64,000 bases of DNA from Oceanispirochaeta sp. (GTDB lineage: Bacteria > Spirochaetota > Spirochaetia > DSM-2461): NCBI GenBank assembly GCA_963663385.2, contig CAXXXD010000002.1, positions 224,001-288,000 of the forward strand. The letters are read 5' to 3'. Positions within the stretch are counted from its first letter, which is position 1. Each line of letters begins with the position of its first letter. Positions 1-64,000 of the stretch are shown here, in pieces. A program made the translations under genes and the position numbers. Below the pieces are notes generated by a model. It was not told where the DNA came from. It worked only from the letters and a program-made list of their open reading frames with translations, and ran no database searches.

Positions 1-214
1 GGATTTCCCTGATAAATGCCTCTTCCAGGGGGTCGGTTGTTGACGTATCCCTTATCAGCAGATAGGTGTACAGTCCGAAGCCGGGGGATAGTCTGTTTTC
101 CCCATTGAAAGGAGCCCACAGATCCCGTTCGGGCGGAAGGTAGGAGGTGGCGCATCCTGAAAGAACCATCAGGAGGCAGAGAATGCTATAACGAATCCGG
201 ATCTTCCTGCTCAT
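1..214 (-). CDS. Putative lipoprotein, 5' part only (runs off window start)
   Basis: Hand translation MSRKIRIRYSILCLLMVLSGCATSYLPP...; lipobox LSGC; SD AAAGGAG at 227-221; not in the ORF track. Confidence 0.7.
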   Translation of the reverse strand, partial: MSRKIRIRYSILCLLMVLSGCATSYLPPERDLWAPFNGENRLSPGFGLYTYLLIRDTSTTDPLEEAFIREI

Positions 215-425
215 CTTCATCTCCTTTGTCTTTCCTTTTCTGAAACGAAAGCCTGTTTTCCCTTTTTTTAAGAATCCTGTGTATAAGATAAGCGAATCCT
301 GCTGAAATAAAGAAGAGAATATGGGCCACGTCTGCTGCCTTAATCCCGTAATAACCGGTACAGAGAATGAGCAGGGGAATAAAAATCAGGGCGGCGATGA
401 TTGTAACGCGCACGGGTAATTTCAT
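186..425 (-). CDS. Small hypothetical membrane protein (2 TM, charged tail)
   Basis: 79 aa with two hydrophobic stretches; AGGAAAACAGG upstream; overlaps start of next gene. Confidence 0.6.
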   Translation of the reverse strand: MKLPVRVTIIAALIFIPLLILCTGYYGIKAADVAHILFFISAGFAYLIHRILKKRENRLSFQKRKDKGDEDEQEDPDSL

Positions 426-646
426 AACCTGTTTTCCTGTAACATGAATGCTTATTTATAGTATAGCCCTGATCTTCTCCTGGATGAAGGAGTTTTTTTT
501 CTTCAGTTCTATTCACAGGCCCAGTATCAATCTGGGAAAGTACAGCGTCCTTTCCCTTATTAACAGTATAAAGACTAAATACAGCGAACCTCCTGTTCAG
601 GAGGGCTTTTCCGATGATATTCTTCTGCCGGAACTTATGCTGAGGG

Positions 647-671
647 AGTCCTGCCTGTAACAGGCAGGACT
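647..671. terminator. Perfect inverted repeat after the GDPD gene
   Basis: AGTCCTGCCTG-TAA-CAGGCAGGACT; no clear U tract on the minus strand. Confidence 0.55.
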
Positions 672-698
672 GTTTGAATAAATCTGTAAAAGAATTTT

Positions 699-1427
699 TC
701 AGGTGGATCTCTGCGTGATCTGACGGAAAAGATCGGGACGCTCGGTTGTTATGGAATCAATGCCCAGTTCACAGCACCTGCGGATATCCGCTTCTCCGTT
801 GACTGTCCAGACCGCTACGGGGATATTGGCCGATCGTGCCATTTCGACCATCCGGGGCGTACAGAGCTCGTGATTGATATTCACTCCGGCAATATAAAGT
901 TCCGATGACAGATCCAGCATGCTGCTGTAGTAGTCCATGGAAGATCCCCCGGGATCCTGGAGGTTTTTATCCTGAATGCTGAGCAGGGCATTGTACGAAG
1001 GGCTTCTTCTGTTAATGGCCCGGATCTGGGGCGGATCACAGCCGGAAAAAACGAATTCCCCATGAAAATCCCGGGGTTCCGCTTCCCTGAATATAGCTTC
1101 AAGCGCATCCGGGTCCTTCAGATCCAGGTTCATGGAGAGTTTTCTGCCGCGGCAGAAGTCCATGGCTTCCCCCAGTGTAAGAAGACCCGGTTTGATTTTC
1201 AGCAGTTCCTTCAGGCTTTTTTCAACGATCAGGTTCTGTTCCGTTTTTATTAATACAAACGGATCGTGATGCAGAACAGCTGCTCCGTCGGAAGTTACCC
1301 TGACGTCCACCTCGACAAAGTCGGGATGCACTTTAGCCGCGAGATTTAAATACTCCCGGCTGTTCGGCTCCGTACCGGCAGCTCCGCTGTGAAGAGTTAA
1401 GAAGGGAGTGCTTACAGCCATAAGCAT
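699..1427 (-). CDS. Glycerophosphodiester phosphodiesterase (GDPD) family protein, divergent
   Basis: HSG..EPNS, EVDV, HHD, WTVN, GIDSITTERP motifs; start moved to ATG 1427, just after the upstream stop. Confidence 0.85.
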   Translation of the reverse strand: MLMAVSTPFLTLHSGAAGTEPNSREYLNLAAKVHPDFVEVDVRVTSDGAAVLHHDPFVLIKTEQNLIVEKSLKELLKIKPGLLTLGEAMDFCRGRKLSMNLDLKDPDALEAIFREAEPRDFHGEFVFSGCDPPQIRAINRRSPSYNALLSIQDKNLQDPGGSSMDYYSSMLDLSSELYIAGVNINHELCTPRMVEMARSANIPVAVWTVNGEADIRRCCELGIDSITTERPDLFRQITQRST

Positions 1428-1440
1428 TCTCTGTTCCCCC

Positions 1441-2151
1441 TTAATAATACTCGTCACAGCGGTCGCCCATTCCCCGGGCCTGGGGTTTGAGGCCTGCCAT
1501 GGCAAGGTGTGAAACATCCGCTATATGGAGCGCTCTCGGCACAGCCCATTTATCCGATCGCTGATCGAAGTATATATCCGTCAGGGAACAGGGCCAGCAG
1601 TACAGTCCGGAGAATACCAGGGGCAGGGGAATTTCCAGAAGATGGGCGATGGTCATCAGAATGGAGCCGTTGTGACAGAATATGGCAATCCTGTCATCTG
1701 TTTTTTTATCCACCCTGTAACGGCCTCCCTCCCTGTGGTAGCCGAACTCACTCATCAGCTCATCAAAGAGTTTTCTGTATTCCAGCCAGTCCTTATAGAG
1801 GGGGCCCTTGTCAAAGGGGTGCCTGGTCTGCCAGTCATTATGACCGGGGAGGGTTTCGCCGCTGCGGATCTTCTCTCCGTAGGTGTCCCAGATGACATAG
1901 TCGAAGCCGTCCTGGTTAATCCGGATCTGCGCCGGTTCCATCAGCCAGGGTTTGATCTCCACGGGAATATCCAGAAGATCGGAAGAGTACTGCGCCGTCT
2001 GCAGGGTACGGGTCATATTGGATGAAAATATCCTGTTTACCCCGTAATTCTTTAAACGGGGCGCCAGAGCTTCTGCTTCCTGATGGCCGATCGCTGTCAG
2101 TTCATCCGGTTCGTAACTGGGATCGGCGTGTCTTATTAAATACAAATGCAT
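1441..2151 (-). CDS. Histidine phosphatase (phosphoglycerate mutase-like) family protein
   Basis: LYLIRHA, LTAIGHQEA, SSNMTRTLQTA, FCHNG; start set at MHLYLIRH. Confidence 0.9.
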   Translation of the reverse strand: MHLYLIRHADPSYEPDELTAIGHQEAEALAPRLKNYGVNRIFSSNMTRTLQTAQYSSDLLDIPVEIKPWLMEPAQIRINQDGFDYVIWDTYGEKIRSGETLPGHNDWQTRHPFDKGPLYKDWLEYRKLFDELMSEFGYHREGGRYRVDKKTDDRIAIFCHNGSILMTIAHLLEIPLPLVFSGLYCWPCSLTDIYFDQRSDKWAVPRALHIADVSHLAMAGLKPQARGMGDRCDEYY

Positions 2152-2185
2152 AATTATCTTATTTCCTGAAAAGGGGTTGTTTAAG

Positions 2186-2259
2186 ACCTCCCCCATCCCC
2201 TCCTCAGGAGGGGAGTGACCAAGTTGTCACATCTCCCCTGTGGGGAGAATGAGAGGGGT
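2186..2259 (-). repeat. Intergenic multi-hairpin (four-way junction, REP-like) element
   Basis: Three perfect hairpins enclosed by an imperfect outer stem, between SBP and phosphatase genes. Confidence 0.6.
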
Positions 2260-2271
2260 TTCGAATAGGGC

Positions 2272-3621
2272 CTACTGTTCTTTCAGCCAGGCGTCAACTT
2301 CTTCCTGGGCTTCTTTCATGGCCTGTGCGGGAGTCGCTTCTCCCAGCATGGCTTTTTCTACCTGACGGCCGATAATGGTCCTAGGCTGACTGGCTCTGTA
2401 GGGATAGCGGGGAACCCAGAGAGTGCCCATTGTTTCGATTACTGTAGATACCTGAGGCAGGACGTTAATTGAATCCCACTGCAGGGCTTCTCTGGTCGTA
2501 GGCAGTGAGCGGTACTGGTCCCAGAAGTATTTCTGGTAGGTCTCGGAAGCGGTAAACTTCAGCCATTCCCAGGCGATGTCTTTCACTTCTGAATTGGCGC
2601 CTATACATACGGGGCTTCCGGCAAACATGTTCCCCATTCCATACTCTTCGTTTTTGAAAAGGTAGGATATCCCGATTCTGTCACCCCATCCAAGAGCTTC
2701 GATCTTTTTAAGGTTGCCGGGATGGTCCTGGATATTGATAGCGATGTCATTATCAGGTGTGTACATCTTTTCATCACCCTGACGGGACAGGTTTCCAGGA
2801 GGGCAGTAGGCCTGGATATCTTTCATCCACTGTACAGCTTCGATCATTTCGGGGACATCAAAGTTAACGGTCATTTCGGTCCATTTGAATCCGGTTCCCC
2901 AGATATTTCCCAGACCTTCTGAAATATTCATGGCAGAGTCGGCTGCATAACCACCACCGGTAAACCTCAGTCCATAGTTCATCTCACCGGTTTTGGGGTT
3001 TTTGCCGGTCATGGCTTTACCCTTGGTCATCAGTTCATCCAGAGTGGGATGGAGGGAGAGGTACTCTACGCCCCAGTCATCAAACAGTTTCTTGTCGTAT
3101 GAGATAAACCGGGTGTCTCCGATAAAGGGGAGGCCGTAAATCTGGAGTTCCGTGTCTTCTGATCCCAGAGCCATCCAGCCTTCCACCTGGTTATCTATAT
3201 ATATCCCCAGGTCAAAATTATCTTTTTCAATATAGGGCGCCAGGGGTTCCATCAGGTCCTGGGCGGCCAGTGTGGCAATGCCGGGCACCTGAAAAACATC
3301 CGCTTCGTTGGCCTGGGCCATTACGATGGTTTTCTGGGTGTAGCTGTCCCAGCCCATCAGGATGAATTCCACATCTACACCGGGGTGCATCTGTTCAAAG
3401 GCTTCTTCCAGGTAGTGAACTCCCACTACTTTCTGACCGGAAACGGGATTGGTCGTATCATCCTCTTTGAAATCTCCAATCAGCTGAACCCTCAGTTTCC
3501 CGGACAGTCCGGAATCGGATACCGCTGCAGGGGTGCTGTCCTGTTGACCGTTTGCGAATGCCATTCCTCCGATCAGCGCCATCAGGGACACTGCGGAAAG
3601 AACTTTTTTTCCTAATTTCAT
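2272..3621 (-). CDS. Carbohydrate ABC transporter (CUT1) solute-binding protein
   Basis: Signal peptide ending AFANGQQ; IYGLPF, YDKKLF, AWEWLKF; SD GGAGG before ATG 3621. Confidence 0.9.
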   Translation of the reverse strand: MKLGKKVLSAVSLMALIGGMAFANGQQDSTPAAVSDSGLSGKLRVQLIGDFKEDDTTNPVSGQKVVGVHYLEEAFEQMHPGVDVEFILMGWDSYTQKTIVMAQANEADVFQVPGIATLAAQDLMEPLAPYIEKDNFDLGIYIDNQVEGWMALGSEDTELQIYGLPFIGDTRFISYDKKLFDDWGVEYLSLHPTLDELMTKGKAMTGKNPKTGEMNYGLRFTGGGYAADSAMNISEGLGNIWGTGFKWTEMTVNFDVPEMIEAVQWMKDIQAYCPPGNLSRQGDEKMYTPDNDIAINIQDHPGNLKKIEALGWGDRIGISYLFKNEEYGMGNMFAGSPVCIGANSEVKDIAWEWLKFTASETYQKYFWDQYRSLPTTREALQWDSINVLPQVSTVIETMGTLWVPRYPYRASQPRTIIGRQVEKAMLGEATPAQAMKEAQEEVDAWLKEQ

Positions 3622-3638
3622 ATTTTCCTCCAAATTAT

Positions 3639-4475
3639 TTATTCACCCTTGATGCCGCTCAGGGCGACACTCTGGATGATATATTTCTGTAAAAACAAAA
3701 AGATAACGATTACGGGCAGGATGCTCATGGCGGAAAGGGCCATGGAGAGTCCTGCATAGGTTGTCCCGTCTTCCATGGAGAACTTGGACAGGTAGATGGG
3801 GATGGTCTGGAGCTTCTGGCTGGTCAGTATTACCAGGGGCCAGAGAAAATCGTTCCAGCTGCTCATAAATACCAGGATGATTAATGTGGCGATCATGGGA
3901 CCGGAGAGGGGCAGGAATACCCTGAAGAAAATGGAGAACTCCCCGGCGCCGTCTATCCAGGCTGCTTCCCTCAGGCTGTGAGGAAGAGCGTCCATATACT
4001 GCTTGGTAAGAAGAATTGCGAATCCCATCATGGGCACTGTCAGGATAAGGGGCCAGTAGCTGTTTACCATCCCCCAGCTGCGAAACATCATATACATGGG
4101 AATAAGGCGGGATTCCATGGGTATCATCATGGTTGCCAGTACAGCCATAAAGAGAAACTTGCGCCCCGGGAACCGGCCTTTGGAGAAAGCGTATCCTCCC
4201 AGAAGCGCGCAGATCAGAGTCCCCGCCACTGTTCCGGTTCCAACCAGGAAGGAGTTCCAGTAGGCCATAAAGAGGGTACCGTTCTCCACGACTATTCTAT
4301 AGTTGAACAGGGAGGGCTCCTCCGGGATCAGCCTGGGGGGGAAAGGAGGCTGGATATTCGCAAAGCGCTCCAGGCTTACGCTTACCATCCAGATGAAGGG
4401 CGAAAGCATAATGATTCCCAGTATGAGAAGACATAGAAAGGGTATGAAGTCGGATATATTCTTTTTTATATTCAT
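3639..4475 (-). CDS. Carbohydrate ABC transporter permease (MalG-like)
   Basis: EAA loop LREAAWIDGAGE; WNDFLWP. Confidence 0.95.
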   Translation of the reverse strand: MNIKKNISDFIPFLCLLILGIIMLSPFIWMVSVSLERFANIQPPFPPRLIPEEPSLFNYRIVVENGTLFMAYWNSFLVGTGTVAGTLICALLGGYAFSKGRFPGRKFLFMAVLATMMIPMESRLIPMYMMFRSWGMVNSYWPLILTVPMMGFAILLTKQYMDALPHSLREAAWIDGAGEFSIFFRVFLPLSGPMIATLIILVFMSSWNDFLWPLVILTSQKLQTIPIYLSKFSMEDGTTYAGLSMALSAMSILPVIVIFLFLQKYIIQSVALSGIKGE

Positions 4476-4485
4476 TATCGTATTC

Positions 4486-5358
4486 CTAGATATCCATTTT
4501 TGAGATTTTCATATTGATCCTGGTAAAAATCAGGATAATGAAAAACAGTACATAAGCCGCTGCGGAGGAGTAGCCGAATTCGGTTCCATGAAACCCCCTG
4601 TCGTAGATAAATCCCGAGAGGGTCATCAGGGCTCCGGCGGGTGTCCCTGTTCCCCGGCCCAGGATATAGGGTTCCGTAAAGACCTTCAGCGCACTGATCC
4701 AGCCCATTATCAGGAGAAAAGCGAAACAGCTTGCCATCCGGGGGATGGTTATATAAAAGAGACTCTGCAGTTTATTGGCTCCGTCAATATTAGCCGCTTC
4801 GTACAGTTCGGGTGGAATCGTCTGCAGGTTGGCCATGCTGATGATGATGACAAAACCAAGCCAGTGCCAGGCTGTCAGTAGAATGGTTCCCCAACGGGCG
4901 GGAGTCGGTTCCGCCAGCCACAACTGGGGCGGTATGCCGAAGAATCCTAAAAAAGTATTCAGCAGCCCCTCTCCCGGATGGAGAATAAAGAGAAAGATCA
5001 TTCCCGCAGCTACAACCGATGTAATGTAGGGTATAAAAAAGACTACCTTGAACAGGTTCTGGCCGTATCTCTGGTTGTTGATCATGTAGGCAACAAGGAA
5101 TCCGACGGGAATGGCAATCAGGAGTTTGAAAACGCCGATATAAAATGTTGTATATAAGGCCCGCCAAAAGCTGTAGGACGTAAAAATCCTTATATAATTC
5201 CGCAGTCCAACCCAGCTTTCTATGGTGCCGTTGGATTTGTAAAAACTCAGTCTTAAAGAGTCCAGAATTGGGTAGGTCATAAAAAGGACCAGGACCAGCA
5301 GAGTCGGCAAAAGGAATATATACCAGATGCCGTACTCTTTTAATTTGCTTTGCTGCAT
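4486..5358 (-). CDS. Carbohydrate ABC transporter permease (MalF-like)
   Basis: WVGLRNY; IPPELYEAANIDGA. Confidence 0.95.
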   Translation of the reverse strand: MQQSKLKEYGIWYIFLLPTLLVLVLFMTYPILDSLRLSFYKSNGTIESWVGLRNYIRIFTSYSFWRALYTTFYIGVFKLLIAIPVGFLVAYMINNQRYGQNLFKVVFFIPYITSVVAAGMIFLFILHPGEGLLNTFLGFFGIPPQLWLAEPTPARWGTILLTAWHWLGFVIIISMANLQTIPPELYEAANIDGANKLQSLFYITIPRMASCFAFLLIMGWISALKVFTEPYILGRGTGTPAGALMTLSGFIYDRGFHGTEFGYSSAAAYVLFFIILIFTRINMKISKMDI

Positions 5359-5385
5359 ATCAAAAAAATCCCCTATTGAATAAAG

Positions 5386-5534
5386 TGGTATGTCAAAAAG
5401 TGTTTAATGGGTATATCATATCCGTGATAAAACAACAATACATCGGATATAATGGTTTGTCAAATTAATATTGTATTAATCTGGTATGTTTTTATTGACA
5501 ATATTATATGCCTAAATTAAGATATGGTATGCCA
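5386..5534. promoter_or_regulatory. Divergent promoters with repeated TGGTATGYCA-like GntR operators
   Basis: Motif copies at 5386, 5409, 5453, 5482, 5525; + promoter TTGACA(5495)-17-TAAGAT(5518); - promoter TTGACA(5463)-17-TATTGT(5440). Confidence 0.65.
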
Positions 5535-5551
5535 AATAAAAAGGAAGGCTG

Positions 5552-6643
5552 ATGGAACCCCAATCAAAGTATGAGCAGGTAAAAAGAACTATTCTGGATG
5601 AGATAGAAAGCGGGAACTGGAAGGAAGGAGAGAAAATCCCTCCCCAGAGAACACTGGAGGATTCTCATCAGGTCAGCCGGATAACCGTAAAAAAAGCCAT
5701 CGTTGATCTTATCAGCGAGGGGGTTCTGGAGCACCAGAAAGGAAAGAAAGGGCTTTTTGTAAAAAAGAAGCAGCAGGTCCGTACGGGAAATCGGACTATT
5801 GCCGTCTCCCTGGATGATATAACCAGTTACTATGACTCCAACCTGTTAAAGGGGATTGAAGACAGCCTGTGGAAGCAGAGCTACCATACCATTGTCTGCA
5901 ATGCCAACCGGAATATGGATAAGGTTGAAGATTATTTCAACTCTTTTGATTTTTCAAAAGTAGATGGAATTATATACCTTCCAGTTGTTACACCGGATTT
6001 TGAGGAACGGAACAGAATAATCCTTCAACTGTTCCGGAAACATAACAAACCGTTCGTTCTGATCGATCAGTATATTCCGGGTGTGTCCGCCAATCTTGTA
6101 TCAACGGATCATCGGAATTCAGCCAAGCAGCTGATCAAGGCACTTATTGACCGGGGGCACAGGGATATTCTGATTGGCAAAGGACTGGACTGTTTCTCTG
6201 TCAGTGAGCGTGTCCTGGGAGTAAAAGACGCGTTTGCTGAAGCCGGATTATCCGTTTCCGGTAGCAAAGTACTGGAAATAAATGACAACCTCCTAACTCC
6301 GAGGGCTGATCCCAATCCGGATGAAATGCACAAAATTGAAGAGATGATCAGGGGGGCGGGAGAATTTACCGCCTTTTACGCAATCAATAACAGGATTATG
6401 AAGGCTGTTGTTCAGGTTCTGATAAAGCTGGGATACGATATGAGTAAAATCCAGCTGGTTCTTCATAACGAAGTAAATAAGCCTGTTCATCCCTATACAG
6501 ATAATATCCCCCATACTGATCCCCATCTGCATGATCTCGGTTATGAAGCGGGGAGCCTTTTATTAAAGGTTATGGATTCGGATAGCTATAATTCATTTCA
6601 GCTGTTTCTGAATAGTACCATCATTCTGGATGGCCTTAAATAA
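5552..6643 (+). CDS. GntR-HTH + LacI-type sugar-binding domain regulator (AraR-like)
   Basis: KYEQVK...GEKIP...VSRITVKKAI N-terminus; periplasmic-binding-fold C-terminus (PFVLIDQ, GHRDI). Confidence 0.9.
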   Translation: MEPQSKYEQVKRTILDEIESGNWKEGEKIPPQRTLEDSHQVSRITVKKAIVDLISEGVLEHQKGKKGLFVKKKQQVRTGNRTIAVSLDDITSYYDSNLLKGIEDSLWKQSYHTIVCNANRNMDKVEDYFNSFDFSKVDGIIYLPVVTPDFEERNRIILQLFRKHNKPFVLIDQYIPGVSANLVSTDHRNSAKQLIKALIDRGHRDILIGKGLDCFSVSERVLGVKDAFAEAGLSVSGSKVLEINDNLLTPRADPNPDEMHKIEEMIRGAGEFTAFYAINNRIMKAVVQVLIKLGYDMSKIQLVLHNEVNKPVHPYTDNIPHTDPHLHDLGYEAGSLLLKVMDSDSYNSFQLFLNSTIILDGLK

Positions 6644-6661
6644 GATAACAAAGGAAAAAAA

Positions 6662-8185
6662 ATGACAAAGAATACCTACATTAAAAACGGATTTGTATCG
6701 GAAAATACATTTCGCACCGCGAATGAGATACCCGCAGAGATCCCTGAGTTTAAAAAATCAAAAAACGATCTGCCCCAGCCTTACTGGAAAGGGCATGATA
6801 AAGAGATCGGCATGTACTGGAAGTCCTGGGAAATCGGCTTCAGCCATCTGAAAAAACCGACGCCTCAGAATGGATTCCTCAGCAGCTACCTCGATACGGC
6901 TTATAACGGGAATATATTTATGTGGGATTCGGTTTTCATCTCCCATTACTGCCGTTACGGGATCCGTGTTTTCCCTTTTCAGCAAACTCTGGACAACTTC
7001 TACAGAAAACAGCATCTGGACGGTTTTATCTGCCGTGAAATCTATGGGGAGAGCGGTGAAGATGCTTTTCAGCGTCATGATCCGGCCAGTACAGGCCCCA
7101 ATGTCTTTGCCTGGAGTGAAATGGAATACTATAAGGCTTTCGGAGACAAAGAACGGCTTAACAGTGTTTTTCCCGTTCTCTGCGGTTTTCATGAGTGGCT
7201 GAAGGAAAACCGGACATGGAAGGACGGCAGCTACTGGACAAGCGGATGGGGGAGCGGTATGGATACCGTCCCGCGCCTGCCCGAAGGACGGCATGTCAAT
7301 TTCAGTCACGGTCATATGTCATGGATCGATGCCTGTCTTCAGCAGTATATGGATGCTCAAATTCTTATCCAGATGGGGTTTGAGCTGGAGCGCTGGCAGG
7401 AAATCGAGGGAATCGAAGAGGAGATTCAGACTCTGGGAGACTTTATCCGGCAAAACATGTGGGACAATGATGAGGGATTCCTCTTTGATCTGTTAGCCGA
7501 CGGTTCCAGGGTCGACTGCAAGCATATCGGCGCTTTCTGGGCGCTGCATTCCGATGTGCTGGGAGAGAAGGAAAAAGCCGCAATGATCAGGAATCTGCAG
7601 AAAGGCGGAACTTTTGATCATAAATATATCATCCCCTCTCTGGATCCGGATCATCCCCGGTTCCGTTCAAACGGCCGCTACTGGCAGGGCGGAGTATGGG
7701 CTCCCACCAACTACATGATTTTCTCGGGCCTGCAGAAATCGGGAGAGGCCGAGCTGGCGCACAAACTGGGGAAAAGGCATCTGGAGCATGTTCTCGGAGT
7801 CTTTCAGAAGACCGGAACATTCTGGGAATACTACTCTCCCGATGAGGTTGAACCGGGATTCCTGGCCCGGCCGGATTTTGTAGGCTGGACAGGTCTTGTT
7901 CCGATCTCTGTTCTCTTTGAGCAGGTTATGGGAATCCGTCCGGATTACAGCAGGAAGGAAATCCACTGGGACCTGTTCCTGACGGAAGAGCATGGTATCG
8001 ACAAGTATCCCTTCGGACCGGCCCATACCCTCAACCTCAGGGCTGCCGGCCGTTCCAAAGCAGCGGATGCTCCTGTGATCAGCGTGGAATGTCAGGAGGA
8101 GATTACCCTGATCCTCCGCTGGAACGGAAAAGAGGAACGGCATACTCTTAAAAAGGGAAAGCATACAATCAATCCCGGGGGCTGA
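6662..8185 (+). CDS. (alpha/alpha)6 glycoside hydrolase, GH63/MGH1-like or trehalase family
   Basis: IFMWDSVF, SGMDTVPR, YWQGGVWAPTNY, FWEYY, FVGWTG motifs. Confidence 0.8.
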   Translation: MTKNTYIKNGFVSENTFRTANEIPAEIPEFKKSKNDLPQPYWKGHDKEIGMYWKSWEIGFSHLKKPTPQNGFLSSYLDTAYNGNIFMWDSVFISHYCRYGIRVFPFQQTLDNFYRKQHLDGFICREIYGESGEDAFQRHDPASTGPNVFAWSEMEYYKAFGDKERLNSVFPVLCGFHEWLKENRTWKDGSYWTSGWGSGMDTVPRLPEGRHVNFSHGHMSWIDACLQQYMDAQILIQMGFELERWQEIEGIEEEIQTLGDFIRQNMWDNDEGFLFDLLADGSRVDCKHIGAFWALHSDVLGEKEKAAMIRNLQKGGTFDHKYIIPSLDPDHPRFRSNGRYWQGGVWAPTNYMIFSGLQKSGEAELAHKLGKRHLEHVLGVFQKTGTFWEYYSPDEVEPGFLARPDFVGWTGLVPISVLFEQVMGIRPDYSRKEIHWDLFLTEEHGIDKYPFGPAHTLNLRAAGRSKAADAPVISVECQEEITLILRWNGKEERHTLKKGKHTINPGG

Positions 8186-8212
8186 TAAGAATACGGAGAA
8201 AGTACTCTGTAC

Positions 8213-8262
8213 GGCTGGATGATCTGGTTATCGGGATGATCATCCAGCCTTTAGTTATTTTT
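8213..8262 (+). terminator. Rho-independent terminator
   Basis: GGCTGGATGATC...GATCATCCAGCC followed by TTTAGTTATTTTT. Confidence 0.75.
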
Positions 8263-8374
8263 TATATCCCCGGTTCAGACCTTCACCCCGTTAAATTCCT
8301 GAACAGCCTTAAACAGGGCTGCTATATTTACAACAGGATGCCTGAAAAAGAATCTTCTACCGGTATATATTTGA

Positions 8375-9580
8375 TTATTTATACACAGGGATCTTAATTT
8401 GAATCTGAAATAATTCGGTGTTTTTTACGAGGTATATCTCTCCGGAAAAATACTCCTCTACCAGATACCGTGAAGATGTAAGGCCCATTCCATAGTGATC
8501 CTGCTTTGTTGAGTAACCTTCCGTAAATAGAACTTCGGAATCATTCGTATTCTTTCCCGAATCTTTTAATGTCAGAAGGCAGTGTTTATCTTCTTCCTTC
8601 AGTTCCAAAACCACTTTTTCCGGTAAAAAATCATCACCCAGGCTATCTTTTGCATTATCCACAAGGGAAATCAGTATTTGATTAAGCAGAAAGGAATTCC
8701 CATTAATACATGTTTTATTAGAAACCATATTATTCAAAGATATTTTTACTGGCAGAACCGAATGTATGTTATTTATATAATCGTTTACATTAAAAGGGGA
8801 TATATCATAAACCGCAGGTTTATAATGAATGCTGTCAGTCAATATACATACGGATTTAACTAATTTCAGTATATCCTTCTCTATGGTTTTTATTGATTTC
8901 TGCAGTTCCGGATTCATTCTGATTTTTTGAATAATTTTCAGCTTATTCTCAATCGTCTGATCATCCCTGTAACCCCGATCTATTTTAAGTTTTTTTGATA
9001 TAAGGAGTTCTTCAAACTTCTTAATAAAATCCAGATAGAGAATCACGACTTTTCTTACTAACTCAATATTATTAGTTATCTTCGCCAACTTATCAGAAAT
9101 TGATTCCTTCATTGCTTTTGTGCATATATCATAGCAAAATAGCCTGTTTTGCATAAAATGCAATTCGGTAACATTATCATCGTCAGATACGGGTTCTGTT
9201 GTGCGACTTATACTGTTTTGTAAATTTTTTCTTATTCGTATAAGAACATCATCCTTTTCAAAAGGTTTTATAAGATAATCACTTGCTCCCAGACTCAATC
9301 CGCTTATTACGCTTTTTCTATCAGATTTGGCTGTAAGGAAAATAATGGGAATATCTTTGGTATCCTTATTAGATTTTAACTCTCTGCAAACTTCAAAACC
9401 ATCCATCTCCGGCATCATAATATCCAGAAGTATTAAATCAGGTGGTTTCTGGGAAATGCTTTTCATGGCTTTGTAACCGTCTGTAGCAAAATTGAGGGTA
9501 TAATCGTCTTTAAGGATATGCCCGAGAAGCTTCAGGTTATTTGGTGTATCATCAACTACCAGAATGTACTTTTTATCCAT
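8375..9580 (-). CDS. Receiver domain fused to a degenerate histidine-kinase (HATPase) module
   Basis: ILVVDD, LLDIMMP, KPF; N-box NQILISLVDNAKDS and G2 GMGL present; no recognisable H-box. Confidence 0.85.
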   Translation of the reverse strand: MDKKYILVVDDTPNNLKLLGHILKDDYTLNFATDGYKAMKSISQKPPDLILLDIMMPEMDGFEVCRELKSNKDTKDIPIIFLTAKSDRKSVISGLSLGASDYLIKPFEKDDVLIRIRKNLQNSISRTTEPVSDDDNVTELHFMQNRLFCYDICTKAMKESISDKLAKITNNIELVRKVVILYLDFIKKFEELLISKKLKIDRGYRDDQTIENKLKIIQKIRMNPELQKSIKTIEKDILKLVKSVCILTDSIHYKPAVYDISPFNVNDYINNIHSVLPVKISLNNMVSNKTCINGNSFLLNQILISLVDNAKDSLGDDFLPEKVVLELKEEDKHCLLTLKDSGKNTNDSEVLFTEGYSTKQDHYGMGLTSSRYLVEEYFSGEIYLVKNTELFQIQIKIPVYK

Positions 9581-9781
9581 CCCATTTCCTTTTTAATATG
9601 GTTTAATGTTCATTATTTGTTTTCTTATAATATTAAAAAAACATTTTAAGAATAGCAAATAGAAAATTACTATTTGAATAGACTGGATTTTAAAAAATGA
9701 AAACCATTATACTTTTAATAAGGATTCTGCAGTAATTACTACTGGGGATATTAATACTGAATAGTTAATAGAGATGCTGAT

Positions 9782-12667
9782 ATGAAAATTGACTCGATAA
9801 CAACATTGCCGTCACATATATTGAATTGCATTTATGAGAGTATACTGGTTGTTGATCAGAACAACAGGCTGAAATACTATAATCAGTCATTTGAGAATCT
9901 TCTCCTTCTGAGTTCTGATAATATATCAACAATCAAGGATCGGATACTTGGCGATATACTTCCTGCCAAAATGAGTGCAATTCCGGTAATGGCACAGCAA
10001 TGCATAAGTCGTGTTGAGGTTGTGCAGGGCATACTGGAGATTCAGATCCCGCCCCTTATCCAGTATTATAAAGTAGTAGCTATTCCCAATTTAATAGAAA
10101 AAGATAGGGTGGAAGCTATTATAATTCTAAATAACACAACAGATTACGAACTAAAGAAGAAAGAGCTGCATCAGCAGTTGGATTTTCTTTCAAAACTGGA
10201 AAAACGAATGCCCCTTGGTGTTTTCATGTTCGATTATGAAGATGACGACCCTATTGTAACCCTCTGGAATCCCATGATGGTAGAATATTTCGGGGTACAG
10301 GAGAAAGATATACTGGGAAACAGTATCCAGTGCAGTTTCAATAAAGATACAGTTTCCCGGTTATCAGCCGCCATCGAGGCAATTAAATCTACCGGGTTAT
10401 ATTATGATTCGCCTTCTGAAGAAATTGAAACTCCCCAGGGTGTCAGATCTTTTCATATCGTAATCACTCCGATAAAGGATATGAAACTTACTTCAAACAG
10501 CTACCTGTGCATTATGGAAGATATAACCATAAGGATTCGTCAAGAGAAAGAACTTCAGTATATGCATGAAATGTTAAAAGAGGCTCTTAGTCAGATTTCC
10601 GAGCAATTGGAGCAGACTGATGCAGAATTTTCATCGATTCTCGAGTCTTCTATTAATGTATGCATCTTTTCACTGGACAGGGATTTAAACTACCGTTTTT
10701 TTAATCCCTATCATGAAAAGTACATGATGTCACAATTTGGAATTGCTGCAGAAAAAGGGGAAAAGGCAAAATGTGTCAAGAAGTCTTCCTCAGAAAAGGG
10801 ACTGCCTATTCTCGAGTATATTGAACAGGCTCTGGGTGGAGAATCTCAGGCACTGCAAGTACATTTCCAGAATAAGGAGGGGCAGATCAACTATCTGAAT
10901 ACGGTTTTCTCTCCTTTGTATGATAATGGAATAATTACCGGTGTAACCGTATTGCTGTTTGATACGACAGCACAGAAACACACTGCTGAAAAAGCCGAGA
11001 TCTTCCAGTTTGTCGCTGATCATGCAGAGTACGGTGTTATATTGGTAAACAAGGATTTTTCTGTTAACTATATTAATCCATTTGGGGAAACCCAGTTCGG
11101 GCTTCCATCCGATGAAATAATCGGCAATAAAGTGGACCTGTTATTTTCAGAAAGGCACAGAGAAAATATCCTGAAATCCCTGGATAAGACACTAAAGGGG
11201 ACAGTTCAGAATGAATTGCAAGTTGATTTGACAGACCAGTCTGATGAAACCGTTAATATCATGTTGAATTTTGTTCCCTATGGTGATCTTGAACACCAGG
11301 CGGGAGGTATTGCTATTACCTGCCTGGATGTTTCAACCCTTGAACAGGCTAAAAATACATTGATTCAGGCAAAGGATAGGGCGGAAGAGGCATCCATTCA
11401 AAAAAGTACTTTTGTTGCCAATATGAGCCATGAGTTCAGAACACCCCTCAATGCCATCCTTGGATTTTCATCCCTGTTAAAAGGGGAAATCCATGACACG
11501 GTTCTAAAGAGCCACGTAGATAGTATCATATCCAGTGGTACGGTATTGAAAAAACTGGTAAACGAAGTGTTGGATTTTTCCAAAATCGAGGCTGGTAAAA
11601 TGGAAATCCAGATCACAAAAGTTAATGTTTATGAGTTCTTTAAGGAAATATTCAGGATCTTTCAGCTTCAGTTTCATAATAAGAGTATTGACTTTGAAAT
11701 CTTCAGTAAGGAGCCTGTTCCGGAGTTTCTGTATTTTGATCAGTTACGTTTACAACAGGTTTTGATTAATCTGATAAATAATGGATTAAAATTTACACAG
11801 TACGGTTGCGTGAAGGTTATTTTTAAGTACATTGATAACAAAAAGATACTGCTGCTTAATGTTGAAGACAGCGGTATCGGTATTGCCGGGGATGATCAGA
11901 GCCGTGTTTTCGAATCATTTGAACAGAGAGAAAAAGAGAACACCCGGGTTTATGAGGGAACCGGATTAGGCTTGACAATTACAGAAAAGCTTCTGTCTTT
12001 GATGAAAGGCTCCATAAGGTTGAAGAGTGACATAGGAGCAGGATGTTCTTTTGCGCTGAAAATCCCCATGGCTGTGGAAGAAAATACAGAATCCCTTTCG
12101 ATTCATCTGCATGAGCCCCTTACTGTTAACAAAGTGATTTCCTGTTATGTGGAAAGACCTTTGATAACTCCGACTATGATGAAATTCGGTAAACGGAAAG
12201 GGATCCGTTTTCTTCCCTTTGATGGAATCCACGAGTTTCAGGCTGCAGAATATATGAAAATCCTTACCGGTAATTCAGAGATTTCGTTTGTAGATGAAAG
12301 CAAAGTAATAAGGATCTATAGAGAATACAGTAACGATTTCAAGCCTTCCGATTATGAGTTCTACTGCCTGTCGCAGGCTATGCCCGAGATAAAACGCCTT
12401 CACTTTATTTATAGTATTCTTATTTATGAGGATGGCCGTGTAAAAAAGAAACAAATCAATTTCAGTAATATTGATCAAACTGAGTTTGAGATGCTTAAAA
12501 AAGCCGTGGATTTAAAAATATTCAGTGATATTGAAGAATCCCTGCCTATTATTTATAAGTGTGAAGATGAAAACCATTATTACTCCGAACAAATTGAAGA
12601 GGCTATCTTAGTTTTCGACATCCCTAAACTGGAGAATATAATGAATAAGATGGCAACAATGTTTTAA
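9782..12667 (+). CDS. Multi-PAS sensor histidine kinase
   Basis: Several PAS-like repeats; H-box MSHEFRTPLN, N-box NLINNGLKF, DSGIG, GTGLGL; atypical C-terminal tail. Confidence 0.9.
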   Translation: MKIDSITTLPSHILNCIYESILVVDQNNRLKYYNQSFENLLLLSSDNISTIKDRILGDILPAKMSAIPVMAQQCISRVEVVQGILEIQIPPLIQYYKVVAIPNLIEKDRVEAIIILNNTTDYELKKKELHQQLDFLSKLEKRMPLGVFMFDYEDDDPIVTLWNPMMVEYFGVQEKDILGNSIQCSFNKDTVSRLSAAIEAIKSTGLYYDSPSEEIETPQGVRSFHIVITPIKDMKLTSNSYLCIMEDITIRIRQEKELQYMHEMLKEALSQISEQLEQTDAEFSSILESSINVCIFSLDRDLNYRFFNPYHEKYMMSQFGIAAEKGEKAKCVKKSSSEKGLPILEYIEQALGGESQALQVHFQNKEGQINYLNTVFSPLYDNGIITGVTVLLFDTTAQKHTAEKAEIFQFVADHAEYGVILVNKDFSVNYINPFGETQFGLPSDEIIGNKVDLLFSERHRENILKSLDKTLKGTVQNELQVDLTDQSDETVNIMLNFVPYGDLEHQAGGIAITCLDVSTLEQAKNTLIQAKDRAEEASIQKSTFVANMSHEFRTPLNAILGFSSLLKGEIHDTVLKSHVDSIISSGTVLKKLVNEVLDFSKIEAGKMEIQITKVNVYEFFKEIFRIFQLQFHNKSIDFEIFSKEPVPEFLYFDQLRLQQVLINLINNGLKFTQYGCVKVIFKYIDNKKILLLNVEDSGIGIAGDDQSRVFESFEQREKENTRVYEGTGLGLTITEKLLSLMKGSIRLKSDIGAGCSFALKIPMAVEENTESLSIHLHEPLTVNKVISCYVERPLITPTMMKFGKRKGIRFLPFDGIHEFQAAEYMKILTGNSEISFVDESKVIRIYREYSNDFKPSDYEFYCLSQAMPEIKRLHFIYSILIYEDGRVKKKQINFSNIDQTEFEMLKKAVDLKIFSDIEESLPIIYKCEDENHYYSEQIEEAILVFDIPKLENIMNKMATMF

Positions 12668-12814
12668 TACAGTATTTATTACTGCTTCGGGTATAATTAC
12701 TGATACTGCTGTTCTGATACCAAGAAAGCAAGATTTGTCTTTGTTTCTCTCTACTGTCTGATGTTCCAGATATTCCCTTTATAGAAGACTGTTCTTTACT
12801 TGATCCGGGAGGAC

Positions 12815-13825
12815 TCATTTGGAACAGGATGTTCCCCGTCTAATCTGATGAGGCAGAATCCGGGTATAGGATGTTAAATCTTTCTTATCTTTTTCATCGG
12901 ATTCAATCAGTTCCAGCAGTGTCCGGGTTGCTTTTAATGTAATCTCTTCAATCGGCTGGTTTATGGTGGTAAGGGACGGGACCATATATTTTCCTATTTC
13001 TATGCCGTCATAGCCGATAATATCTATATCCTTACCGATTTTCAGACCCATGGAAGTAATTGTTTTATAACCACCTATTGCCATCTCATCATTTACATAA
13101 AAAAGAGCTGTCAATTCAGGGTGTTTCTGCAGAAGCTCTTTTGTAACTTTTTCTCCTGAGTCAAGGGAGAAAGATCCGGGCAGGAGGTAGTCCGGATTAA
13201 ATGGTATTCCGGTATTTTTCAATGCATCCCTGTAGCCTGCAACCTGAGGGTCCTTACTGCTTTCTTTGAATGCATTACTGCAGATCATGCCTATTTTTCT
13301 ATGATTCAGGGATGTAAGAAGGCTTACGCCATCGAATACAGCTTTCCGTGGGTTGATGTAATAAGCGGGCCATTTCAGTTCGGGAATATTGATGGCACAC
13401 TGGACAACGGGGATTTTACTGGAATTAATATGATTATTAATATTCTCCGAATAGGATTCATGGCAGAGAATAATTCCGTCAACCTCTTTTTGTTGAAGGA
13501 GATTAAGATAGCTCAGCTCTGAATTATCATTGTCCTTTATACTGCAGACTATCAGTTTATATCCTTTTTCTTCCAGATGGGTTTCCAGAAGGTTGAACAG
13601 TCTCTGGTGAAATATGCCCGAGACCTGTGGCAATAACAGTCCTATCAGATTGGTTCTGCCCAGGACCATACTGCGTGCGGTATGATCCGGAACATAGTTC
13701 TCTCTGGCAATGGTTTCTCTCACTTTCCTTTCCAGTTCGGGACTTACAGCTTTTGTTCCGTTGAGAACCCTTGAAACAGTAGAGATTGAAACCCCGGACA
13801 TTCGTGCGATATCTTTTATTCCCAT
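12815..13825 (-). CDS. LacI family transcriptional regulator
   Basis: IKDIARMSGVSISTVSRVLN HTH; IIGYDG, PSLTTI. Confidence 0.95.
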   Translation of the reverse strand: MGIKDIARMSGVSISTVSRVLNGTKAVSPELERKVRETIARENYVPDHTARSMVLGRTNLIGLLLPQVSGIFHQRLFNLLETHLEEKGYKLIVCSIKDNDNSELSYLNLLQQKEVDGIILCHESYSENINNHINSSKIPVVQCAINIPELKWPAYYINPRKAVFDGVSLLTSLNHRKIGMICSNAFKESSKDPQVAGYRDALKNTGIPFNPDYLLPGSFSLDSGEKVTKELLQKHPELTALFYVNDEMAIGGYKTITSMGLKIGKDIDIIGYDGIEIGKYMVPSLTTINQPIEEITLKATRTLLELIESDEKDKKDLTSYTRILPHQIRRGTSCSK

Positions 13826-13861
13826 GATCCTATTATTGGGGGAAAACTGGATTTAATCAAT

Positions 13862-13907
13862 AGGAAAAGGTTTTCCCTTGACAGGAAAAGGTTTTCCTAT
13901 GTATCCT
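13862..13907. promoter_or_regulatory. Tandem LacI-type operators flanking a TTGACA -35
   Basis: AGGAAAAGGTTTTCC(C/T) at 13862 and 13883; TTGACA at 13878; TATCCT at 13902. Confidence 0.75.
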
Positions 13908-13939
13908 TGGATTTAGATAACAGCTATAAGGAGACAAAT

Positions 13940-15226
13940 ATGAAGAAGTATCTATTCGCCGCATTATGCGTGTTGCTGATTCCTTTTTTTCTAACTGCAG
14001 GAGGAAGTCAGGAAGCAGCCGGAATAACAGAGGATGGTGTAACTCTGGTTATGTGGGACCAGTTCTACAGAGGTGAAGAGAATACCATCATGGAGAAAAT
14101 CGTCAGGGAGTATGAACAGCAGAATGCGGGAGTTACAATCCAGAGGGACGCAAAAACACTGGATGATTTGAAACTGGTACTTCAGATGTCTGTTCAGGCC
14201 GGAACAGGGCCCGATATTATGCAATTGAATCAGGGAGAAGCCGATATGGGTGCTTTTGTAAAATCCGATCTGATTGCCAACCTGAATGAACAGGCCGTCA
14301 GCCTGGGATGGGAAGACAGACTTACCAAAGCCAATCTGAAATCCATGGGATATAAAGGTGATTATTACGGTGTTTCCGTTACTGGAGAGGTTGTAGGTTT
14401 CTTTTACAATAAAGCGCTCTTCCAGGAACTGGGCCTGACAATTCCTTCTACTCTTGAAGAGCTGGAAGTTCTTCTGGCAAAAGTAAAGGATGCCGGTTAT
14501 ACACCGATTAATTTTGGAAATCTGGACGGCTGGACAGGTATCCATGAATGGTCATCACTGCAGCATGTCATGACAACCAGAAGTGAGCTGGACGATATGA
14601 TGAGTGGAAAATCCGGTGCTTTCTGGAGTGTCCCTGCCAATAAAGCTTCTGCCGATAAACTTGTTTCCTGGGTGGAAAAAGGTTACTTTACCAAGGACTT
14701 TTCAGCGATCGGGTATGATGATTCCGCTACAGTTTTCTATCAGGGTGATTCTGCTCTTATGCTGACAGGAAACTGGCTGCAGGGTGAAATAGATGCCAAT
14801 GCTCCTTTTGATGCCGGATTCTTCCTTCTGCCGGCACCTGCCGCTTCTCAGGAAAATCTGAAGGCTGTAGGCGGACCCGGTATCCCCTTTGTTATTAACA
14901 AATCTACAAAGCATATGGATGAAGCTGTTGCCTTCCTGGATCTTCTGACTCAGGAAAAAACTGCTGTGAAATGGGCTGAAAGCGCTATGCTGCCCGCCCT
15001 TCCCATTTCAGAATCTTCCGTTCCAAATTCGGGAGAGCTTTTCAGGGATATTATGAAATGCTACAAGCAGGTAAATGAGAATAACGGAATCGGGTACTTT
15101 ATTGACTGGATTACCCCTACTTTTTATGACACCAGCTCGGCATCCGTACAGGAACTGATGGCTCAGGATATCGACTCTGACACATTTGTTAAAAACCTGC
15201 AGACCGATTACAACGACTTTTATTAA
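13940..15226 (+). CDS. Carbohydrate ABC transporter solute-binding protein
   Basis: Signal peptide ending LTAGGSQE; GPDI, FYNKALF; SD AAGGAG before ATG 13940. Confidence 0.9.
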   Translation: MKKYLFAALCVLLIPFFLTAGGSQEAAGITEDGVTLVMWDQFYRGEENTIMEKIVREYEQQNAGVTIQRDAKTLDDLKLVLQMSVQAGTGPDIMQLNQGEADMGAFVKSDLIANLNEQAVSLGWEDRLTKANLKSMGYKGDYYGVSVTGEVVGFFYNKALFQELGLTIPSTLEELEVLLAKVKDAGYTPINFGNLDGWTGIHEWSSLQHVMTTRSELDDMMSGKSGAFWSVPANKASADKLVSWVEKGYFTKDFSAIGYDDSATVFYQGDSALMLTGNWLQGEIDANAPFDAGFFLLPAPAASQENLKAVGGPGIPFVINKSTKHMDEAVAFLDLLTQEKTAVKWAESAMLPALPISESSVPNSGELFRDIMKCYKQVNENNGIGYFIDWITPTFYDTSSASVQELMAQDIDSDTFVKNLQTDYNDFY

Positions 15227-15247
15227 GAAAAATAACATAAAATATAA

Positions 15248-15283
15248 GGGCTTGCCGTTATATCGGAATATGCCGGTAAGCCC
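15248..15283 (+). other. Stem-loop after the SBP gene (mRNA stabiliser or partial terminator)
   Basis: GGGCTTGCCG...CGGTAAGCCC. Confidence 0.55.
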
Positions 15284-15303
15284 GTTTCGGAGTTAATTAT
15301 ACA

Positions 15304-16248
15304 ATGAAAAAAGTATTGGTCATTGGTCCGGTTTTCTGTGATCTGCTGCTGGACGGGTTCCGAGAAGTCCCCTCTCCGGGAGAGGAAGAGTATCTGGATC
15401 AGATTCAAATGTCTATTGGCGGTGTAGCCATAACTGCACAGGCTCTGACTCAACTGGGAATGCCGGCTGATCTGCTCTCATCCGTAGGTGATGATATCTT
15501 TGGCCGTCATATGCTGGAAGAACTGAACAGTAAAGGTGTCAGTACATCTCTGGTAGAGATCCGCAAGAGAGAACGGAGCAATCTCTCAATTATTTTTCCT
15601 CTGGGAAATGATCGCTCTTTTTTAACTCAACTGATGTCTGAAGACTGTGCATCCGAACAAATTTTGAAAGAAACGGGAGAACTTGATCTGACAGGATTCT
15701 CTCATATACATATTTCCTATTCTCTGATGAAGCATTCCCCGTACAGGGAATTGATCAGGAACGCATCCGATCTGGGAATTACAGTTTCTACAGATCTGGG
15801 ATTTGATGAAGCAAAAACATGGGTTGATGAGGATTTCATAAACCTTGAGAAGGTCGATTATTTCTTCCCTAACGATAAGGAAGCTGCCATTCTCACGGGA
15901 ACCAGTGATATGGAAGAGGCAATAAACCATCTTCGAAAGTGGGTGAAGGTCCCCATTATTACCAGAGGAGGGAAGGGGGCCGTTCTGCTTAATGAACAGA
16001 ACCGGTTCTGCCGTATCCCCGCGCCGGATGTTCCGGTCTTCAATACCACGGGTGCAGGCGATTCTTTTGTAGCCGGGTTCCTGTACGGGATTGCCGGGGG
16101 GGGGTCTCTGGAAGAATCTGTTCTCAGAGGGACTATTTGCGGGTCCATGACTGCCGGGTCCAAATTTTCTCTGTCGCCGCATATTAATTCAGCAGAACTG
16201 CAAAAGTTTCTGAATAATGAAAAATCATATCAGGAAGGAAAAAAATGA
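15304..16248 (+). CDS. PfkB/ribokinase family carbohydrate kinase
   Basis: IGG..., VGDDIFG, PNDKEA, NTTGAGDSFVAG. Confidence 0.95.
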   Translation: MKKVLVIGPVFCDLLLDGFREVPSPGEEEYLDQIQMSIGGVAITAQALTQLGMPADLLSSVGDDIFGRHMLEELNSKGVSTSLVEIRKRERSNLSIIFPLGNDRSFLTQLMSEDCASEQILKETGELDLTGFSHIHISYSLMKHSPYRELIRNASDLGITVSTDLGFDEAKTWVDEDFINLEKVDYFFPNDKEAAILTGTSDMEEAINHLRKWVKVPIITRGGKGAVLLNEQNRFCRIPAPDVPVFNTTGAGDSFVAGFLYGIAGGGSLEESVLRGTICGSMTAGSKFSLSPHINSAELQKFLNNEKSYQEGKK

Positions 16249-17588
16249 AACTGTCTGTTATAGGGGGCGGAAGTGTCCGCACACCTTTATTAATAAAAAA
16301 TTTACTGGAAAGAAATAACCCGGATCTGGAGACAATTGCTCTTTTCGATACTGATCCCGAAAAGATGCAGCTGATAAAGCCCATTCTGGATGAAATTTCA
16401 GAACATCTGAAGGTTAAAAAAAATATTCAGATTTGCACCAGTTTTGAAGAAATGGCGGAAAACACCGATTTTGTTTTCTCAAGCTTCAGACAGGGAGGTG
16501 ATCAGGGGCGGATACTGGATGAATCCATTCCTGATGCTCTGGGAATGCTGGGGCAGGAAACTGTCGGCGCCGGCGGAGCCGCCATGGCATTAAGAACCCT
16601 TCCAGTTGCTCTCGATTATGCCGAGAAGCTTCACCGGATTGCTCCTGATGCATGGCTGATCAACTTTACCAATCCCTCCGGGATTCTGACAGAGGCCCTT
16701 CTGAATCATAGCTCTCATGATAAAATTGTTGGTATCTGCGATGCGCCGATCGTCATTAAAAATATGGCAGCTTCCTACCTGAACTGTCCTGTGGATGATA
16801 TTGATTTCAGGACTTTCGGTCTGAATCATCTGGGGTGGGTTTATGATGTAACCCTGAAAGGTAAGCCAATACTGGGACAACTGATTGAAGAGGCGGAGAA
16901 GTTTGTTGAAACAGAGCCTTTATACAGAAATCTTCTGGACCATATTAAAGAAACCCGCCTGATTCCCAATGAATATCTGCTGTTTTATCTGCATAGCGAA
17001 GATGTCCGGAAAAAGTATGCCGGAGAATCTTATAAACGCAGTCAGTATATAGCGGACATAAATCAGGAGTTCTACAGGAGCCTCAAAAAAGGCAATGTCA
17101 AGGCCCTTGATGCCTACCAGGAATATCTGGAAAAACGGGAAGGATCCTATATGGCTGTGGAAACAGGGAATGCCCGTGAAAAGCAGCGCGTGGATATTTT
17201 TGCCAGAAAGAATAAATTCGGCTATGATGATGTAGCCATTTCTGTAATGGATGCCCTGAGAGGCAAAGGTGACACGGTTCTACCTGTAAACAGGAAGAAT
17301 GACAGCTGTTCCTATCTGGAACGTTCGGATGTTCTCGAAGTGGATTCCCATCTGCATAAGGGCGGGTATTCAGAAGGGTTTGAAGTTCCCGAGCTTCCGG
17401 AAAGATGTGTGTCCCTGATTAAAAATGTAAAAGCTTATGAACGGAAACTGGTGGAGGGGTATATGAAAAAAGATCGGTCTCTCATCCTTGAAGCTTTCGG
17501 CTATAATCCGTTGATCAAGAGCGAAAAGGCGCAGGTTCTTCTGGATGAAATAATAGCCTCTCATAAACTGGAGGATTTTCCTAAATGA
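16245..17588 (+). CDS. GH4 family 6-phospho-beta-glucosidase-like enzyme
   Basis: IGGGS, GQETVGAGG, INFTNP, GICD, GLNHL. Confidence 0.92.
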   Translation: MKLSVIGGGSVRTPLLIKNLLERNNPDLETIALFDTDPEKMQLIKPILDEISEHLKVKKNIQICTSFEEMAENTDFVFSSFRQGGDQGRILDESIPDALGMLGQETVGAGGAAMALRTLPVALDYAEKLHRIAPDAWLINFTNPSGILTEALLNHSSHDKIVGICDAPIVIKNMAASYLNCPVDDIDFRTFGLNHLGWVYDVTLKGKPILGQLIEEAEKFVETEPLYRNLLDHIKETRLIPNEYLLFYLHSEDVRKKYAGESYKRSQYIADINQEFYRSLKKGNVKALDAYQEYLEKREGSYMAVETGNAREKQRVDIFARKNKFGYDDVAISVMDALRGKGDTVLPVNRKNDSCSYLERSDVLEVDSHLHKGGYSEGFEVPELPERCVSLIKNVKAYERKLVEGYMKKDRSLILEAFGYNPLIKSEKAQVLLDEIIASHKLEDFPK

Positions 17589-18481
17589 GCGGGAAGCACT
17601 ACCGCAGTTTATTCGATAATCCTGTAAGGGGCTGGCTTTATCTGTTCCCGGGGCTTGCTGTGTACCTGTTATTTTTTATATTTCCGGTACTCCGTTCGCT
17701 CCTGTCCAGTTTTTTCAAATACGAGACTATGTTCTCCCGTACCTTTTCGGGGACGGAAAATTATCTTAAAGTGATGAAGGATACCCTGTTCTGGGGATCT
17801 CTTTCTCATAATGGGATACTGATTCTTTTCCTGATGGTCCTTCCCGGTATAATCGGATTGATCCTTGCCACTCTTTTCGAAGTCGGCAAACCCCGGTATG
17901 GGAAGGTCTTTGAAGTGGCCTATTTTGCCCCGCAGATCCTGTCGCTGGTTGTCGTGGGTGTTATATGGAAATGGATTTACAACCCTGTATTCGGACTGTT
18001 GAATAATGGCTTGAAGTCACTGGGACTTGATTCTCTGGCCCAACCCTGGCTTGGAAAAGCATCAACAGCCCTTACGGCAATCGGTTTGACCGGAACATGG
18101 GTCAATTATGGTTTTGCCATGATAATTTTCCTTGCAGGGTATAAAAAAATATCGGTATCCCTTTTTGAATCCGCTTCTCTTGATGGTGCCGGGTTCTGGC
18201 AGAAGTTTTACCATATTTCCATACCTTCACTTAAAAGGGAGATTGCGGTTGTTTTCACCTATCTGTATATTCAGTCCCTGAAAACATTTGATCTGAGCTA
18301 TGTCATGACCAAAGGCGGACCCGGTAATTCCACTTCTGTTCTATCCTTATATGTTTTTAAAAATGCCTTTCAGTATAACCGCCTGGGATATGCAGCGACG
18401 CTGGCTATTTATCTTCTGATCTTTATAAGTGCCGGTTCATATATAATTGCCAAATTGACAGGGAGGGATGACAATGAGTAG
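17585..18481 (+). CDS. Carbohydrate ABC transporter permease
   Basis: LFESASLDGAG; MTKGGPG. Confidence 0.95.
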   Translation: MSGKHYRSLFDNPVRGWLYLFPGLAVYLLFFIFPVLRSLLSSFFKYETMFSRTFSGTENYLKVMKDTLFWGSLSHNGILILFLMVLPGIIGLILATLFEVGKPRYGKVFEVAYFAPQILSLVVVGVIWKWIYNPVFGLLNNGLKSLGLDSLAQPWLGKASTALTAIGLTGTWVNYGFAMIIFLAGYKKISVSLFESASLDGAGFWQKFYHISIPSLKREIAVVFTYLYIQSLKTFDLSYVMTKGGPGNSTSVLSLYVFKNAFQYNRLGYAATLAIYLLIFISAGSYIIAKLTGRDDNE

Positions 18482-19301
18482 GAAAATTGTGCGTAACTCT
18501 TTAATATACCTCCTTTTGATGAGTATATTATTCATTGCCTTAACACCTCTGTTTTTTACCTGGTTTACCGCTTTTAAATCCAAAACAGAGCTGATAAGCA
18601 ATGTTTTCGGTCTTCCCCGGGACTGGCAGTGGAATAATATCAGCCGGGCATGGATTCAGGGACATTTTGGGACATACTATCAGAATTCCGTTCTGGTCGT
18701 GATTCCTGTGCTCTTCCTTTCCCTGATTCTGTCCATTATGAATTCCTATGCATTTGTATACTTCAGGATCCCCGGGAAAAAGCAAATTTTCCAGCTTTTT
18801 ATTCTGGGACTGGCGGTTCCGATGGAAGTCGTTATGATCCAGCAGTACTTTCACATGCAGAACCTGGGGCTTCTGAATACGCGGGCAGGACTGATTATGG
18901 CCCAGGTTGCCATGTCCATCCCTTTCGGGACTTTCTTTATTACATCCAGTTTGAGAGGACTCCCATCAGCTGTTGTTGAGTCTGCCGAAGTGGACGGCGC
19001 CGATACATGGAAAATTCTCTGGCTGATAATTTCACCACTGCTTACTCCTGCTCTTGTGGCTGCGTCGATATTTTTCTTTATCTGGACCTGGAATGAGTTT
19101 CTGCTGGCTCTGGTTCTGATCAGCAAAGAGGAGCTGCGTACCCTTCCGCTGGGTATGGCCTACTTCCAGGGAAAGTATGTGGGAGACAGCCCACTGATGG
19201 CAATGGGAGCCACTCTGATGACTCTGCCGATAATTCTGTTTTATATAGGATTGCAGAAATATTTTATCTCGGGAATTGTCAGCGGTTCCGTTAAGGAATA
19301 A
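18474..19301 (+). CDS. Carbohydrate ABC transporter permease
   Basis: VESAEVDGAD; WNEFLLAL; GGGAGG SD favours ATG 18474. Confidence 0.95.
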   Translation: MSRKIVRNSLIYLLLMSILFIALTPLFFTWFTAFKSKTELISNVFGLPRDWQWNNISRAWIQGHFGTYYQNSVLVVIPVLFLSLILSIMNSYAFVYFRIPGKKQIFQLFILGLAVPMEVVMIQQYFHMQNLGLLNTRAGLIMAQVAMSIPFGTFFITSSLRGLPSAVVESAEVDGADTWKILWLIISPLLTPALVAASIFFFIWTWNEFLLALVLISKEELRTLPLGMAYFQGKYVGDSPLMAMGATLMTLPIILFYIGLQKYFISGIVSGSVKE

Positions 19302-19321
19302 GTTTTCTAGGGAAAGAATTG

Positions 19322-19350
19322 CCTGTAATCATCGAGTATATGATTACAGG
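19322..19350. terminator. Inverted repeat ending the GH4 operon
   Basis: CCTGTAATCAT-N7-ATGATTACAGG. Confidence 0.5.
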
Positions 19351-19603
19351 TCCCGGTAACCCGAGAACGCAGACAGCACTTCCTGCTGTTATAGGCCCAG
19401 TACCGCAGGGCCTGACGGTGTTTCTTTGGAGATCCCCGGATAAAATTAATATTTCCATGATTAAATTAATCACAGTGGGAAACAAGCCATAAAGAGTCTG
19501 TTAATATTATTAAAATCTTCATCCTTTTTGTAATTATTTGCCCCTCCCCAATACAGGAATTCTCCCTTTAATATGAATTATCAAATCTTAAAGGGAGTTT
19601 TAA

Positions 19604-20593
19604 ATGAAAAAGTTATTATCAGTCCTGTTACTGTTAACCGTGATTTTTACGGGTTGTCAGAAATCGGATTCTGCATCTGCGGATGTCTCGTCAGCGGAAG
19701 CGGAATCTACTGCAGATCAGCTCTATATTGAAGTGTCCGCATTGGGCAACCTCGATTATTTCTACGACCACAAAATGGGAATGGAAATGGCTGGTAAAGA
19801 ACTCGGCGTCCGTACGGAATATGTAGGACCCGCAGAATATGATATGAACGCCATGGTAGCGGCTTTTGAATCCGCGATCGCCAAAAAACCGAACGGGATA
19901 GTCGTTGTCGGTTTTGAACCGTCCCTGAATTCAATCGTTAATAAAGCAATTGCAGAAGGGATCCCTGTTGTCACAGTCGATGCTGATCTTCCGGATTCCG
20001 ACCGGCTTGCCTTTGTAGGTACCGGGAACTTCGGTGCGGGAAAGCAGGGGGGAGAAAAACTGGCGGAAATGATCGGCGAGAAAGGGAAAGTAGCCATTAT
20101 GCTGAAACCGGGTCAATCCAATCTTGAAGAGAGGGTTGCCGGATATAAAGCTGCTTTTGCCTCTTATCCCGGAATCGAACTTGTCCAGCTTGTTGATACC
20201 CAGAGTGATCCTGTTGTTGCTGCTCAGTCTGCTTCCGCCCTTCTTCAGAAATATCCCGATCTGGCGGGTATCGCCTGTGTCGAAGCGGCCGGAGGTTCCG
20301 GTGCGGCTACTGCCATTCGTGAAGCCGGTAAGGCGGGAGAGGTTAAAATCATCGCTATGGACAGGGGGAATGAGGTCCTTGAAGGTATTGAAGAGGGGGT
20401 TATTTCCGCTACGGTTGCCCAGCAGACAGCTTTAATGCCCTATTATGCCACACAGATTCTGTTCAATCTGAACAACAGCAAGGTCGCTATAACAACAGAT
20501 AACAGTTCCGCCGGTGTTCTCGGTATCCCCGCGGCAGTTGATACAGGGACCGTTATTGTAGATAAGTCCAACTATAAATATTTTATGAGATAA
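19604..20593 (+). CDS. Monosaccharide ABC transporter (CUT2, RbsB-like) binding lipoprotein
   Basis: Lipobox FTGC; GIPVVTVDAD; FVGTGN. Confidence 0.92.
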   Translation: MKKLLSVLLLLTVIFTGCQKSDSASADVSSAEAESTADQLYIEVSALGNLDYFYDHKMGMEMAGKELGVRTEYVGPAEYDMNAMVAAFESAIAKKPNGIVVVGFEPSLNSIVNKAIAEGIPVVTVDADLPDSDRLAFVGTGNFGAGKQGGEKLAEMIGEKGKVAIMLKPGQSNLEERVAGYKAAFASYPGIELVQLVDTQSDPVVAAQSASALLQKYPDLAGIACVEAAGGSGAATAIREAGKAGEVKIIAMDRGNEVLEGIEEGVISATVAQQTALMPYYATQILFNLNNSKVAITTDNSSAGVLGIPAAVDTGTVIVDKSNYKYFMR

Positions 20594-20664
20594 ATAAAAC
20601 TGATCACTGCTGAAGCAGAGAATTGTGCAGTTCTTCCGCTGGATGCGGGAGAGCTGCTTAAAAT

Positions 20665-22191
20665 ATGGGAGAAATTATGTCTGACTGGATTTTGGAAGCA
20701 CGGGGCATAGAGAAAAACTTTCCCGGTGTACGGGCTCTGGCCGGTGTGGACCTTCAGATCCGTGAAGGGGAGGTTCATGCCCTTGTGGGAGAAAACGGGG
20801 CGGGGAAATCCACTCTGATGCTGACATTAAGCGGAATATACAAGCCCGATGGCGGAGTGATCTATCTGGAGGGAGAGAAAGTCCATTTTTCCTCTCCCCA
20901 TGATGCCAATCATAAAGGAATCAGTATTGTTTTTCAGGAATTGAGCCTGATTCCCGGACTCAGTATTGCTGAAAATATCTTTGCCAACAGGCAGCCTGTC
21001 GGGCGTATGAATATGATCGACTGGGAGACTCTTTATCGTCAGACCACAGAGCTGCTGGCCCTGTTTGATCTGGAGGAACTGCATCCTTCGACCCTTGTCC
21101 GGGAGTTGTCGGTTGCAAACCAGCAGGTGATTGAGATTATAAAGGCCATTTCCTTTAATCCGAAGGTTCTGATTCTGGATGAACCAACTTCATCTCTCAC
21201 AGAACATGAAGTAAAACAGTTATTTGCCAATATCAGGAAACTCAAGAAACAGGGGCTTTCCTTTATTTATATTTCACACCATCTCAGCGAGATATTCGAA
21301 ATTTCCGACCGTGTCTCAATTCTGAGAGACGGCCAGTATGTCTGCAGTGCAGATGTAAAGGATATTGATGAGGACTTTCTGGTTACCAATATGGTCGGGC
21401 GGGCTATATCTAATATGTACGGTCAAAGAGAGGCCCACCAGATAATAGGAAATGATCTGCTTACTGTTGAGAACCTGTCTGTGAAGGGGAAATTTGAGAA
21501 TGTGGGGTTTCATGTAAAAGCGGGAGAGATCGTGGGAATGGCCGGGCTGGTCGGTGCGGGAAGAACCGAACTGGCCCGGGCTGTATTCGGCGCCGAACCG
21601 GCGGATTCCGGAAAAATATTCTTGGACGGACGGAAGCTGGATATCCGCAACCCCAAGGATGCCATTAATCATGGCATCGGGTATCTGAGTGAAGACAGGA
21701 AAACCCAGGGGCTTATTCTGGATTTTTCCATTACCGAGAACCTGGTGGGAAATCACCTGGACGATTTTACTTCGGTATACGGCTTTTTAGATGATGGAAA
21801 AATCAGAAACTTTGCAAAGGAATGCAAACGGGATTTCGGAATTGTAACGCCTTCTCTTAATCAGAAGGTCTCCAAGCTTTCCGGTGGGAATCAGCAGAAG
21901 GTTCTGGTAGGCGCATGGATGGGTATCAAACCAAAGCTGCTGATTGTGGATGAACCGACCAGAGGCGTGGATGTCGGCGCCAAGGCGGAAATCTATAATC
22001 TGCTCCGGAACCTTGCCGCCCAGGGAGTCGGGATTCTGATGATATCCTCCGACCTGCCGGAGATTCTTGGAATGAGCGATCGCATTCTGGTTATGCAGAA
22101 TGGATGTCTGGTGGGGACTGTTCCCGGAAATGAAGCGACAGAAGAAAACGTAATGACCCTCGCAGCAGGGACTGTGGAAGGAGAAGTATAA
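20665..22191 (+). CDS. Monosaccharide ABC transporter ATP-binding protein (RbsA-like)
   Basis: GENGAGKST, LDEPT, LSGGNQQKV, DEPTRGVDVGAK; start may be 20677. Confidence 0.97.
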   Translation: MGEIMSDWILEARGIEKNFPGVRALAGVDLQIREGEVHALVGENGAGKSTLMLTLSGIYKPDGGVIYLEGEKVHFSSPHDANHKGISIVFQELSLIPGLSIAENIFANRQPVGRMNMIDWETLYRQTTELLALFDLEELHPSTLVRELSVANQQVIEIIKAISFNPKVLILDEPTSSLTEHEVKQLFANIRKLKKQGLSFIYISHHLSEIFEISDRVSILRDGQYVCSADVKDIDEDFLVTNMVGRAISNMYGQREAHQIIGNDLLTVENLSVKGKFENVGFHVKAGEIVGMAGLVGAGRTELARAVFGAEPADSGKIFLDGRKLDIRNPKDAINHGIGYLSEDRKTQGLILDFSITENLVGNHLDDFTSVYGFLDDGKIRNFAKECKRDFGIVTPSLNQKVSKLSGGNQQKVLVGAWMGIKPKLLIVDEPTRGVDVGAKAEIYNLLRNLAAQGVGILMISSDLPEILGMSDRILVMQNGCLVGTVPGNEATEENVMTLAAGTVEGEV

Positions 22192-22192
22192 T

Positions 22193-23143
22193 ATGAACTG
22201 GTTGAAATCAGTGATTAAACAGAGGGAGTTTATGATCTTTATGATCGTAGCTCTCCTGTTTGTGGTGATGATTTTTGCATCCCCCTATTTTTTAAGTACC
22301 GCCAATATTCTGGCTGTACTTCTCGGGTTGTCCCTGGAGGCAATCATTGCCGTGGCAATGGCCCATCTTATGGTCTCCGGCGGGTTTGATATGTCTGTCG
22401 GATCAATTGTTGCCTTTACAGGAGCCGTTACGGCAATGATGCTGCGGGCGGGTGTTCCTATTCCCGTCGCCCTGATTTTTGGTCTGGCTCTGGGAGCTGC
22501 CATAGGTTTATTTAACGGATTCGTTATTGCAAAAATAGGAATCAATCCCTTTGTAACGACTCTCTCTTCCTTAAGCCTTTTCAGAGGACTGACTCTGATT
22601 GTTACCAGAGGACAGAATATCACAGGGCTCCCCAAGGCTTTTAAAGCCATTGGACAGGCGAAGTTCTTCGGAATACAGACGCCCATTATCATTGCAGCCC
22701 TGCTGATAATCCTGGGAGATATTTTTCTGAGAAAATCCAGATTTTTCCGTCAGAGTTATTATATCGGCGGAAATGAGCAGTCCGCCCGTCTTTCCGGGAT
22801 TCCTGTGGATAAAATGAAAATCCTCGCCTATGTTCTGACCGGTCTGTTTGCTGCTGTTTCCGGAATCGTTATGACTGCCAGGCTGGGTTCGGCTTCTGTC
22901 ACAGCCGGTACGGGAATGGAACTGCGTGTTATTACTGCTGTCATTATCGGCGGCGCCAGCCTGCAGGGGGGGGAAGGATCCGTTCTGGGTGCCTTCCTGG
23001 GAACATTCCTGATGGCCCTGATAACCAATGCCCTTACCCTTCTGGGTGTGGATGTTTACTGGCAGACTTTTGTAATCGGGGGGACCCTGCTGACAGCTGT
23101 TCTGATCGATACTCTTTCAAAAAAATATAAGGCCATGGCATAA
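22193..23143 (+). CDS. Monosaccharide ABC transporter permease (RbsC-like)
   Basis: GGFDMSVG, GGNEQSARLSGI, IGGASLQGG. Confidence 0.95.
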   Translation: MNWLKSVIKQREFMIFMIVALLFVVMIFASPYFLSTANILAVLLGLSLEAIIAVAMAHLMVSGGFDMSVGSIVAFTGAVTAMMLRAGVPIPVALIFGLALGAAIGLFNGFVIAKIGINPFVTTLSSLSLFRGLTLIVTRGQNITGLPKAFKAIGQAKFFGIQTPIIIAALLIILGDIFLRKSRFFRQSYYIGGNEQSARLSGIPVDKMKILAYVLTGLFAAVSGIVMTARLGSASVTAGTGMELRVITAVIIGGASLQGGEGSVLGAFLGTFLMALITNALTLLGVDVYWQTFVIGGTLLTAVLIDTLSKKYKAMA

Positions 23144-23153
23144 GGAGACGGTG

Positions 23154-24410
23154 ATGACTGGTAAGGAAATACTGCAGAATGCTCTGAATCATAAGGACGG
23201 CCCTGTGCCGGTAGATTTTGGCGCTACCTCCGTAACGGGGATGCACTGTTCTGTTGTAGAAGGGTTGAGAGAATACTACGGACTGGAGAAACGTCCTGTT
23301 AAAATTCATGAACCCTATCAGATGCTCGGTTTTATTGAAGAAGATCTGCAGGAAGCTATCGGGATTAATGTATCAGGCGTATTTGCCAGGAAAAACATGT
23401 TCGGTTTTTCCAATGAGAACTGGAAGGAGTGGAGAACCCCCTGGAATCAGACGGTGCTGGTTCCGGGAGATTATAATGTTTCTGTGGAAGGGAAGGATGT
23501 GTATATCTACCCGGAAGGAGATACGTCAGTGCCTCCCAGCGGCAGAATGCCGGAAAGCGGCTATTTTTATGATGCTATCGTGAGACAGCCTGAAATTGAT
23601 GACGACAGTCTTAATCCGGAAGATAACCTTGAAGAATTCGGCCCCGTCAGTGAGGAGGATCTGGTTTATCTCAAGGCCGCCTGCGACGAGGCCGAGAAAA
23701 CCGGACAGGGTCTTGTCGCAACCTTCGGAGGCACCGCCTTCGGTGATATCGCTATGGTTCCGGCTCCGTTTCTGAAGTATCCCAGGGGTATCAGGGATGT
23801 TACGGAATGGTATATTTCCACAATGATAAGGGCCGATTATATTCATGCTGTTTTTGAAAAACAGAGTGAGATCGCCCTGTCCAATCTGGAAAAGATTTAT
23901 GCCGCTGTCGGGAATGTCCCCGATGCTGTTTTTATCTGCGGGACCGATTTCGGAACACAGAACTCCCAGTTCTGTTCGGTGGATACCTTTGAAGAGATGT
24001 ATGCCCCCTATTACAGAAAGATCACAGACTGGATTCATAACAATACAACGTGGAAGACCTTTAAACACTCCTGCGGCGCTGTGGAGCCTTTTATGTCTCC
24101 CTTTATTGACAGCGGGTTTGATATTATCAACCCTGTACAGTGTTCTGCCGATGGTATGGATCCCCGCCATTTAAAGGAGAGTTATGGAAAATCCTTGACT
24201 TTCTGGGGAGGCGGGGTCGATACTCAAAAGACTCTCCCCTTCGGGACTCCCGATGAGGTCAGAAAAGAGGTGCGTGAGCGGCTCGAAATATTCAGCAGAC
24301 AGGGCGGGTTTGTTTTTGACGCCATCCATAATGTACAAGCCTTGACTCCTGTGGAAAATATGGCGGCCATGATTGAAACAGTAAAAGAATTCAATGCTGA
24401 ACGCTCATGA
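23154..24410 (+). CDS. Uroporphyrinogen decarboxylase / MtaA-CmuA methyltransferase family protein
   Basis: GTDFGTQ, HSCG, NPVQ, FWGGGVDTQ, HNVQ. Confidence 0.88.
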   Translation: MTGKEILQNALNHKDGPVPVDFGATSVTGMHCSVVEGLREYYGLEKRPVKIHEPYQMLGFIEEDLQEAIGINVSGVFARKNMFGFSNENWKEWRTPWNQTVLVPGDYNVSVEGKDVYIYPEGDTSVPPSGRMPESGYFYDAIVRQPEIDDDSLNPEDNLEEFGPVSEEDLVYLKAACDEAEKTGQGLVATFGGTAFGDIAMVPAPFLKYPRGIRDVTEWYISTMIRADYIHAVFEKQSEIALSNLEKIYAAVGNVPDAVFICGTDFGTQNSQFCSVDTFEEMYAPYYRKITDWIHNNTTWKTFKHSCGAVEPFMSPFIDSGFDIINPVQCSADGMDPRHLKESYGKSLTFWGGGVDTQKTLPFGTPDEVRKEVRERLEIFSRQGGFVFDAIHNVQALTPVENMAAMIETVKEFNAERS

Positions 24411-24416
24411 GGATGA

Positions 24417-25916
24417 ATGGATAAAGAATACAGTATTCTTGTTATAGATGACGAACCTCTGGCCCGTCTTTCTTTCAGAAAGCTGATCGAAACACGGTTT
24501 CCGGGGTTCAATGTCTGCGGAGAAGCAGGGACCGGACCGGAAGGTCTTGAGTTTTTTCGCAGACTGCAGCCCGATATCGTTATGATGGATATTCAGATCC
24601 CTGATCTGAACGGTCTGGAAACTTCCCGGCTTATTCTGGAACGTCATCCGGAAGCGCAGATCATTATTCTTTCCGCCTATGATCAGTTTGATTATGTGCA
24701 GGATGCTCTGAATACGGGAATCCTCGGGTACCTGCTTAAACCTGTCAATGAGAAAAAACTGAGACAGCTTCTGGATAAAGCGGTTCAGAGAGTTAAAGGA
24801 TTTGAAGATTCTATAAGGGATTCTATTCAGCTGCAGAATTTCAGGGAAATTGCTGCGGGAGATATGGTTACATCATTTATTTACGGCAGCTGCGGTGGTC
24901 TGGATGCTGACTTTTATGCCGGCCATCATGAGCCTCCTGTTAAATCCGGTTATTTCCTGCTGTTCAGGATTGATGATATTTCTACTGAAGAGGGGACTGC
25001 AAAAGAGATAAGCAACTATCTGAAACACCTTCCGGGTGCTTTGCCGGGCAGGTGGATCGGAAGTATACTCCCTGTATTTATTTACAGTAGCAATAGCATC
25101 TCTCCGGACACCGTTTTTACAGAGGGAATCTCTCGCCGTCTGAGTATTCTGACATCCCGTAATGTAAAAACCGGTATGGGGGGGATTCAAACTCATCCTT
25201 CAGATTTCCCGTTATCCTTCTCTCAGGCTTTGGATTCTCTGGAATCAGGAGCTTTGCATCTGAACTCTGCCGTCCTTGAATACCCGAGGGATCTGGAAAA
25301 GCGTTTTCTCAGGTCTGCAGAAGAGGAGCAATGGGAGAGAGCCAGGGATTCAATCAATCTGTTTTTTGAAATGTTGAGCATGCCTGCCTGCAGTCTGGGA
25401 AATACACAAATGATTCTGAATGAGTTTCTTATTCTTTTCCGCCGTTTCATGGATGATAAAGGAGACCGGAACAGCAGCCATTTGATTTCCAATCTGCAGC
25501 GGAATATCTATCTGCATCATGATCGTCTTTCCATGCTGGAATGGATAGCCTCGTCACTTCTTGATCTGCTGTCTGTTCTTGAAGACAGTGAATCCTCTGA
25601 TGATCTGCAGATAAGGAAAGTTCTGAAGTATATAGATCTTAATGATTTTCAGGAAATAAGTCTCGAAACAGCTGCCGTTTCGGTAGGGCTGACACCCCAG
25701 TATCTCAGCAGGATCTTCAAGGACCGGTATAAAATGAACTTTCTGGAATATCTTATAAGCAGAAGAATGGAACTGGCCTGCCGCCTTCTAAAGGAAACAG
25801 GTCTGAGTATTAAGGAAATTGCACTTAAATCCGGATACAACGATGTAAATTACTTTGGCAGGGTCTTTAAAAAGCAGATGGCTGTGTCACCCCGCGAATA
25901 CAGGCTGAAATATTAA
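24417..25916 (+). CDS. YesN-type response regulator (REC + AraC HTH)
   Basis: DDE, MDIQIP, LLKPV; YLSRIFK, GYNDVNYFGRVFKK. Confidence 0.95.
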   Translation: MDKEYSILVIDDEPLARLSFRKLIETRFPGFNVCGEAGTGPEGLEFFRRLQPDIVMMDIQIPDLNGLETSRLILERHPEAQIIILSAYDQFDYVQDALNTGILGYLLKPVNEKKLRQLLDKAVQRVKGFEDSIRDSIQLQNFREIAAGDMVTSFIYGSCGGLDADFYAGHHEPPVKSGYFLLFRIDDISTEEGTAKEISNYLKHLPGALPGRWIGSILPVFIYSSNSISPDTVFTEGISRRLSILTSRNVKTGMGGIQTHPSDFPLSFSQALDSLESGALHLNSAVLEYPRDLEKRFLRSAEEEQWERARDSINLFFEMLSMPACSLGNTQMILNEFLILFRRFMDDKGDRNSSHLISNLQRNIYLHHDRLSMLEWIASSLLDLLSVLEDSESSDDLQIRKVLKYIDLNDFQEISLETAAVSVGLTPQYLSRIFKDRYKMNFLEYLISRRMELACRLLKETGLSIKEIALKSGYNDVNYFGRVFKKQMAVSPREYRLKY

Positions 25917-27379
25917 ACCGGGATACGGATGCGGCAGATTGTTCCCGGAGTGTCCATTGCCGTTATACTCAAACAGGGCCTCCCGTAGTTCAGTTCAAGC
26001 CGCCGGATAACATTTCGAATTCCCATGGACTTTGTTTCATAGTCAGGGTTCATTATTTCATTAATCCTTTCTGAAGATATTCCACAGCCGTTATCGCTTA
26101 TTTCTATCAGAACTCCTTTCTCCTCCTTAAATGCTTTCAGACTGATTGTCCCCGGACGGGAGATAGGCTCAAGGCCATGCTTGATGGCATTCTCAACAAG
26201 GGGTTGCAGGATAAGGGCAGGAACCTGTGTCTGCAGTATCTCTGCATCAATGTCTTCCCTGTAGGACAGTTTTTCTCCAAATCGGGTCTTTTGGATATGT
26301 ATATAACTGTTTATCAGTTCTATCTCTTCCTCCAGAGTCACGATTCTCTTCTGCATAACAAGATTGTAGCGAAGCAGGTCGGAAAGGTTTCGGATCATTT
26401 GTCCTGTCCGGGGTGCTTCTTCAAGGTTGCTTAAGGAATCAATGATGTTCAGGGTATTAAACAGAAAGTGCGGGTTGATTTGTGACTGAAGAAGAGCCAG
26501 TTCCGATTCTTTCAGAAGATTCTCTGTCAGGTGATGCTGAATTTCCCGGTCTTTCAGTTTCTGCTCAAGTTCAGCCTTCTCCTGAATCTCTTCAATCTGA
26601 CAGGTAATGTGCCTGGACATCTCGTTAAAAGAGCGGTACAAAATGGCTATTTCATCCTTCCGGGTGGGAACGTTAAGGTCTGTATGTTTTGCGTTTTTCC
26701 CGAACCGGATCAATTCCATGGCCAGCCGATGTATAGGTTTTGAGATAGATACACTGAAATTCCATGCCAGAAAATAGCAGAAGAGTATTATTATTAGGAG
26801 AACGCTGATATTGATTCTAAGGCTTTTATTCATCTGCATCTTGAAACCAAGGAAGAAGGATCTGAGATTATCCAGAAAGAGAGAATTCAGTTTGTCCAGT
26901 TCTTCCTGTATATATTCGGACAGGTTCAATAGATCGGATTCGGTTCTCCAGACATAAATGCTTTCTGCTCCTTCATCAAACATTTTAAGAAGATCAGCCC
27001 CCCTCTCACTGTAAGTATCGAACATGGCATTCAGGTCTCGCAGGGAATTCCTGATATCCTCATCATCAGTAATCCCTTTAAATTGATTCAACAGGCTTTT
27101 CACCATTGAATAGTCCTGTCTGTAGGATATAAGGTATTCGTCATTGCCGCTTCGGATATAATTGCTGATACTGCTGTTCATTAACTGAAGATGTTTATGA
27201 ATGCTGTGGAGTTCAATCTGATCGTCCACTTTCTTTGAGAGTACTCTATCCTGAGAAGTTATTCTGATCAGTGTATAACTGTTTAGACCTGCAAGGGTGA
27301 GGATTATAACAAAAAATGATCCCAGCAGTTTAAGCCTGAGACCGTAAGGTAGATTTTCCGGAATGTTACGGTTATCCAT
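25913..27379 (-). CDS. YesM-type sensor histidine kinase (HAMP + His_kinase)
   Basis: 2 TM, DEI HAMP motif, LQSQINPHFLFNTL, LQPLVENAIKHG. Confidence 0.95.
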   Translation of the reverse strand: MDNRNIPENLPYGLRLKLLGSFFVIILTLAGLNSYTLIRITSQDRVLSKKVDDQIELHSIHKHLQLMNSSISNYIRSGNDEYLISYRQDYSMVKSLLNQFKGITDDEDIRNSLRDLNAMFDTYSERGADLLKMFDEGAESIYVWRTESDLLNLSEYIQEELDKLNSLFLDNLRSFFLGFKMQMNKSLRINISVLLIIILFCYFLAWNFSVSISKPIHRLAMELIRFGKNAKHTDLNVPTRKDEIAILYRSFNEMSRHITCQIEEIQEKAELEQKLKDREIQHHLTENLLKESELALLQSQINPHFLFNTLNIIDSLSNLEEAPRTGQMIRNLSDLLRYNLVMQKRIVTLEEEIELINSYIHIQKTRFGEKLSYREDIDAEILQTQVPALILQPLVENAIKHGLEPISRPGTISLKAFKEEKGVLIEISDNGCGISSERINEIMNPDYETKSMGIRNVIRRLELNYGRPCLSITAMDTPGTICRIRIPV

Positions 27380-27470
27380 ACTCAGTATTGTACATCCTTT
27401 TACTTCAGAAAGTACATGTACTGCTTATAATACATCTGCCGGGAACCCTGCAGAAACAGGATACAATATT

Positions 27471-27974
27471 TCAATACCTCCTGCTGTCATAAGCCCAGTG
27501 CAGCAGGGCCTGCCTCTGCCTCTTCCGGCACTCAAGAACTCCGTGGGGGCAGTTAATCCTGATCTGGGCAATATGCCTGGTCATCTGCCTCCATCTTTTA
27601 ATCTGCCTCCCGTCATCATCCGACCGCCTGCCATTGTAGTAGCGGCAGTACCACTGGAACCAGCCTCTTGGATCCTCCGGATAAATCCACCCCTTCCGCT
27701 GCCAGTATTGAAGGCTTTTCGAAGCATTGACTCCAAAGAAATTTAAAGCCGGATCATGCTTTTCATGACAGAATCTCACCCCATCAAACCAGTCCTCCGG
27801 AAACTCATCTGTGCAGTCGCTCATATACTTCCCGCCGAAGACACCCAGTTTCAGCATCTCCCCCGGGGTGAGTTCCGGCTTAAAATCCGGATGGAAATTT
27901 TCTCCCTCCGGCTCTGTCAGTAAATAGCGGTAGTTCTTCTGCATAAGGTCGTTTACAACAATCTCTTTGATCAT
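27471..27974 (-). CDS. Conserved hypothetical protein
   Basis: FKPELTPGEMLKLGVFGGKY and DPRGWFQWYCRYYNGRR motifs; ATG 27974 lies 1 nt after the DegV stop. Confidence 0.8.
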   Translation of the reverse strand: MIKEIVVNDLMQKNYRYLLTEPEGENFHPDFKPELTPGEMLKLGVFGGKYMSDCTDEFPEDWFDGVRFCHEKHDPALNFFGVNASKSLQYWQRKGWIYPEDPRGWFQWYCRYYNGRRSDDDGRQIKRWRQMTRHIAQIRINCPHGVLECRKRQRQALLHWAYDSRRY

Positions 27975-27975
27975 C

Positions 27976-29781
27976 CTATTCTTTTTCAACCACCCCTATG
28001 GCCAGAGCGCCCCGACCCGAATGCATACCCACCACAGAGGATATATCGGAAATATAATCCGGTGCCTTTTTCAGAATTCCTTCAAGAAGAACGGAAAACT
28101 CTCCAGCCTTCTTTTCTGAGTCTGCATGGACTATGGCATAGGATTCTATTCCTTTCTCTTTTTCCGTATTCTGAATGATACGGGCAATTTTTTTCATAAG
28201 CTGCCCCCGGGTAAAAGCCTTGTCCATGGCTTTTCCTTTCCCCTTTTCATCCAGAGAGACAATCGGTTTGATCCGCAGAGCCCGGGCAATAAACCCTTTA
28301 AGCGGGCTCACGCGGCCTCCCTTTACCATGTATTTGAAAGTACTGACGCTTACATAGATTTTTATCCGCTTTTTCAGCGCCTCCGCAATTGAGACAAGCT
28401 CCTCAAAGCTTTTTCCTTCTGCCGCCTTAATGGCAACTTCTTTTACAAGCAGTCCCTGCGCCACAGAGTTGAGGCAGGTATCCAGAACGGCAATCCTTAA
28501 TTTGTCCCGGTTGAATCTTTCGGCCACTTTTTTCATCTGGTTCCAGGTCCCGCTGAGGGATTTTCCCACAGACAGAACAAGGATATTCTCGTAGTGTTCC
28601 AGAAGATACTGGTAAACAGACTGCACACTGGCCTCGTCGGGGAGGGAACTGCCCGGAAAGGAACTCCTCTGCTGCTGCTGGCGATAGAACTGTCCGGGGG
28701 TGATGGTTACCCGGTCTATATATTCCTCATTGTCCCAGAGTATTTTCAGGCTGATTACATGGACCTGATATTTATCCAGGATTTCCTGAGAAATATCCGC
28801 AATCGAATCGGTCAGGACAGCTGTTTTTGACAGTCTGTTGTTCATAACCTGTTCCTGCCTGATCATATCGTCCGCTTTCTGCTCGGCTACTTCCCCGTAT
28901 TTTCTCAAAAGATCCACAACCTCCCAGGGGTAGTTGGTATGGATATGTATGCGGTCCTTTTCTTTTCCTTTGCTGATAATCAGGGAGTCCCCTTTATCTG
29001 CCAGCTTCTCCTTCAGCACCTTATGGCTCGTCCGTGGTCTGTTTAACAGAATTTCCGTACAGTAGCGGTGTGTTACCCTGTTTCTCAGGCTGTGTCTGGT
29101 GGCTGTGCTTATAATACCGCTGAGGTATTCACTCTGATTTAAAGTCTTTCTGAAGGAAATAGGCACAGGCCCCTTGTAGCGGATCATTTCCGCTCCTTCC
29201 AGAAAGGAAACGACTCCCAGGGCTCCCGCATCAATTACATCATTGTCCTTTAGTACTTTAAGCTGGTTCTTTGTATTGCCCAGCACCTTTTGAGCTGTCT
29301 CCAGGGCTTTTTCAAACACCTGTCCCAGTGGTTTCCTGTCCCGGCTTTCCTGGTAGATGGAATCCGACCAGGCATTTAATACCGTCAGGATGGTTCCCTC
29401 CACAGGGGTTTCCATGGCGTCGTAGGCCATTTCCACCGATTTCCTGGCAGCTTCGGCAAATTCATGTATGGTAAGGGCGTCCTTTCCATCCGTATTAATG
29501 GCCAGGCCGTTCAGATACTGTGAGAAAATAAGCCCCGAATTCCCTCTGGCGCTTTCAAGGGATATACTGGCCATACTACTTAACACCTTTGAGGCGGATC
29601 TGTCCGATTCCAGACGGTTCACAATCATCTTGATGGTTCGCACAAGGTTGTTTCCCGTGTCCCCGTCGGCAACGGGAAATACGTTGATTTCATTCAGGTA
29701 CTCTCTCTGTTTCCGTATACTCTGGAAGCCCAGCAGAAAACTGTGATAAAAATGGTATCCGTTCAGGCAGGCTTCGTTCAT
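27976..29781 (-). CDS. DAK2 (FakA-like) + DegV (FakB-like) fusion; putative fatty acid kinase
   Basis: INVFPVADGDTGNN, ARGNSG, PVEGTILTV, DAGA; then TDS, LSGT, KGGR, MHSG of DegV. Confidence 0.92.
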   Translation of the reverse strand: MNEACLNGYHFYHSFLLGFQSIRKQREYLNEINVFPVADGDTGNNLVRTIKMIVNRLESDRSASKVLSSMASISLESARGNSGLIFSQYLNGLAINTDGKDALTIHEFAEAARKSVEMAYDAMETPVEGTILTVLNAWSDSIYQESRDRKPLGQVFEKALETAQKVLGNTKNQLKVLKDNDVIDAGALGVVSFLEGAEMIRYKGPVPISFRKTLNQSEYLSGIISTATRHSLRNRVTHRYCTEILLNRPRTSHKVLKEKLADKGDSLIISKGKEKDRIHIHTNYPWEVVDLLRKYGEVAEQKADDMIRQEQVMNNRLSKTAVLTDSIADISQEILDKYQVHVISLKILWDNEEYIDRVTITPGQFYRQQQQRSSFPGSSLPDEASVQSVYQYLLEHYENILVLSVGKSLSGTWNQMKKVAERFNRDKLRIAVLDTCLNSVAQGLLVKEVAIKAAEGKSFEELVSIAEALKKRIKIYVSVSTFKYMVKGGRVSPLKGFIARALRIKPIVSLDEKGKGKAMDKAFTRGQLMKKIARIIQNTEKEKGIESYAIVHADSEKKAGEFSVLLEGILKKAPDYISDISSVVGMHSGRGALAIGVVEKE

Positions 29782-30308
29782 TACCTTGCTCCTGTTTGTT
29801 CCATGTAGATAATTTTATCCCGGTCAAATCCCCTTCTTTCCATCCTGGTAATAATACTCTCCAGTTTGTCCGGATCCATGGAGGGGTCTCTTGCCATAAT
29901 CCACAGGTATTTGTAGTTACTCGTGGCTATAACCGTGTAGGAGTAGGTCTCATCCAGTTCTATAATGTAGTAGGGGAGCTTAAGAGGCCACAGGGGGCGG
30001 ACCCGCCAATCCGCATTGGTTTCATTGTTATAAATCCATCCCTTCTGATACATGATTTTTTCTTTACCCTTTTTTGTAAAAGTGTACTCAACCCTTATGT
30101 TTCCCTCTTTGTCAAAACTGTAGTTTTCCACCCCGTTGCTGGCCCCTTTCTCAAAACTGGTGGGTATCAGAGCCAGAACAAACCAGTCTCCGGAAAATTT
30201 TTCCATATCCACGTAATCTACAGTTTTGTGAAACGCTTCTTTCTCACCGCCTGCCCAGGCTGTCATCGCTGTTCCCATTATGGTTAAAAAAATAATTGTA
30301 TTTTTCAT
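29781..30308 (-). CDS. Lipocalin (Blc-like), exported
   Basis: VDMEKFSGDWF (GxW), YYIIELDETY, YLWIMAR; signal peptide ending AWAGG. Confidence 0.9.
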   Translation of the reverse strand: MKNTIIFLTIMGTAMTAWAGGEKEAFHKTVDYVDMEKFSGDWFVLALIPTSFEKGASNGVENYSFDKEGNIRVEYTFTKKGKEKIMYQKGWIYNNETNADWRVRPLWPLKLPYYIIELDETYSYTVIATSNYKYLWIMARDPSMDPDKLESIITRMERRGFDRDKIIYMEQTGAR

Positions 30309-30309
30309 T

Positions 30310-31200
30310 TTATCCTTCCTTCTTCTTTTCCAATTCTAAGGCAAAGTCATAGGCCTTATCCAGCAGATTCGGGATATAGCCTATTCTGGAATAGGACGCC
30401 GCCATTTCCTTGTTGAATCCTCTCCCCGATATAACAATGGGACAGGAAATGCTGCCGCTTTCATCCAGATTCTTCAGATACGCGTTAAGTCCGTTCTGAA
30501 ACAGGTCCGTAATAATAGAGATATTTATCAGATCCGGTTTGTATTTTTCAGCCAGTAAAATCAGATCATTTACGGGAACATCGGGCCCAAGGAAATAGGT
30601 CCTCCAGCCCCTGTTCCGCAGAAGCTGGGAATACATGAAAACACCCAGGTCATGTTTGTCCGACGGGGCGCATAATCCCAGCCATACATTCTGTTCTGTG
30701 TCCTCTTTTTCTGTATTATTTCTTTCATTGGCAGAAATCAGGGCTATCAGCTCCCTTAACCGTTCACTTATCAGATGCTCTTCCAGTACCGATAGGGTTC
30801 CCCCCTGCCACCGGATACCTGTTTCATACAGCGCCGGGAGTATTATTTCACGGAAGCTTTCCCGCAGATCATATCCCCCGGATCTCTTCCAACCCAGAAT
30901 ATAATTCAGACAGTGGTCAAAGGAGTCATTTAATATACTGTGAAGCAGCTCTCCCGTATTGAATGTATCCCGGTTTAATCCTTTTCCGGCTGGTCTTACA
31001 TGGCAGAAAAGGAGATCGAGCGATAATCCCAGTGTTTCTGCCAGTTTAATAAGGGTTTTCTCCCCGGGAAATCTTGTGCCTCTTTCGTAATTGGCAATGC
31101 TCACCTGACCCAGGCCGGATTCTTTACCCAGTTCTGATTGGGTAAAACCCATTTTCTTTCTATAAAACCTTAGATTCCTGCCGAAAATATTATCATTCAT
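30310..31200 (-). CDS. XRE-HTH regulator with CarH-type cobalamin-binding domains
   Basis: HTH_3 (TQSELG...IANYERG...P); W-x9-EH (30810-30775); D-x-H-x-x-G (30660-30652); LGPDVP. Confidence 0.88.
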   Translation of the reverse strand: MNDNIFGRNLRFYRKKMGFTQSELGKESGLGQVSIANYERGTRFPGEKTLIKLAETLGLSLDLLFCHVRPAGKGLNRDTFNTGELLHSILNDSFDHCLNYILGWKRSGGYDLRESFREIILPALYETGIRWQGGTLSVLEEHLISERLRELIALISANERNNTEKEDTEQNVWLGLCAPSDKHDLGVFMYSQLLRNRGWRTYFLGPDVPVNDLILLAEKYKPDLINISIITDLFQNGLNAYLKNLDESGSISCPIVISGRGFNKEMAASYSRIGYIPNLLDKAYDFALELEKKKEG

Positions 31201-31206
31201 ATTCTG

Positions 31207-31270
31207 AATATAACATTAAGTTATATAAAAGTCAAAAAAACTTGCAATAATAACAATATGGTATTATTAT
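31207..31270. promoter_or_regulatory. Back-to-back sigma70 promoters, each with a palindromic operator
   Basis: - strand TTGACT(31235)-17-TATATT(31212) with ATATAAC-N5-GTTATAT (31208-31226); + strand TTGCAA(31242)-17-TATTAT(31265) with AATAATAAC-N5-GGTATTATT (31246-31268). Confidence 0.75.
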
Positions 31271-31298
31271 TAAATTACTAGGAAATAGGAGAGAAAAA

Positions 31299-32021
31299 AT
31301 GAAACAGATTGTTTTAATGATAATAATTTCAATATTTATGGAGAGTGCTTTTTCAAACGAGGCTGTAGAGGTCATGAGAGGATATATTTACAGAAAGGGA
31401 ACTCAGGAGCAGGACCTGATGTATGTGCAGAAGGAGATAAGGCAACAGTTTGATAAAGCAGAAAGTATCAGTCACCAGTATTACGGCGCTGACAATGAGC
31501 TTGAAGCTTTCGAAACGGTGAAACTGGAAAACGGAGTAATCGATCTGTATGAAACAGCTATCAACGGGCTGAATTTTGAAGGATCATTGCAGATAAAAGA
31601 AAACAGCATTAAACTTATGAGAGTACAGGATGGTAAATTTAAAGAGAGGGAAATCAGAATTAAAGAGAATCTTATTGTTGGCCCCATGCTTCCTTCTTTT
31701 GTAGAGCAGAATGCAGATGATCTTATGGCCGGAGAAAAGGTAGTATTTTATCTGCCCTTCTTTGATGGTATGACTTTGATTCCCATGGTTCTGGAAGCTA
31801 AAGACAGCCGGGATAACGGAGAAAGTAATACTTTTACCATAGAAATGAAGCTGAAAAGCAGGCTGTTGAGCCTTTTTATAGACACCATTGATATGGTTCT
31901 GGATAAAAATACAGGCAAAATTGTGGAAATCCACGGCCCTACCATACTACCGGATCCTGTGAACTCCAGTTCCAGAGAATTTGTTGATGCCAATATCTAC
32001 TACGAATATGGAGGAATCTGA
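31299..32021 (+). CDS. Exported hypothetical protein
   Basis: Signal peptide ending AFS; SD AGGAGAG; first gene of a tightly coupled operon. Confidence 0.8.
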
Positions 32022-32815
32022 TGATAAATTTATTTAGTGAACAACCGGTTCTGGCCTCTTTTATACTAAGTGTTTCGGTAAACCTGATTTTTTTTCTGGT
32101 AGCTCTTACTTTAAAAACGGATAAAGTGACGGACCTGTCCTACAGCCTGTCTTTTATGGCGATTGCCCCCCTGCTTCTGGCGGCAAACGGGATGAACTTC
32201 AGTTTACAGCAGCTGATTGTGACCCTGGCTATTGTTGTGTGGGGCATCCGTTTGGGGAGCTACCTTTTTTACAGAATCCTTTTAACCAAAACGGATGAGC
32301 GTTTTGATGATAAACGGAATAACCCCAAAAGACTGACTGCCTTCTGGCTGCTTCAGATTACTGCCGTATGGCTTATATTGATGCCCTATTCCTTTTATCT
32401 TACCTCAAGAACAGTAGGGGGCATGAGCTTTATAACCCTGTCAGGTCTGGCCGTTTATGCCGCAGGTTTGATCATCGAATCCGTCAGCGATTATCAGAAA
32501 TTCATCTTTAAAAAACAGCCGGACAACAAGGGAAAATGGATGGACAAAGGTCTATGGCACTGGTCCAGGCACCCCAACTACTTTGGGGAGATGCTGGTCT
32601 GGTGGGGGCTTTTTGTTGTAGTGGTTCCCTATTTGACAGGGTTGAAATTACTGACCCTGATTGGCCCTGTTTTTATTACCCTGCTGCTCCTTTTCGTGAG
32701 CGGTATTCCCCTGCTGGAAAAAAGCGCTGAAAAAAAATATGGCAATAATCCCGATTATGTGGCCTACCGTGATTCAACCAGCCTGCTCATTCCTCTCCCG
32801 AGGAAAAAGAACTGA
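32021..32815 (+). CDS. DUF1295 / steroid 5-alpha-reductase-like membrane protein
   Basis: [34 protein letters not shown]. Confidence 0.92.
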
Positions 32816-33450
32816 TGCTTTTTGTTGTACTGCTAGCCGCCTACCTGACCGGTTCTATTCCTTTTTCCTTCCTTGTGGCGTATGGAATTTCGGGAGGGGA
32901 TATAAGAAAACAGGGAAGCGGTAACGCGGGAGCCAGTAATGTTTTAAGAACCCTGGGGTGGAAAGCGGCTCTGCCCGCTGCTCTGGGAGATTTTTTCAAA
33001 GCCTTTATACCCGTTTTTATGGCTGAGGAGATTATGAATACGGCAGGGCTGGCTGATTTGAATCCGGATCACTTCAGGCTGGGGATTCTTTTCTTCATAA
33101 TGATAGGGCATGTATTCCCTGTCTGGCTGAAGTTCAGGGGAGGGAAGGGCGTCGCCTCTGCTGCCGGGGGCATTTCGGCCCTGTTCCCTCCGGCCTTTCC
33201 TTTCTGTTTGATCCTTTTTACAGTAGTGGCGGGAGTCACCCGCTATGCCTCAGTGGCGTCCCTGATCACAGCCTGGTCACTGCCTGTGTACTATACGTTT
33301 TTTACTTTGAAATTTTCCAATGATTTTTCTTCTGTTTTTTTGGTTTTTTTTCTGCTGACAGGGCTGCTTATAACTGTTTTTCACAGAAAGAATATACGAC
33401 GGTTATTACAGGGAAAAGAAAATACAATTGAAATAAGGAAACGCAGATGA
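32815..33450 (+). CDS. plsY: Acyl-phosphate:glycerol-3-phosphate acyltransferase
   Basis: GSIP, GSGNAGASNVLR, GHVFP, FRGGKGVA, HRKNIRRL. Confidence 0.95.
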   Translation: MLFVVLLAAYLTGSIPFSFLVAYGISGGDIRKQGSGNAGASNVLRTLGWKAALPAALGDFFKAFIPVFMAEEIMNTAGLADLNPDHFRLGILFFIMIGHVFPVWLKFRGGKGVASAAGGISALFPPAFPFCLILFTVVAGVTRYASVASLITAWSLPVYYTFFTLKFSNDFSSVFLVFFLLTGLLITVFHRKNIRRLLQGKENTIEIRKRR

Positions 33451-34190
33451 ATGACTCCATGATGAATACCCTGAGAACCCTGGCCTTCTTCTCCTGGATG
33501 TGGGTTGTCCTGTTTTTTTCACTGCTTCTTCTTATCCCTTTGAACATTCTGGGCTTATTGGGGATGAAACAGAGGCAGTCCCGTTTCATTATAAAAGCTA
33601 CAAAAAAATGGGCCCGGCATCTTATTTTTACTTCAGGGTCAAAAATACGGGTAAGCGGAAGGGAAAATATACCGAAAGAACCAGGCTACTGTGTAGTGGC
33701 CAACCATCAGAGTAACTTTGATATTCCCCTGATTATGACCGTTCTGCCGGATAATGCGGGATTTATCGGCAAATACGAGATGAAAAAGGTTCCCCTGCTG
33801 AATTCGTGGATGAAGGCTCTGAACTGCGTCTTTATAAAAAGGGATAATATCAGACAGTCCATTGAGGGTATAAAAGAAGCCCTTGACCAGGTACAGGATG
33901 GAAAAACCATGGTCCTGTTTCCCGAAGGGACCAGAAGCAGGAACGGCATACCCGGGAAGTTTCATCAGGCCGGGATCCGTCTGGCCCTGGAAGCGGGAGT
34001 TCCTGTCCTGCCTGTCACCATTAAAAACTCCTTCAATATGTTTGAAAAAAACAAAAAAATCATGCCCACCCATGTGGAAATTGTCATACATGAAATGCGT
34101 AAAGGATTCGGACAGAACATAAATGCTGCCGTATCGGAGCTTATAAATACTGTTACCAAACCCATACCTGCAGGAGATGAAACAAAATGA
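33447..34190 (+). CDS. plsC: 1-acyl-sn-glycerol-3-phosphate acyltransferase
   Basis: NHQSNFD (HX4D), FIKR, FPEGTRS, VPVLPV. Confidence 0.93.
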   Translation: MNDSMMNTLRTLAFFSWMWVVLFFSLLLLIPLNILGLLGMKQRQSRFIIKATKKWARHLIFTSGSKIRVSGRENIPKEPGYCVVANHQSNFDIPLIMTVLPDNAGFIGKYEMKKVPLLNSWMKALNCVFIKRDNIRQSIEGIKEALDQVQDGKTMVLFPEGTRSRNGIPGKFHQAGIRLALEAGVPVLPVTIKNSFNMFEKNKKIMPTHVEIVIHEMRKGFGQNINAAVSELINTVTKPIPAGDETK

Positions 34191-34996
34191 AATTGATAGT
34201 GAATATTGTATTGTGTATATGGCTGGCTGCTGCGGCTTTTGCCGATGATACCATCAGGATACAGGCCGGTGCGGAATTCGGGTTTATATCCATTATGAAG
34301 CATGAAATCCAGTCGGGCAGCTCCTCTGACAAGGGCGATGTGTTTGATTACAGAACCCAGGGGAATCAGGATGTCCTTTTTCCCTTTTACCGCTATAAAG
34401 CAGAGGTCTCCCTGCCGCAAAAACATCATGTTGTATTTCTTTATCAGCCTCTTACTGTTGTTACACAGGCCGAGATTACAGAGTCTTTCCGGTATAATGA
34501 GGTGGACTATTCTGAAGAGGATGGATTTCTGAACCTGACTTATGCTTTTGATTTCTGGCGCTTCTCCTATCTCTATGATCTATACGATACGGGTTACTTC
34601 TTTTTCAGCCCCGGACTTTCCCTGCAAATCAGGAATGCTTCCATTGTTTTCAGGGCAGAGGAGAGCAGTAAAGGATCCATCTCCGACGGGATCGGACCTG
34701 TTCCCATAATTAAAATGCGAACGGGTTACAAGTGGGATAATGGTGTTTATATAATGTTTGAAGGGGATGGATTTTACGCCAGCAATAAATTCATAAATGG
34801 CGCCGAGTACCCCTTCACCGGATATATATATGATCTTTCCGGCAGAACCGGATACAGGATTAATACGCATTCCTCGGCCTATCTGAATCTGAGATTCCTG
34901 GGAGGAGGGGCTGAGGGAACAAATGACGAGGATGAATATACCTATAATGATCTTCATACCATTGGCTTAACTCTCGGGTACCAGTATGAGTTCTGA
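34187..34996 (+). CDS. Putative outer-membrane beta-barrel protein
   Basis: Signal peptide ending AAAFA; aromatic-rich amphipathic strands; C-terminal LGYQYEF beta-signal. Confidence 0.75.
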   Translation: MKLIVNIVLCIWLAAAAFADDTIRIQAGAEFGFISIMKHEIQSGSSSDKGDVFDYRTQGNQDVLFPFYRYKAEVSLPQKHHVVFLYQPLTVVTQAEITESFRYNEVDYSEEDGFLNLTYAFDFWRFSYLYDLYDTGYFFFSPGLSLQIRNASIVFRAEESSKGSISDGIGPVPIIKMRTGYKWDNGVYIMFEGDGFYASNKFINGAEYPFTGYIYDLSGRTGYRINTHSSAYLNLRFLGGGAEGTNDEDEYTYNDLHTIGLTLGYQYEF

Positions 34997-35021
34997 TTAC
35001 AGCAGAAAAAGGGGAACCCTA

Positions 35022-36149
35022 ATGAAAAATGCAATAATAGTAATCCTGGCAGCTTCTCTTTTAATTATGACATCTTCGTGCAGCAAGGACAAATCCGAGG
35101 ATTCTGTTAGCGCTGCATCCTGGGATGCCGGGGAGGATAATTCTGTCGTATCCGTAGAAGCCCTGACGGTGAGCAGGGGGAAGCTTGTCACCAATGTGTC
35201 CGGATCGGGGATTATCAGAGGGGCTTCGGAAGCCTGGAGTATTGCGGAGAGTGACGGCATTATAGAAGAAGTGTATGTTTCACCCGGTGCTTATGTGAAA
35301 GAAGGGGATCCCCTGTTAAAGGTAGAAGATAATCTGGCTTATTGGGATATGACCAGAGCAGAAAAGCAGTATGAGATGTCTACCATTGAGTACAAGGGGA
35401 CAAAAAACTCTTTTGAAAATGGTGGAACTACAGAAATTGAGTACAAGAGGGTTCTGGCTGAGTGGCATAACAGGCGGCTTATTTTTGAGCAGGCTAAAAA
35501 GGCCTATGAAGATTGTACTTTAAAAGCACCCATAAGCGGGTATGTTTCTGTGATGGATACATCTTTAAGCAGGGGAAATTACCTAAACAGAAATACACGG
35601 GTTCTGAAGGTTGTAAACAGAGAGAATTTTGTTATGGAGATTTTCCCCGGTCAGCGAGAAATTGGATTGATAAATAAGGATTCTCCCGTTTCTGTTCATA
35701 TCGAACTGGCTGATCGAATCCTGGAAAACAAAGGCTCCATTCTGGATATTTCAGGAGGGTCTGATGAAAGCTCCGGTAGTTTTCCTGTCCGAATCCTGTG
35801 GGAAAATACATGGGGTGACGAAGTGCTCCCCGGCATGACAGCCCGGGTTGAAGTGGCCACCAACGGGGCTGTGGAAGGCATCATCGTCCCCTTTGACAAA
35901 GTAGTGGAAAGAAACGGTGATCTATGGGTTTTCCTTTCGGTGAAGGAGTCCGGTTCGGATGAACCGGCCGGGGAGGAAGGTGTTGTCCTGGTCAGAAAAG
36001 TGCGCCTGGGAGCCCGTCTGGGAAATCGTGTCATGATAGAGGAGGGGCTGCAGGAAGGGGATGTCCTTATTACATCGGGATTTGCCTCTCTGTCCCCCGA
36101 CAAAAAAGTCAAGCTTACCCTACTCGGTAAAACAGGAGATTTCAAATGA
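35022..36149 (+). CDS. RND efflux periplasmic adaptor (MFP) lipoprotein
   Basis: Lipobox TSSC; VKEGDPL, LKAPISG, LPGMTARV, GLQEGD. Confidence 0.92.
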   Translation: MKNAIIVILAASLLIMTSSCSKDKSEDSVSAASWDAGEDNSVVSVEALTVSRGKLVTNVSGSGIIRGASEAWSIAESDGIIEEVYVSPGAYVKEGDPLLKVEDNLAYWDMTRAEKQYEMSTIEYKGTKNSFENGGTTEIEYKRVLAEWHNRRLIFEQAKKAYEDCTLKAPISGYVSVMDTSLSRGNYLNRNTRVLKVVNRENFVMEIFPGQREIGLINKDSPVSVHIELADRILENKGSILDISGGSDESSGSFPVRILWENTWGDEVLPGMTARVEVATNGAVEGIIVPFDKVVERNGDLWVFLSVKESGSDEPAGEEGVVLVRKVRLGARLGNRVMIEEGLQEGDVLITSGFASLSPDKKVKLTLLGKTGDFK

Positions 36150-39100
36150 GTCTCTCCCGATTTTCTGTCAATAACGGTGTTTTTCTCAATATCCTGATGA
36201 TTTTTATACTTGTTCTGGGTTTCTTTTCCGTGAGCCGGATGCCCCGGGAGCAGTATAGTGAAGTCCCCTTTTACTTTGTAAATATAGTGGTTCCCTTTCC
36301 CGGAGCCGGTGCTGAAGATGTGGAACAGCAGGTGACCATTCCCATAGAGAATGAGATGCAGTCTCTGGATGAACTGGAGGAGATCTCCTCCGTATCCAGT
36401 GAAGGACTGGCGGTTGTGCAGATCCAGTTTAACGACGGTATAAGCAGTAATCAGTTCGACAAGCTCTTTGCGGATGTCAGAACGAATTTTACAAAAGCCA
36501 ATCTTCCCGATGGGGTTCTGGAAGAAACGATTGACGATTTTTCTTCCACGGATTTTCTGCCTGTGGCGGAAGTGGTCGTGTCCGGACAGGTTGAATATGA
36601 GACCCTTTTAAAGCTGGCCAGAGACCTGGAGAATGATTTAAGGGTCATAAAGGATGTTTCAGGTGTTGAAATTGTAGGCGCCCGGGACAAACAGATTGCC
36701 ATCGAAATGAATCAGGCCATGGCGGAGTCTCTCAATATATCGCCGTCTGAAGTAGCCCTGGCCGTGCAGGGAGGGAATATCTCCATTCCCGGTGGCAAAT
36801 TCAAGACAGGAGATTCGGAATATCTGGTCAGAACAACGGGTGGACTGGATGATGTGGAAGATTTTCAGTCCCTTATTCTCCGCAGGGGGCAGGACGGAAA
36901 GGGAAGTGTCCGGATTGGTCAGATAGCCCATGTAAATGAAAGATATGATCCGGAAGGGGTAAAAGCCCGGTTCAACGGAGAACCTTCTCTGGTTATCCGC
37001 CTGACAAAAATACCCGGAGGGGACGGGGTCGGTATCATTGATGAGACAAGAGATGTCCTGGCCGGGTATGCAAGGAATCTCTCCCCGAATATTTCCATCA
37101 ATCTGATTAATGATTCGACCATTCAGATACGGGACAGTCTGAATGTTCTGTTGAACAATGTCCTTCTGGGACTGGTTCTGCTGATTGTTATTCTGTACCT
37201 GTTCGTCGGTTTGAGAAACAGTTTGATGACGGCTCTCGGTATACCCGTAACCTTTGCCGCCTCCTTTGTCATCCTTGATGCCCTGGGGGAGACATTTAAT
37301 ACGAACACCCTTTTCGGGCTGGTCCTTGTTCTGGGACTGGTCGTGGATCATGCCATTGTGATTATTGAAAACAGTTACAGGCTGCAGGAAAAAGGGCTTT
37401 CCCCCCTGGAGGCGGCCGTGGAAGGGACCAGACAGGTTTCTCTGCCCGTTATAGCGGCAACGGGTACAACAGTTGCCGCTTTTCTCCCTCTTATGATACT
37501 GCCCGGAACAATCGGAAAATTCCTGAGGGTTATACCCTTTACCGTGTCCATCGCCCTGATTCTGTCCACTCTTGAAGCTTTGGTTTTCATACCCGATCAC
37601 TATGCCCACTGGCCTGCAAGAAAAAAATACAGCGAAGATAATCCCCGCTGGAATGCCTTCCGGAACGGATTCAAATGGCTTCTGGAGAAACTGTACAGAA
37701 GAAAAGGATTTACCGTCGCGGCCATTCTGATTGTGATGGTTCTCAGTTTTATGCTGGTTCCCCTGCTGGACCAGGATCTATTCAGCGCCGAGGACTATAC
37801 GGTTTTCTATATAGATCTCGAGATGGCTCCCGGAACGCCTCTGGGACGGACTGAAGAAATCCTGACCCGGTATGAACAGGCCCTGCTTCCTCTTGTAGGG
37901 CAGGGGGAAGTTACATCCCTGTCCCTCGCCATAGGATTTCTGGGGGGCGACAGCGGTAACCAGGTGCAAAGCAGTGTAGGGCAGTTGACGGTAGACCTGG
38001 CCGAAAGGAAAGAGGGCCGGGAAAGATCGATTACAGCTATCATGGCAGATGCCAGGGAATTAACGGAAAACATCCCCGGAGCAGATTATGTAGAGTTCAG
38101 AAAAGCGGCAAACGGCCCTCCTACGGATGCTCCTGTAGCCTTCAGGCTGTTCGGAGATAACAGGGAGGAACTGGTCGCATCCTCTGAGCGTCTGCAGAGG
38201 GAGCTTCAGACTTTCCCCGAGCTGTTCGGAATTAAGGATGATTACGAACCCGGAACGCCGGAGCTCCGTATTGTGGTGGATCAGGAACAGGCTGCGGCTT
38301 TTGGTATGAGCCCGGCCCTGGTGGGACAGGCCGTAAGGAATGCCCTGGACGGGTATAGTGCCGGAACCTATTTCAAGAATAATGAAGAAATAGAAATTAT
38401 CGTCAGTTACAGGGGCGCTGGAGAAGGCCAGCTTCAGGACCTTCTTCAGTTAAGCCTGGTTACGCCTGCGGGACAATCCATTCCTTTTTCATCTATATGC
38501 CGGATAGAGCCTGTTTCTTCTCCTTCCTCCATTAAGCGTGTGGACGGCGAAAGGGAAATCCAGGTAACGAGCGAAGCCTATTCAACCGGGAATCTGGCCC
38601 TGATAAATCAGGCAATACAAAAGGTCTATAATGAGGAACTGAAACCGCGGTTCCCCGGAGTCACCCTTAATATCGGAGGAGAATTTTCCGAATTCGGTGA
38701 TTTGCTGATTCAGATCCTGAGAATCTTTCTGATCGGGATCTTCCTTATATATATCATTCTGGCTACTCAGTTCAACTCCTATACACAACCCCTTATAATC
38801 CTCTTTTCCGTCCCCCTGGCGTTTATGGGGGTTATCCTGTATCTGGTTGTTTCGGGAAACCCCTTCTCGACAACAGTTATCTATGCCGGCGTTGCCCTGG
38901 CGGGAATAGCCGTTAACGACTCCATTGTGCTGATCAGTTTTATAAATGAAGAGAGGAAGAACGGGTTGGCCACAGCCCATGCGGTAAAGGATGCCGCGGC
39001 CACTCGGCTCAGACCGATTATTTTGACTTCCCTGACAACCATTGCCGGGCTGATCCCTACCGCCATAGGACTGGGGGGAAAGTCGGTTGTATGGGGACCT

Positions 39101-39202
39101 ATGGCTGGAACCATAATATTCGGACTGATGTTTTCTACGGTAACCGCTCTTGTCTTCATACCCTGTCTGTACGGGCTTATTTATGACAGAGAAAAAAAAT
39201 AG
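36146..39202 (+). CDS. RND transporter permease (AcrB/D/F family)
   Basis: 1018 aa; LGLVVDHAIVIIEN, GIAVNDSIVL, RLRPIILT. Confidence 0.95.
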   Translation: MSLSRFSVNNGVFLNILMIFILVLGFFSVSRMPREQYSEVPFYFVNIVVPFPGAGAEDVEQQVTIPIENEMQSLDELEEISSVSSEGLAVVQIQFNDGISSNQFDKLFADVRTNFTKANLPDGVLEETIDDFSSTDFLPVAEVVVSGQVEYETLLKLARDLENDLRVIKDVSGVEIVGARDKQIAIEMNQAMAESLNISPSEVALAVQGGNISIPGGKFKTGDSEYLVRTTGGLDDVEDFQSLILRRGQDGKGSVRIGQIAHVNERYDPEGVKARFNGEPSLVIRLTKIPGGDGVGIIDETRDVLAGYARNLSPNISINLINDSTIQIRDSLNVLLNNVLLGLVLLIVILYLFVGLRNSLMTALGIPVTFAASFVILDALGETFNTNTLFGLVLVLGLVVDHAIVIIENSYRLQEKGLSPLEAAVEGTRQVSLPVIAATGTTVAAFLPLMILPGTIGKFLRVIPFTVSIALILSTLEALVFIPDHYAHWPARKKYSEDNPRWNAFRNGFKWLLEKLYRRKGFTVAAILIVMVLSFMLVPLLDQDLFSAEDYTVFYIDLEMAPGTPLGRTEEILTRYEQALLPLVGQGEVTSLSLAIGFLGGDSGNQVQSSVGQLTVDLAERKEGRERSITAIMADARELTENIPGADYVEFRKAANGPPTDAPVAFRLFGDNREELVASSERLQRELQTFPELFGIKDDYEPGTPELRIVVDQEQAAAFGMSPALVGQAVRNALDGYSAGTYFKNNEEIEIIVSYRGAGEGQLQDLLQLSLVTPAGQSIPFSSICRIEPVSSPSSIKRVDGEREIQVTSEAYSTGNLALINQAIQKVYNEELKPRFPGVTLNIGGEFSEFGDLLIQILRIFLIGIFLIYIILATQFNSYTQPLIILFSVPLAFMGVILYLVVSGNPFSTTVIYAGVALAGIAVNDSIVLISFINEERKNGLATAHAVKDAAATRLRPIILTSLTTIAGLIPTAIGLGGKSVVWGPMAGTIIFGLMFSTVTALVFIPCLYGLIYDREKK

Positions 39203-39213
39203 TCCCGGCTCCA

Positions 39214-39615
39214 TTACTGAAATCCTGAACCAGTCGGTCCGGGGAGGGGGGAGTATTTTTCTATATAGGATATAAGTTTTTCCGGATCAATAGGCTTTGA
39301 CAGGAATCCGGCCGCATTCAGATCTTCGGCTTTTTTCCTTTCCGCTTCGTTACTGTTACCAGAAAGAAAAACAACGGGGATCTCCTTTAATACGGGGGTT
39401 GCCTTTATCTGTCTGCATACTTCAAAGCCGTCAATTCCCGGCATCATAATATCGAGCAGGACAAGATCCGGCCTTTCATCTTCTGTTATAACTTCAAGAG
39501 CTTCCTCCCCGTCAAGGGCTACCGCAATATCATCCCGCTCTCCGATTATTGCCAATATAATATCAATATTGGCAGGTGTATCATCAACAACCAGTATCAT
39601 CGTTTTTCTCCCCAT
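39214..39615 (-). CDS. Single-domain response regulator
   Basis: VVDD, LLDIMMP, FLS, KPID. Confidence 0.9.
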   Translation of the reverse strand: MGRKTMILVVDDTPANIDIILAIIGERDDIAVALDGEEALEVITEDERPDLVLLDIMMPGIDGFEVCRQIKATPVLKEIPVVFLSGNSNEAERKKAEDLNAAGFLSKPIDPEKLISYIEKYSPLPGPTGSGFQ

Positions 39616-39801
39616 TCAACTTCAGTTCTTTATCAAATGGAATCCAATAAATCCGTCGTACTCGTCCTTCTATAATTATTATCTATTTATTATTGTTTTT
39701 CCTGTTTTTTCTCTTAAATTTGGCAATAGATCTATCCGGGTATTATACTGATAGAGACGGTTCTAATGTATGTTTGTGTTTATTTTATGCGATGGTGAAG
39801 A

Positions 39802-42800
39802 ATGAATGACAGTCTGTTTCTCTGCAGTGCTCCGGGGAAGCTGTTTATGTTTTATCCTATGCGGTCCGGGATGTCTCTGAAAGCACTGCTCTTCATACTG
39901 ATATGTTTTATTTCTCCCTTTGTGCTTTTCTCTCAGAATACGGCACATGTATTTGTTCTGCACTCGTATCATGAAGGACTGCCCTGGAGCAGGGGACTGG
40001 AGAAGGGCCTGGATCAGGGTTTTGACAATGCGGGCGTTCCGGTTGAACTTCATGTGGAATACCTGGACAGGATCAGGGCAAAGGATACATCAATTCTGCA
40101 GGATCTGGAGAATCTGTTTAAAAAGAAACTGAAGGGTATCCCTGTTAATGCGGTAATTGCTACCGATGATCCGGCATTCAGCTTCCTGCTGGAGAGAAGG
40201 GAGGCCCTTTTCCCGGGAGTTCCCCTGTTTTTCTGCGGGCCCAACGGCCTTAAGTCGTCGGGGATAAAGGATATAACGGCAATCACTGGTATCGCAGAGA
40301 ATCCTGATATGAGAGGAACCATTGATCTTGTTCAGAAACTCCACCCTCAGGCCGGGGAATTTGCGGTGGTTTCTGATCGCAACCCGGCCAGCCTCCGTGT
40401 CCTGAATACGTTGAATCAGATTCAGAGGGAAATGAAGGAATCCTTTACCCTTAATGTGCTGACAGATGAGAGTCTGGACAGTTTGAAAAGGGAACTGCAC
40501 TCTCTTCCCGCGGGAACACCTGTTCTGTATCATGCTTTTATGCAGGATTCCTCAGGCCGGGAATACGGGAGTAATCTTGCTGTTCTGGAGGAGTTGAGTA
40601 CTGAGGTCAATCTTCCTTTCTATACTTTTAAAAAGATTGACATGGGGCATGGAGCAGTCGGGGGATCAGTCATAAGCGAGGAGCTGATGGCTTCTCTGAC
40701 GGCACAGATGGTTGCCGAGTATCTGAAGGGGAAATCTCTCCGGGATATTCCGCCGGTTTTTGATACGCCGCAGGTTTTTATTTTTGATGCGAACCAGTTG
40801 AAGCGACTGAACATTCCCGAGTCAGAACTCCCTTCCGGGAGTATTGTCATCAATCGCAGAATTTCAACCTATGAAGCGAATAAAGCCCTGTTCCGGAGTG
40901 TTAGTATCATATTCTGCCTACTGGTGTTATTGGTATCTGTTCTGGCTCTGAATGTCAGGCGCCGGATTGCTGCGGAAAGGCAGCTGAAACTTATAAACGA
41001 GGACCTGGAACAGAGGGTTAGGGACCGGACTGAAGACTTTAATCAGGCCCTGCTCAGGGCTGAAGCCGCTACCAGGGTAAAGAGTGACTTCCTTGCCAAT
41101 ATGAGTCATGAAATCCGAACGCCCATGAATGCAATTATCGGTATGTCTCATCTGATCTCGCAGACACCGCTGAACGACAAGCAGAAAGACTATATAGACA
41201 AGATTACCATGGCCGGTAAATCCCTGCTGAATATAATAAATGATATTCTGGATTTTTCCAGAATTGAAGCAGGCAAGCTGGAAATCCAGAGCAGGGAATT
41301 CAATCTGGATAATGTGCTGGACAACCTTTCCAATCTCAATTCACAGCGCGCTTCCGCAAAGGGGCTGGAACTCCTTTTCCGTGTGGATCCCGATGTTCCG
41401 CGCATTCTAAGAGGTGATGATCTGCGGCTGGGGCAGGTGCTTCTCAATCTGGTTTCCAATGCTGTTAAATTTACCGATAAAGGAGAAATCCTTGTATCTG
41501 TGAATGTGAAAGAGAGAACCGGTGAGAAGGTTATTCTGGAGTTCTGTGTCAGGGATTCGGGAATCGGGATGACTCGTGAACAGATGGCCACTCTGTTTGA
41601 ATCCTTTACCCAGGCGGATGCGTCCACTACCAGAAAATACGGAGGAACAGGGCTGGGGCTGGCTATTTCCAAATACCTGGCGAATCTGATGAATGGCGTG
41701 ATCTCTGTTGAAAGTACGCCCGGTAAAGGAAGCCGGTTTACGGTTGCCCTTCCTTTTTATACGGGAAATCTCTCTTCTGCAGCGGCTCTGCCGTCTCCCG
41801 GAGGGCATAATAACTATAATGTACTGATTATTGATGATAACGAAACCAGCCGGGAGATCCTCTCTGAATACCTGAAGGCCTTTGGTTTTTCAACAGAAGA
41901 TGTCGAGAGTGCAGAAAAGGGAATTGAGCTGTTAAACACTGGAAAAAGGTCTTTTGAGATTGTTCTGATGGATTACCGGATGGCAGGGCTGGACGGTATT
42001 ACCGCAACCGAAACAATAAAAAGACAAAGTGGAGACGGACATGTCCCTGCGGTCATTCTGATCACAGCCTACGGACAGGATGACGTTCTTAAAAGGGCGG
42101 AAGCGGCGGGAGCCGACAGTGTTCTTATAAAACCGGTATCTCCTGTGGTTCTTTATAATGCTATTCTAAAGGCTTTGGGGCGGGAAGACATAGTTCCGTT
42201 GAACAGGAATATTCAGGCATCCGTACCCAGAGGCTGTTTTAAGGGGCATAAGGCTCTTGTTGTAGAAGATGTTGAAATTAATCAGCAGGTGGCTAAAGAA
42301 CTGCTGGAAGGTTTTGGCCTGGAGGTGGATCTGGCAGGAAATGGGCAGGTTGCTCTGGATCAATATTTCAGCCCTCCCGGGCGGGAGGACTACTTCTCTC
42401 TTGTCTTTATGGATATCCAGATGCCAGTTATGAACGGGTTTGACGCGGCAAGAGGGATCCGGAAAATTAACCCGGCAATTCCTATTGTTGCCATGACGGC
42501 AAATACCATGGATGGGGACAGGGAAAAATCCCTTTCGGTTGGAATGAATGACTACATAACCAAACCGATTGATCCCGGCAAACTGTATCGGGTACTGGTC
42601 CGGCTGCTGGGGCTGCCGGAAGATGCCGGTCCAGATACAAAAATCCCTGAAGCAGCGCCTGCGGTTACGGCTAATCCTGTTCTGGATAAACTGATCGGAA
42701 TTGATGTGAATGATGGGCTTTGCAGGGTCGGCGGGAATGAAGAGTTGTATATAGAACTGATTCAGGATTTTTATAGAGAGTACAGGAATTCGGCAGAATC

Positions 42801-43287
42801 CTTTCTGTCTCTGATGGAAAAGGATAATAAGGAACCGGCCCGCCGTCTGGTCCACTCCCTGAAAGGAGTTGCCGGAAATCTGGGAATGAAGGATCTTCAT
42901 TCCGCTATCCAATCCCTGGAAAAAGCAGTAAAGGAAGAGGCGTACGATACGATCTGGACTTTTTATAGAACTTTTAAAGACCGGCTTGAAAGGGTTCTGA
43001 AAAGGATAGAGGCTGCCGGTCTTCTGGATACCGATAAAAACTCACCCTTCCCGGATTCTCCCTTCGAGAAAACAGAAGTCATTCATTCTCTGAAAACCTT
43101 TGTTACCTATGCATCCGGCAGACAGGCCAGACTGGCTGGTGATTCCATAAAGAGCCTTACGTCCCTTAACTGGCCGGAGGAATTTAAATTGAATTTTGAT
43201 GAAATCGCACGGCTGACTAAGGGGTATAAACTGAAGGAAGCCGGTGTAATGGCGGAAAACCTGGTTAGAAGTCTGGAGGAAAATTAA
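39802..43287 (+). CDS. Hybrid sensor kinase (periplasmic binding-type sensor, HisKA, HATPase, 2 REC, HPt)
   Basis: HSYH sensor motif; [17 protein letters not shown]; two receivers; [11 protein letters not shown]; true start may be 39871. Confidence 0.93.
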
Positions 43288-44403
43288 GTGTTGGAAATGA
43301 CTGAAAATGCCAAAGTTTTAATAGTCGACGATACTCCTCAAAATATTGACATCCTTGTAGAGTCTCTGGGTGACAAGTATTCCCTTATAGCCGCTTCAGG
43401 GGGGCAGGATGCCCTGGACGCCGTTAACGAAACCATGCCCGATATAATCCTCCTTGATATCATGATGCCTGAAATCAACGGACTTGATGTCTGCCGTATC
43501 CTTAAGCAGAGAGAGGATACCGAAGGAATCCCGATTATCTTTCTGACAGCGGCCGAAGAGATCGAGATGAAAACCCGGGGGTTCGAACTGGGGGCTGTCG
43601 ACTATGTCACAAAGCCTTTTGATATCCGGGAAGTTCAGGCCCGTGTGGAAACGCATTTGACGAACAAATTCGCCAGGGACTTTCTAAAAGATCAGAACAG
43701 GACTCTGGAAGGTCTGGTGAGGGCCAGAACAAGGCAGATTGAAAAAACAGAGGATGTTACCATTCGAATGGCCGCTTCTCTGGCGGAAACGCGGGATAAT
43801 GAGACGGGAACGCATATTCTTCGGACTCAGAAATATCTGGGTATTCTGGCCAGAGCTTTGGTTGCCCGGGGGCTCTTCTGTGATGAACTGACTGAAAAAA
43901 ATATAAATACTCTAATCAAATCCGCTCCTCTTCATGATATCGGTAAAATCGGTGTTCCCGACAGTATCCTGCTTAAGCCCGGGAAATTGACGGATGAGGA
44001 ATTTGCGGAGATGAAGAAGCATACCATATACGGTAATGAATCCCTTCATAAGGCGGATCAGAACATAGAAGGGGAATCTTTTCTCCGTTATGCCAGAGAA
44101 ATTGCATACACCCATCATGAAAAATGGGACGGAACGGGTTACCCCCGGAATCTGAAGGGGGAAGAGATTCCGCTGACGGGCAGAATTATGGCTATTGCGG
44201 ATGTTTATGATGCCCTTATCTGCAAAAGGGTATATAAATCGCCCATGCCGCACAGCAAGGCGGTAGAGATTATTAAAGAGGGGAAGGGACGCCATTTTGA
44301 TCCGTCACTGACGGACTGCTTTCTGGAGATCCACGAAGCCTTCCGGGATGTCGCCCTGTCTTATGCTGAGAATGAGGAGGAACGGAACATCCTTGGAATG
44401 TAG
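43288..44403 (+). CDS. REC + HD-GYP cyclic-di-GMP phosphodiesterase (RpfG-like)
   Basis: LHDIGKIG, HHEKWDGTGYP, ADVYDAL. Confidence 0.95.
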   Translation: MLEMTENAKVLIVDDTPQNIDILVESLGDKYSLIAASGGQDALDAVNETMPDIILLDIMMPEINGLDVCRILKQREDTEGIPIIFLTAAEEIEMKTRGFELGAVDYVTKPFDIREVQARVETHLTNKFARDFLKDQNRTLEGLVRARTRQIEKTEDVTIRMAASLAETRDNETGTHILRTQKYLGILARALVARGLFCDELTEKNINTLIKSAPLHDIGKIGVPDSILLKPGKLTDEEFAEMKKHTIYGNESLHKADQNIEGESFLRYAREIAYTHHEKWDGTGYPRNLKGEEIPLTGRIMAIADVYDALICKRVYKSPMPHSKAVEIIKEGKGRHFDPSLTDCFLEIHEAFRDVALSYAENEEERNILGM

Positions 44404-44515
44404 CTGTAATCCGCAGTTACAGCCGGGAACTGTTTTTATCCGGCTAAAGCAGAACTGTATGATGAAAGCTATCTTCATTGGCCGGTCGTTTATGCTACTA
44501 TGCTTGCAGGTCCGG

Positions 44516-44546
44516 AATCGGGGAGAAAATCTCCGATTGTTTTTTT
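44516..44546 (+). terminator. Rho-independent terminator
   Basis: AATCGGGGA-GAAAA-TCTCCGATT then G and 7 T. Confidence 0.75.
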
Positions 44547-44595
44547 ACTGGGTTTGTGGGGAAAGGGCAGTCGAGAATGGTATCATACGCTAAAA

Positions 44596-44645
44596 GGCAA
44601 GGAGAGAATCGGATGCGTCGAACGCAACCGACGCTCTCAGGTGCC
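44596..44645 (-). terminator. Long hairpin 3' of the acidic mini-gene
   Basis: Minus strand GGCACCTGAGAGCGTCGGTTGCG-TTCGA-CGCATCCGATTCTCTCCTTGCC then TTTT. Confidence 0.6.
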
Positions 44646-44654
44646 GTCTACTCT

Positions 44655-44762
44655 CTAGCAGTTTTCATCGTAGTCATCATCCGGCTCGTAGTCGTAATCA
44701 TCCTCAGATCCGTACTTTTCATCATCTTCAAGCTCGTCATCATCATACGAATAATCACTCAT
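44655..44762 (-). CDS. 35-aa highly acidic Asp/Tyr-rich small protein
   Basis: MSDYSYDDDELEDDEKYGSEDDYDYEPDDDYDENC; SD AGGAGG 6 nt upstream; TATAAT at 44786-44781; below the ORF-track cutoff. Confidence 0.7.
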   Translation of the reverse strand: MSDYSYDDDELEDDEKYGSEDDYDYEPDDDYDENC

Positions 44763-44933
44763 GATCATCCTCCTGTGCTGATTATAGTCAAGCTTTTTGA
44801 GAATGGGATAGCCTGTTTTATCGTTTCTGAGATTTTTAAGTCGATGGAGTCATTTCGTAAATTCCCTATGGATAAGTTTAAAAACTTGCCCTGCTGTTTT
44901 TGCAGGCTTAGAATTAGGCAATAAAGGCAGCTC

Positions 44934-45581
44934 ATGAATAGTGGTGTTTTCAGTAAAGATCTGATAGCTGTGGTAGTAGCGCATCCTGATGATGAGACTC
45001 TCTGGGCCGGAGGGTCAATCCTGAGAGGGGATTTCCGCAGCTGTACGGTTCTCAGTCTGTGCCGGGGAAGCGATCCCGACAGAGCTCCCCGTTTTTTCCA
45101 CGCCCTGAAGGAATTGGGTGCTACGGGACAGATGGCGGATCTTGATGACGGTCCTGATCAGTTTCCCCTTGATGAATGCCTTATCATTGAAGCAATTAAA
45201 GAAAATCTTCCTCCCTGCCACTATGACAGAATCTACACACATAGCCCTCAGGGCGAGTATTCCCGGCATCTCAGACATGAAGAGACCGGCCGGGCTGTAT
45301 TGAAAATGTGGCTGTCCGGAGAGATCCGGGCAAAGCAGATTTTCCTTTTTGCCTATGAAGACGGAGGGCGCTCCTATCTGCCCCGGGCGATTGATTGTGC
45401 TTCTGTAAGAGTCAAACTTCCTGAGCCGGTATGGTGGAAGAAATACCGGATTGTGACAGAAATCTACAATTTCAGCACAGACAGTTTTGAAGCACGAACG
45501 ACACCGGAAACAGAAGCTTTCTGGTCTATCGAAACCCGGAAAGAAGCCGGAAAGTGGCTGAATAAAGGATCGTTTAAATGA
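44934..45581 (+). CDS. PIG-L/LmbE family de-N-acetylase-like protein
   Basis: VVAHPDDETL; THSPQGEYSRHLRH; promoter TTGCCC-17-TAGAAT upstream. Confidence 0.88.
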   Translation: MNSGVFSKDLIAVVVAHPDDETLWAGGSILRGDFRSCTVLSLCRGSDPDRAPRFFHALKELGATGQMADLDDGPDQFPLDECLIIEAIKENLPPCHYDRIYTHSPQGEYSRHLRHEETGRAVLKMWLSGEIRAKQIFLFAYEDGGRSYLPRAIDCASVRVKLPEPVWWKKYRIVTEIYNFSTDSFEARTTPETEAFWSIETRKEAGKWLNKGSFK

Positions 45582-46753
45582 AAGTCCTGGTTTTGTATGA
45601 CTATCCGCCACCTCCCGGAGGATTGGCAACTCAGGGAGATATGCTTCTAAGAGGGCTCCGAGAAATCGGTGTTGACGCCCATGCCGCTCACTATGAGTCG
45701 GCTCAGGAAAAGGAGTGGTATTACAGGTGGTATAAACCCGATGTCGTTGTCGGTGTAGGATACTGGGGCTATGCTCCCCAGGTTATTATTCATCCCCAGA
45801 GTTTTGGACAGCAGGCTGTTCCCTGGCTGGTGGCCGATGGTTACATCGCGAATTATCAGGATGTACTTAATAAACTGCCCCTGATACTGGTGACTTCAGA
45901 ATGGGTCAAGAATATGTATATCCGTGATGGTATCAGCGGTGACAATATAGAAGTCCTTCCGGTGGGCTGCGATACCGACTCGTTTATACCATTCAGTTTC
46001 AATGATCCCAAAATATGTGCGGTGAGAGAGGCTTTTGACGTTAACCCCGGCCAATTGATGATTCTGACAATAGGGGGCGATGCCGCATCCAAGGGGGGAC
46101 GTGAAGTTATGCAGGCCCTTGCCTCATTGGGTGATGAAGTCCCTGACTGGAAATACGTCTGTAAAGTGTGGCCTCAGTACAGAACCTCCCTGCAGAATTC
46201 CTCTGATATGCAGCTGGCTGCCGAATTGGGAATTGAAAAAAAAGTTATTTTTCAGACAAGTAAAGTCTCCCGGAATTTTGTTCCTTATCTTATCGGCGCA
46301 TGCGATATCTATGCGGCGCCGTCCCGTCTGGAAGGTTTCGGAATGCCGCAGGTTGAAGCCTGCTCCTGTGAAAAACCGGTGATAAGCATAAAAGCCATGG
46401 GTCCCCTCGATACGATGATACACGGAGAAACTGCTCTTCTGGCCGGTGTTGCAGAGGAGATCACCCGGGATGAGATAACAGCAGGGGAAGAGTCCGGATA
46501 CTGTAAACCAAAGAGAATCCGGTTCAATCCGCCTCGAGTAGTCGACTACCGGGCAAGTGTTCCCGATATTGCCGATTATCTGAGGATGCTGATGAATGAC
46601 GGGAATCTCAGGATGAAATTGGGCAAAGAAGCGAGAAAGAGAGCTGTGGAGGTCTATAATTATCGAAGGGTCGCTGAGAAATTTCTGGAAATAATCAATC
46701 GGAAGCTGGGAGGGAATCAATATGGAAAAAAAAGAGTGGGAAGTAATCAATGA
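45578..46753 (+). CDS. Glycosyltransferase family 4 (GT-B)
   Basis: YPPPPGG; KG; PSRLEGFGMPQVEA (E-x7-E). Confidence 0.92.
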   Translation: MKVLVLYDYPPPPGGLATQGDMLLRGLREIGVDAHAAHYESAQEKEWYYRWYKPDVVVGVGYWGYAPQVIIHPQSFGQQAVPWLVADGYIANYQDVLNKLPLILVTSEWVKNMYIRDGISGDNIEVLPVGCDTDSFIPFSFNDPKICAVREAFDVNPGQLMILTIGGDAASKGGREVMQALASLGDEVPDWKYVCKVWPQYRTSLQNSSDMQLAAELGIEKKVIFQTSKVSRNFVPYLIGACDIYAAPSRLEGFGMPQVEACSCEKPVISIKAMGPLDTMIHGETALLAGVAEEITRDEITAGEESGYCKPKRIRFNPPRVVDYRASVPDIADYLRMLMNDGNLRMKLGKEARKRAVEVYNYRRVAEKFLEIINRKLGGNQYGKKRVGSNQ

Positions 46754-47888
46754 AGCCGAGAAAGCTGCCATTGAAGTCTTGAAACATAATGCTCACGGTC
46801 CCTTTCTCGGGCTGCCCCGGACAGCAGGGTGGGGGTATCCGGAACCCTATACAAGGGATCTGATGATCGCCCTTCCCGGTATGTTGCTCACGGGAGATGA
46901 AGATCTGGCGGAACAGATGAGGAGAGTGTTGTTCACTCTGGCGGAAAACCAGTCGGAAAACGGCCATATCACGTCTCTGGTTCATGATCCTGAAGATCGC
47001 GGGGCCAGCGATACAACGCCTCTTTTCTTAATTGGACTGGCTATATACAGAGATTATACGGGGGAAGCGGAATTCCTTGATTCTGCTGCAGAAAAAGCTC
47101 TGAATTGGATGAAGCATCAAAGCCCTACGGATAGGTACCTTGTAGCTCAACAGCCGACAACTGACTGGAGAGACGAACAGTGGGTCACCGGTTACGGTCT
47201 TTTTGTAAACACCCTGGTGTACAGCTATCTCAGATTTTTTGATCAGAAAGAGAAAGCAGAGGGACTGAGGAATGCAATCAGTCATTTTACCGTTACCGGC
47301 GGAACAAAGCACCATCATGTTCACGAAGGTCTGGTCGTAAAGGACAAGCCTTACTACGCCTTCTGGTCATTTAAGATTTACAGCAGTGAACGTTTTGATC
47401 TATTGGGCAACAGCCTCGCCATTTTATCGGGTCTGGCCCCTCATTCCAGAACAAGGGATATCATTTCCTGGATAAACAGGGAGTGTGAAAACCTGAAAGC
47501 AAAAGGACAGCTTGCTGTCGATTTGCCTCCGAATTTTTTTCCCTACATAACTCCTGAAGATCCTGACTGGCTCAATAGATATGCTGAATATAATCAACCG
47601 GGGGAATACCATAACGGCGGAATATGGCCCTTTATTTCCGGATTTTATATAGCGGCTCTTGTCGCTGCGGAAGAATACGAACTGGCGGAGCAGAAACTGT
47701 ATACTCTGACAGAACTGATGAAAAAGTCCCGGGATGACAAATTGAGCTACGGATTCAATGAATGGATTAAGGCTCAGACTGGTCAGGTGAAAGGGCAGGA
47801 TTGGCAGACCTGGTCTGCAGCCATGTATCTATATGCCGTTCATTGTGTACGAAGCAGAAAGACTCCTTTTTTTGATAAAATCCGTTAG
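46722..47888 (+). CDS. (alpha/alpha)6 glycoside hydrolase, GH100 invertase-like or glycogen-debranching C-terminal family
   Basis: YTRD, DWRDE, YHNGGIWP, FNEW, QTWSAA. Confidence 0.8.
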   Translation: MEKKEWEVINEAEKAAIEVLKHNAHGPFLGLPRTAGWGYPEPYTRDLMIALPGMLLTGDEDLAEQMRRVLFTLAENQSENGHITSLVHDPEDRGASDTTPLFLIGLAIYRDYTGEAEFLDSAAEKALNWMKHQSPTDRYLVAQQPTTDWRDEQWVTGYGLFVNTLVYSYLRFFDQKEKAEGLRNAISHFTVTGGTKHHHVHEGLVVKDKPYYAFWSFKIYSSERFDLLGNSLAILSGLAPHSRTRDIISWINRECENLKAKGQLAVDLPPNFFPYITPEDPDWLNRYAEYNQPGEYHNGGIWPFISGFYIAALVAAEEYELAEQKLYTLTELMKKSRDDKLSYGFNEWIKAQTGQVKGQDWQTWSAAMYLYAVHCVRSRKTPFFDKIR

Positions 47889-47937
47889 CAAGGCATTTTC
47901 CAGGCTGCAGACTAATGTTCCCGATCTGTTTCTCCGG

Positions 47938-48315
47938 TTAACCCAGAGATATAGATTTCAGACAGAACTCATGTATTTCCCCCAGGGTCCAGTCCCACTT
48001 CTCCGGCCTGAACCCGTCAATGAGGAAGGACTTCTTCTCCTCCATCTCCTGAATAAACCTTACTTTAAGCTTCCTGTCTGATAGAACTGTAACGGATACA
48101 CCATCTCTGGAAGTATAATTCATTAACGGATAGCCCGTAGCAATATGATCTATCCAGATGGTATATTTTTTCTTATCCCCCATGGTTTTAGAATCCAGAG
48201 AAAAGGAAATGGAGACATTGGGCTCCATACAGCTGGCTTCTTCCAGCGAAGTTTCACACTCCTGTAACAGATCTTCCAAATCATTGAAAATCCAGGAATC
48301 TCTATCCTCGGTCAT
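47938..48315 (-). CDS. Hypothetical protein
   Basis: 125-aa ORF with perfect SD AAGGAGGTG; no recognised motif. Confidence 0.7.
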   Translation of the reverse strand: MTEDRDSWIFNDLEDLLQECETSLEEASCMEPNVSISFSLDSKTMGDKKKYTIWIDHIATGYPLMNYTSRDGVSVTVLSDRKLKVRFIQEMEEKKSFLIDGFRPEKWDWTLGEIHEFCLKSISLG

Positions 48316-48633
48316 AGAACCACCTCCTTAAAACTCTTCTGCAGTACTCCTGGAATGCCAGGACCGACCTGATTTCATAACCTCTGAATAAAAAAAAGAA
48401 AAAATGTTTTAATAGTGGTTCTTCGGAAGAAATTCCCGACTGGAGAGGAATGCTTGGCAAGGAGCAGGCAAGTCTGCCCCTGCTGGCTCAGCCAGTTCAG
48501 CGATTCTGACGGCTTATTGTCCATACTTTCAGTATAACCCGGAATTCAAAATCCTCATACAAAATCCTGTCTTTTCCTGCTGCCAGACAGCCTATTGTAA
48601 TTCCGGGAAATAATACCCGGATAAGGGACCTCT

Positions 48634-49884
48634 TTATTTATTATTAAACCTCTTTTTTATGACCCTGACTCCAGAGGCTGGATCAATGAAAATTCCATGA
48701 GATCTGTCAGCCTCCTCGTCAAAGCCGATTTCCAACCCCTGGATATTTACATTCTTATCGATGATGGTCCTTTTTATCCGGCAATCTTTGATAATACTGT
48801 GATTGAAACAGACCACCTGATCAAGATCCGAGTTCGAGATATATACCGATGGAGAAATGACAAGATCCTTCCCTGTCACATCGCTCAGAAATGAGCCTTC
48901 ACACACTATTGCGCTCTCTACCTTACCTTTACGGTTGGGATTTATTACCTTGGCCGGTCCCTGATGGCTGTTCATCGAATAGAAGGGCCACTCCCGGTTG
49001 TACAGGTTGAACGTGGGAGAGGTAGAGACCAGATCCATATTCGCTCTGAAGTATTCTCCAATGGTTCCCACATCTCTCCAGTAGCACCCGTCTCTGCTGG
49101 AGTCTTCTATCACTTCTTCCAGACTCCCGTCTTTTTCTAGAAGCACATTTTCGGGGATATGGTTATATTTACAGTAGTCATAGGCAAGGACTATATTATC
49201 CTGAAGTAATTCAGGTATCAGATTTCTTCCAAACAGATCCCCTTGATGCCTGAGAGCCTTGATAAGTACATCCCGTTTAAAGGCATAGATACCCATGGAA
49301 GCATAAAAATTATCCGTACCCTCTATTTTCCAGGGGGTGTCCTTATCCTTTTCGCGAAAGGATATTATCCGGGAGTCCGGCCCAACCTGGATGGAGCCGA
49401 AATCCGCTGCCTTTTCGATCGGCTGAGGGATAACGCTGATAACGACATCACCCTTTCTATCAGTCAGAAACTTAAGAAAATCATAATACTGCATCCTCAG
49501 GAGGTGATCACCGGGAACAACCAGAATATAATCCGGACTGAAATACTGAATATCATCTATAGCCTGACGCACTGCATCAGCATCTCCGGCATAACTGGTT
49601 CCCAGGATTTGAGGAGACAGGTAATTTACAAAACTGTCCGACTTTTCATCTGCAGGCCATGTGTCCTTAATATGCCTGTGTAACGATCGATCTCTTCCCT
49701 GAGCCAGAATGAGGATTTTCCGGAAACGGGAATGATAGGCATTGCTTAAGGGGATATCAATGAGACGAAATTTTCCCCCTATCGGAACAGCAGGTTTTAA
49801 CCGTTTTTCTGTCAGGGGTTTCAGTCTTTGCCCCTCTCCGCCAGCCAGGATAACAACAAGAGCATCCAGTTCTCTTCCTTTCAT
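48634..49884 (-). CDS. glgC: Glucose-1-phosphate adenylyltransferase (ADP-glucose pyrophosphorylase)
   Basis: ILAGGEGQRLKPLT, KPAVPIGGKFRLID, GDH, ASMGIY, YWRDVGT. Confidence 0.9.
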   Translation of the reverse strand: MKGRELDALVVILAGGEGQRLKPLTEKRLKPAVPIGGKFRLIDIPLSNAYHSRFRKILILAQGRDRSLHRHIKDTWPADEKSDSFVNYLSPQILGTSYAGDADAVRQAIDDIQYFSPDYILVVPGDHLLRMQYYDFLKFLTDRKGDVVISVIPQPIEKAADFGSIQVGPDSRIISFREKDKDTPWKIEGTDNFYASMGIYAFKRDVLIKALRHQGDLFGRNLIPELLQDNIVLAYDYCKYNHIPENVLLEKDGSLEEVIEDSSRDGCYWRDVGTIGEYFRANMDLVSTSPTFNLYNREWPFYSMNSHQGPAKVINPNRKGKVESAIVCEGSFLSDVTGKDLVISPSVYISNSDLDQVVCFNHSIIKDCRIKRTIIDKNVNIQGLEIGFDEEADRSHGIFIDPASGVRVIKKRFNNK

Positions 49885-50103
49885 AAAAAGGAAGTCTAGT
49901 GCTTATATAATCCACCGGCAAGGATTAATATTATTTTTTAAAAAAAACACTGCATTTTTATTCGAGGAGGATGAAATAGCAATCGGGCTTGTAATTCTGT
50001 GATATGGATTTTAAATTCCTGATAATTTTTTCAGTTTCTTTGAATCAGACCTGCTATCTCTCCTGTAGGAATAGTAAACGTGCTATTTTGAAAGGAGAAT
50101 TGA

Positions 50104-50514
50104 ATGAATCAGTTGAACAGTATTATCCTCGAGGGCAATCTGGTGCGGGATCCCGAAGCGAACCTGACCGCCAGGGGAACAAAGGTCTGTAAATTTGCCA
50201 TAGCCAGCAACCGCTATTACAAACAGGAAGGCGTCCGGAACAGCGAAGTTTCCTACTTTGATGTGGAGGTCTGGTCCAGGGTCGCCGAGTCCTGCGAAAA
50301 GCACCTGAACAAGGGACGGGGCGTCCGGGTGGTGGGCCGGCTGAAACAGGACCGCTGGACCGATGATCAGGGCGGCTCTCACTCCAAAATTAAAATTGTG
50401 GGGGAACATGTGGAGTTCAAACCCCAGTATAGCGGTTCGGCAGGTTCCACATCCAACGAGATGGGTGAGGAGGTGGAAACCGGTGAGGAGCTGGTTGAGA
50501 CGGTTGAGTTCTGA
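50104..50514 (+). CDS. ssb: Single-stranded DNA-binding protein
   Basis: LEGNLVRDPE, FDVEVW, KGRGVRVVGRL; acidic tail ending in Phe. Confidence 0.95.
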   Translation: MNQLNSIILEGNLVRDPEANLTARGTKVCKFAIASNRYYKQEGVRNSEVSYFDVEVWSRVAESCEKHLNKGRGVRVVGRLKQDRWTDDQGGSHSKIKIVGEHVEFKPQYSGSAGSTSNEMGEEVETGEELVETVEF

Positions 50515-50547
50515 TCGGGGCAGGTGAATCGTAAAACATCCGGAAAA

Positions 50548-50579
50548 CCGGAGCTGCAGAGTGAAATCGGCAGCTCCGG
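50548..50579. terminator. Hairpin between convergent ssb and permease genes
   Basis: CCGGAGCTGC-N12-GCAGCTCCGG. Confidence 0.65.
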
Positions 50580-50603
50580 CAGGATGCGGTTTAACAAAAA
50601 ATC

Positions 50604-52466
50604 CTAAGATTCCCTTATCCTGTCCAGCAGGATAAGCTGATCCCGTACCGATTCCATATTCTGCTCCTTCAACCACACTTCCTCAAAGGTTGAATGCCGG
50701 AAAATACGGGCCAGCCCTGTCAGAATCTTCAGGTGGTCCTCCCTGCGTTTTTCCGATCCGATCAGAATGATCATGGATTTGATATCCGGATGGGACTCAT
50801 CAAAGTAGAGGCCTTCCCGGCAGCGGATAAGACAGAGCCATATCTCCCCGGTTCCGGGAATCAGGATATGGGGTACCGATATGAACGGACTGAGGGCTGT
50901 AGACATCATCTGTTCCCGTTCCTCCAGTTTGCGGCTGATTTCTTCCGAAGTCATCCCCGTAACCGGACCCAGGAGACTGCCGGCCATCTGGAAGACGCCG
51001 TGAAGGGTCTCTTTGTGGCTTATGTCCAGCATATAGGATTTCTTTAACAGTTCATCGGTTATGTCCTGACTAAGCTGTTCCCGGTCTCTTATAATCTCTC
51101 TGAGTTCCTCCTCCAATCCTTCGTTCTGGAGTTTACGGTTAACCATATTCTTGATCAGGTGGAGGGCGGCAAACTCATACCGGCTTCTTTTCCTGCCGTA
51201 GAGCAGGTAGATCAGCAGACCCGTACTGCCGAAGAGCAGCAGGATCTCCAGGCTGCTGACACCCAGTTCTATCAGAAAGTAGCCCATAAGGAGCAGTGCC
51301 ACTACGGGTACATAGGGGTACAGGGGAATCCGGAAGAGGGGAGCGTAGTTGCGGACGCTGCTCTCCCTGAGAATGATAATGGCAATGTTGGTGGCAATAT
51401 AAGTGATCAGGATTACTGTGGACGCCACCTTGACCAGGGCTTCCAGGGGGATGAGAACGGCAATGATGATTCCCAGGCCCGTCAGAATTATAGCAATATA
51501 GGGCGTTCCCTTGCGGTTTGTCCGGGATATAGCTTCCGGAAGCAGACCGTCTCGAGACAGAGCCAGAGGATAACGGCTGGCCGCCATGACCCCGGCGTTC
51601 CCTGTTGTGATAAATGCCAGAGCAGAGGCAAAGACAATAACAAGTTGTCCGGGCCGGCCTGCAATACGCAGGGCGCTTTCGGCAATTGGTGTCAGGGATC
51701 CTGCAAACTCTTCGGGAGGCAGGACTGCCGTGGTTATGCCTACCATGGCAACATATATAAGGGTAATCAGGGATACAGAGAGGATCATGGCCCGGGGGAT
51801 ATCCCTTCCCGGATTTTTCACCTCTTCCGCCATGGTCGTGACATTCAGCAAGCCGCCGAAACTGACAAAAACAAAGGCCGAGCTCTGAAACAGAAGCCGC
51901 AGGCTCTCCAGAGGGGGAGCCTGGGTTCCGAAGAGGCTTCTTCCGGATGTAAAATGGTCTCCCTCCCATTCCCGGAAGCCCAGAATCACATAGGCCAGCA
52001 TAATGGCCAGCAGGGCGAAGACCAGAATAACCTCAAGGGTAATGGCCTCTCCGGTGCCTACCAGGTTCAGGATGACAAACACAAGGGCCAGACCGATGGC
52101 CAGAAGATGAGGAGGTAAACCGAATAATATAAAACCCAGCTCAGCCAGGCCGAAAACAGCAAAAGCCGTTTTGAGTATCAGGGCCAGCCAGCTGAGCAGG
52201 CCCATCACCGTACCAACCCCCGGACCGAGGCTTCGGGTAATATAGAAATAGTCGCCCCCTGCCTTGGGCATGGCCGTTGAGAGTTCAATCAGTGAAAGGC
52301 TGGAAAGAAAGGCGACCGTTCCCGCCAGAAAGTAGCTGAGAATTACCAGCGGGCCGATCTGTCCGTAAGCCAGACCGGGTAGAATGAAGATCCCGCTTGA
52401 GATCATGGTTCCGCTGGCCAGGGCAAACAGCGCTGTGGATGATATGGTTTTTTTGTGATCCGTCAT
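50604..52466 (-). CDS. APC family amino-acid permease fused to a PTS EIIA(Ntr/Fru-like) domain
   Basis: MISSGIFILPG, PKAGGDY, AEEVKNP; C-terminal REQMMSTAL..SVPH..HLKIL. Confidence 0.9.
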   Translation of the reverse strand: MTDHKKTISSTALFALASGTMISSGIFILPGLAYGQIGPLVILSYFLAGTVAFLSSLSLIELSTAMPKAGGDYFYITRSLGPGVGTVMGLLSWLALILKTAFAVFGLAELGFILFGLPPHLLAIGLALVFVILNLVGTGEAITLEVILVFALLAIMLAYVILGFREWEGDHFTSGRSLFGTQAPPLESLRLLFQSSAFVFVSFGGLLNVTTMAEEVKNPGRDIPRAMILSVSLITLIYVAMVGITTAVLPPEEFAGSLTPIAESALRIAGRPGQLVIVFASALAFITTGNAGVMAASRYPLALSRDGLLPEAISRTNRKGTPYIAIILTGLGIIIAVLIPLEALVKVASTVILITYIATNIAIIILRESSVRNYAPLFRIPLYPYVPVVALLLMGYFLIELGVSSLEILLLFGSTGLLIYLLYGRKRSRYEFAALHLIKNMVNRKLQNEGLEEELREIIRDREQLSQDITDELLKKSYMLDISHKETLHGVFQMAGSLLGPVTGMTSEEISRKLEEREQMMSTALSPFISVPHILIPGTGEIWLCLIRCREGLYFDESHPDIKSMIILIGSEKRREDHLKILTGLARIFRHSTFEEVWLKEQNMESVRDQLILLDRIRES

Positions 52467-52575
52467 GGTTACCTCCCGGAATTCCTGAGGATATAAACTA
52501 TAATATATTCACCCTGTGAATACGAGTCCTGTACTGGATGGCTTCAAGAGTTATCCGGGCATCTTTAAAGATGCC

Positions 52576-53145
52576 CTATCTGAAGCTGTATCCTCTTCTG
52601 TTTTGAACAACCAGGACTGATCCCGGTCCGCCTCCGCCAATTTCATTTATCTGGTTGCTGTTCCAGAGCAAACGGGAGGGCTGACTGCCATTTGACAGAT
52701 CGATGTAGCGGTATTGGTTCTCTCCCTTGATTTTCAAACGGTACCTTCCCGGTTTCAGATGCAGGGGATATTCAAAAAAAAAATTTTGATGGTTCCAGTG
52801 ATCTCTGGAACTTCATATACGGCTTTTAGCCGGTTCTGCACTGCAGAAATAGACTGGTCTCGCTGTAAGGATACAGGGATTCATATGAAAGGATATTTCA
52901 ATGGCATTGATGGAGGAGGGGTCGAAATCGATCTCACATAGTTCACAGGATGCCCGTTTGTTCACATCCTCATCAAGTTTTTCAGCCAAAACGAAAGGGC
53001 GAATTCTGAAAAGAGAATTGTCCGGGTCTCTTCCATATTCCCACTCCCGGGGGACCTCTTTTCACTCCTGTCTGATTCCCTCGACAACGGATCGTCCGTA
53101 AAGGACGCTCTCCTTCTCTGTAAAGACCATGGCTGCAGTTTTCAT
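52576..53145 (-). pseudogene. Degraded gene remnant of unknown function
   Basis: MKTAAMVF... interrupted by TGA at 53064 and 52815 and an A10 run (52774-52783); last segment ends TAG 52576, directly before a perfect 20-bp palindrome (52557-52576). Confidence 0.45.
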
Positions 53146-53221
53146 ACGCCTGCTGAATGAAGAGGTATCGCTCAACAGGGGACTGCTGCGGAACCATCTT
53201 CGGCGATAGATACGTTTTACT

Positions 53222-53671
53222 CTATATGATCTCCAGCGATTCAGTTTTCTGAAAATCAGAAATCAGATCAAAACGGCTGACCCTCACTTTCATCAGGGCA
53301 CAGTCGGGAGAATCATAAAAATCACCCAGTTCGGGAAAGCGTTTCAAAAAAAGGTCTCTCACAAATTTTCTGTCGTCATCCGGAGCCACTTCCGCCCGTC
53401 CCTTGACTTCAACACCGGTCAGTCCGTGAAGATCCTGAAGGCTGTTTTGCCGGTTGTCCACAAACAGGGACACTACAGGATGTTTGATCATGTTACTGAA
53501 TTTCCGTGTCGACCGGGGCGTTACAAAGAACAGCTCTCCCAGTCCGGTTGAGGTTATAAAACAGACTATCACGGAATGAGGCCCGTCTGGTCCCTGAGTG
53601 GATATAACGGCAAAAAGCTGCTGTAGGAATAGCCTGCTGACTTTTATTTTCAGTTCGTCGGAAGTACTCAT
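53222..53671 (-). CDS. Pyridoxamine 5'-phosphate oxidase-like FMN-binding protein
   Basis: FAVIST...PHS, FVTPRSTRKFSNM..P.VSL; start set at MSTSDE. Confidence 0.85.
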   Translation of the reverse strand: MSTSDELKIKVSRLFLQQLFAVISTQGPDGPHSVIVCFITSTGLGELFFVTPRSTRKFSNMIKHPVVSLFVDNRQNSLQDLHGLTGVEVKGRAEVAPDDDRKFVRDLFLKRFPELGDFYDSPDCALMKVRVSRFDLISDFQKTESLEII

Positions 53672-54009
53672 CTGTCTTTTTCCTTTCTCTGTTTGGATAT
53701 TTGTTATTTTTCTGTCTGCAAATAAGGGGAAAATATCCCATACCAATATCCAGTCTAGGAGAAACAGACGCTTTTTGCAAAATTGAACCCGGTTGTTATG
53801 ACTTAACCAAAATTAAACGTATTTACATCAATGGGCAGGGTCTTTTGGAATTCTGTAAAATATAAAAAAATCGTCCGGCATATGGTGCGGCAATGAACAG
53901 ATATTTTTCAAATAAAAACAAAAGTGCTCATAATGACGATTATATTGTCATCCCTGGAGCTGAAGATTTCAGGAATTTTGTCAGAAAACGGCTTCCGGGA
54001 CAAGTTTTG

Positions 54010-54222
54010 ATTCTTTAACTATAATGAACCTTCCCGCAGGCTTATGGTAAAATCGAAAATCTGGGATAGAAAAAAGCCTCTGCTTATATTTGATGAACTC
54101 CATAAAATGGATCAGTGAAAATTGTTTTTGAAAGGTATATACGATACCGAAGGGATTCCTCCTTTCTGGAACCTCAGGAGGCTATGGAGCATATTCTTAA
54201 GGTCGGCGGATTTCCGGAATTC
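54010..54222 (+). pseudogene. Remnant of an AAA_14/DUF4143-type ATPase
   Basis: WDRKKPLLIFDELHKMDQ*KLFLKGIYD (TGA 54116 at a normally Trp position), then out-of-frame ILKVGGFPE; Walker A part missing. Confidence 0.7.
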
Positions 54223-54235
54223 TCGGGCGATAAAA

Positions 54236-54480
54236 TCATTCCGGAGACTGAACAACCTTCAGCATATAATCAATATTATCCATTAAAACTTTTATTTTCT
54301 TTTTGTGGCCGGCCATCTGAGATCCAATATCTTTACTGGAATCAGTCAAACGGAAAAATGACCGGTTGATTTCATTGCTCAGCTCGTTGGCTTTCCCCTG
54401 GTTTGAGTTAATACTCGTCATCTGTTCTTTCAGATTGTTCATTCTGCTGATAACATCGGCAACAGCATCTTTACTGACTC
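54236..54480 (-). pseudogene. Coiled-coil fragment, possibly the C-terminus of a methyl-accepting chemotaxis protein
   Basis: Heptad-like AVADVISRMNNLKEQMTSINS...; no SD; lies among other remnants. Confidence 0.3.
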
Positions 54481-54710
54481 TTACCTGTCTACATAGGATT
54501 ATTTTTCCTTAAAATAATGAGAATCTAGTTTTGAAAATAAGTTATTTTAGTTCACATTTGGCGATGGCGCAATTTTTTTATTTATGAGGAGACGGGGTAC
54601 ATTCTCCGGTTATTGTTGCAATATACGATTACCATGCTGAATATTGTCAATTCAAATTAAGGCTTTGGATCGACAATATTTATAATAGACTGTAACCGGA
54701 GAATCCTCTT

Positions 54711-55166
54711 CTATTTCAAAGGAACACAAATCTCACAGTAATGGTTCTCCACCAGCTCCGGGATATAGCGCTCCATAATCGGCTTCGATGTATCCCATGA
54801 ATAACTCAGTGCCGCCAGTTCGGGAAAAATGCTGTTCCATCCATTTCTGACAGCTTCTTCAGTATGCTCTATTCTGAACACAGCATACTTCCCGCCGGGG
54901 AGACTGCCTGAACGGATATTTTCCCCGGTCGGTATAAAATCCTCCGGAATCACTATACAGGTATCATAACGGCATTTTCCGGGAGCTGTTGTTTCGGGAT
55001 TGTCCTGAGCAATCCCGAGGATAACTGAATCCCTTGTTAATAATTTGCTGGACTCTGCCCATTTTTTTAACTCTTCCATAATTATCCTGTTTCCCGCACC
55101 ATAAGGTCCGGTCTGCCGTAAATAGGCAATTCTGCCAGATGGGATATTTTCAGTTTTGATCTGCAT
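54711..55166 (-). CDS. GyrI-like small-molecule-binding protein
   Basis: IAYLRQTGPYG, DNPETT..CRYD, LPGGKYAVF, CEICVP. Confidence 0.9.
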   Translation of the reverse strand: MQIKTENIPSGRIAYLRQTGPYGAGNRIIMEELKKWAESSKLLTRDSVILGIAQDNPETTAPGKCRYDTCIVIPEDFIPTGENIRSGSLPGGKYAVFRIEHTEEAVRNGWNSIFPELAALSYSWDTSKPIMERYIPELVENHYCEICVPLK

Positions 55167-55473
55167 AAAGTTCTTTCCTTAATATAAATAGTATTATGAT
55201 CGCGATACATACGGATAAGGTAAAAGCATTAAAAATAGAATGCAAGTTGATTTTTAAAATATTTTATATATGGGATTTAATTGGAATTGCAAAGGCGCAT
55301 CAGAATTGAACGCACCGTCCTGATGCAACTGATGCCGGTTCCCGATTACAGGAGGAATTTCAGCCGGGTGCAGTACTGTATTGAGATGGAAGCCGGTGTT
55401 GTTTTATGCCATAGTCAATCGAACCCGTCAGAATTCTCTTGCCAAAGTGTTTCAAGGGGATTATAGTATATTA

Positions 55474-55489
55474 GTTTTTACGTGAAAAC
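55474..55489. promoter_or_regulatory. LacI-type operator upstream of the regulator gene
   Basis: GTTTTTACGTGAAAAC, matching the site at 56571. Confidence 0.7.
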
Positions 55490-55553
55490 GGATGAAACTT
55501 ATGCCACGTAGACAGACTGCAGAGGAGGGCGTCCCCGGGAGGACGGAGAACCA

Positions 55554-56552
55554 TTGGGCGTAACCATCAATGACGTAGCCAGAAAAGCGGGGGTTTCCCA
55601 TACCACCGTGTCCTGGGTGATCCACGATGATCCCCGGATTACCGGGGAAACCAAGAAGAAGGTCATGGCCGCAATCCGCGAACTCGACTACCATCCCAAT
55701 TATATGGCCCGGAGTCTGGTCAAAGGCAAAACCGATACCATCGCCGTTCTGGCGTCCTTTTTCTCATCCCCCTTTGAGATGGAAGTCCTCAAGGGAATGG
55801 AGAAGGTCGCGGACAGCCGGCTGCTGCGCTACAACCTGAATCTGTACACGACCCGGGATCGGGAGCATGAGGTGCTGATGGAGATCCTTAACGGCAAAAG
55901 GGCCGATGCGGCGATCCTCCTGAACAGAAAACCCGATAAGGAGGTACAGGACCGCTATGCCCGGGCCGGAATGCCCCTTATCCTGCTGGATGAATCGGTG
56001 CCGGGACTCCTTTCTGTCCGTCTGGACAATGAAAAGGGGGCCTTTCAGGCCACCCGGTATCTGCTGGAGAAGGGGCACAGGAGTATCGGCATTGTGATGG
56101 AGAAGCAGTCGACGGAAATCGACTACTGTCAGGAACAGCGGTATCGCGGTTTTGCCGGGGCTATGAAGGAAGCGGGTCTGCCCGCCGATGAATCCCGGAT
56201 TCTGGAGATTGAGGATTTTTACTTTGAAGAGGGCGAAGCCCTGCTGCGAAGGATTGACGAGGAGAAGCTCGATTTCGACGCCCTGCTCTGTGCCGCCGGG
56301 GATATTGTCGCCATGGGAATGATTTCCGAGGCCCGGAAACGGGGAATAGCCATCCCCGGCTCACTGGCGATTGTGGGATTTGATGATATTCAGGCCGCCT
56401 CGCTGGTGAGTCCCGCCCTGACAACGGTGCGTCAGCCTCTTTCGGAGATGGGAGCCCGGCTCCTGGAAGAGACCGTGAACCGGCTGGAAGGAAAAGGTGA
56501 GGTCCGGGATATTATATTTGAACCTGAACTGGTCATCCGGGAGTCGAGCTGA
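55554..56552 (+). CDS. LacI family transcriptional regulator
   Basis: TINDVARKAGVSHTTVS; IVGFDD; PALTTVRQP; TTG start. Confidence 0.95.
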   Translation: MGVTINDVARKAGVSHTTVSWVIHDDPRITGETKKKVMAAIRELDYHPNYMARSLVKGKTDTIAVLASFFSSPFEMEVLKGMEKVADSRLLRYNLNLYTTRDREHEVLMEILNGKRADAAILLNRKPDKEVQDRYARAGMPLILLDESVPGLLSVRLDNEKGAFQATRYLLEKGHRSIGIVMEKQSTEIDYCQEQRYRGFAGAMKEAGLPADESRILEIEDFYFEEGEALLRRIDEEKLDFDALLCAAGDIVAMGMISEARKRGIAIPGSLAIVGFDDIQAASLVSPALTTVRQPLSEMGARLLEETVNRLEGKGEVRDIIFEPELVIRESS

Positions 56553-56570
56553 TATTTTATTTGCGATTAA

Positions 56571-56584
56571 TTTTCACGTGAAAA
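56571..56584. promoter_or_regulatory. LacI-type operator upstream of the ABC operon
   Basis: Perfect palindrome TTTTCACGTGAAAA. Confidence 0.75.
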
Positions 56585-56710
56585 CAGCCGTTTTTATGTG
56601 GAGTGAATCTTCCCTCGTAGAGGGGAAGCCCTCCGGGGCTATAGAGACTGTCCGAAGGCGTTCCGTTGAATATTACGATGTCCCGGATAGAAAAAAAGTG
56701 AGGTACTTTT

Positions 56711-57994
56711 ATGAAAAAACTTTTAACTGCCGGGCTGCTTCTTCTGCTGCCGTTCTCTTTCTGTTTTGCGGGAGGGCAGGCCGACTCTTCCGGTGACGGG
56801 GATGCCTCTGTCATTACTTTCGGTGTATTTGATGAGCTGATGGATGCCTACGGCGCTATCATCGAAACCGAGGATTTCAAGACCCGGTTTCCCGGTGTGA
56901 CCGTAGAGCTTTCCAAGTCCGACTGGGACGGTCATCATGAGAGGCTGGTTTCGGTCATTGCCGCGGGCGGCGGTTCCAACGATATCGAAGTGATCGACGA
57001 AGGTTTTATGGGTCAGTTTGTTACCGGCGGCGGTTTTACCGACCTCTCTCAGGCGCCCTTTGACGGGAATGAAGCAGTCAAAAAACTGGCTCCCTTCGCT
57101 GCGGCCAATGCCCGGACGAATGAGGGCGCCCTTATCGCCCTGCCGGTTGATATCGCTCCGGCTGTCATGTTCTACAGAGAGGATATGGCGTCGGCTTCAG
57201 GGTACGATTTTCAGAGAATGGGCTCCTGGGAGGAGTATCTGAAGGCGGGCCGGGCCGTGACCACCGACAGCAACGGCGACGGGGTGACCGACAGATGGAT
57301 GCTCTCTTCGGCGCAGGAACTGGCTCTGGTCTCCATCAGCAACGGAATCGGCTGCTGGATCGATGAAAAAGGCAACCTGCTGCAGCCCAGGTCCAAATTC
57401 ATCTCCATCCTGGAGCTGGTGGATGAGATTAATAAAACCGGAACCCATGCGGACTACGATGCCTGGACCGAACCCTGGGAATCCGGTTTTTCCGAGGGCA
57501 GTTTCGCTACCTCCCTCATGGGAGCCTGGTTCGCCGGAGCCCTGAAGGGCTGGATGGCCGCCGATCAGGCAGGCGAGTGGAGAGTCGGCTACATCCCGGG
57601 CGGCGCTTATATCAACATGGGCGGTTCCTTCCTGGGAATTCCCGAGAGTGTGGATGAAGCGAAGAAGCCTGCAGCCTATGAGATCATGAAGTACATCTGT
57701 ACCAATCAGGATGCCCAGATGTCCACTCTGATGATGATCGGTTCTTTCCCCGCTCTGACCAGCTGTTTTGACGACCCCCGTATGGCCGGAGGAGACGACT
57801 TCTTCGGCGGACAGGAAGTACGCCTCCTTTTTGCCGATGTGGCTAAAAATATCCCTCCCGTTTCCTCAGGAGAGTACGACCAGATGGCCCGCGGTTTCTG
57901 GCAGAGTGCGGTGACCGGTGTCGCTGCCGGTGAATACAACCCCGAAGAGGCCTATCAGTACGTTGTGGACAACCTGAAAGCCAGTATGGATTGA
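56711..57994 (+). CDS. Oligosaccharide ABC transporter solute-binding protein
   Basis: Signal peptide ending CFAGGQ; ALPVDIAP.VMFYRED; GGSFLGIP. Confidence 0.92.
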   Translation: MKKLLTAGLLLLLPFSFCFAGGQADSSGDGDASVITFGVFDELMDAYGAIIETEDFKTRFPGVTVELSKSDWDGHHERLVSVIAAGGGSNDIEVIDEGFMGQFVTGGGFTDLSQAPFDGNEAVKKLAPFAAANARTNEGALIALPVDIAPAVMFYREDMASASGYDFQRMGSWEEYLKAGRAVTTDSNGDGVTDRWMLSSAQELALVSISNGIGCWIDEKGNLLQPRSKFISILELVDEINKTGTHADYDAWTEPWESGFSEGSFATSLMGAWFAGALKGWMAADQAGEWRVGYIPGGAYINMGGSFLGIPESVDEAKKPAAYEIMKYICTNQDAQMSTLMMIGSFPALTSCFDDPRMAGGDDFFGGQEVRLLFADVAKNIPPVSSGEYDQMARGFWQSAVTGVAAGEYNPEEAYQYVVDNLKASMD

Positions 57995-58017
57995 TCCGGG
58001 AATTCCCGGTTGATCAG

Positions 58018-58042
58018 GGCGGAGAGGGTTTCTCTCTCCGCC
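58018..58042 (+). other. Stem-loop after the SBP gene
   Basis: GGCGGAGAGGG-TTT-CTCTCTCCGCC. Confidence 0.6.
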
Positions 58043-58110
58043 GGATAATTCCGTCCCTCCGGGAGAAGGCATCGGATCTCCTTCCGGGGAATTTTAATAA
58101 AGGATTTTCA

Positions 58111-58947
58111 ATGAACTCGTTACACGGTATGACAGGAAAAATCGCAACCTACTTTTTTCTTATACTTTTTGCCTTTCTGTTCGTATTCCCCTTTTACTAT
58201 ATCTTTGTCCTGGCCAGCTGGCCCGATTCCAATATGTTCACCGTCCCTCCCCATATGACCTTTGGAAACGGCTGGTCGGAGAACTGGCAGCATCTGTTTC
58301 ACGAGGTCCCTTCGTTCTGGAGGAATTTTTTCAACAGTGTCATGATTTCCACAATTAATACGGCGGCGGTACTGTTTTTCTGCACCATGGGGGGGGCCGC
58401 TTTCGCCCTGTACAGGTTCAAAGGCCGTGAGATGCTGTTTAAGCTGATCCTCGTTACCTTTATGATCCCCGCTTCCCTTAACATCATCCCCTTTTTTCAG
58501 ATCGTCATTAAGCTGGGATGGATGAATACCTGGTACCCTCTGATCGTACCGGGGATGGCCAATGTTTTCGGTATATTCCTGATGACCCAGTTTATAAAGA
58601 CTTCCGTCCCTGTCGAACTGATGCATGCCGCCCGCATTGACGGGATGGGGGAATTCCGCATACTGCTGGCAATTGTATTTCCTCTGGCCAAAGCCGGTCT
58701 GGCCATCCTGGGGATGCTGACTTTTCTGGGAACCTGGAACGACTTCCTCCTTCCCCTGATCCTGCTGCGGAAGACCGAGATCACCACCCTCCCGATCATT
58801 CTCTCTTCCCTCAGGTCCCGTTCGGGAGGAGGGACCGGTTCGATGATGGTGGGCAATGCCATAGCGGTTATGCCTCTGACCCTGGTTCTGATCTTTTTTT
58901 CCAGGCAGATGATCGCCAATCTGACCGCCGGGAGCATTAAAGGATAA
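58111..58947 (+). CDS. Carbohydrate ABC transporter permease
   Basis: ELMHAARIDG; WNDFLLP; start moved to ATG 58111 after AAGGA. Confidence 0.93.
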   Translation: MNSLHGMTGKIATYFFLILFAFLFVFPFYYIFVLASWPDSNMFTVPPHMTFGNGWSENWQHLFHEVPSFWRNFFNSVMISTINTAAVLFFCTMGGAAFALYRFKGREMLFKLILVTFMIPASLNIIPFFQIVIKLGWMNTWYPLIVPGMANVFGIFLMTQFIKTSVPVELMHAARIDGMGEFRILLAIVFPLAKAGLAILGMLTFLGTWNDFLLPLILLRKTEITTLPIILSSLRSRSGGGTGSMMVGNAIAVMPLTLVLIFFSRQMIANLTAGSIKG

Positions 58948-58950
58948 TAT

Positions 58951-59856
58951 ATGAAAATAAACAGCATAAAATGGACCCCCTACCTGTACATCCTCCCGTT
59001 CTTCATCCTCTTTCTGATATTCGGTGTGTACCCCATCGGCTATTCCGCCTGGATCTCCTTTTTCAAATGGGGCAATACGGGAGCCGTTGAGTTTGTGGGT
59101 ATGCGGAACTATTCACGGTTTTTCGGAGCCGAAAATGATCCCCTTTTTCTGATTTCCCTCAGGAATACACTGATACTGCTGGTTACGGGTTCTCTGCTTC
59201 AGCATTTTATCTCTCTGCCTCTGGCCATCTTTCTGAACCGGGGCTTTGTTAGGGGACGGGATTTTTTCAAGACCGTGTATTTTCTGCCCTATATTACCAG
59301 CGCCGTATCGGTGGCTATTATTTTTCAGCAGCTTTACAACCCCACCGTATCGGGGGCTCTGAACTTTCTGTTCAGCCTGGCGGGGATTAAGCCGATCCAT
59401 TGGCTACGGGATCCGGTGGCTATGAAAGGAGCCATTTCTATCATCCTGAACTGGCGTTTCATCGGTTATTACACCATTATCTATATGGCAGGGCTCCAGG
59501 GGATATCTCCAGAACTGTATGAAGCGGCCCGGATCGACGGGGCCGGAGAGTTTCAGCAGCACTGGCGGATCACGGTGCCCATGATGGTTCCTATCATCTT
59601 CTTCTCCGTGTCCATGAGTCTGATTTTCGGTATGCAGCTGTTTGCCGAACCCTATATGCTCTGCGGAGATTACAGGCAGATGGGCGGGGTGAAAAACTCA
59701 GGGCTTACCATGACCCTGCTGCTGATGACCCTGGGATTCAGGATGTCCCGGTTCGGCCGGGCATCGGCGGTCTCATGGCTGATGTTCTTGGTGATACTGG
59801 TGCTCACATTTGCCAACAAGTACATCACCGACAGACTGGACTATACAAAAGATTGA
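58951..59856 (+). CDS. Carbohydrate ABC transporter permease
   Basis: FVGMRNY; ISPELYEAARIDGA. Confidence 0.95.
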   Translation: MKINSIKWTPYLYILPFFILFLIFGVYPIGYSAWISFFKWGNTGAVEFVGMRNYSRFFGAENDPLFLISLRNTLILLVTGSLLQHFISLPLAIFLNRGFVRGRDFFKTVYFLPYITSAVSVAIIFQQLYNPTVSGALNFLFSLAGIKPIHWLRDPVAMKGAISIILNWRFIGYYTIIYMAGLQGISPELYEAARIDGAGEFQQHWRITVPMMVPIIFFSVSMSLIFGMQLFAEPYMLCGDYRQMGGVKNSGLTMTLLLMTLGFRMSRFGRASAVSWLMFLVILVLTFANKYITDRLDYTKD

Positions 59857-59902
59857 ACCGGAGCCTGGCATCTCAGGCATCCGGCTATAAGGTTAGGCTA
59901 TA

Positions 59903-61618
59903 ATGAAAGTTCTCTATAATCACATCGGCTATGAGCCGAAAGGTGAAACACGCATCATTCTGGAATCATCGGTTCCTTTACCCGACCAGCCCCGGGCTTT
60001 TCTGCTGGACGAGGCGGGAAGGACAACCGGCATGGACGGAGATATGAGTTTTCTGGGGGAGGTCTCCGGCTGGCAGGGACGGTTCTACTACGACTGGCCG
60101 TTTGACCTCCCCGATGCAGGGGAAGGCCGTTACCGTCTGATGATCCGCTCGGGCTCCGAATCCGTTCTCACCGACAGCTTTGAGATTCGGGCAGGCCTGT
60201 TTGCGGATCTTCTGATCACCGATATTCTATGCTACTTCCGTTCCGTCCGCTGCTCTGATGAGTACGACAGGCAGGACCGGAGTCTCCCCATCACGGGAAG
60301 TCAGGACCGCCGGGTGGATGTCCGGGGCGGATGGTACGATGCTTCGGGAGATGTGAGCAAGTACCTGAGTCATCTAAGCTATGCGAACTACATGAATCCC
60401 CAGCAGACACCGGCGGTGGTGTGGCTGATGAGTGAGGGCTTAGACTCCCTTCAGCGGGAGAGGCCCGGGCTGGCAGAAGCCAGGGAGTCCTGCTTTATCC
60501 GGGAGATCCTCCACGGGGCTGATTTCCTTATGCGGATGCAGGACCCGGAAGGATACTTCTATATGACTGTTTTCGATCAATGGTCGGGGGACAGCAGCCG
60601 GAGACAGATCTGCGCGTATAGAACCCAGCAGGGTGAACTGGTGGAGAGCTATCAGGCGGGGTTCCGTCAGGGGGGCGGTATGGCGGTGGCGGCCCTGGCC
60701 AGAACGGCGGGGCTGAAGCGGGAGGGGGTTTTCGGCAGCCGGGAGTATCTGGCGGCTGCCGAGAAGGGATTCGCTCACCTGCAGGAGCATAACTGTGCCT
60801 ATCTGGATGACGGACAGGAGAATATCATAGATGACTACTGCGCCCTGCTGGCGGCAGCAGAGCTCTTTGCGGTCACCGGATGCCCTGATTATCTGGAGGC
60901 GGCGGAGTTTCGGGCCGGGAATCTGATAAGCCGATTGTCCGAGGACGAGAACGGCCGCGGCTGGTGGCGGGCGGATGATAAGGGTGAGATTCCCTATTTT
61001 CATGCCGTTGAAGCGGGTCTGCCGGTTCTGGCTCTGATCCGGTTTGCCGAAGTCGCGGGGGACAGGACCGACCGGTCCTGTCTGAAGAGAGCCGTTACAG
61101 ACTCTCTGAGGTTTGAACTGTCCGTTACCGGGGAAGTGAACAATCCCTTCGGTTATCCCCGGCAGTATGTGAAACCTGTCAACGGGAAGAAACAGACGGC
61201 CTTCTTCTTTCCCCATGAGAATCCTTCGGGTTACTGGTGGCAGGGGGAGAATGCCCGGCTGGCTTCGCTGGCCATGGCCGCCCGGAAAGGACTCTCCTGT
61301 TTTGATGATACCTCGGATCGGGAGGCTCTGCGGGACTATGGAGATAATCTGCTGCACTGGATACTCGGCAGGAATCCCTTCGACCTGTGCATGCTCACCG
61401 GACGGGGACGCAATAATCCCGAAGCGGAACCCGGGCATCTGAATTTTCCCGGCGGAGTTATCAACGGGATTACCTCCCATCCGGAAGAAGAACAGGATAT
61501 CGCATTTCTGCCTGAGCCCTACGGCCGGGAGGGTATGCACCGCTGGCGCTGGTGCGAGCAGTGGATTCCCCATGCCGCCTGGCTTCTGGGCGTCCTTTGC
61601 ACGGGAATCGAAGGATGA
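59903..61618 (+). CDS. GH9 glycoside hydrolase, cytoplasmic, exo-beta-glucosaminidase-like
   Basis: NHIGY, DVRGGWYDASGD.SKYLSHLSYANY, YWWQGENARL, W.LGRNP, EQWIPH; no signal peptide. Confidence 0.88.
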   Translation: MKVLYNHIGYEPKGETRIILESSVPLPDQPRAFLLDEAGRTTGMDGDMSFLGEVSGWQGRFYYDWPFDLPDAGEGRYRLMIRSGSESVLTDSFEIRAGLFADLLITDILCYFRSVRCSDEYDRQDRSLPITGSQDRRVDVRGGWYDASGDVSKYLSHLSYANYMNPQQTPAVVWLMSEGLDSLQRERPGLAEARESCFIREILHGADFLMRMQDPEGYFYMTVFDQWSGDSSRRQICAYRTQQGELVESYQAGFRQGGGMAVAALARTAGLKREGVFGSREYLAAAEKGFAHLQEHNCAYLDDGQENIIDDYCALLAAAELFAVTGCPDYLEAAEFRAGNLISRLSEDENGRGWWRADDKGEIPYFHAVEAGLPVLALIRFAEVAGDRTDRSCLKRAVTDSLRFELSVTGEVNNPFGYPRQYVKPVNGKKQTAFFFPHENPSGYWWQGENARLASLAMAARKGLSCFDDTSDREALRDYGDNLLHWILGRNPFDLCMLTGRGRNNPEAEPGHLNFPGGVINGITSHPEEEQDIAFLPEPYGREGMHRWRWCEQWIPHAAWLLGVLCTGIEG

Positions 61619-61815
61619 ACCGGACTGACCATTTTTATCCGAATCCCGTCTTCTTTCAGACCGGCTATGAGGCGGATCGGGATCTCTGGGAGAGTTATAA
61701 TCGCCCTGTACGGGAGCTCTGCACCCTGCTGACGGAAGGTGTCCGGCAGCCCCGGGGATTTTTCTGGGTGGACTTTCCCCTGCGGCGGGCCACTGAGGCT
61801 CCGGGGATCCGCTGA
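61615..61815 (+). CDS. Short ORF, possibly a truncated last gene of the GH9 operon
   Basis: ATGA overlap with the GH9 stop; 66 aa; ends 4 nt from a convergent gene. Confidence 0.4.
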   Translation: MNRTDHFYPNPVFFQTGYEADRDLWESYNRPVRELCTLLTEGVRQPRGFFWVDFPLRRATEAPGIR

Positions 61816-61819
61816 TATC

Positions 61820-62542
61820 CTACAGGACTTTTGAAAGGAAGTCTCTGGTCCTTTCATTCTGAGGATTGCCGAAAAGCTCTTCGGGCGGTCTGTTCTCAAC
61901 AATGACCCCCTCATCGATGAACAGAACCCTGTTGCTGACTTCTCTGGCAAAACCCATTTCGTGGGTGACCACCACCATGGTCATTCCCTCAGAGGCCAGC
62001 TGCTTGATAACATCAAGCACTTCTCCGACCATTTCGGGGTCAAGAGCGCTTGTGGGTTCGTCAAAAAGCATGATGTCAGGATTCATCGCAAGAGCTCTGG
62101 CGATGGCCACTCTCTGCTTCTGACCGCCGGAAAGACGGTTGGGATACTCATCTATCTTGTCAGAGAGACCGACCCGTTCAAGAAGTTCCGCCGCTTTGAC
62201 CTTTGCCTCTTCAGCGCTCATCTTCCCCAGTTTCACAGGCGCAAGGGTGATATTTTCCAGTACGGATTTATGGGGGAAAAGATTGAACTGCTGAAAAACC
62301 ATACCCACTTTCTCCCGGAGTCTATCCACATCCGTTTCCGGGGCGGTGATATCAGTCCCTTCGATAAAAATATGCCCCGACGTGGGCTCTTCAAGCAGAT
62401 TCAAGCATCTTAAAAAGGTGCTTTTCCCGCTTCCTGAAGGACCTATGACACTGATCACTTCTCCCGGATTAACCTGTTCGTTTATCCCTCTGAGGACTTC
62501 CAGTTTTCCGAAATATTTATGTAATTCGACGACTTTAATCAC
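61820..62542 (-). CDS. Polar amino-acid ABC transporter ATP-binding protein (GlnQ-like)
   Basis: [35 protein letters not shown]. Confidence 0.97.
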
Positions 62543-63215
62543 TGTTCTTCATTCTCCTTTCGGCCCTGGAAAGCATATGGGAAAGGCTTAGGGTGAGTAT
62601 AAGATAGATAATCGCCGTGGCGATTAGGGGGATTGTCGCTTCATATGTAATGCTTCTTATCTTGTTCCCGGCCCGCATCAGATCGTTTCCGCCGATAAAA
62701 CCGATGATCGAGGTTTCTTTAAGCAGAACGATAAACTCGTTTCCAAGGGCCGGAAGGATATTCTTGACGGCCTGGGGCAGGATAATCTCCTGCATCGCCA
62801 TGCGGTGAGGCATTCCCAGGGAGCGGGCCGCCTCCATTTGTCCTTTCGAGACGGCCTGTATCCCCGCTCTGATGATTTCAGAGACATAGGCTCCCGAGTT
62901 TATTCCGAACGCAATGATGGCAGCCACGGTTTTGTTGATATCAAAGGATTGAAAAACAACAAAATAGATAATCAGCAGCTGAACCAGAACGGGGGTTCCT
63001 CTGATTAGTTCTGTATACGCTCTTGCGGTTAGATTGAGTACTCTTTTTCTGGACATCCTCATAAGGGCTATAACTGTACCCAGCACAACACCGAGGAAAA
63101 CGGCAAACAAGGTCACCACCAGGGTGACCTTAAGCCCGTTACACATAAGTGTTATGCCGTTGGGACCAGCCTCCCACAGCTCTTCAAAAAGAGTCCTTTT
63201 AACGGCATCTATCAA
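62535..63215 (-). CDS. Polar amino-acid ABC transporter permease
   Basis: [24 protein letters not shown]. Confidence 0.96.
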
Positions 63216-63224
63216 AATCTTCTC

Positions 63225-63962
63225 CTATTTCATGAACTGTACAAGCAGTTCATTGTATTTCCCGCCTGATTTAAGTCTTTCGAGAGTTTTGTTAACAGAG
63301 GCAAGCAGTTCCTTATCCCCTTTCCTGATCGCGATTCCATAGTATTCGGGATCAAAATCAAAGGAAAGGATTTCAAGATCGGGATTTTTATTGATGAAAC
63401 TCAGAGCGGGCTGCTGATCTATAATAAGGCAGTCTACCTTACCGTTTTTCAGCTCCATTACAGCTTCAAAGCCGGTATTGAATGCGGAGATATTTCCCTC
63501 TTCCGTATACTTGCTGGCCATATCATTTCCGGTTGTACCGAGCTGAACAGACATCTTTTTGTCCTTAAGGTCATCAATGGCTTTAATGGCGCTTTGTCCC
63601 TTCTTTACTATTACCGCCTGGGTTGCCTCGTAGTAGGGCTCGGAAAAGTTCACGCTTTCCGCTCTTTGGGGATTGATGGTCATCCCGGCAATAACAAAAT
63701 CGATCTTATCCGCGTTAAGAGCTGTCAGGAGTGTATCGAATTCCATATCCTCAATCTCAAGCTCCCTGCCCAGGTCCTTTGCAATTTCCCTGGCGATTTC
63801 CACATCAAATCCGACCACTTCATCACCGGTGGATCCTCCGATAAATTCAAAAGGAGGGAAGGCCGCATTGGTACCCATAACAATGGTATCTTTCTTTTTT
63901 GAACATCCGGCAAGGGCAATTGTAGAAATAATCAGGGCAATGATCAGTTTATTGAATTTCAT
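63225..63962 (-). CDS. Polar amino-acid ABC transporter binding lipoprotein
   Basis: Lipobox LAGC; FPPFEF, GFDVEIA, FSEPYY. Confidence 0.96.
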   Translation of the reverse strand: MKFNKLIIALIISTIALAGCSKKKDTIVMGTNAAFPPFEFIGGSTGDEVVGFDVEIAREIAKDLGRELEIEDMEFDTLLTALNADKIDFVIAGMTINPQRAESVNFSEPYYEATQAVIVKKGQSAIKAIDDLKDKKMSVQLGTTGNDMASKYTEEGNISAFNTGFEAVMELKNGKVDCLIIDQQPALSFINKNPDLEILSFDFDPEYYGIAIRKGDKELLASVNKTLERLKSGGKYNELLVQFMK

Positions 63963-64000
63963 TTTGTATCTCCGCTTTTCGTTTTTTTTCGGTCATACTA

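Follow-up and report, generated by a model that had tools for sequence, protein, structure and literature searches.

The regulator at the head of the left operon of this Oceanispirochaeta locus joins an XRE head to a cobalamin module of the CarH type, with conserved ligand residues and a CarH-like fold. We read it as a light-switched repressor that depends on cobalamin and resembles CarH but has a DNA-binding head of the XRE (Cro/C1) type in place of the MerR type, and give this reading a probability of roughly 0.6. The locus lies in a 64,000-nt window (the whole stretch of DNA that was analysed), and its features are collected in Table 1.

Table 1. Features of the locus, domains of the regulator (by residue) and genes beside the regulator in related loci
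Feature	Position	Strand	Basis
172-aa protein, last gene of left operon	27471..27989	-	without family match
Putative fused fatty-acid kinase, Dak2 + FakA-like_M + DegV (FakB-like), 601 aa	27976..29781	-	Pfam
Lipocalin (Blc-like), signal-peptide-like N-terminus	29781..30308	-	Lipocalin_2, 3.5e-30
Regulator, 296 aa	30310..31200	-	Pfam, translation motifs, fold model
XRE/HTH_3 head, regulator	res 6-65		Pfam
Flexible linker, regulator	res 68-78		pLDDT <50 (model)
Four-helix bundle, regulator	res ~82-162		B12-binding_2
Rossmann B12-binding domain, regulator	res ~172-296		Pfam
Predicted regulator-operon promoter, TTGACT (31235-31230), 17 nt, TATATT (31212-31207), TG-extended	31207..31235	-	consensus scan, 10/12
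Predicted operator O1, perfect palindrome ATATAAC-N5-GTTATAT	31208..31226	.	palindrome scan
Predicted right-operon promoter, TTGCAA, 17 nt, TATTAT	31242..31270	+	consensus scan, 9/12, weak by itself
Predicted operator O2, imperfect palindrome TAATAAC-N5-GGTATTA	31248..31266	.	palindrome scan
Exported 240-aa beta-rich protein	31299..32021	+	model, pLDDT 85
DUF1295 membrane protein (steroid-reductase/ICMT-like superfamily)	32021..32815	+	Pfam, 6e-66
PlsY, acyl-phosphate:glycerol-3-phosphate acyltransferase	32815..33450	+	TIGR00023, 158.9 vs 137.2 (above equivalog cut-off)
PlsC-type 1-acylglycerol-3-phosphate acyltransferase	33447..34190	+	TIGR00530, 108 vs 102.95
269-aa exported protein, C-terminus ...YQYEF	34187..34996	+	sequence
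RND membrane-fusion (adaptor) protein, HlyD-type MFP	34986..36149	+	TIGR01730, 143.6 vs 94.9
RND permease	36146..39202	+	Pfam ACR_tran, 618 bits
Photolyase beside regulator	L067, L080, L085
Carotenoid-type genes beside regulator	L072, L080, L084, L091
Mevalonate-type genes beside regulator	L063, L076, L090, L091
Tocopherol-cyclase-like genes beside regulator	L085, L086

A cobalamin module on an XRE head

Pfam assigned three domains to the regulator, HTH_3 (52 bits, cut-off 23), B12-binding_2 (25.8 bits, cut-off 23) and B12-binding (35.9 bits, cut-off 32.1). With HTH_3 above its cut-off the protein belongs to the XRE (Cro/C1, HTH_3) group, and its head also matched HTH_19 and HTH_31; Pfam found neither a MerR-type family, and hence not the MerR winged-helix head of CarH, nor a lipid-binding domain. 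The translation contained W131-QGGTLSVLE-E141-H142, D181-K-H183-D-L-G186 and L204-G-P-D-V-P209, confirming what the sequence-only reading had said of the XRE HTH, the B12 domains and the motifs W-x9-EH, D-x-H-x-x-G and LGPDVP. Its remark that Gln stands where Thermus CarH has His after Trp was also correct, Gln132 directly following Trp131. The best NCBIfam match was CarH (NF052513, 1e-13, residues 113-231), although its 51.2 bits are far under the equivalog cut-off of 400. Among solved structures the best sequence relative was the CBD of CtMerR (8jbs, 4.4e-19), followed by CarH structures at about 1e-11, while the HTH head matched the ICEBs1 ImmR-like 7t8i (2.3e-12). When the structure model (pLDDT 88) was searched with Foldseek, TtCarH came out on top (5c8d, 5.4e-12), and comparison with CBD-only chains gave a target-normalised TM of 0.76-0.80 and an rmsd of 3.1-3.9 A over ~205-213 columns.

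The CBD was predicted to form a homodimer with a score of 0.67 (best control 0.00), a mark also passed by 20 of 30 proteins whose solved structures are same-chain pairs and by 1 of 23 whose structures are single chains. Agreement between runs was at least 87% of contacts, and the partner pLDDT was at least 85. In the predicted interface helix 137-157 lies against the GxxxP-bearing loop 200-216 and, since this arrangement resembles the solved CarH dimers, the pass may reflect likeness to them. As for cofactor supply, the genome holds two CobA-type adenosyltransferase genes.

The signature of light-type CBDs defined with SignatureFinder is GxxW / EH / GxxH / GxxxP; in the text of that study W-x9-EH and GxxxP are adenosyl-group contacts that separate light-type from enzyme CBDs, and the contact at GxxH is made via a main-chain carbonyl (PMC11796333). 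The regulator carries GxxW (G128-I-R-W131), EH (E141-H142) and GxxxP (G205-P-D-V-P209), and in the family alignment G128, W131, E141, H142, H183 and G205 were each present in 50/50 rows and the Pro of GxxxP in 45/50. At GxxH it has S180-D-K-H183, with Ser in place of Gly, a position that is Gly in 39/50 rows and Ser in 8/50. All 50 rows have D or E at position 181, giving the E/D-x-H of the lower axial ligand. The His after Trp that serves the bis-His light state of TtCarH (H132) was absent from 50/50 family rows. This His is not universal in light-responsive CBDs, since CtMerR has Arg, SasPcob, like the regulator, Gln and AbDPcob Tyr; as worded in the same text, CtMerR responds to light according to its crystal structure, and the authors list SasPcob among new photoreceptors whose light response is stated as confirmed (PMC11796333). 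TtCarH, by that account, needed oxygen for effective monomerisation, and CtMerR under anaerobic light changed without monomerising.

Two operons and the region between them

All eleven open reading frames were present at the coordinates of Table 1, and the tight gene coupling described earlier was borne out in both operons, where genes are 1 nt apart or overlap by 1-14 nt. The regulator had been taken for a separate gene between two operons; instead it opens the left operon, lying on the same strand as the lipocalin gene and 1 nt ahead of it. The lipocalin scored 72.7 bits with the Blc model NF007786, under its cut-off of 267; its gene adjoins the regulator in L002, L053, L057, L059 and L060 and lies farther from it in the L012 and L013 loci. 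All three Fak Pfam domains occur in one chain, so that by its domains the protein qualifies as a putative fatty acid kinase; the FakA and FakB1 equivalog cut-offs were missed (152.7 against 975 and 114 against 350), as expected for a fusion protein. The 172-aa protein had no family in Pfam or NCBIfam and no solved relative. It had been counted, as a 'conserved unknown', among the members of the neighbourhood and, though very widely conserved elsewhere, it was found in 0/50 related loci, so it is probably a passenger outside the conserved neighbourhood.

In the right operon, the 240-aa protein had no family in Pfam or NCBIfam; its model bears a weak likeness to DUF1849 and LolA-type open barrels (TM 0.40-0.44 to 6ntr, 0.24-0.30 to LolA), and in relatives its gene is always upstream of DUF1295. 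PlsC has three distant paralogues elsewhere in the genome. The 269-aa protein, also without a Pfam or NCBIfam family, is probably an outer-membrane beta-barrel, judging from its sequence, and in L001, L002, L083, L085 and L091 a homologue lies near the regulator. The RND permease missed the NCBIfam RND_permease subfamily cut-offs for multidrug HAE1-type pumps (AcrB, Mex; 532 and 431 vs 1250 bits), so that it is assigned at the level of ACR_tran and to no subfamily. Its orthologues at regulator loci are 50-73% identical, and paralogues within the same genome 23-28%.

PlsY and DegV/Fak are the only copies in the genome and PlsX was not found there; the locus therefore holds the only acyl-phosphate route found, and the earlier label of 'fatty-acid salvage', an accessory role, does not fit. 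With the sole PlsY and the sole Fak in these operons the cell could not survive tight repression in the dark; control must then be incomplete, unless the operons contain internal promoters. Photolyase, phytoene/squalene synthase and DUF2177 genes were not found in this genome, which thus has no classical light regulon. The organism had been called 'probable anaerobic'. The search for terminal oxidases covered cytochrome bd, which was not found in the genome; the host may be an anaerobe, but the support for this is weak.

O1 is centred 17 nt upstream of the regulator start codon and overlies the spacer and -10 of the predicted regulator promoter. It is the sole 14/14 site in the 5.3-Mb genome, where two 13/14 sites both lie within ORFs, and O1-like palindromes stand at the same -17 in six other loci, five with at least 6/7 arm pairs and L001 with 5/7. 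The centre of O2 is 40 bp away from that of O1; the site occupies the AT-rich spacer of the predicted rightward promoter and reaches as far as its -10, and O2 has 6/7 arm pairs in one palindrome count and 5/6 in the wider-set count. Second palindromes were also present in L001, L002 and L053, at -56/-57/-59, and in four loci of the RND clade, at about -72; none was found towards the divergent plsY in L009, L012 and L013. Twelve upstream regions contained 8 palindromes with at least 6/7 arm pairs (500 shuffles: mean 0.15, maximum 3). In the wider set a start-proximal palindrome was present in 19/48 regions (300 shuffles: 0.88, maximum 5) and two sites in 8, vs 0.04 in shuffles, with spacings of 35, 39, 40, 40, 49, 50, 50 and 51, of which the classes 39-40 and 49-51 are one helical turn apart.

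The -10 of the predicted regulator promoter ends 6 nt upstream of the ATG, so the regulator mRNA is probably leaderless, and a -10 close to the ATG recurs in most related loci. On the other side a GGAG-type ribosome-binding site precedes the ATG at 31299. The promoter scan of the region was at chance level (23 found, 19.6 expected), and no Rfam family matched within the window. The sequence-only reading had seen neither the predicted two-palindrome operators nor the sole-copy status of PlsY and DegV/Fak, nor the breadth of the family in Spirochaetia.

Neighbourhoods of the family in Spirochaetia

The regulator family is common in Spirochaetia, with matches in 72 of the 401 genomes from the class to which the window belongs (E <= 1e-20, CBD-only matches included). 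The record title of one relative hints at a dark habitat, a point against a light reading. Across 50 non-redundant related loci the neighbourhood, whose conservation had been named as a check that could refute the proposal, proved to be conserved: the orthologous MFP-RND pump accompanies the regulator in 22, lipid genes in 11 (3 loci have both) and a conserved 300-aa protein in 5. RND and lipid genes stay adjacent to the regulator across many rearrangements. The most widespread partner is the pump and not the lipid genes.

Fifteen loci remained, of which 14 were scanned (the 2.8-kb L089 was left out), and in 10 of these photolyase, carotenoid, isoprenoid or tocopherol-cyclase-like genes adjoin the regulator. 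The carotenoid and isoprenoid partners in other Spirochaetia comprise CrtI-type desaturase, lycopene cyclase, polyprenyl synthase and mevalonate genes. In L067, whose sisters in the tree are the RND-linked L065 and L068, photolyase lies 12 nt downstream of the regulator. Such photoprotection-type neighbours provide comparative support for light as the signal.

A proposed light switch, its rivals and known systems

In the mechanism that we propose, AdoCbl-loaded CBDs would pair head to tail in the dark and then form a dimer of dimers, setting two pairs of HTH heads on the two palindromic operators 40 bp apart. O1, over the leaderless promoter, would control the regulator, lipocalin, fused fatty-acid kinase and 172-aa protein, and O2, over the divergent promoter, the exported protein, DUF1295, PlsY, PlsC, barrel protein, MFP and RND. 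Light would break the Co-C bond and loosen the oligomer, de-repressing both operons. By acting on its own promoter the regulator would keep repression in check, which could leave the basal expression needed for the cell's sole PlsY and Fak. The output would be more acyl-phosphate-dependent phospholipid synthesis or re-acylation, together with lipid handling (lipocalin, DUF1295) and export via the dedicated RND pump, a response for photoprotection or remodelling of the membrane. Here we infer cobalamin binding, oligomer state, repression, the light signal and physiological purpose. The Ser in GxxH, the missing bis-His histidine, the oxygen dependence of TtCarH set against a possible anaerobe, the imperfect O2, the chance-level promoter calls and the lack of a second site in L009, L012 and L013 were counted against this mechanism. 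We put forward only tentatively the wider idea that, in non-phototrophic and possibly anaerobic spirochaetes, an XRE-type B12 photoreceptor acting as a two-operator dimer of dimers places phosphatidic-acid synthesis by the cell's sole acyl-phosphate route (fused Fak, PlsY, PlsC) and a dedicated RND exporter under light control. If so, light would tune membrane building and lipid export, not pigments or DNA repair, for instance through the daily cycle in mats or sediments.

The same observations could be read as a sensor of cobalamin status without a role for light, in which a corrinoid, signalling either a nutrient or a toxic ligand, sets the pump and lipid genes; the RND pump might, for instance, export corrinoids or other tetrapyrroles. 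TetR-type regulators sense substrates of the pumps under their control, and the efflux pump is the most conserved partner here. The invariant His-on residue H183 is needed for any cobalamin form, and both the absence of photolyase, phytoene/squalene synthase and DUF2177 genes and the possible anaerobiosis also agree with such a sensor. We nevertheless consider it unlikely, given the adenosyl contacts that mark the light type (W-x9-EH in every family row, GxxxP in nearly all), the photolyase and carotenoid genes beside relatives, and the fact that cobalamin status is normally sensed by riboswitches, with no Rfam match in the window.

A light-switched repressor might also act on its own operon only (regulator, lipocalin, Fak), leaving PlsY-PlsC-RND constitutive and O2 a chance AT-rich palindrome. 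The need to express the only PlsY in darkness speaks for this, as do the imperfect O2, the three loci without a second site towards plsY and the chance-level promoter scan. The recurrence of second sites at -56 to -59 (window, L001, L002, L053) or about -72, their excess over shuffles and helical-turn spacing, and the persistence of RND and lipid genes beside the regulator make it improbable. Least likely, and by our estimate very much so, is that the CBD is a fixed oligomerisation or redox module and the true signal another one, such as a lipid, a fatty acid or the cobalt redox state: the regulated genes do concern lipids and efflux and the bis-His histidine is absent, but the regulator has no lipid-binding domain, its adenosyl-pocket residues are fully conserved and its family includes photoprotection contexts.

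Among known systems, close counterparts of the regulator are CarH / class I LitR (Thermus thermophilus, Myxococcus xanthus, Bacillus megaterium), AdoCbl-dependent photoreceptor repressors with structures 5c8a-5c8f and 8c31-8c37. Common to both are the four-helix bundle and Rossmann cobalamin module, W-x9-EH and the His-on ligand, a head-to-tail CBD dimer (predicted here), predicted operators over promoter -10 regions, and carotenoid and photolyase genes adjoining relatives. CarH operators are direct repeats, whereas the predicted sites here are palindromes, two per region; the XRE/HTH_3 head in place of a MerR winged helix, the missing His after Trp, the low score with the CarH model and the lipid and efflux outputs are further differences. 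CtMerR, SasPcob and AbDPcob (Yu et al., FEBS J 2024, PMC11796333; 8jbs/8jbt, 8j2w-8j2y) share GxxW, EH and GxxxP with the regulator and likewise lack the bis-His histidine, but have a MerR head or photocobilin-type modules as other domains, and GxxH vs its SxxH.

The locus had been presented as a new system, a claim that we do not maintain. HTH_3 + B12-binding proteins already make up database clusters with 125, 69 and 154 members, which come mainly from Bacillota, and HTH-fused light-type CBDs are mentioned in print (PMC11796333), although the text and supplement text of that paper, figures 9 and S9 apart, name neither the XRE type nor spirochaetes. A light sensor with DegV, Dak2-DegV fusions, DUF1295 and DUF2177 as neighbours has been described for heliorhodopsins by authors who propose light-dependent remodelling of membrane lipids, in a text that mentions neither 'PlsY' nor 'lipocalin' (Chazan et al., bioRxiv 10.1101/2021.02.16.431466). 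A DUF1295 gene is also listed in an expression table of a study on acclimation to singlet oxygen in Chlamydomonas (PMC4067076, in a passage without the column headings). The likeness to the heliorhodopsin neighbourhoods, as far as that text goes, lies in the pairing of a light sensor, here a proposed one, with DUF1295 and part of a fatty-acid kinase; in those neighbourhoods a rhodopsin and not a B12 transcription factor senses the light, and DUF2177 was not found in the genome studied here. Phage-type XRE repressors (P22 C2, 434 cI, ICEBs1 ImmR-like 7t8i, SinR) resemble the regulator in their HTH head and in palindromic operators with two sites per region, and lambda cI represses itself and has a leaderless mRNA. 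What sets the regulator apart from them is its C-terminus, a cobalamin module in place of a peptidase or simple dimerisation domain.

Layout of the locus and its flanks

The locus at 27471-39202 consists of two divergent, tightly packed gene strings (see table). The gene families named in the sequence-only reading were all recovered with Pfam and NCBIfam, and its observation of the locus and regulator as a whole was confirmed, with one correction: the regulator, an XRE protein with a cobalamin-binding domain (CBD), had been placed as a free-standing gene between two operons and is instead the first gene of the left operon. Pfam gave no match (E <= 5) for the exported 240-aa protein, for the exported 269-aa protein, whose C-terminus is an aromatic residue, or for a 300-aa protein encoded at related loci. 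Likeness of the 240-aa protein to DUF1849 and LolA was too weak to name its function by fold.

Coordinates of the locus, its regulator and related features (window positions unless a related locus, L, is named)
Feature	Position	Direction	Remark
172-aa protein	27471-27989	leftward (-)	no family
Dak2 + FakA middle domain + DegV fusion	27976-29781	leftward	601 aa
Lipocalin	29781-30308	leftward	
Regulator	30310-31200	leftward	first gene of left operon
HTH_3	regulator residues 10-64		Pfam
B12-binding_2	regulator residues 111-154		Pfam
B12-binding	regulator residues 175-261		Pfam
O1, putative operator	31208-31226		perfect palindrome, ATATAAC-N5-GTTATAT
O2, putative operator	31248-31266		imperfect palindrome
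Exported 240-aa protein, DUF1295, PlsY, PlsC, exported 269-aa protein, RND adaptor, RND permease	31299-39202	rightward	in this order
Two-component genes, flanks	24417-27379; 39214-43287		translations read by eye
Low-G+C stretch	8001-14000		
300-aa protein	L006:7638-8549		
300-aa protein	L007:11036-11947		
300-aa protein	L008:10978-11946		
300-aa protein	L010:7941-8849		
300-aa protein	L011:2457-3344		
Tandem regulator paralogues	L075:9058-10851		one genome; neighbours of no known family

Two-component genes lie on both flanks: a receiver + AraC-type regulator and a histidine kinase on one, and on the other a lone receiver and a hybrid kinase of 1161 aa. Elsewhere in the window, G+C drops from 0.44-0.50 in the surroundings to 0.355-0.394, and this stretch may be foreign or of surface-polysaccharide type. 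Rfam returned no match over the whole window at the gathering threshold.

The 172-aa protein found no match in Pfam at E <= 5 or in a sequence search of the PDB. It had at least 8000 homologous matches, and the 120 listed were about 69-89% identical; those with names among them belonged to very distant lineages (Desulfuromonas, Geobacter, Pirellulales, Peregrinibacteria, Woesearchaeota and Nanoarchaeota). Its conservation is unusually high. None of the 50 related regulator loci contained it.

Sensor module and putative operators of the regulator

The motifs that had been read in the regulator were all present: W131-x9-E141-H142, D181-x-H183-x-x-G186 and L204-GPDVP209; the residue following the Trp is Gln132. 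In a profile built from 25 homologues, its best solved relative was the CBD of Chloracidobacterium CtMerR (8jbs, 4.4e-19), described as light-responsive by Yu et al. (FEBS J 2024, PMC11796333), followed by Thermus CarH (TtCarH, about 1e-11), while the head matched phage-type XRE repressors. The AlphaFold model (pLDDT 88) ranked TtCarH chains first in a structure search, with target-normalised TM of 0.76-0.80 against the CBD-only chains. Yu et al. give GxxW, EH, GxxH and GxxxP as the signature of light-type CBDs (PMC11796333). Six residues (G128, W131, E141, H142, H183 and G205) were invariant across 50 family rows of the window's class, P209 was kept in 45 and the Gly of GxxH in 39, this Gly being Ser in the window protein and seven others. 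The His that forms the bis-His ligation in TtCarH was found in none of the 50 rows; at that position CtMerR has Arg, SasPcob Gln and AbDPcob Tyr, and all three are counted as new photoreceptors by Yu et al. (PMC11796333).

Prediction of a CBD homodimer gave a score of 0.67 against 0.00 for the best control, with run agreement of at least 87% and partner pLDDT of at least 85; 20 of 30 proteins known from structures to be one-chain pairs scored this high, as did 1 of 23 known as single chains. In the model, helix 137-157 packs against the partner's GxxxP loop, a CarH-like arrangement that the predictor may simply have reproduced from solved CarH structures. The genome carries two CobA-type adenosyltransferase genes and none of the PduO type.

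The divergent operons are separated by a 98-bp spacer. O1 covers the spacer and -10 of a predicted promoter facing the regulator (TTGACT-17-TATATT), and O2, 40 bp from O1, does the same for the predicted rightward promoter (TTGCAA-17-TATTAT). Since the end of the regulator -10 lies 6 nt from the ATG, the regulator mRNA is probably leaderless. In most family members this -10 likewise ends 6-7 nt before the start codon with no visible ribosome-binding site, which suggests leaderless regulator mRNAs across the family.

In six other loci the first palindrome has the same position relative to the start codon, exactly -17 (6 or 7 of 7 arm pairs in L002, L009, L011, L012 and L013; 5/7 in L001), and a second occurs at -56/-57 in L001 (7/7) and L002 (5/7). 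Palindromes with at least 6/7 arm pairs numbered 8 in 12 upstream regions, compared to 0.15 in shuffles. In the wider family, the arms vary (TATATC/GATATA, TAACAC/GTGTTA) with an unchanged layout: a start-proximal palindrome was present in 19 of 48 regions (0.88 in shuffles) and two palindromes in 8 (0.04 in shuffles), spaced by 35, 39, 40, 40, 49, 50, 50 and 51, although the pair spaced by 35 is a GC-rich hairpin and probably not an operator. Two palindromes would fit the four heads of a dimer of dimers.

Perfect O1 occurs once in the 5.3-Mb genome. A distant regulon was rejected, as O1-like sites with at least 12/14 positions numbered 16 in a genome-wide scan and 20 in a shuffled genome, so that matches beyond the locus are at chance level; the two 13/14 sites both fall within ORFs. 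We therefore treat the regulon as local on this sequence evidence. Altogether, the regulator is best read as a CarH-like AdoCbl light switch with an XRE head. It would repress both its own operon and the divergent one through two palindromes, to which we infer that it binds; we give this reading a probability of roughly 0.6.

Gene partners of the family and the place of the lipid genes

A word-based protein search returned 26 regulator homologues, and the five with an organism name were all spirochaetes. When a profile was run against 401 genomes of the window's class, 72 had matches (proteins with the CBD only included), and 47 matches were full-length. Forty profile matches, each taken with flanks of up to 9 kb, together with 13 spirochaete loci and less three duplicates, made a set of 50 loci. 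An orthologous adaptor-permease (MFP-RND) pair adjoined the regulator in 22 of these; the RND orthologues at regulator loci were 50-73% identical, compared to 23-28% for paralogues in the window's genome. At least one of the genes for the exported 240-aa protein, DUF1295, PlsY, PlsC, lipocalin and the Dak2-DegV fusion stood beside the regulator in 11 loci, and three loci had both lipid genes and MFP-RND.

The 300-aa protein (295-322 aa) is encoded directly 3′ of the regulator in five loci of one clade and was not found in the window's genome. Its distinct versions were 69-80% identical to one another, and the neighbouring regulators 34-37% identical to that of the window. A language-model look-up returned hypothetical proteins and, weakly, the acetoacetate-decarboxylase (ADC) family.

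Fifteen loci remained, and the neighbours were scanned in 14 of them, leaving out L089 on a 2.8-kb contig. Photolyase genes lay near the regulator in L067 (12 nt after it), L080 and L085; CrtI-type oxidases, lycopene cyclase or polyprenyl synthase in L072, L080, L084 and L091; HMG-CoA synthase, FMN_dh (read here as type-2 IPP isomerase) or GHMP kinases in L063, L076, L090 and L091; and tocopherol-cyclase-like genes in L085 and L086. Such contexts accounted for 10 of the 14 scanned loci, the other four having a cyclase, a GGDEF protein or unknowns. The contexts of those ten are the classical ones of CarH/LitR, and constitute the strongest argument for light sensing by the family. A quick ML tree, midpoint-drawn only and with no order of events claimed, was built from 50 rows after two loci with short matches had been left out. 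It placed the window in a supported 21-row clade whose contexts were lipid, RND and 300-aa; RND clades and a photoprotection clade lay on the other side, and L067 was nested among RND-linked rows.

The sequence-only reading had taken the lipid genes for an accessory fatty-acid salvage set. This was rejected, given that the 98% complete genome has a single PlsY, a single DegV and a single Dak2-DegV fusion, all at this locus, and that PlsX was not found in it. As PlsY uses acyl-phosphate, the fused kinase would be the only source of PlsY substrate found in the genome, and by its gene content the locus would belong to core phospholipid synthesis. Two ketoacyl synthases and three distant PlsC-like genes are encoded elsewhere in the genome, and a PlsB-type route is possible. 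The single-copy lipid genes argue against full dark repression, because the locus holds the only PlsY substrate source found; a basal level must be supplied by self-repression, leakiness or internal promoters. Among 31 related genomes, the window's included, PlsX was found in only one, and these spirochaetes may feed PlsY only via the fused fatty-acid kinase despite their ketoacyl synthases. A plausible purpose of the output would be renewal of membrane lipids, with export, in response to light stress.

Comparison with known light-responsive systems

To our knowledge, the B12 photoreceptor transcription factors characterised at the bench are all of MerR type. Proteins with HTH_3, B12-binding_2 and B12-binding form database clusters of 125, 69 and 154, mostly from Bacillota where the phylum is known, and HTH-fused light-type CBDs are noted in general terms by Yu et al. 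(PMC11796333). In the literature searched, we found no paper pairing XRE with CarH and B12-binding, XRE with CBD, or a cobalamin photoreceptor with spirochaetes, nor a characterised member of any of these combinations. If XRE-headed proteins with simple palindromic operators act in this way, the same light switch would have a second means of binding DNA; such a protein would also be a compact part for green-light gene control. With these gene partners, B12 light sensing would act not on pigments and photolyase alone but also on an RND pump and on core phospholipid synthesis.

The conserved sigma-E/ChrR singlet-oxygen regulon probably includes DUF1295, as do LitR-type regulons. UfaO was considered as a DUF1295 protein and discarded, being DUF1365. 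Genes for DUF1295, DUF1365 and DUF2177 appear in the gene-expression table of a Chlamydomonas singlet-oxygen acclimation study (PMC4067076). Heliorhodopsin genes have some of the same companions: according to Chazan et al. (bioRxiv 10.1101/2021.02.16.431466), who propose light-dependent lipid remodelling, their neighbours include DegV, at times in a Dak2-DegV fusion, as well as DUF1295 and DUF2177. The lipid genes shared between heliorhodopsin and B12-regulator loci (DegV or Dak2-DegV, and DUF1295) therefore suggest that two unrelated light sensors point to one lipid response, which could be probed through the regulator, the putative operator and the defined gene set of the locus described here.
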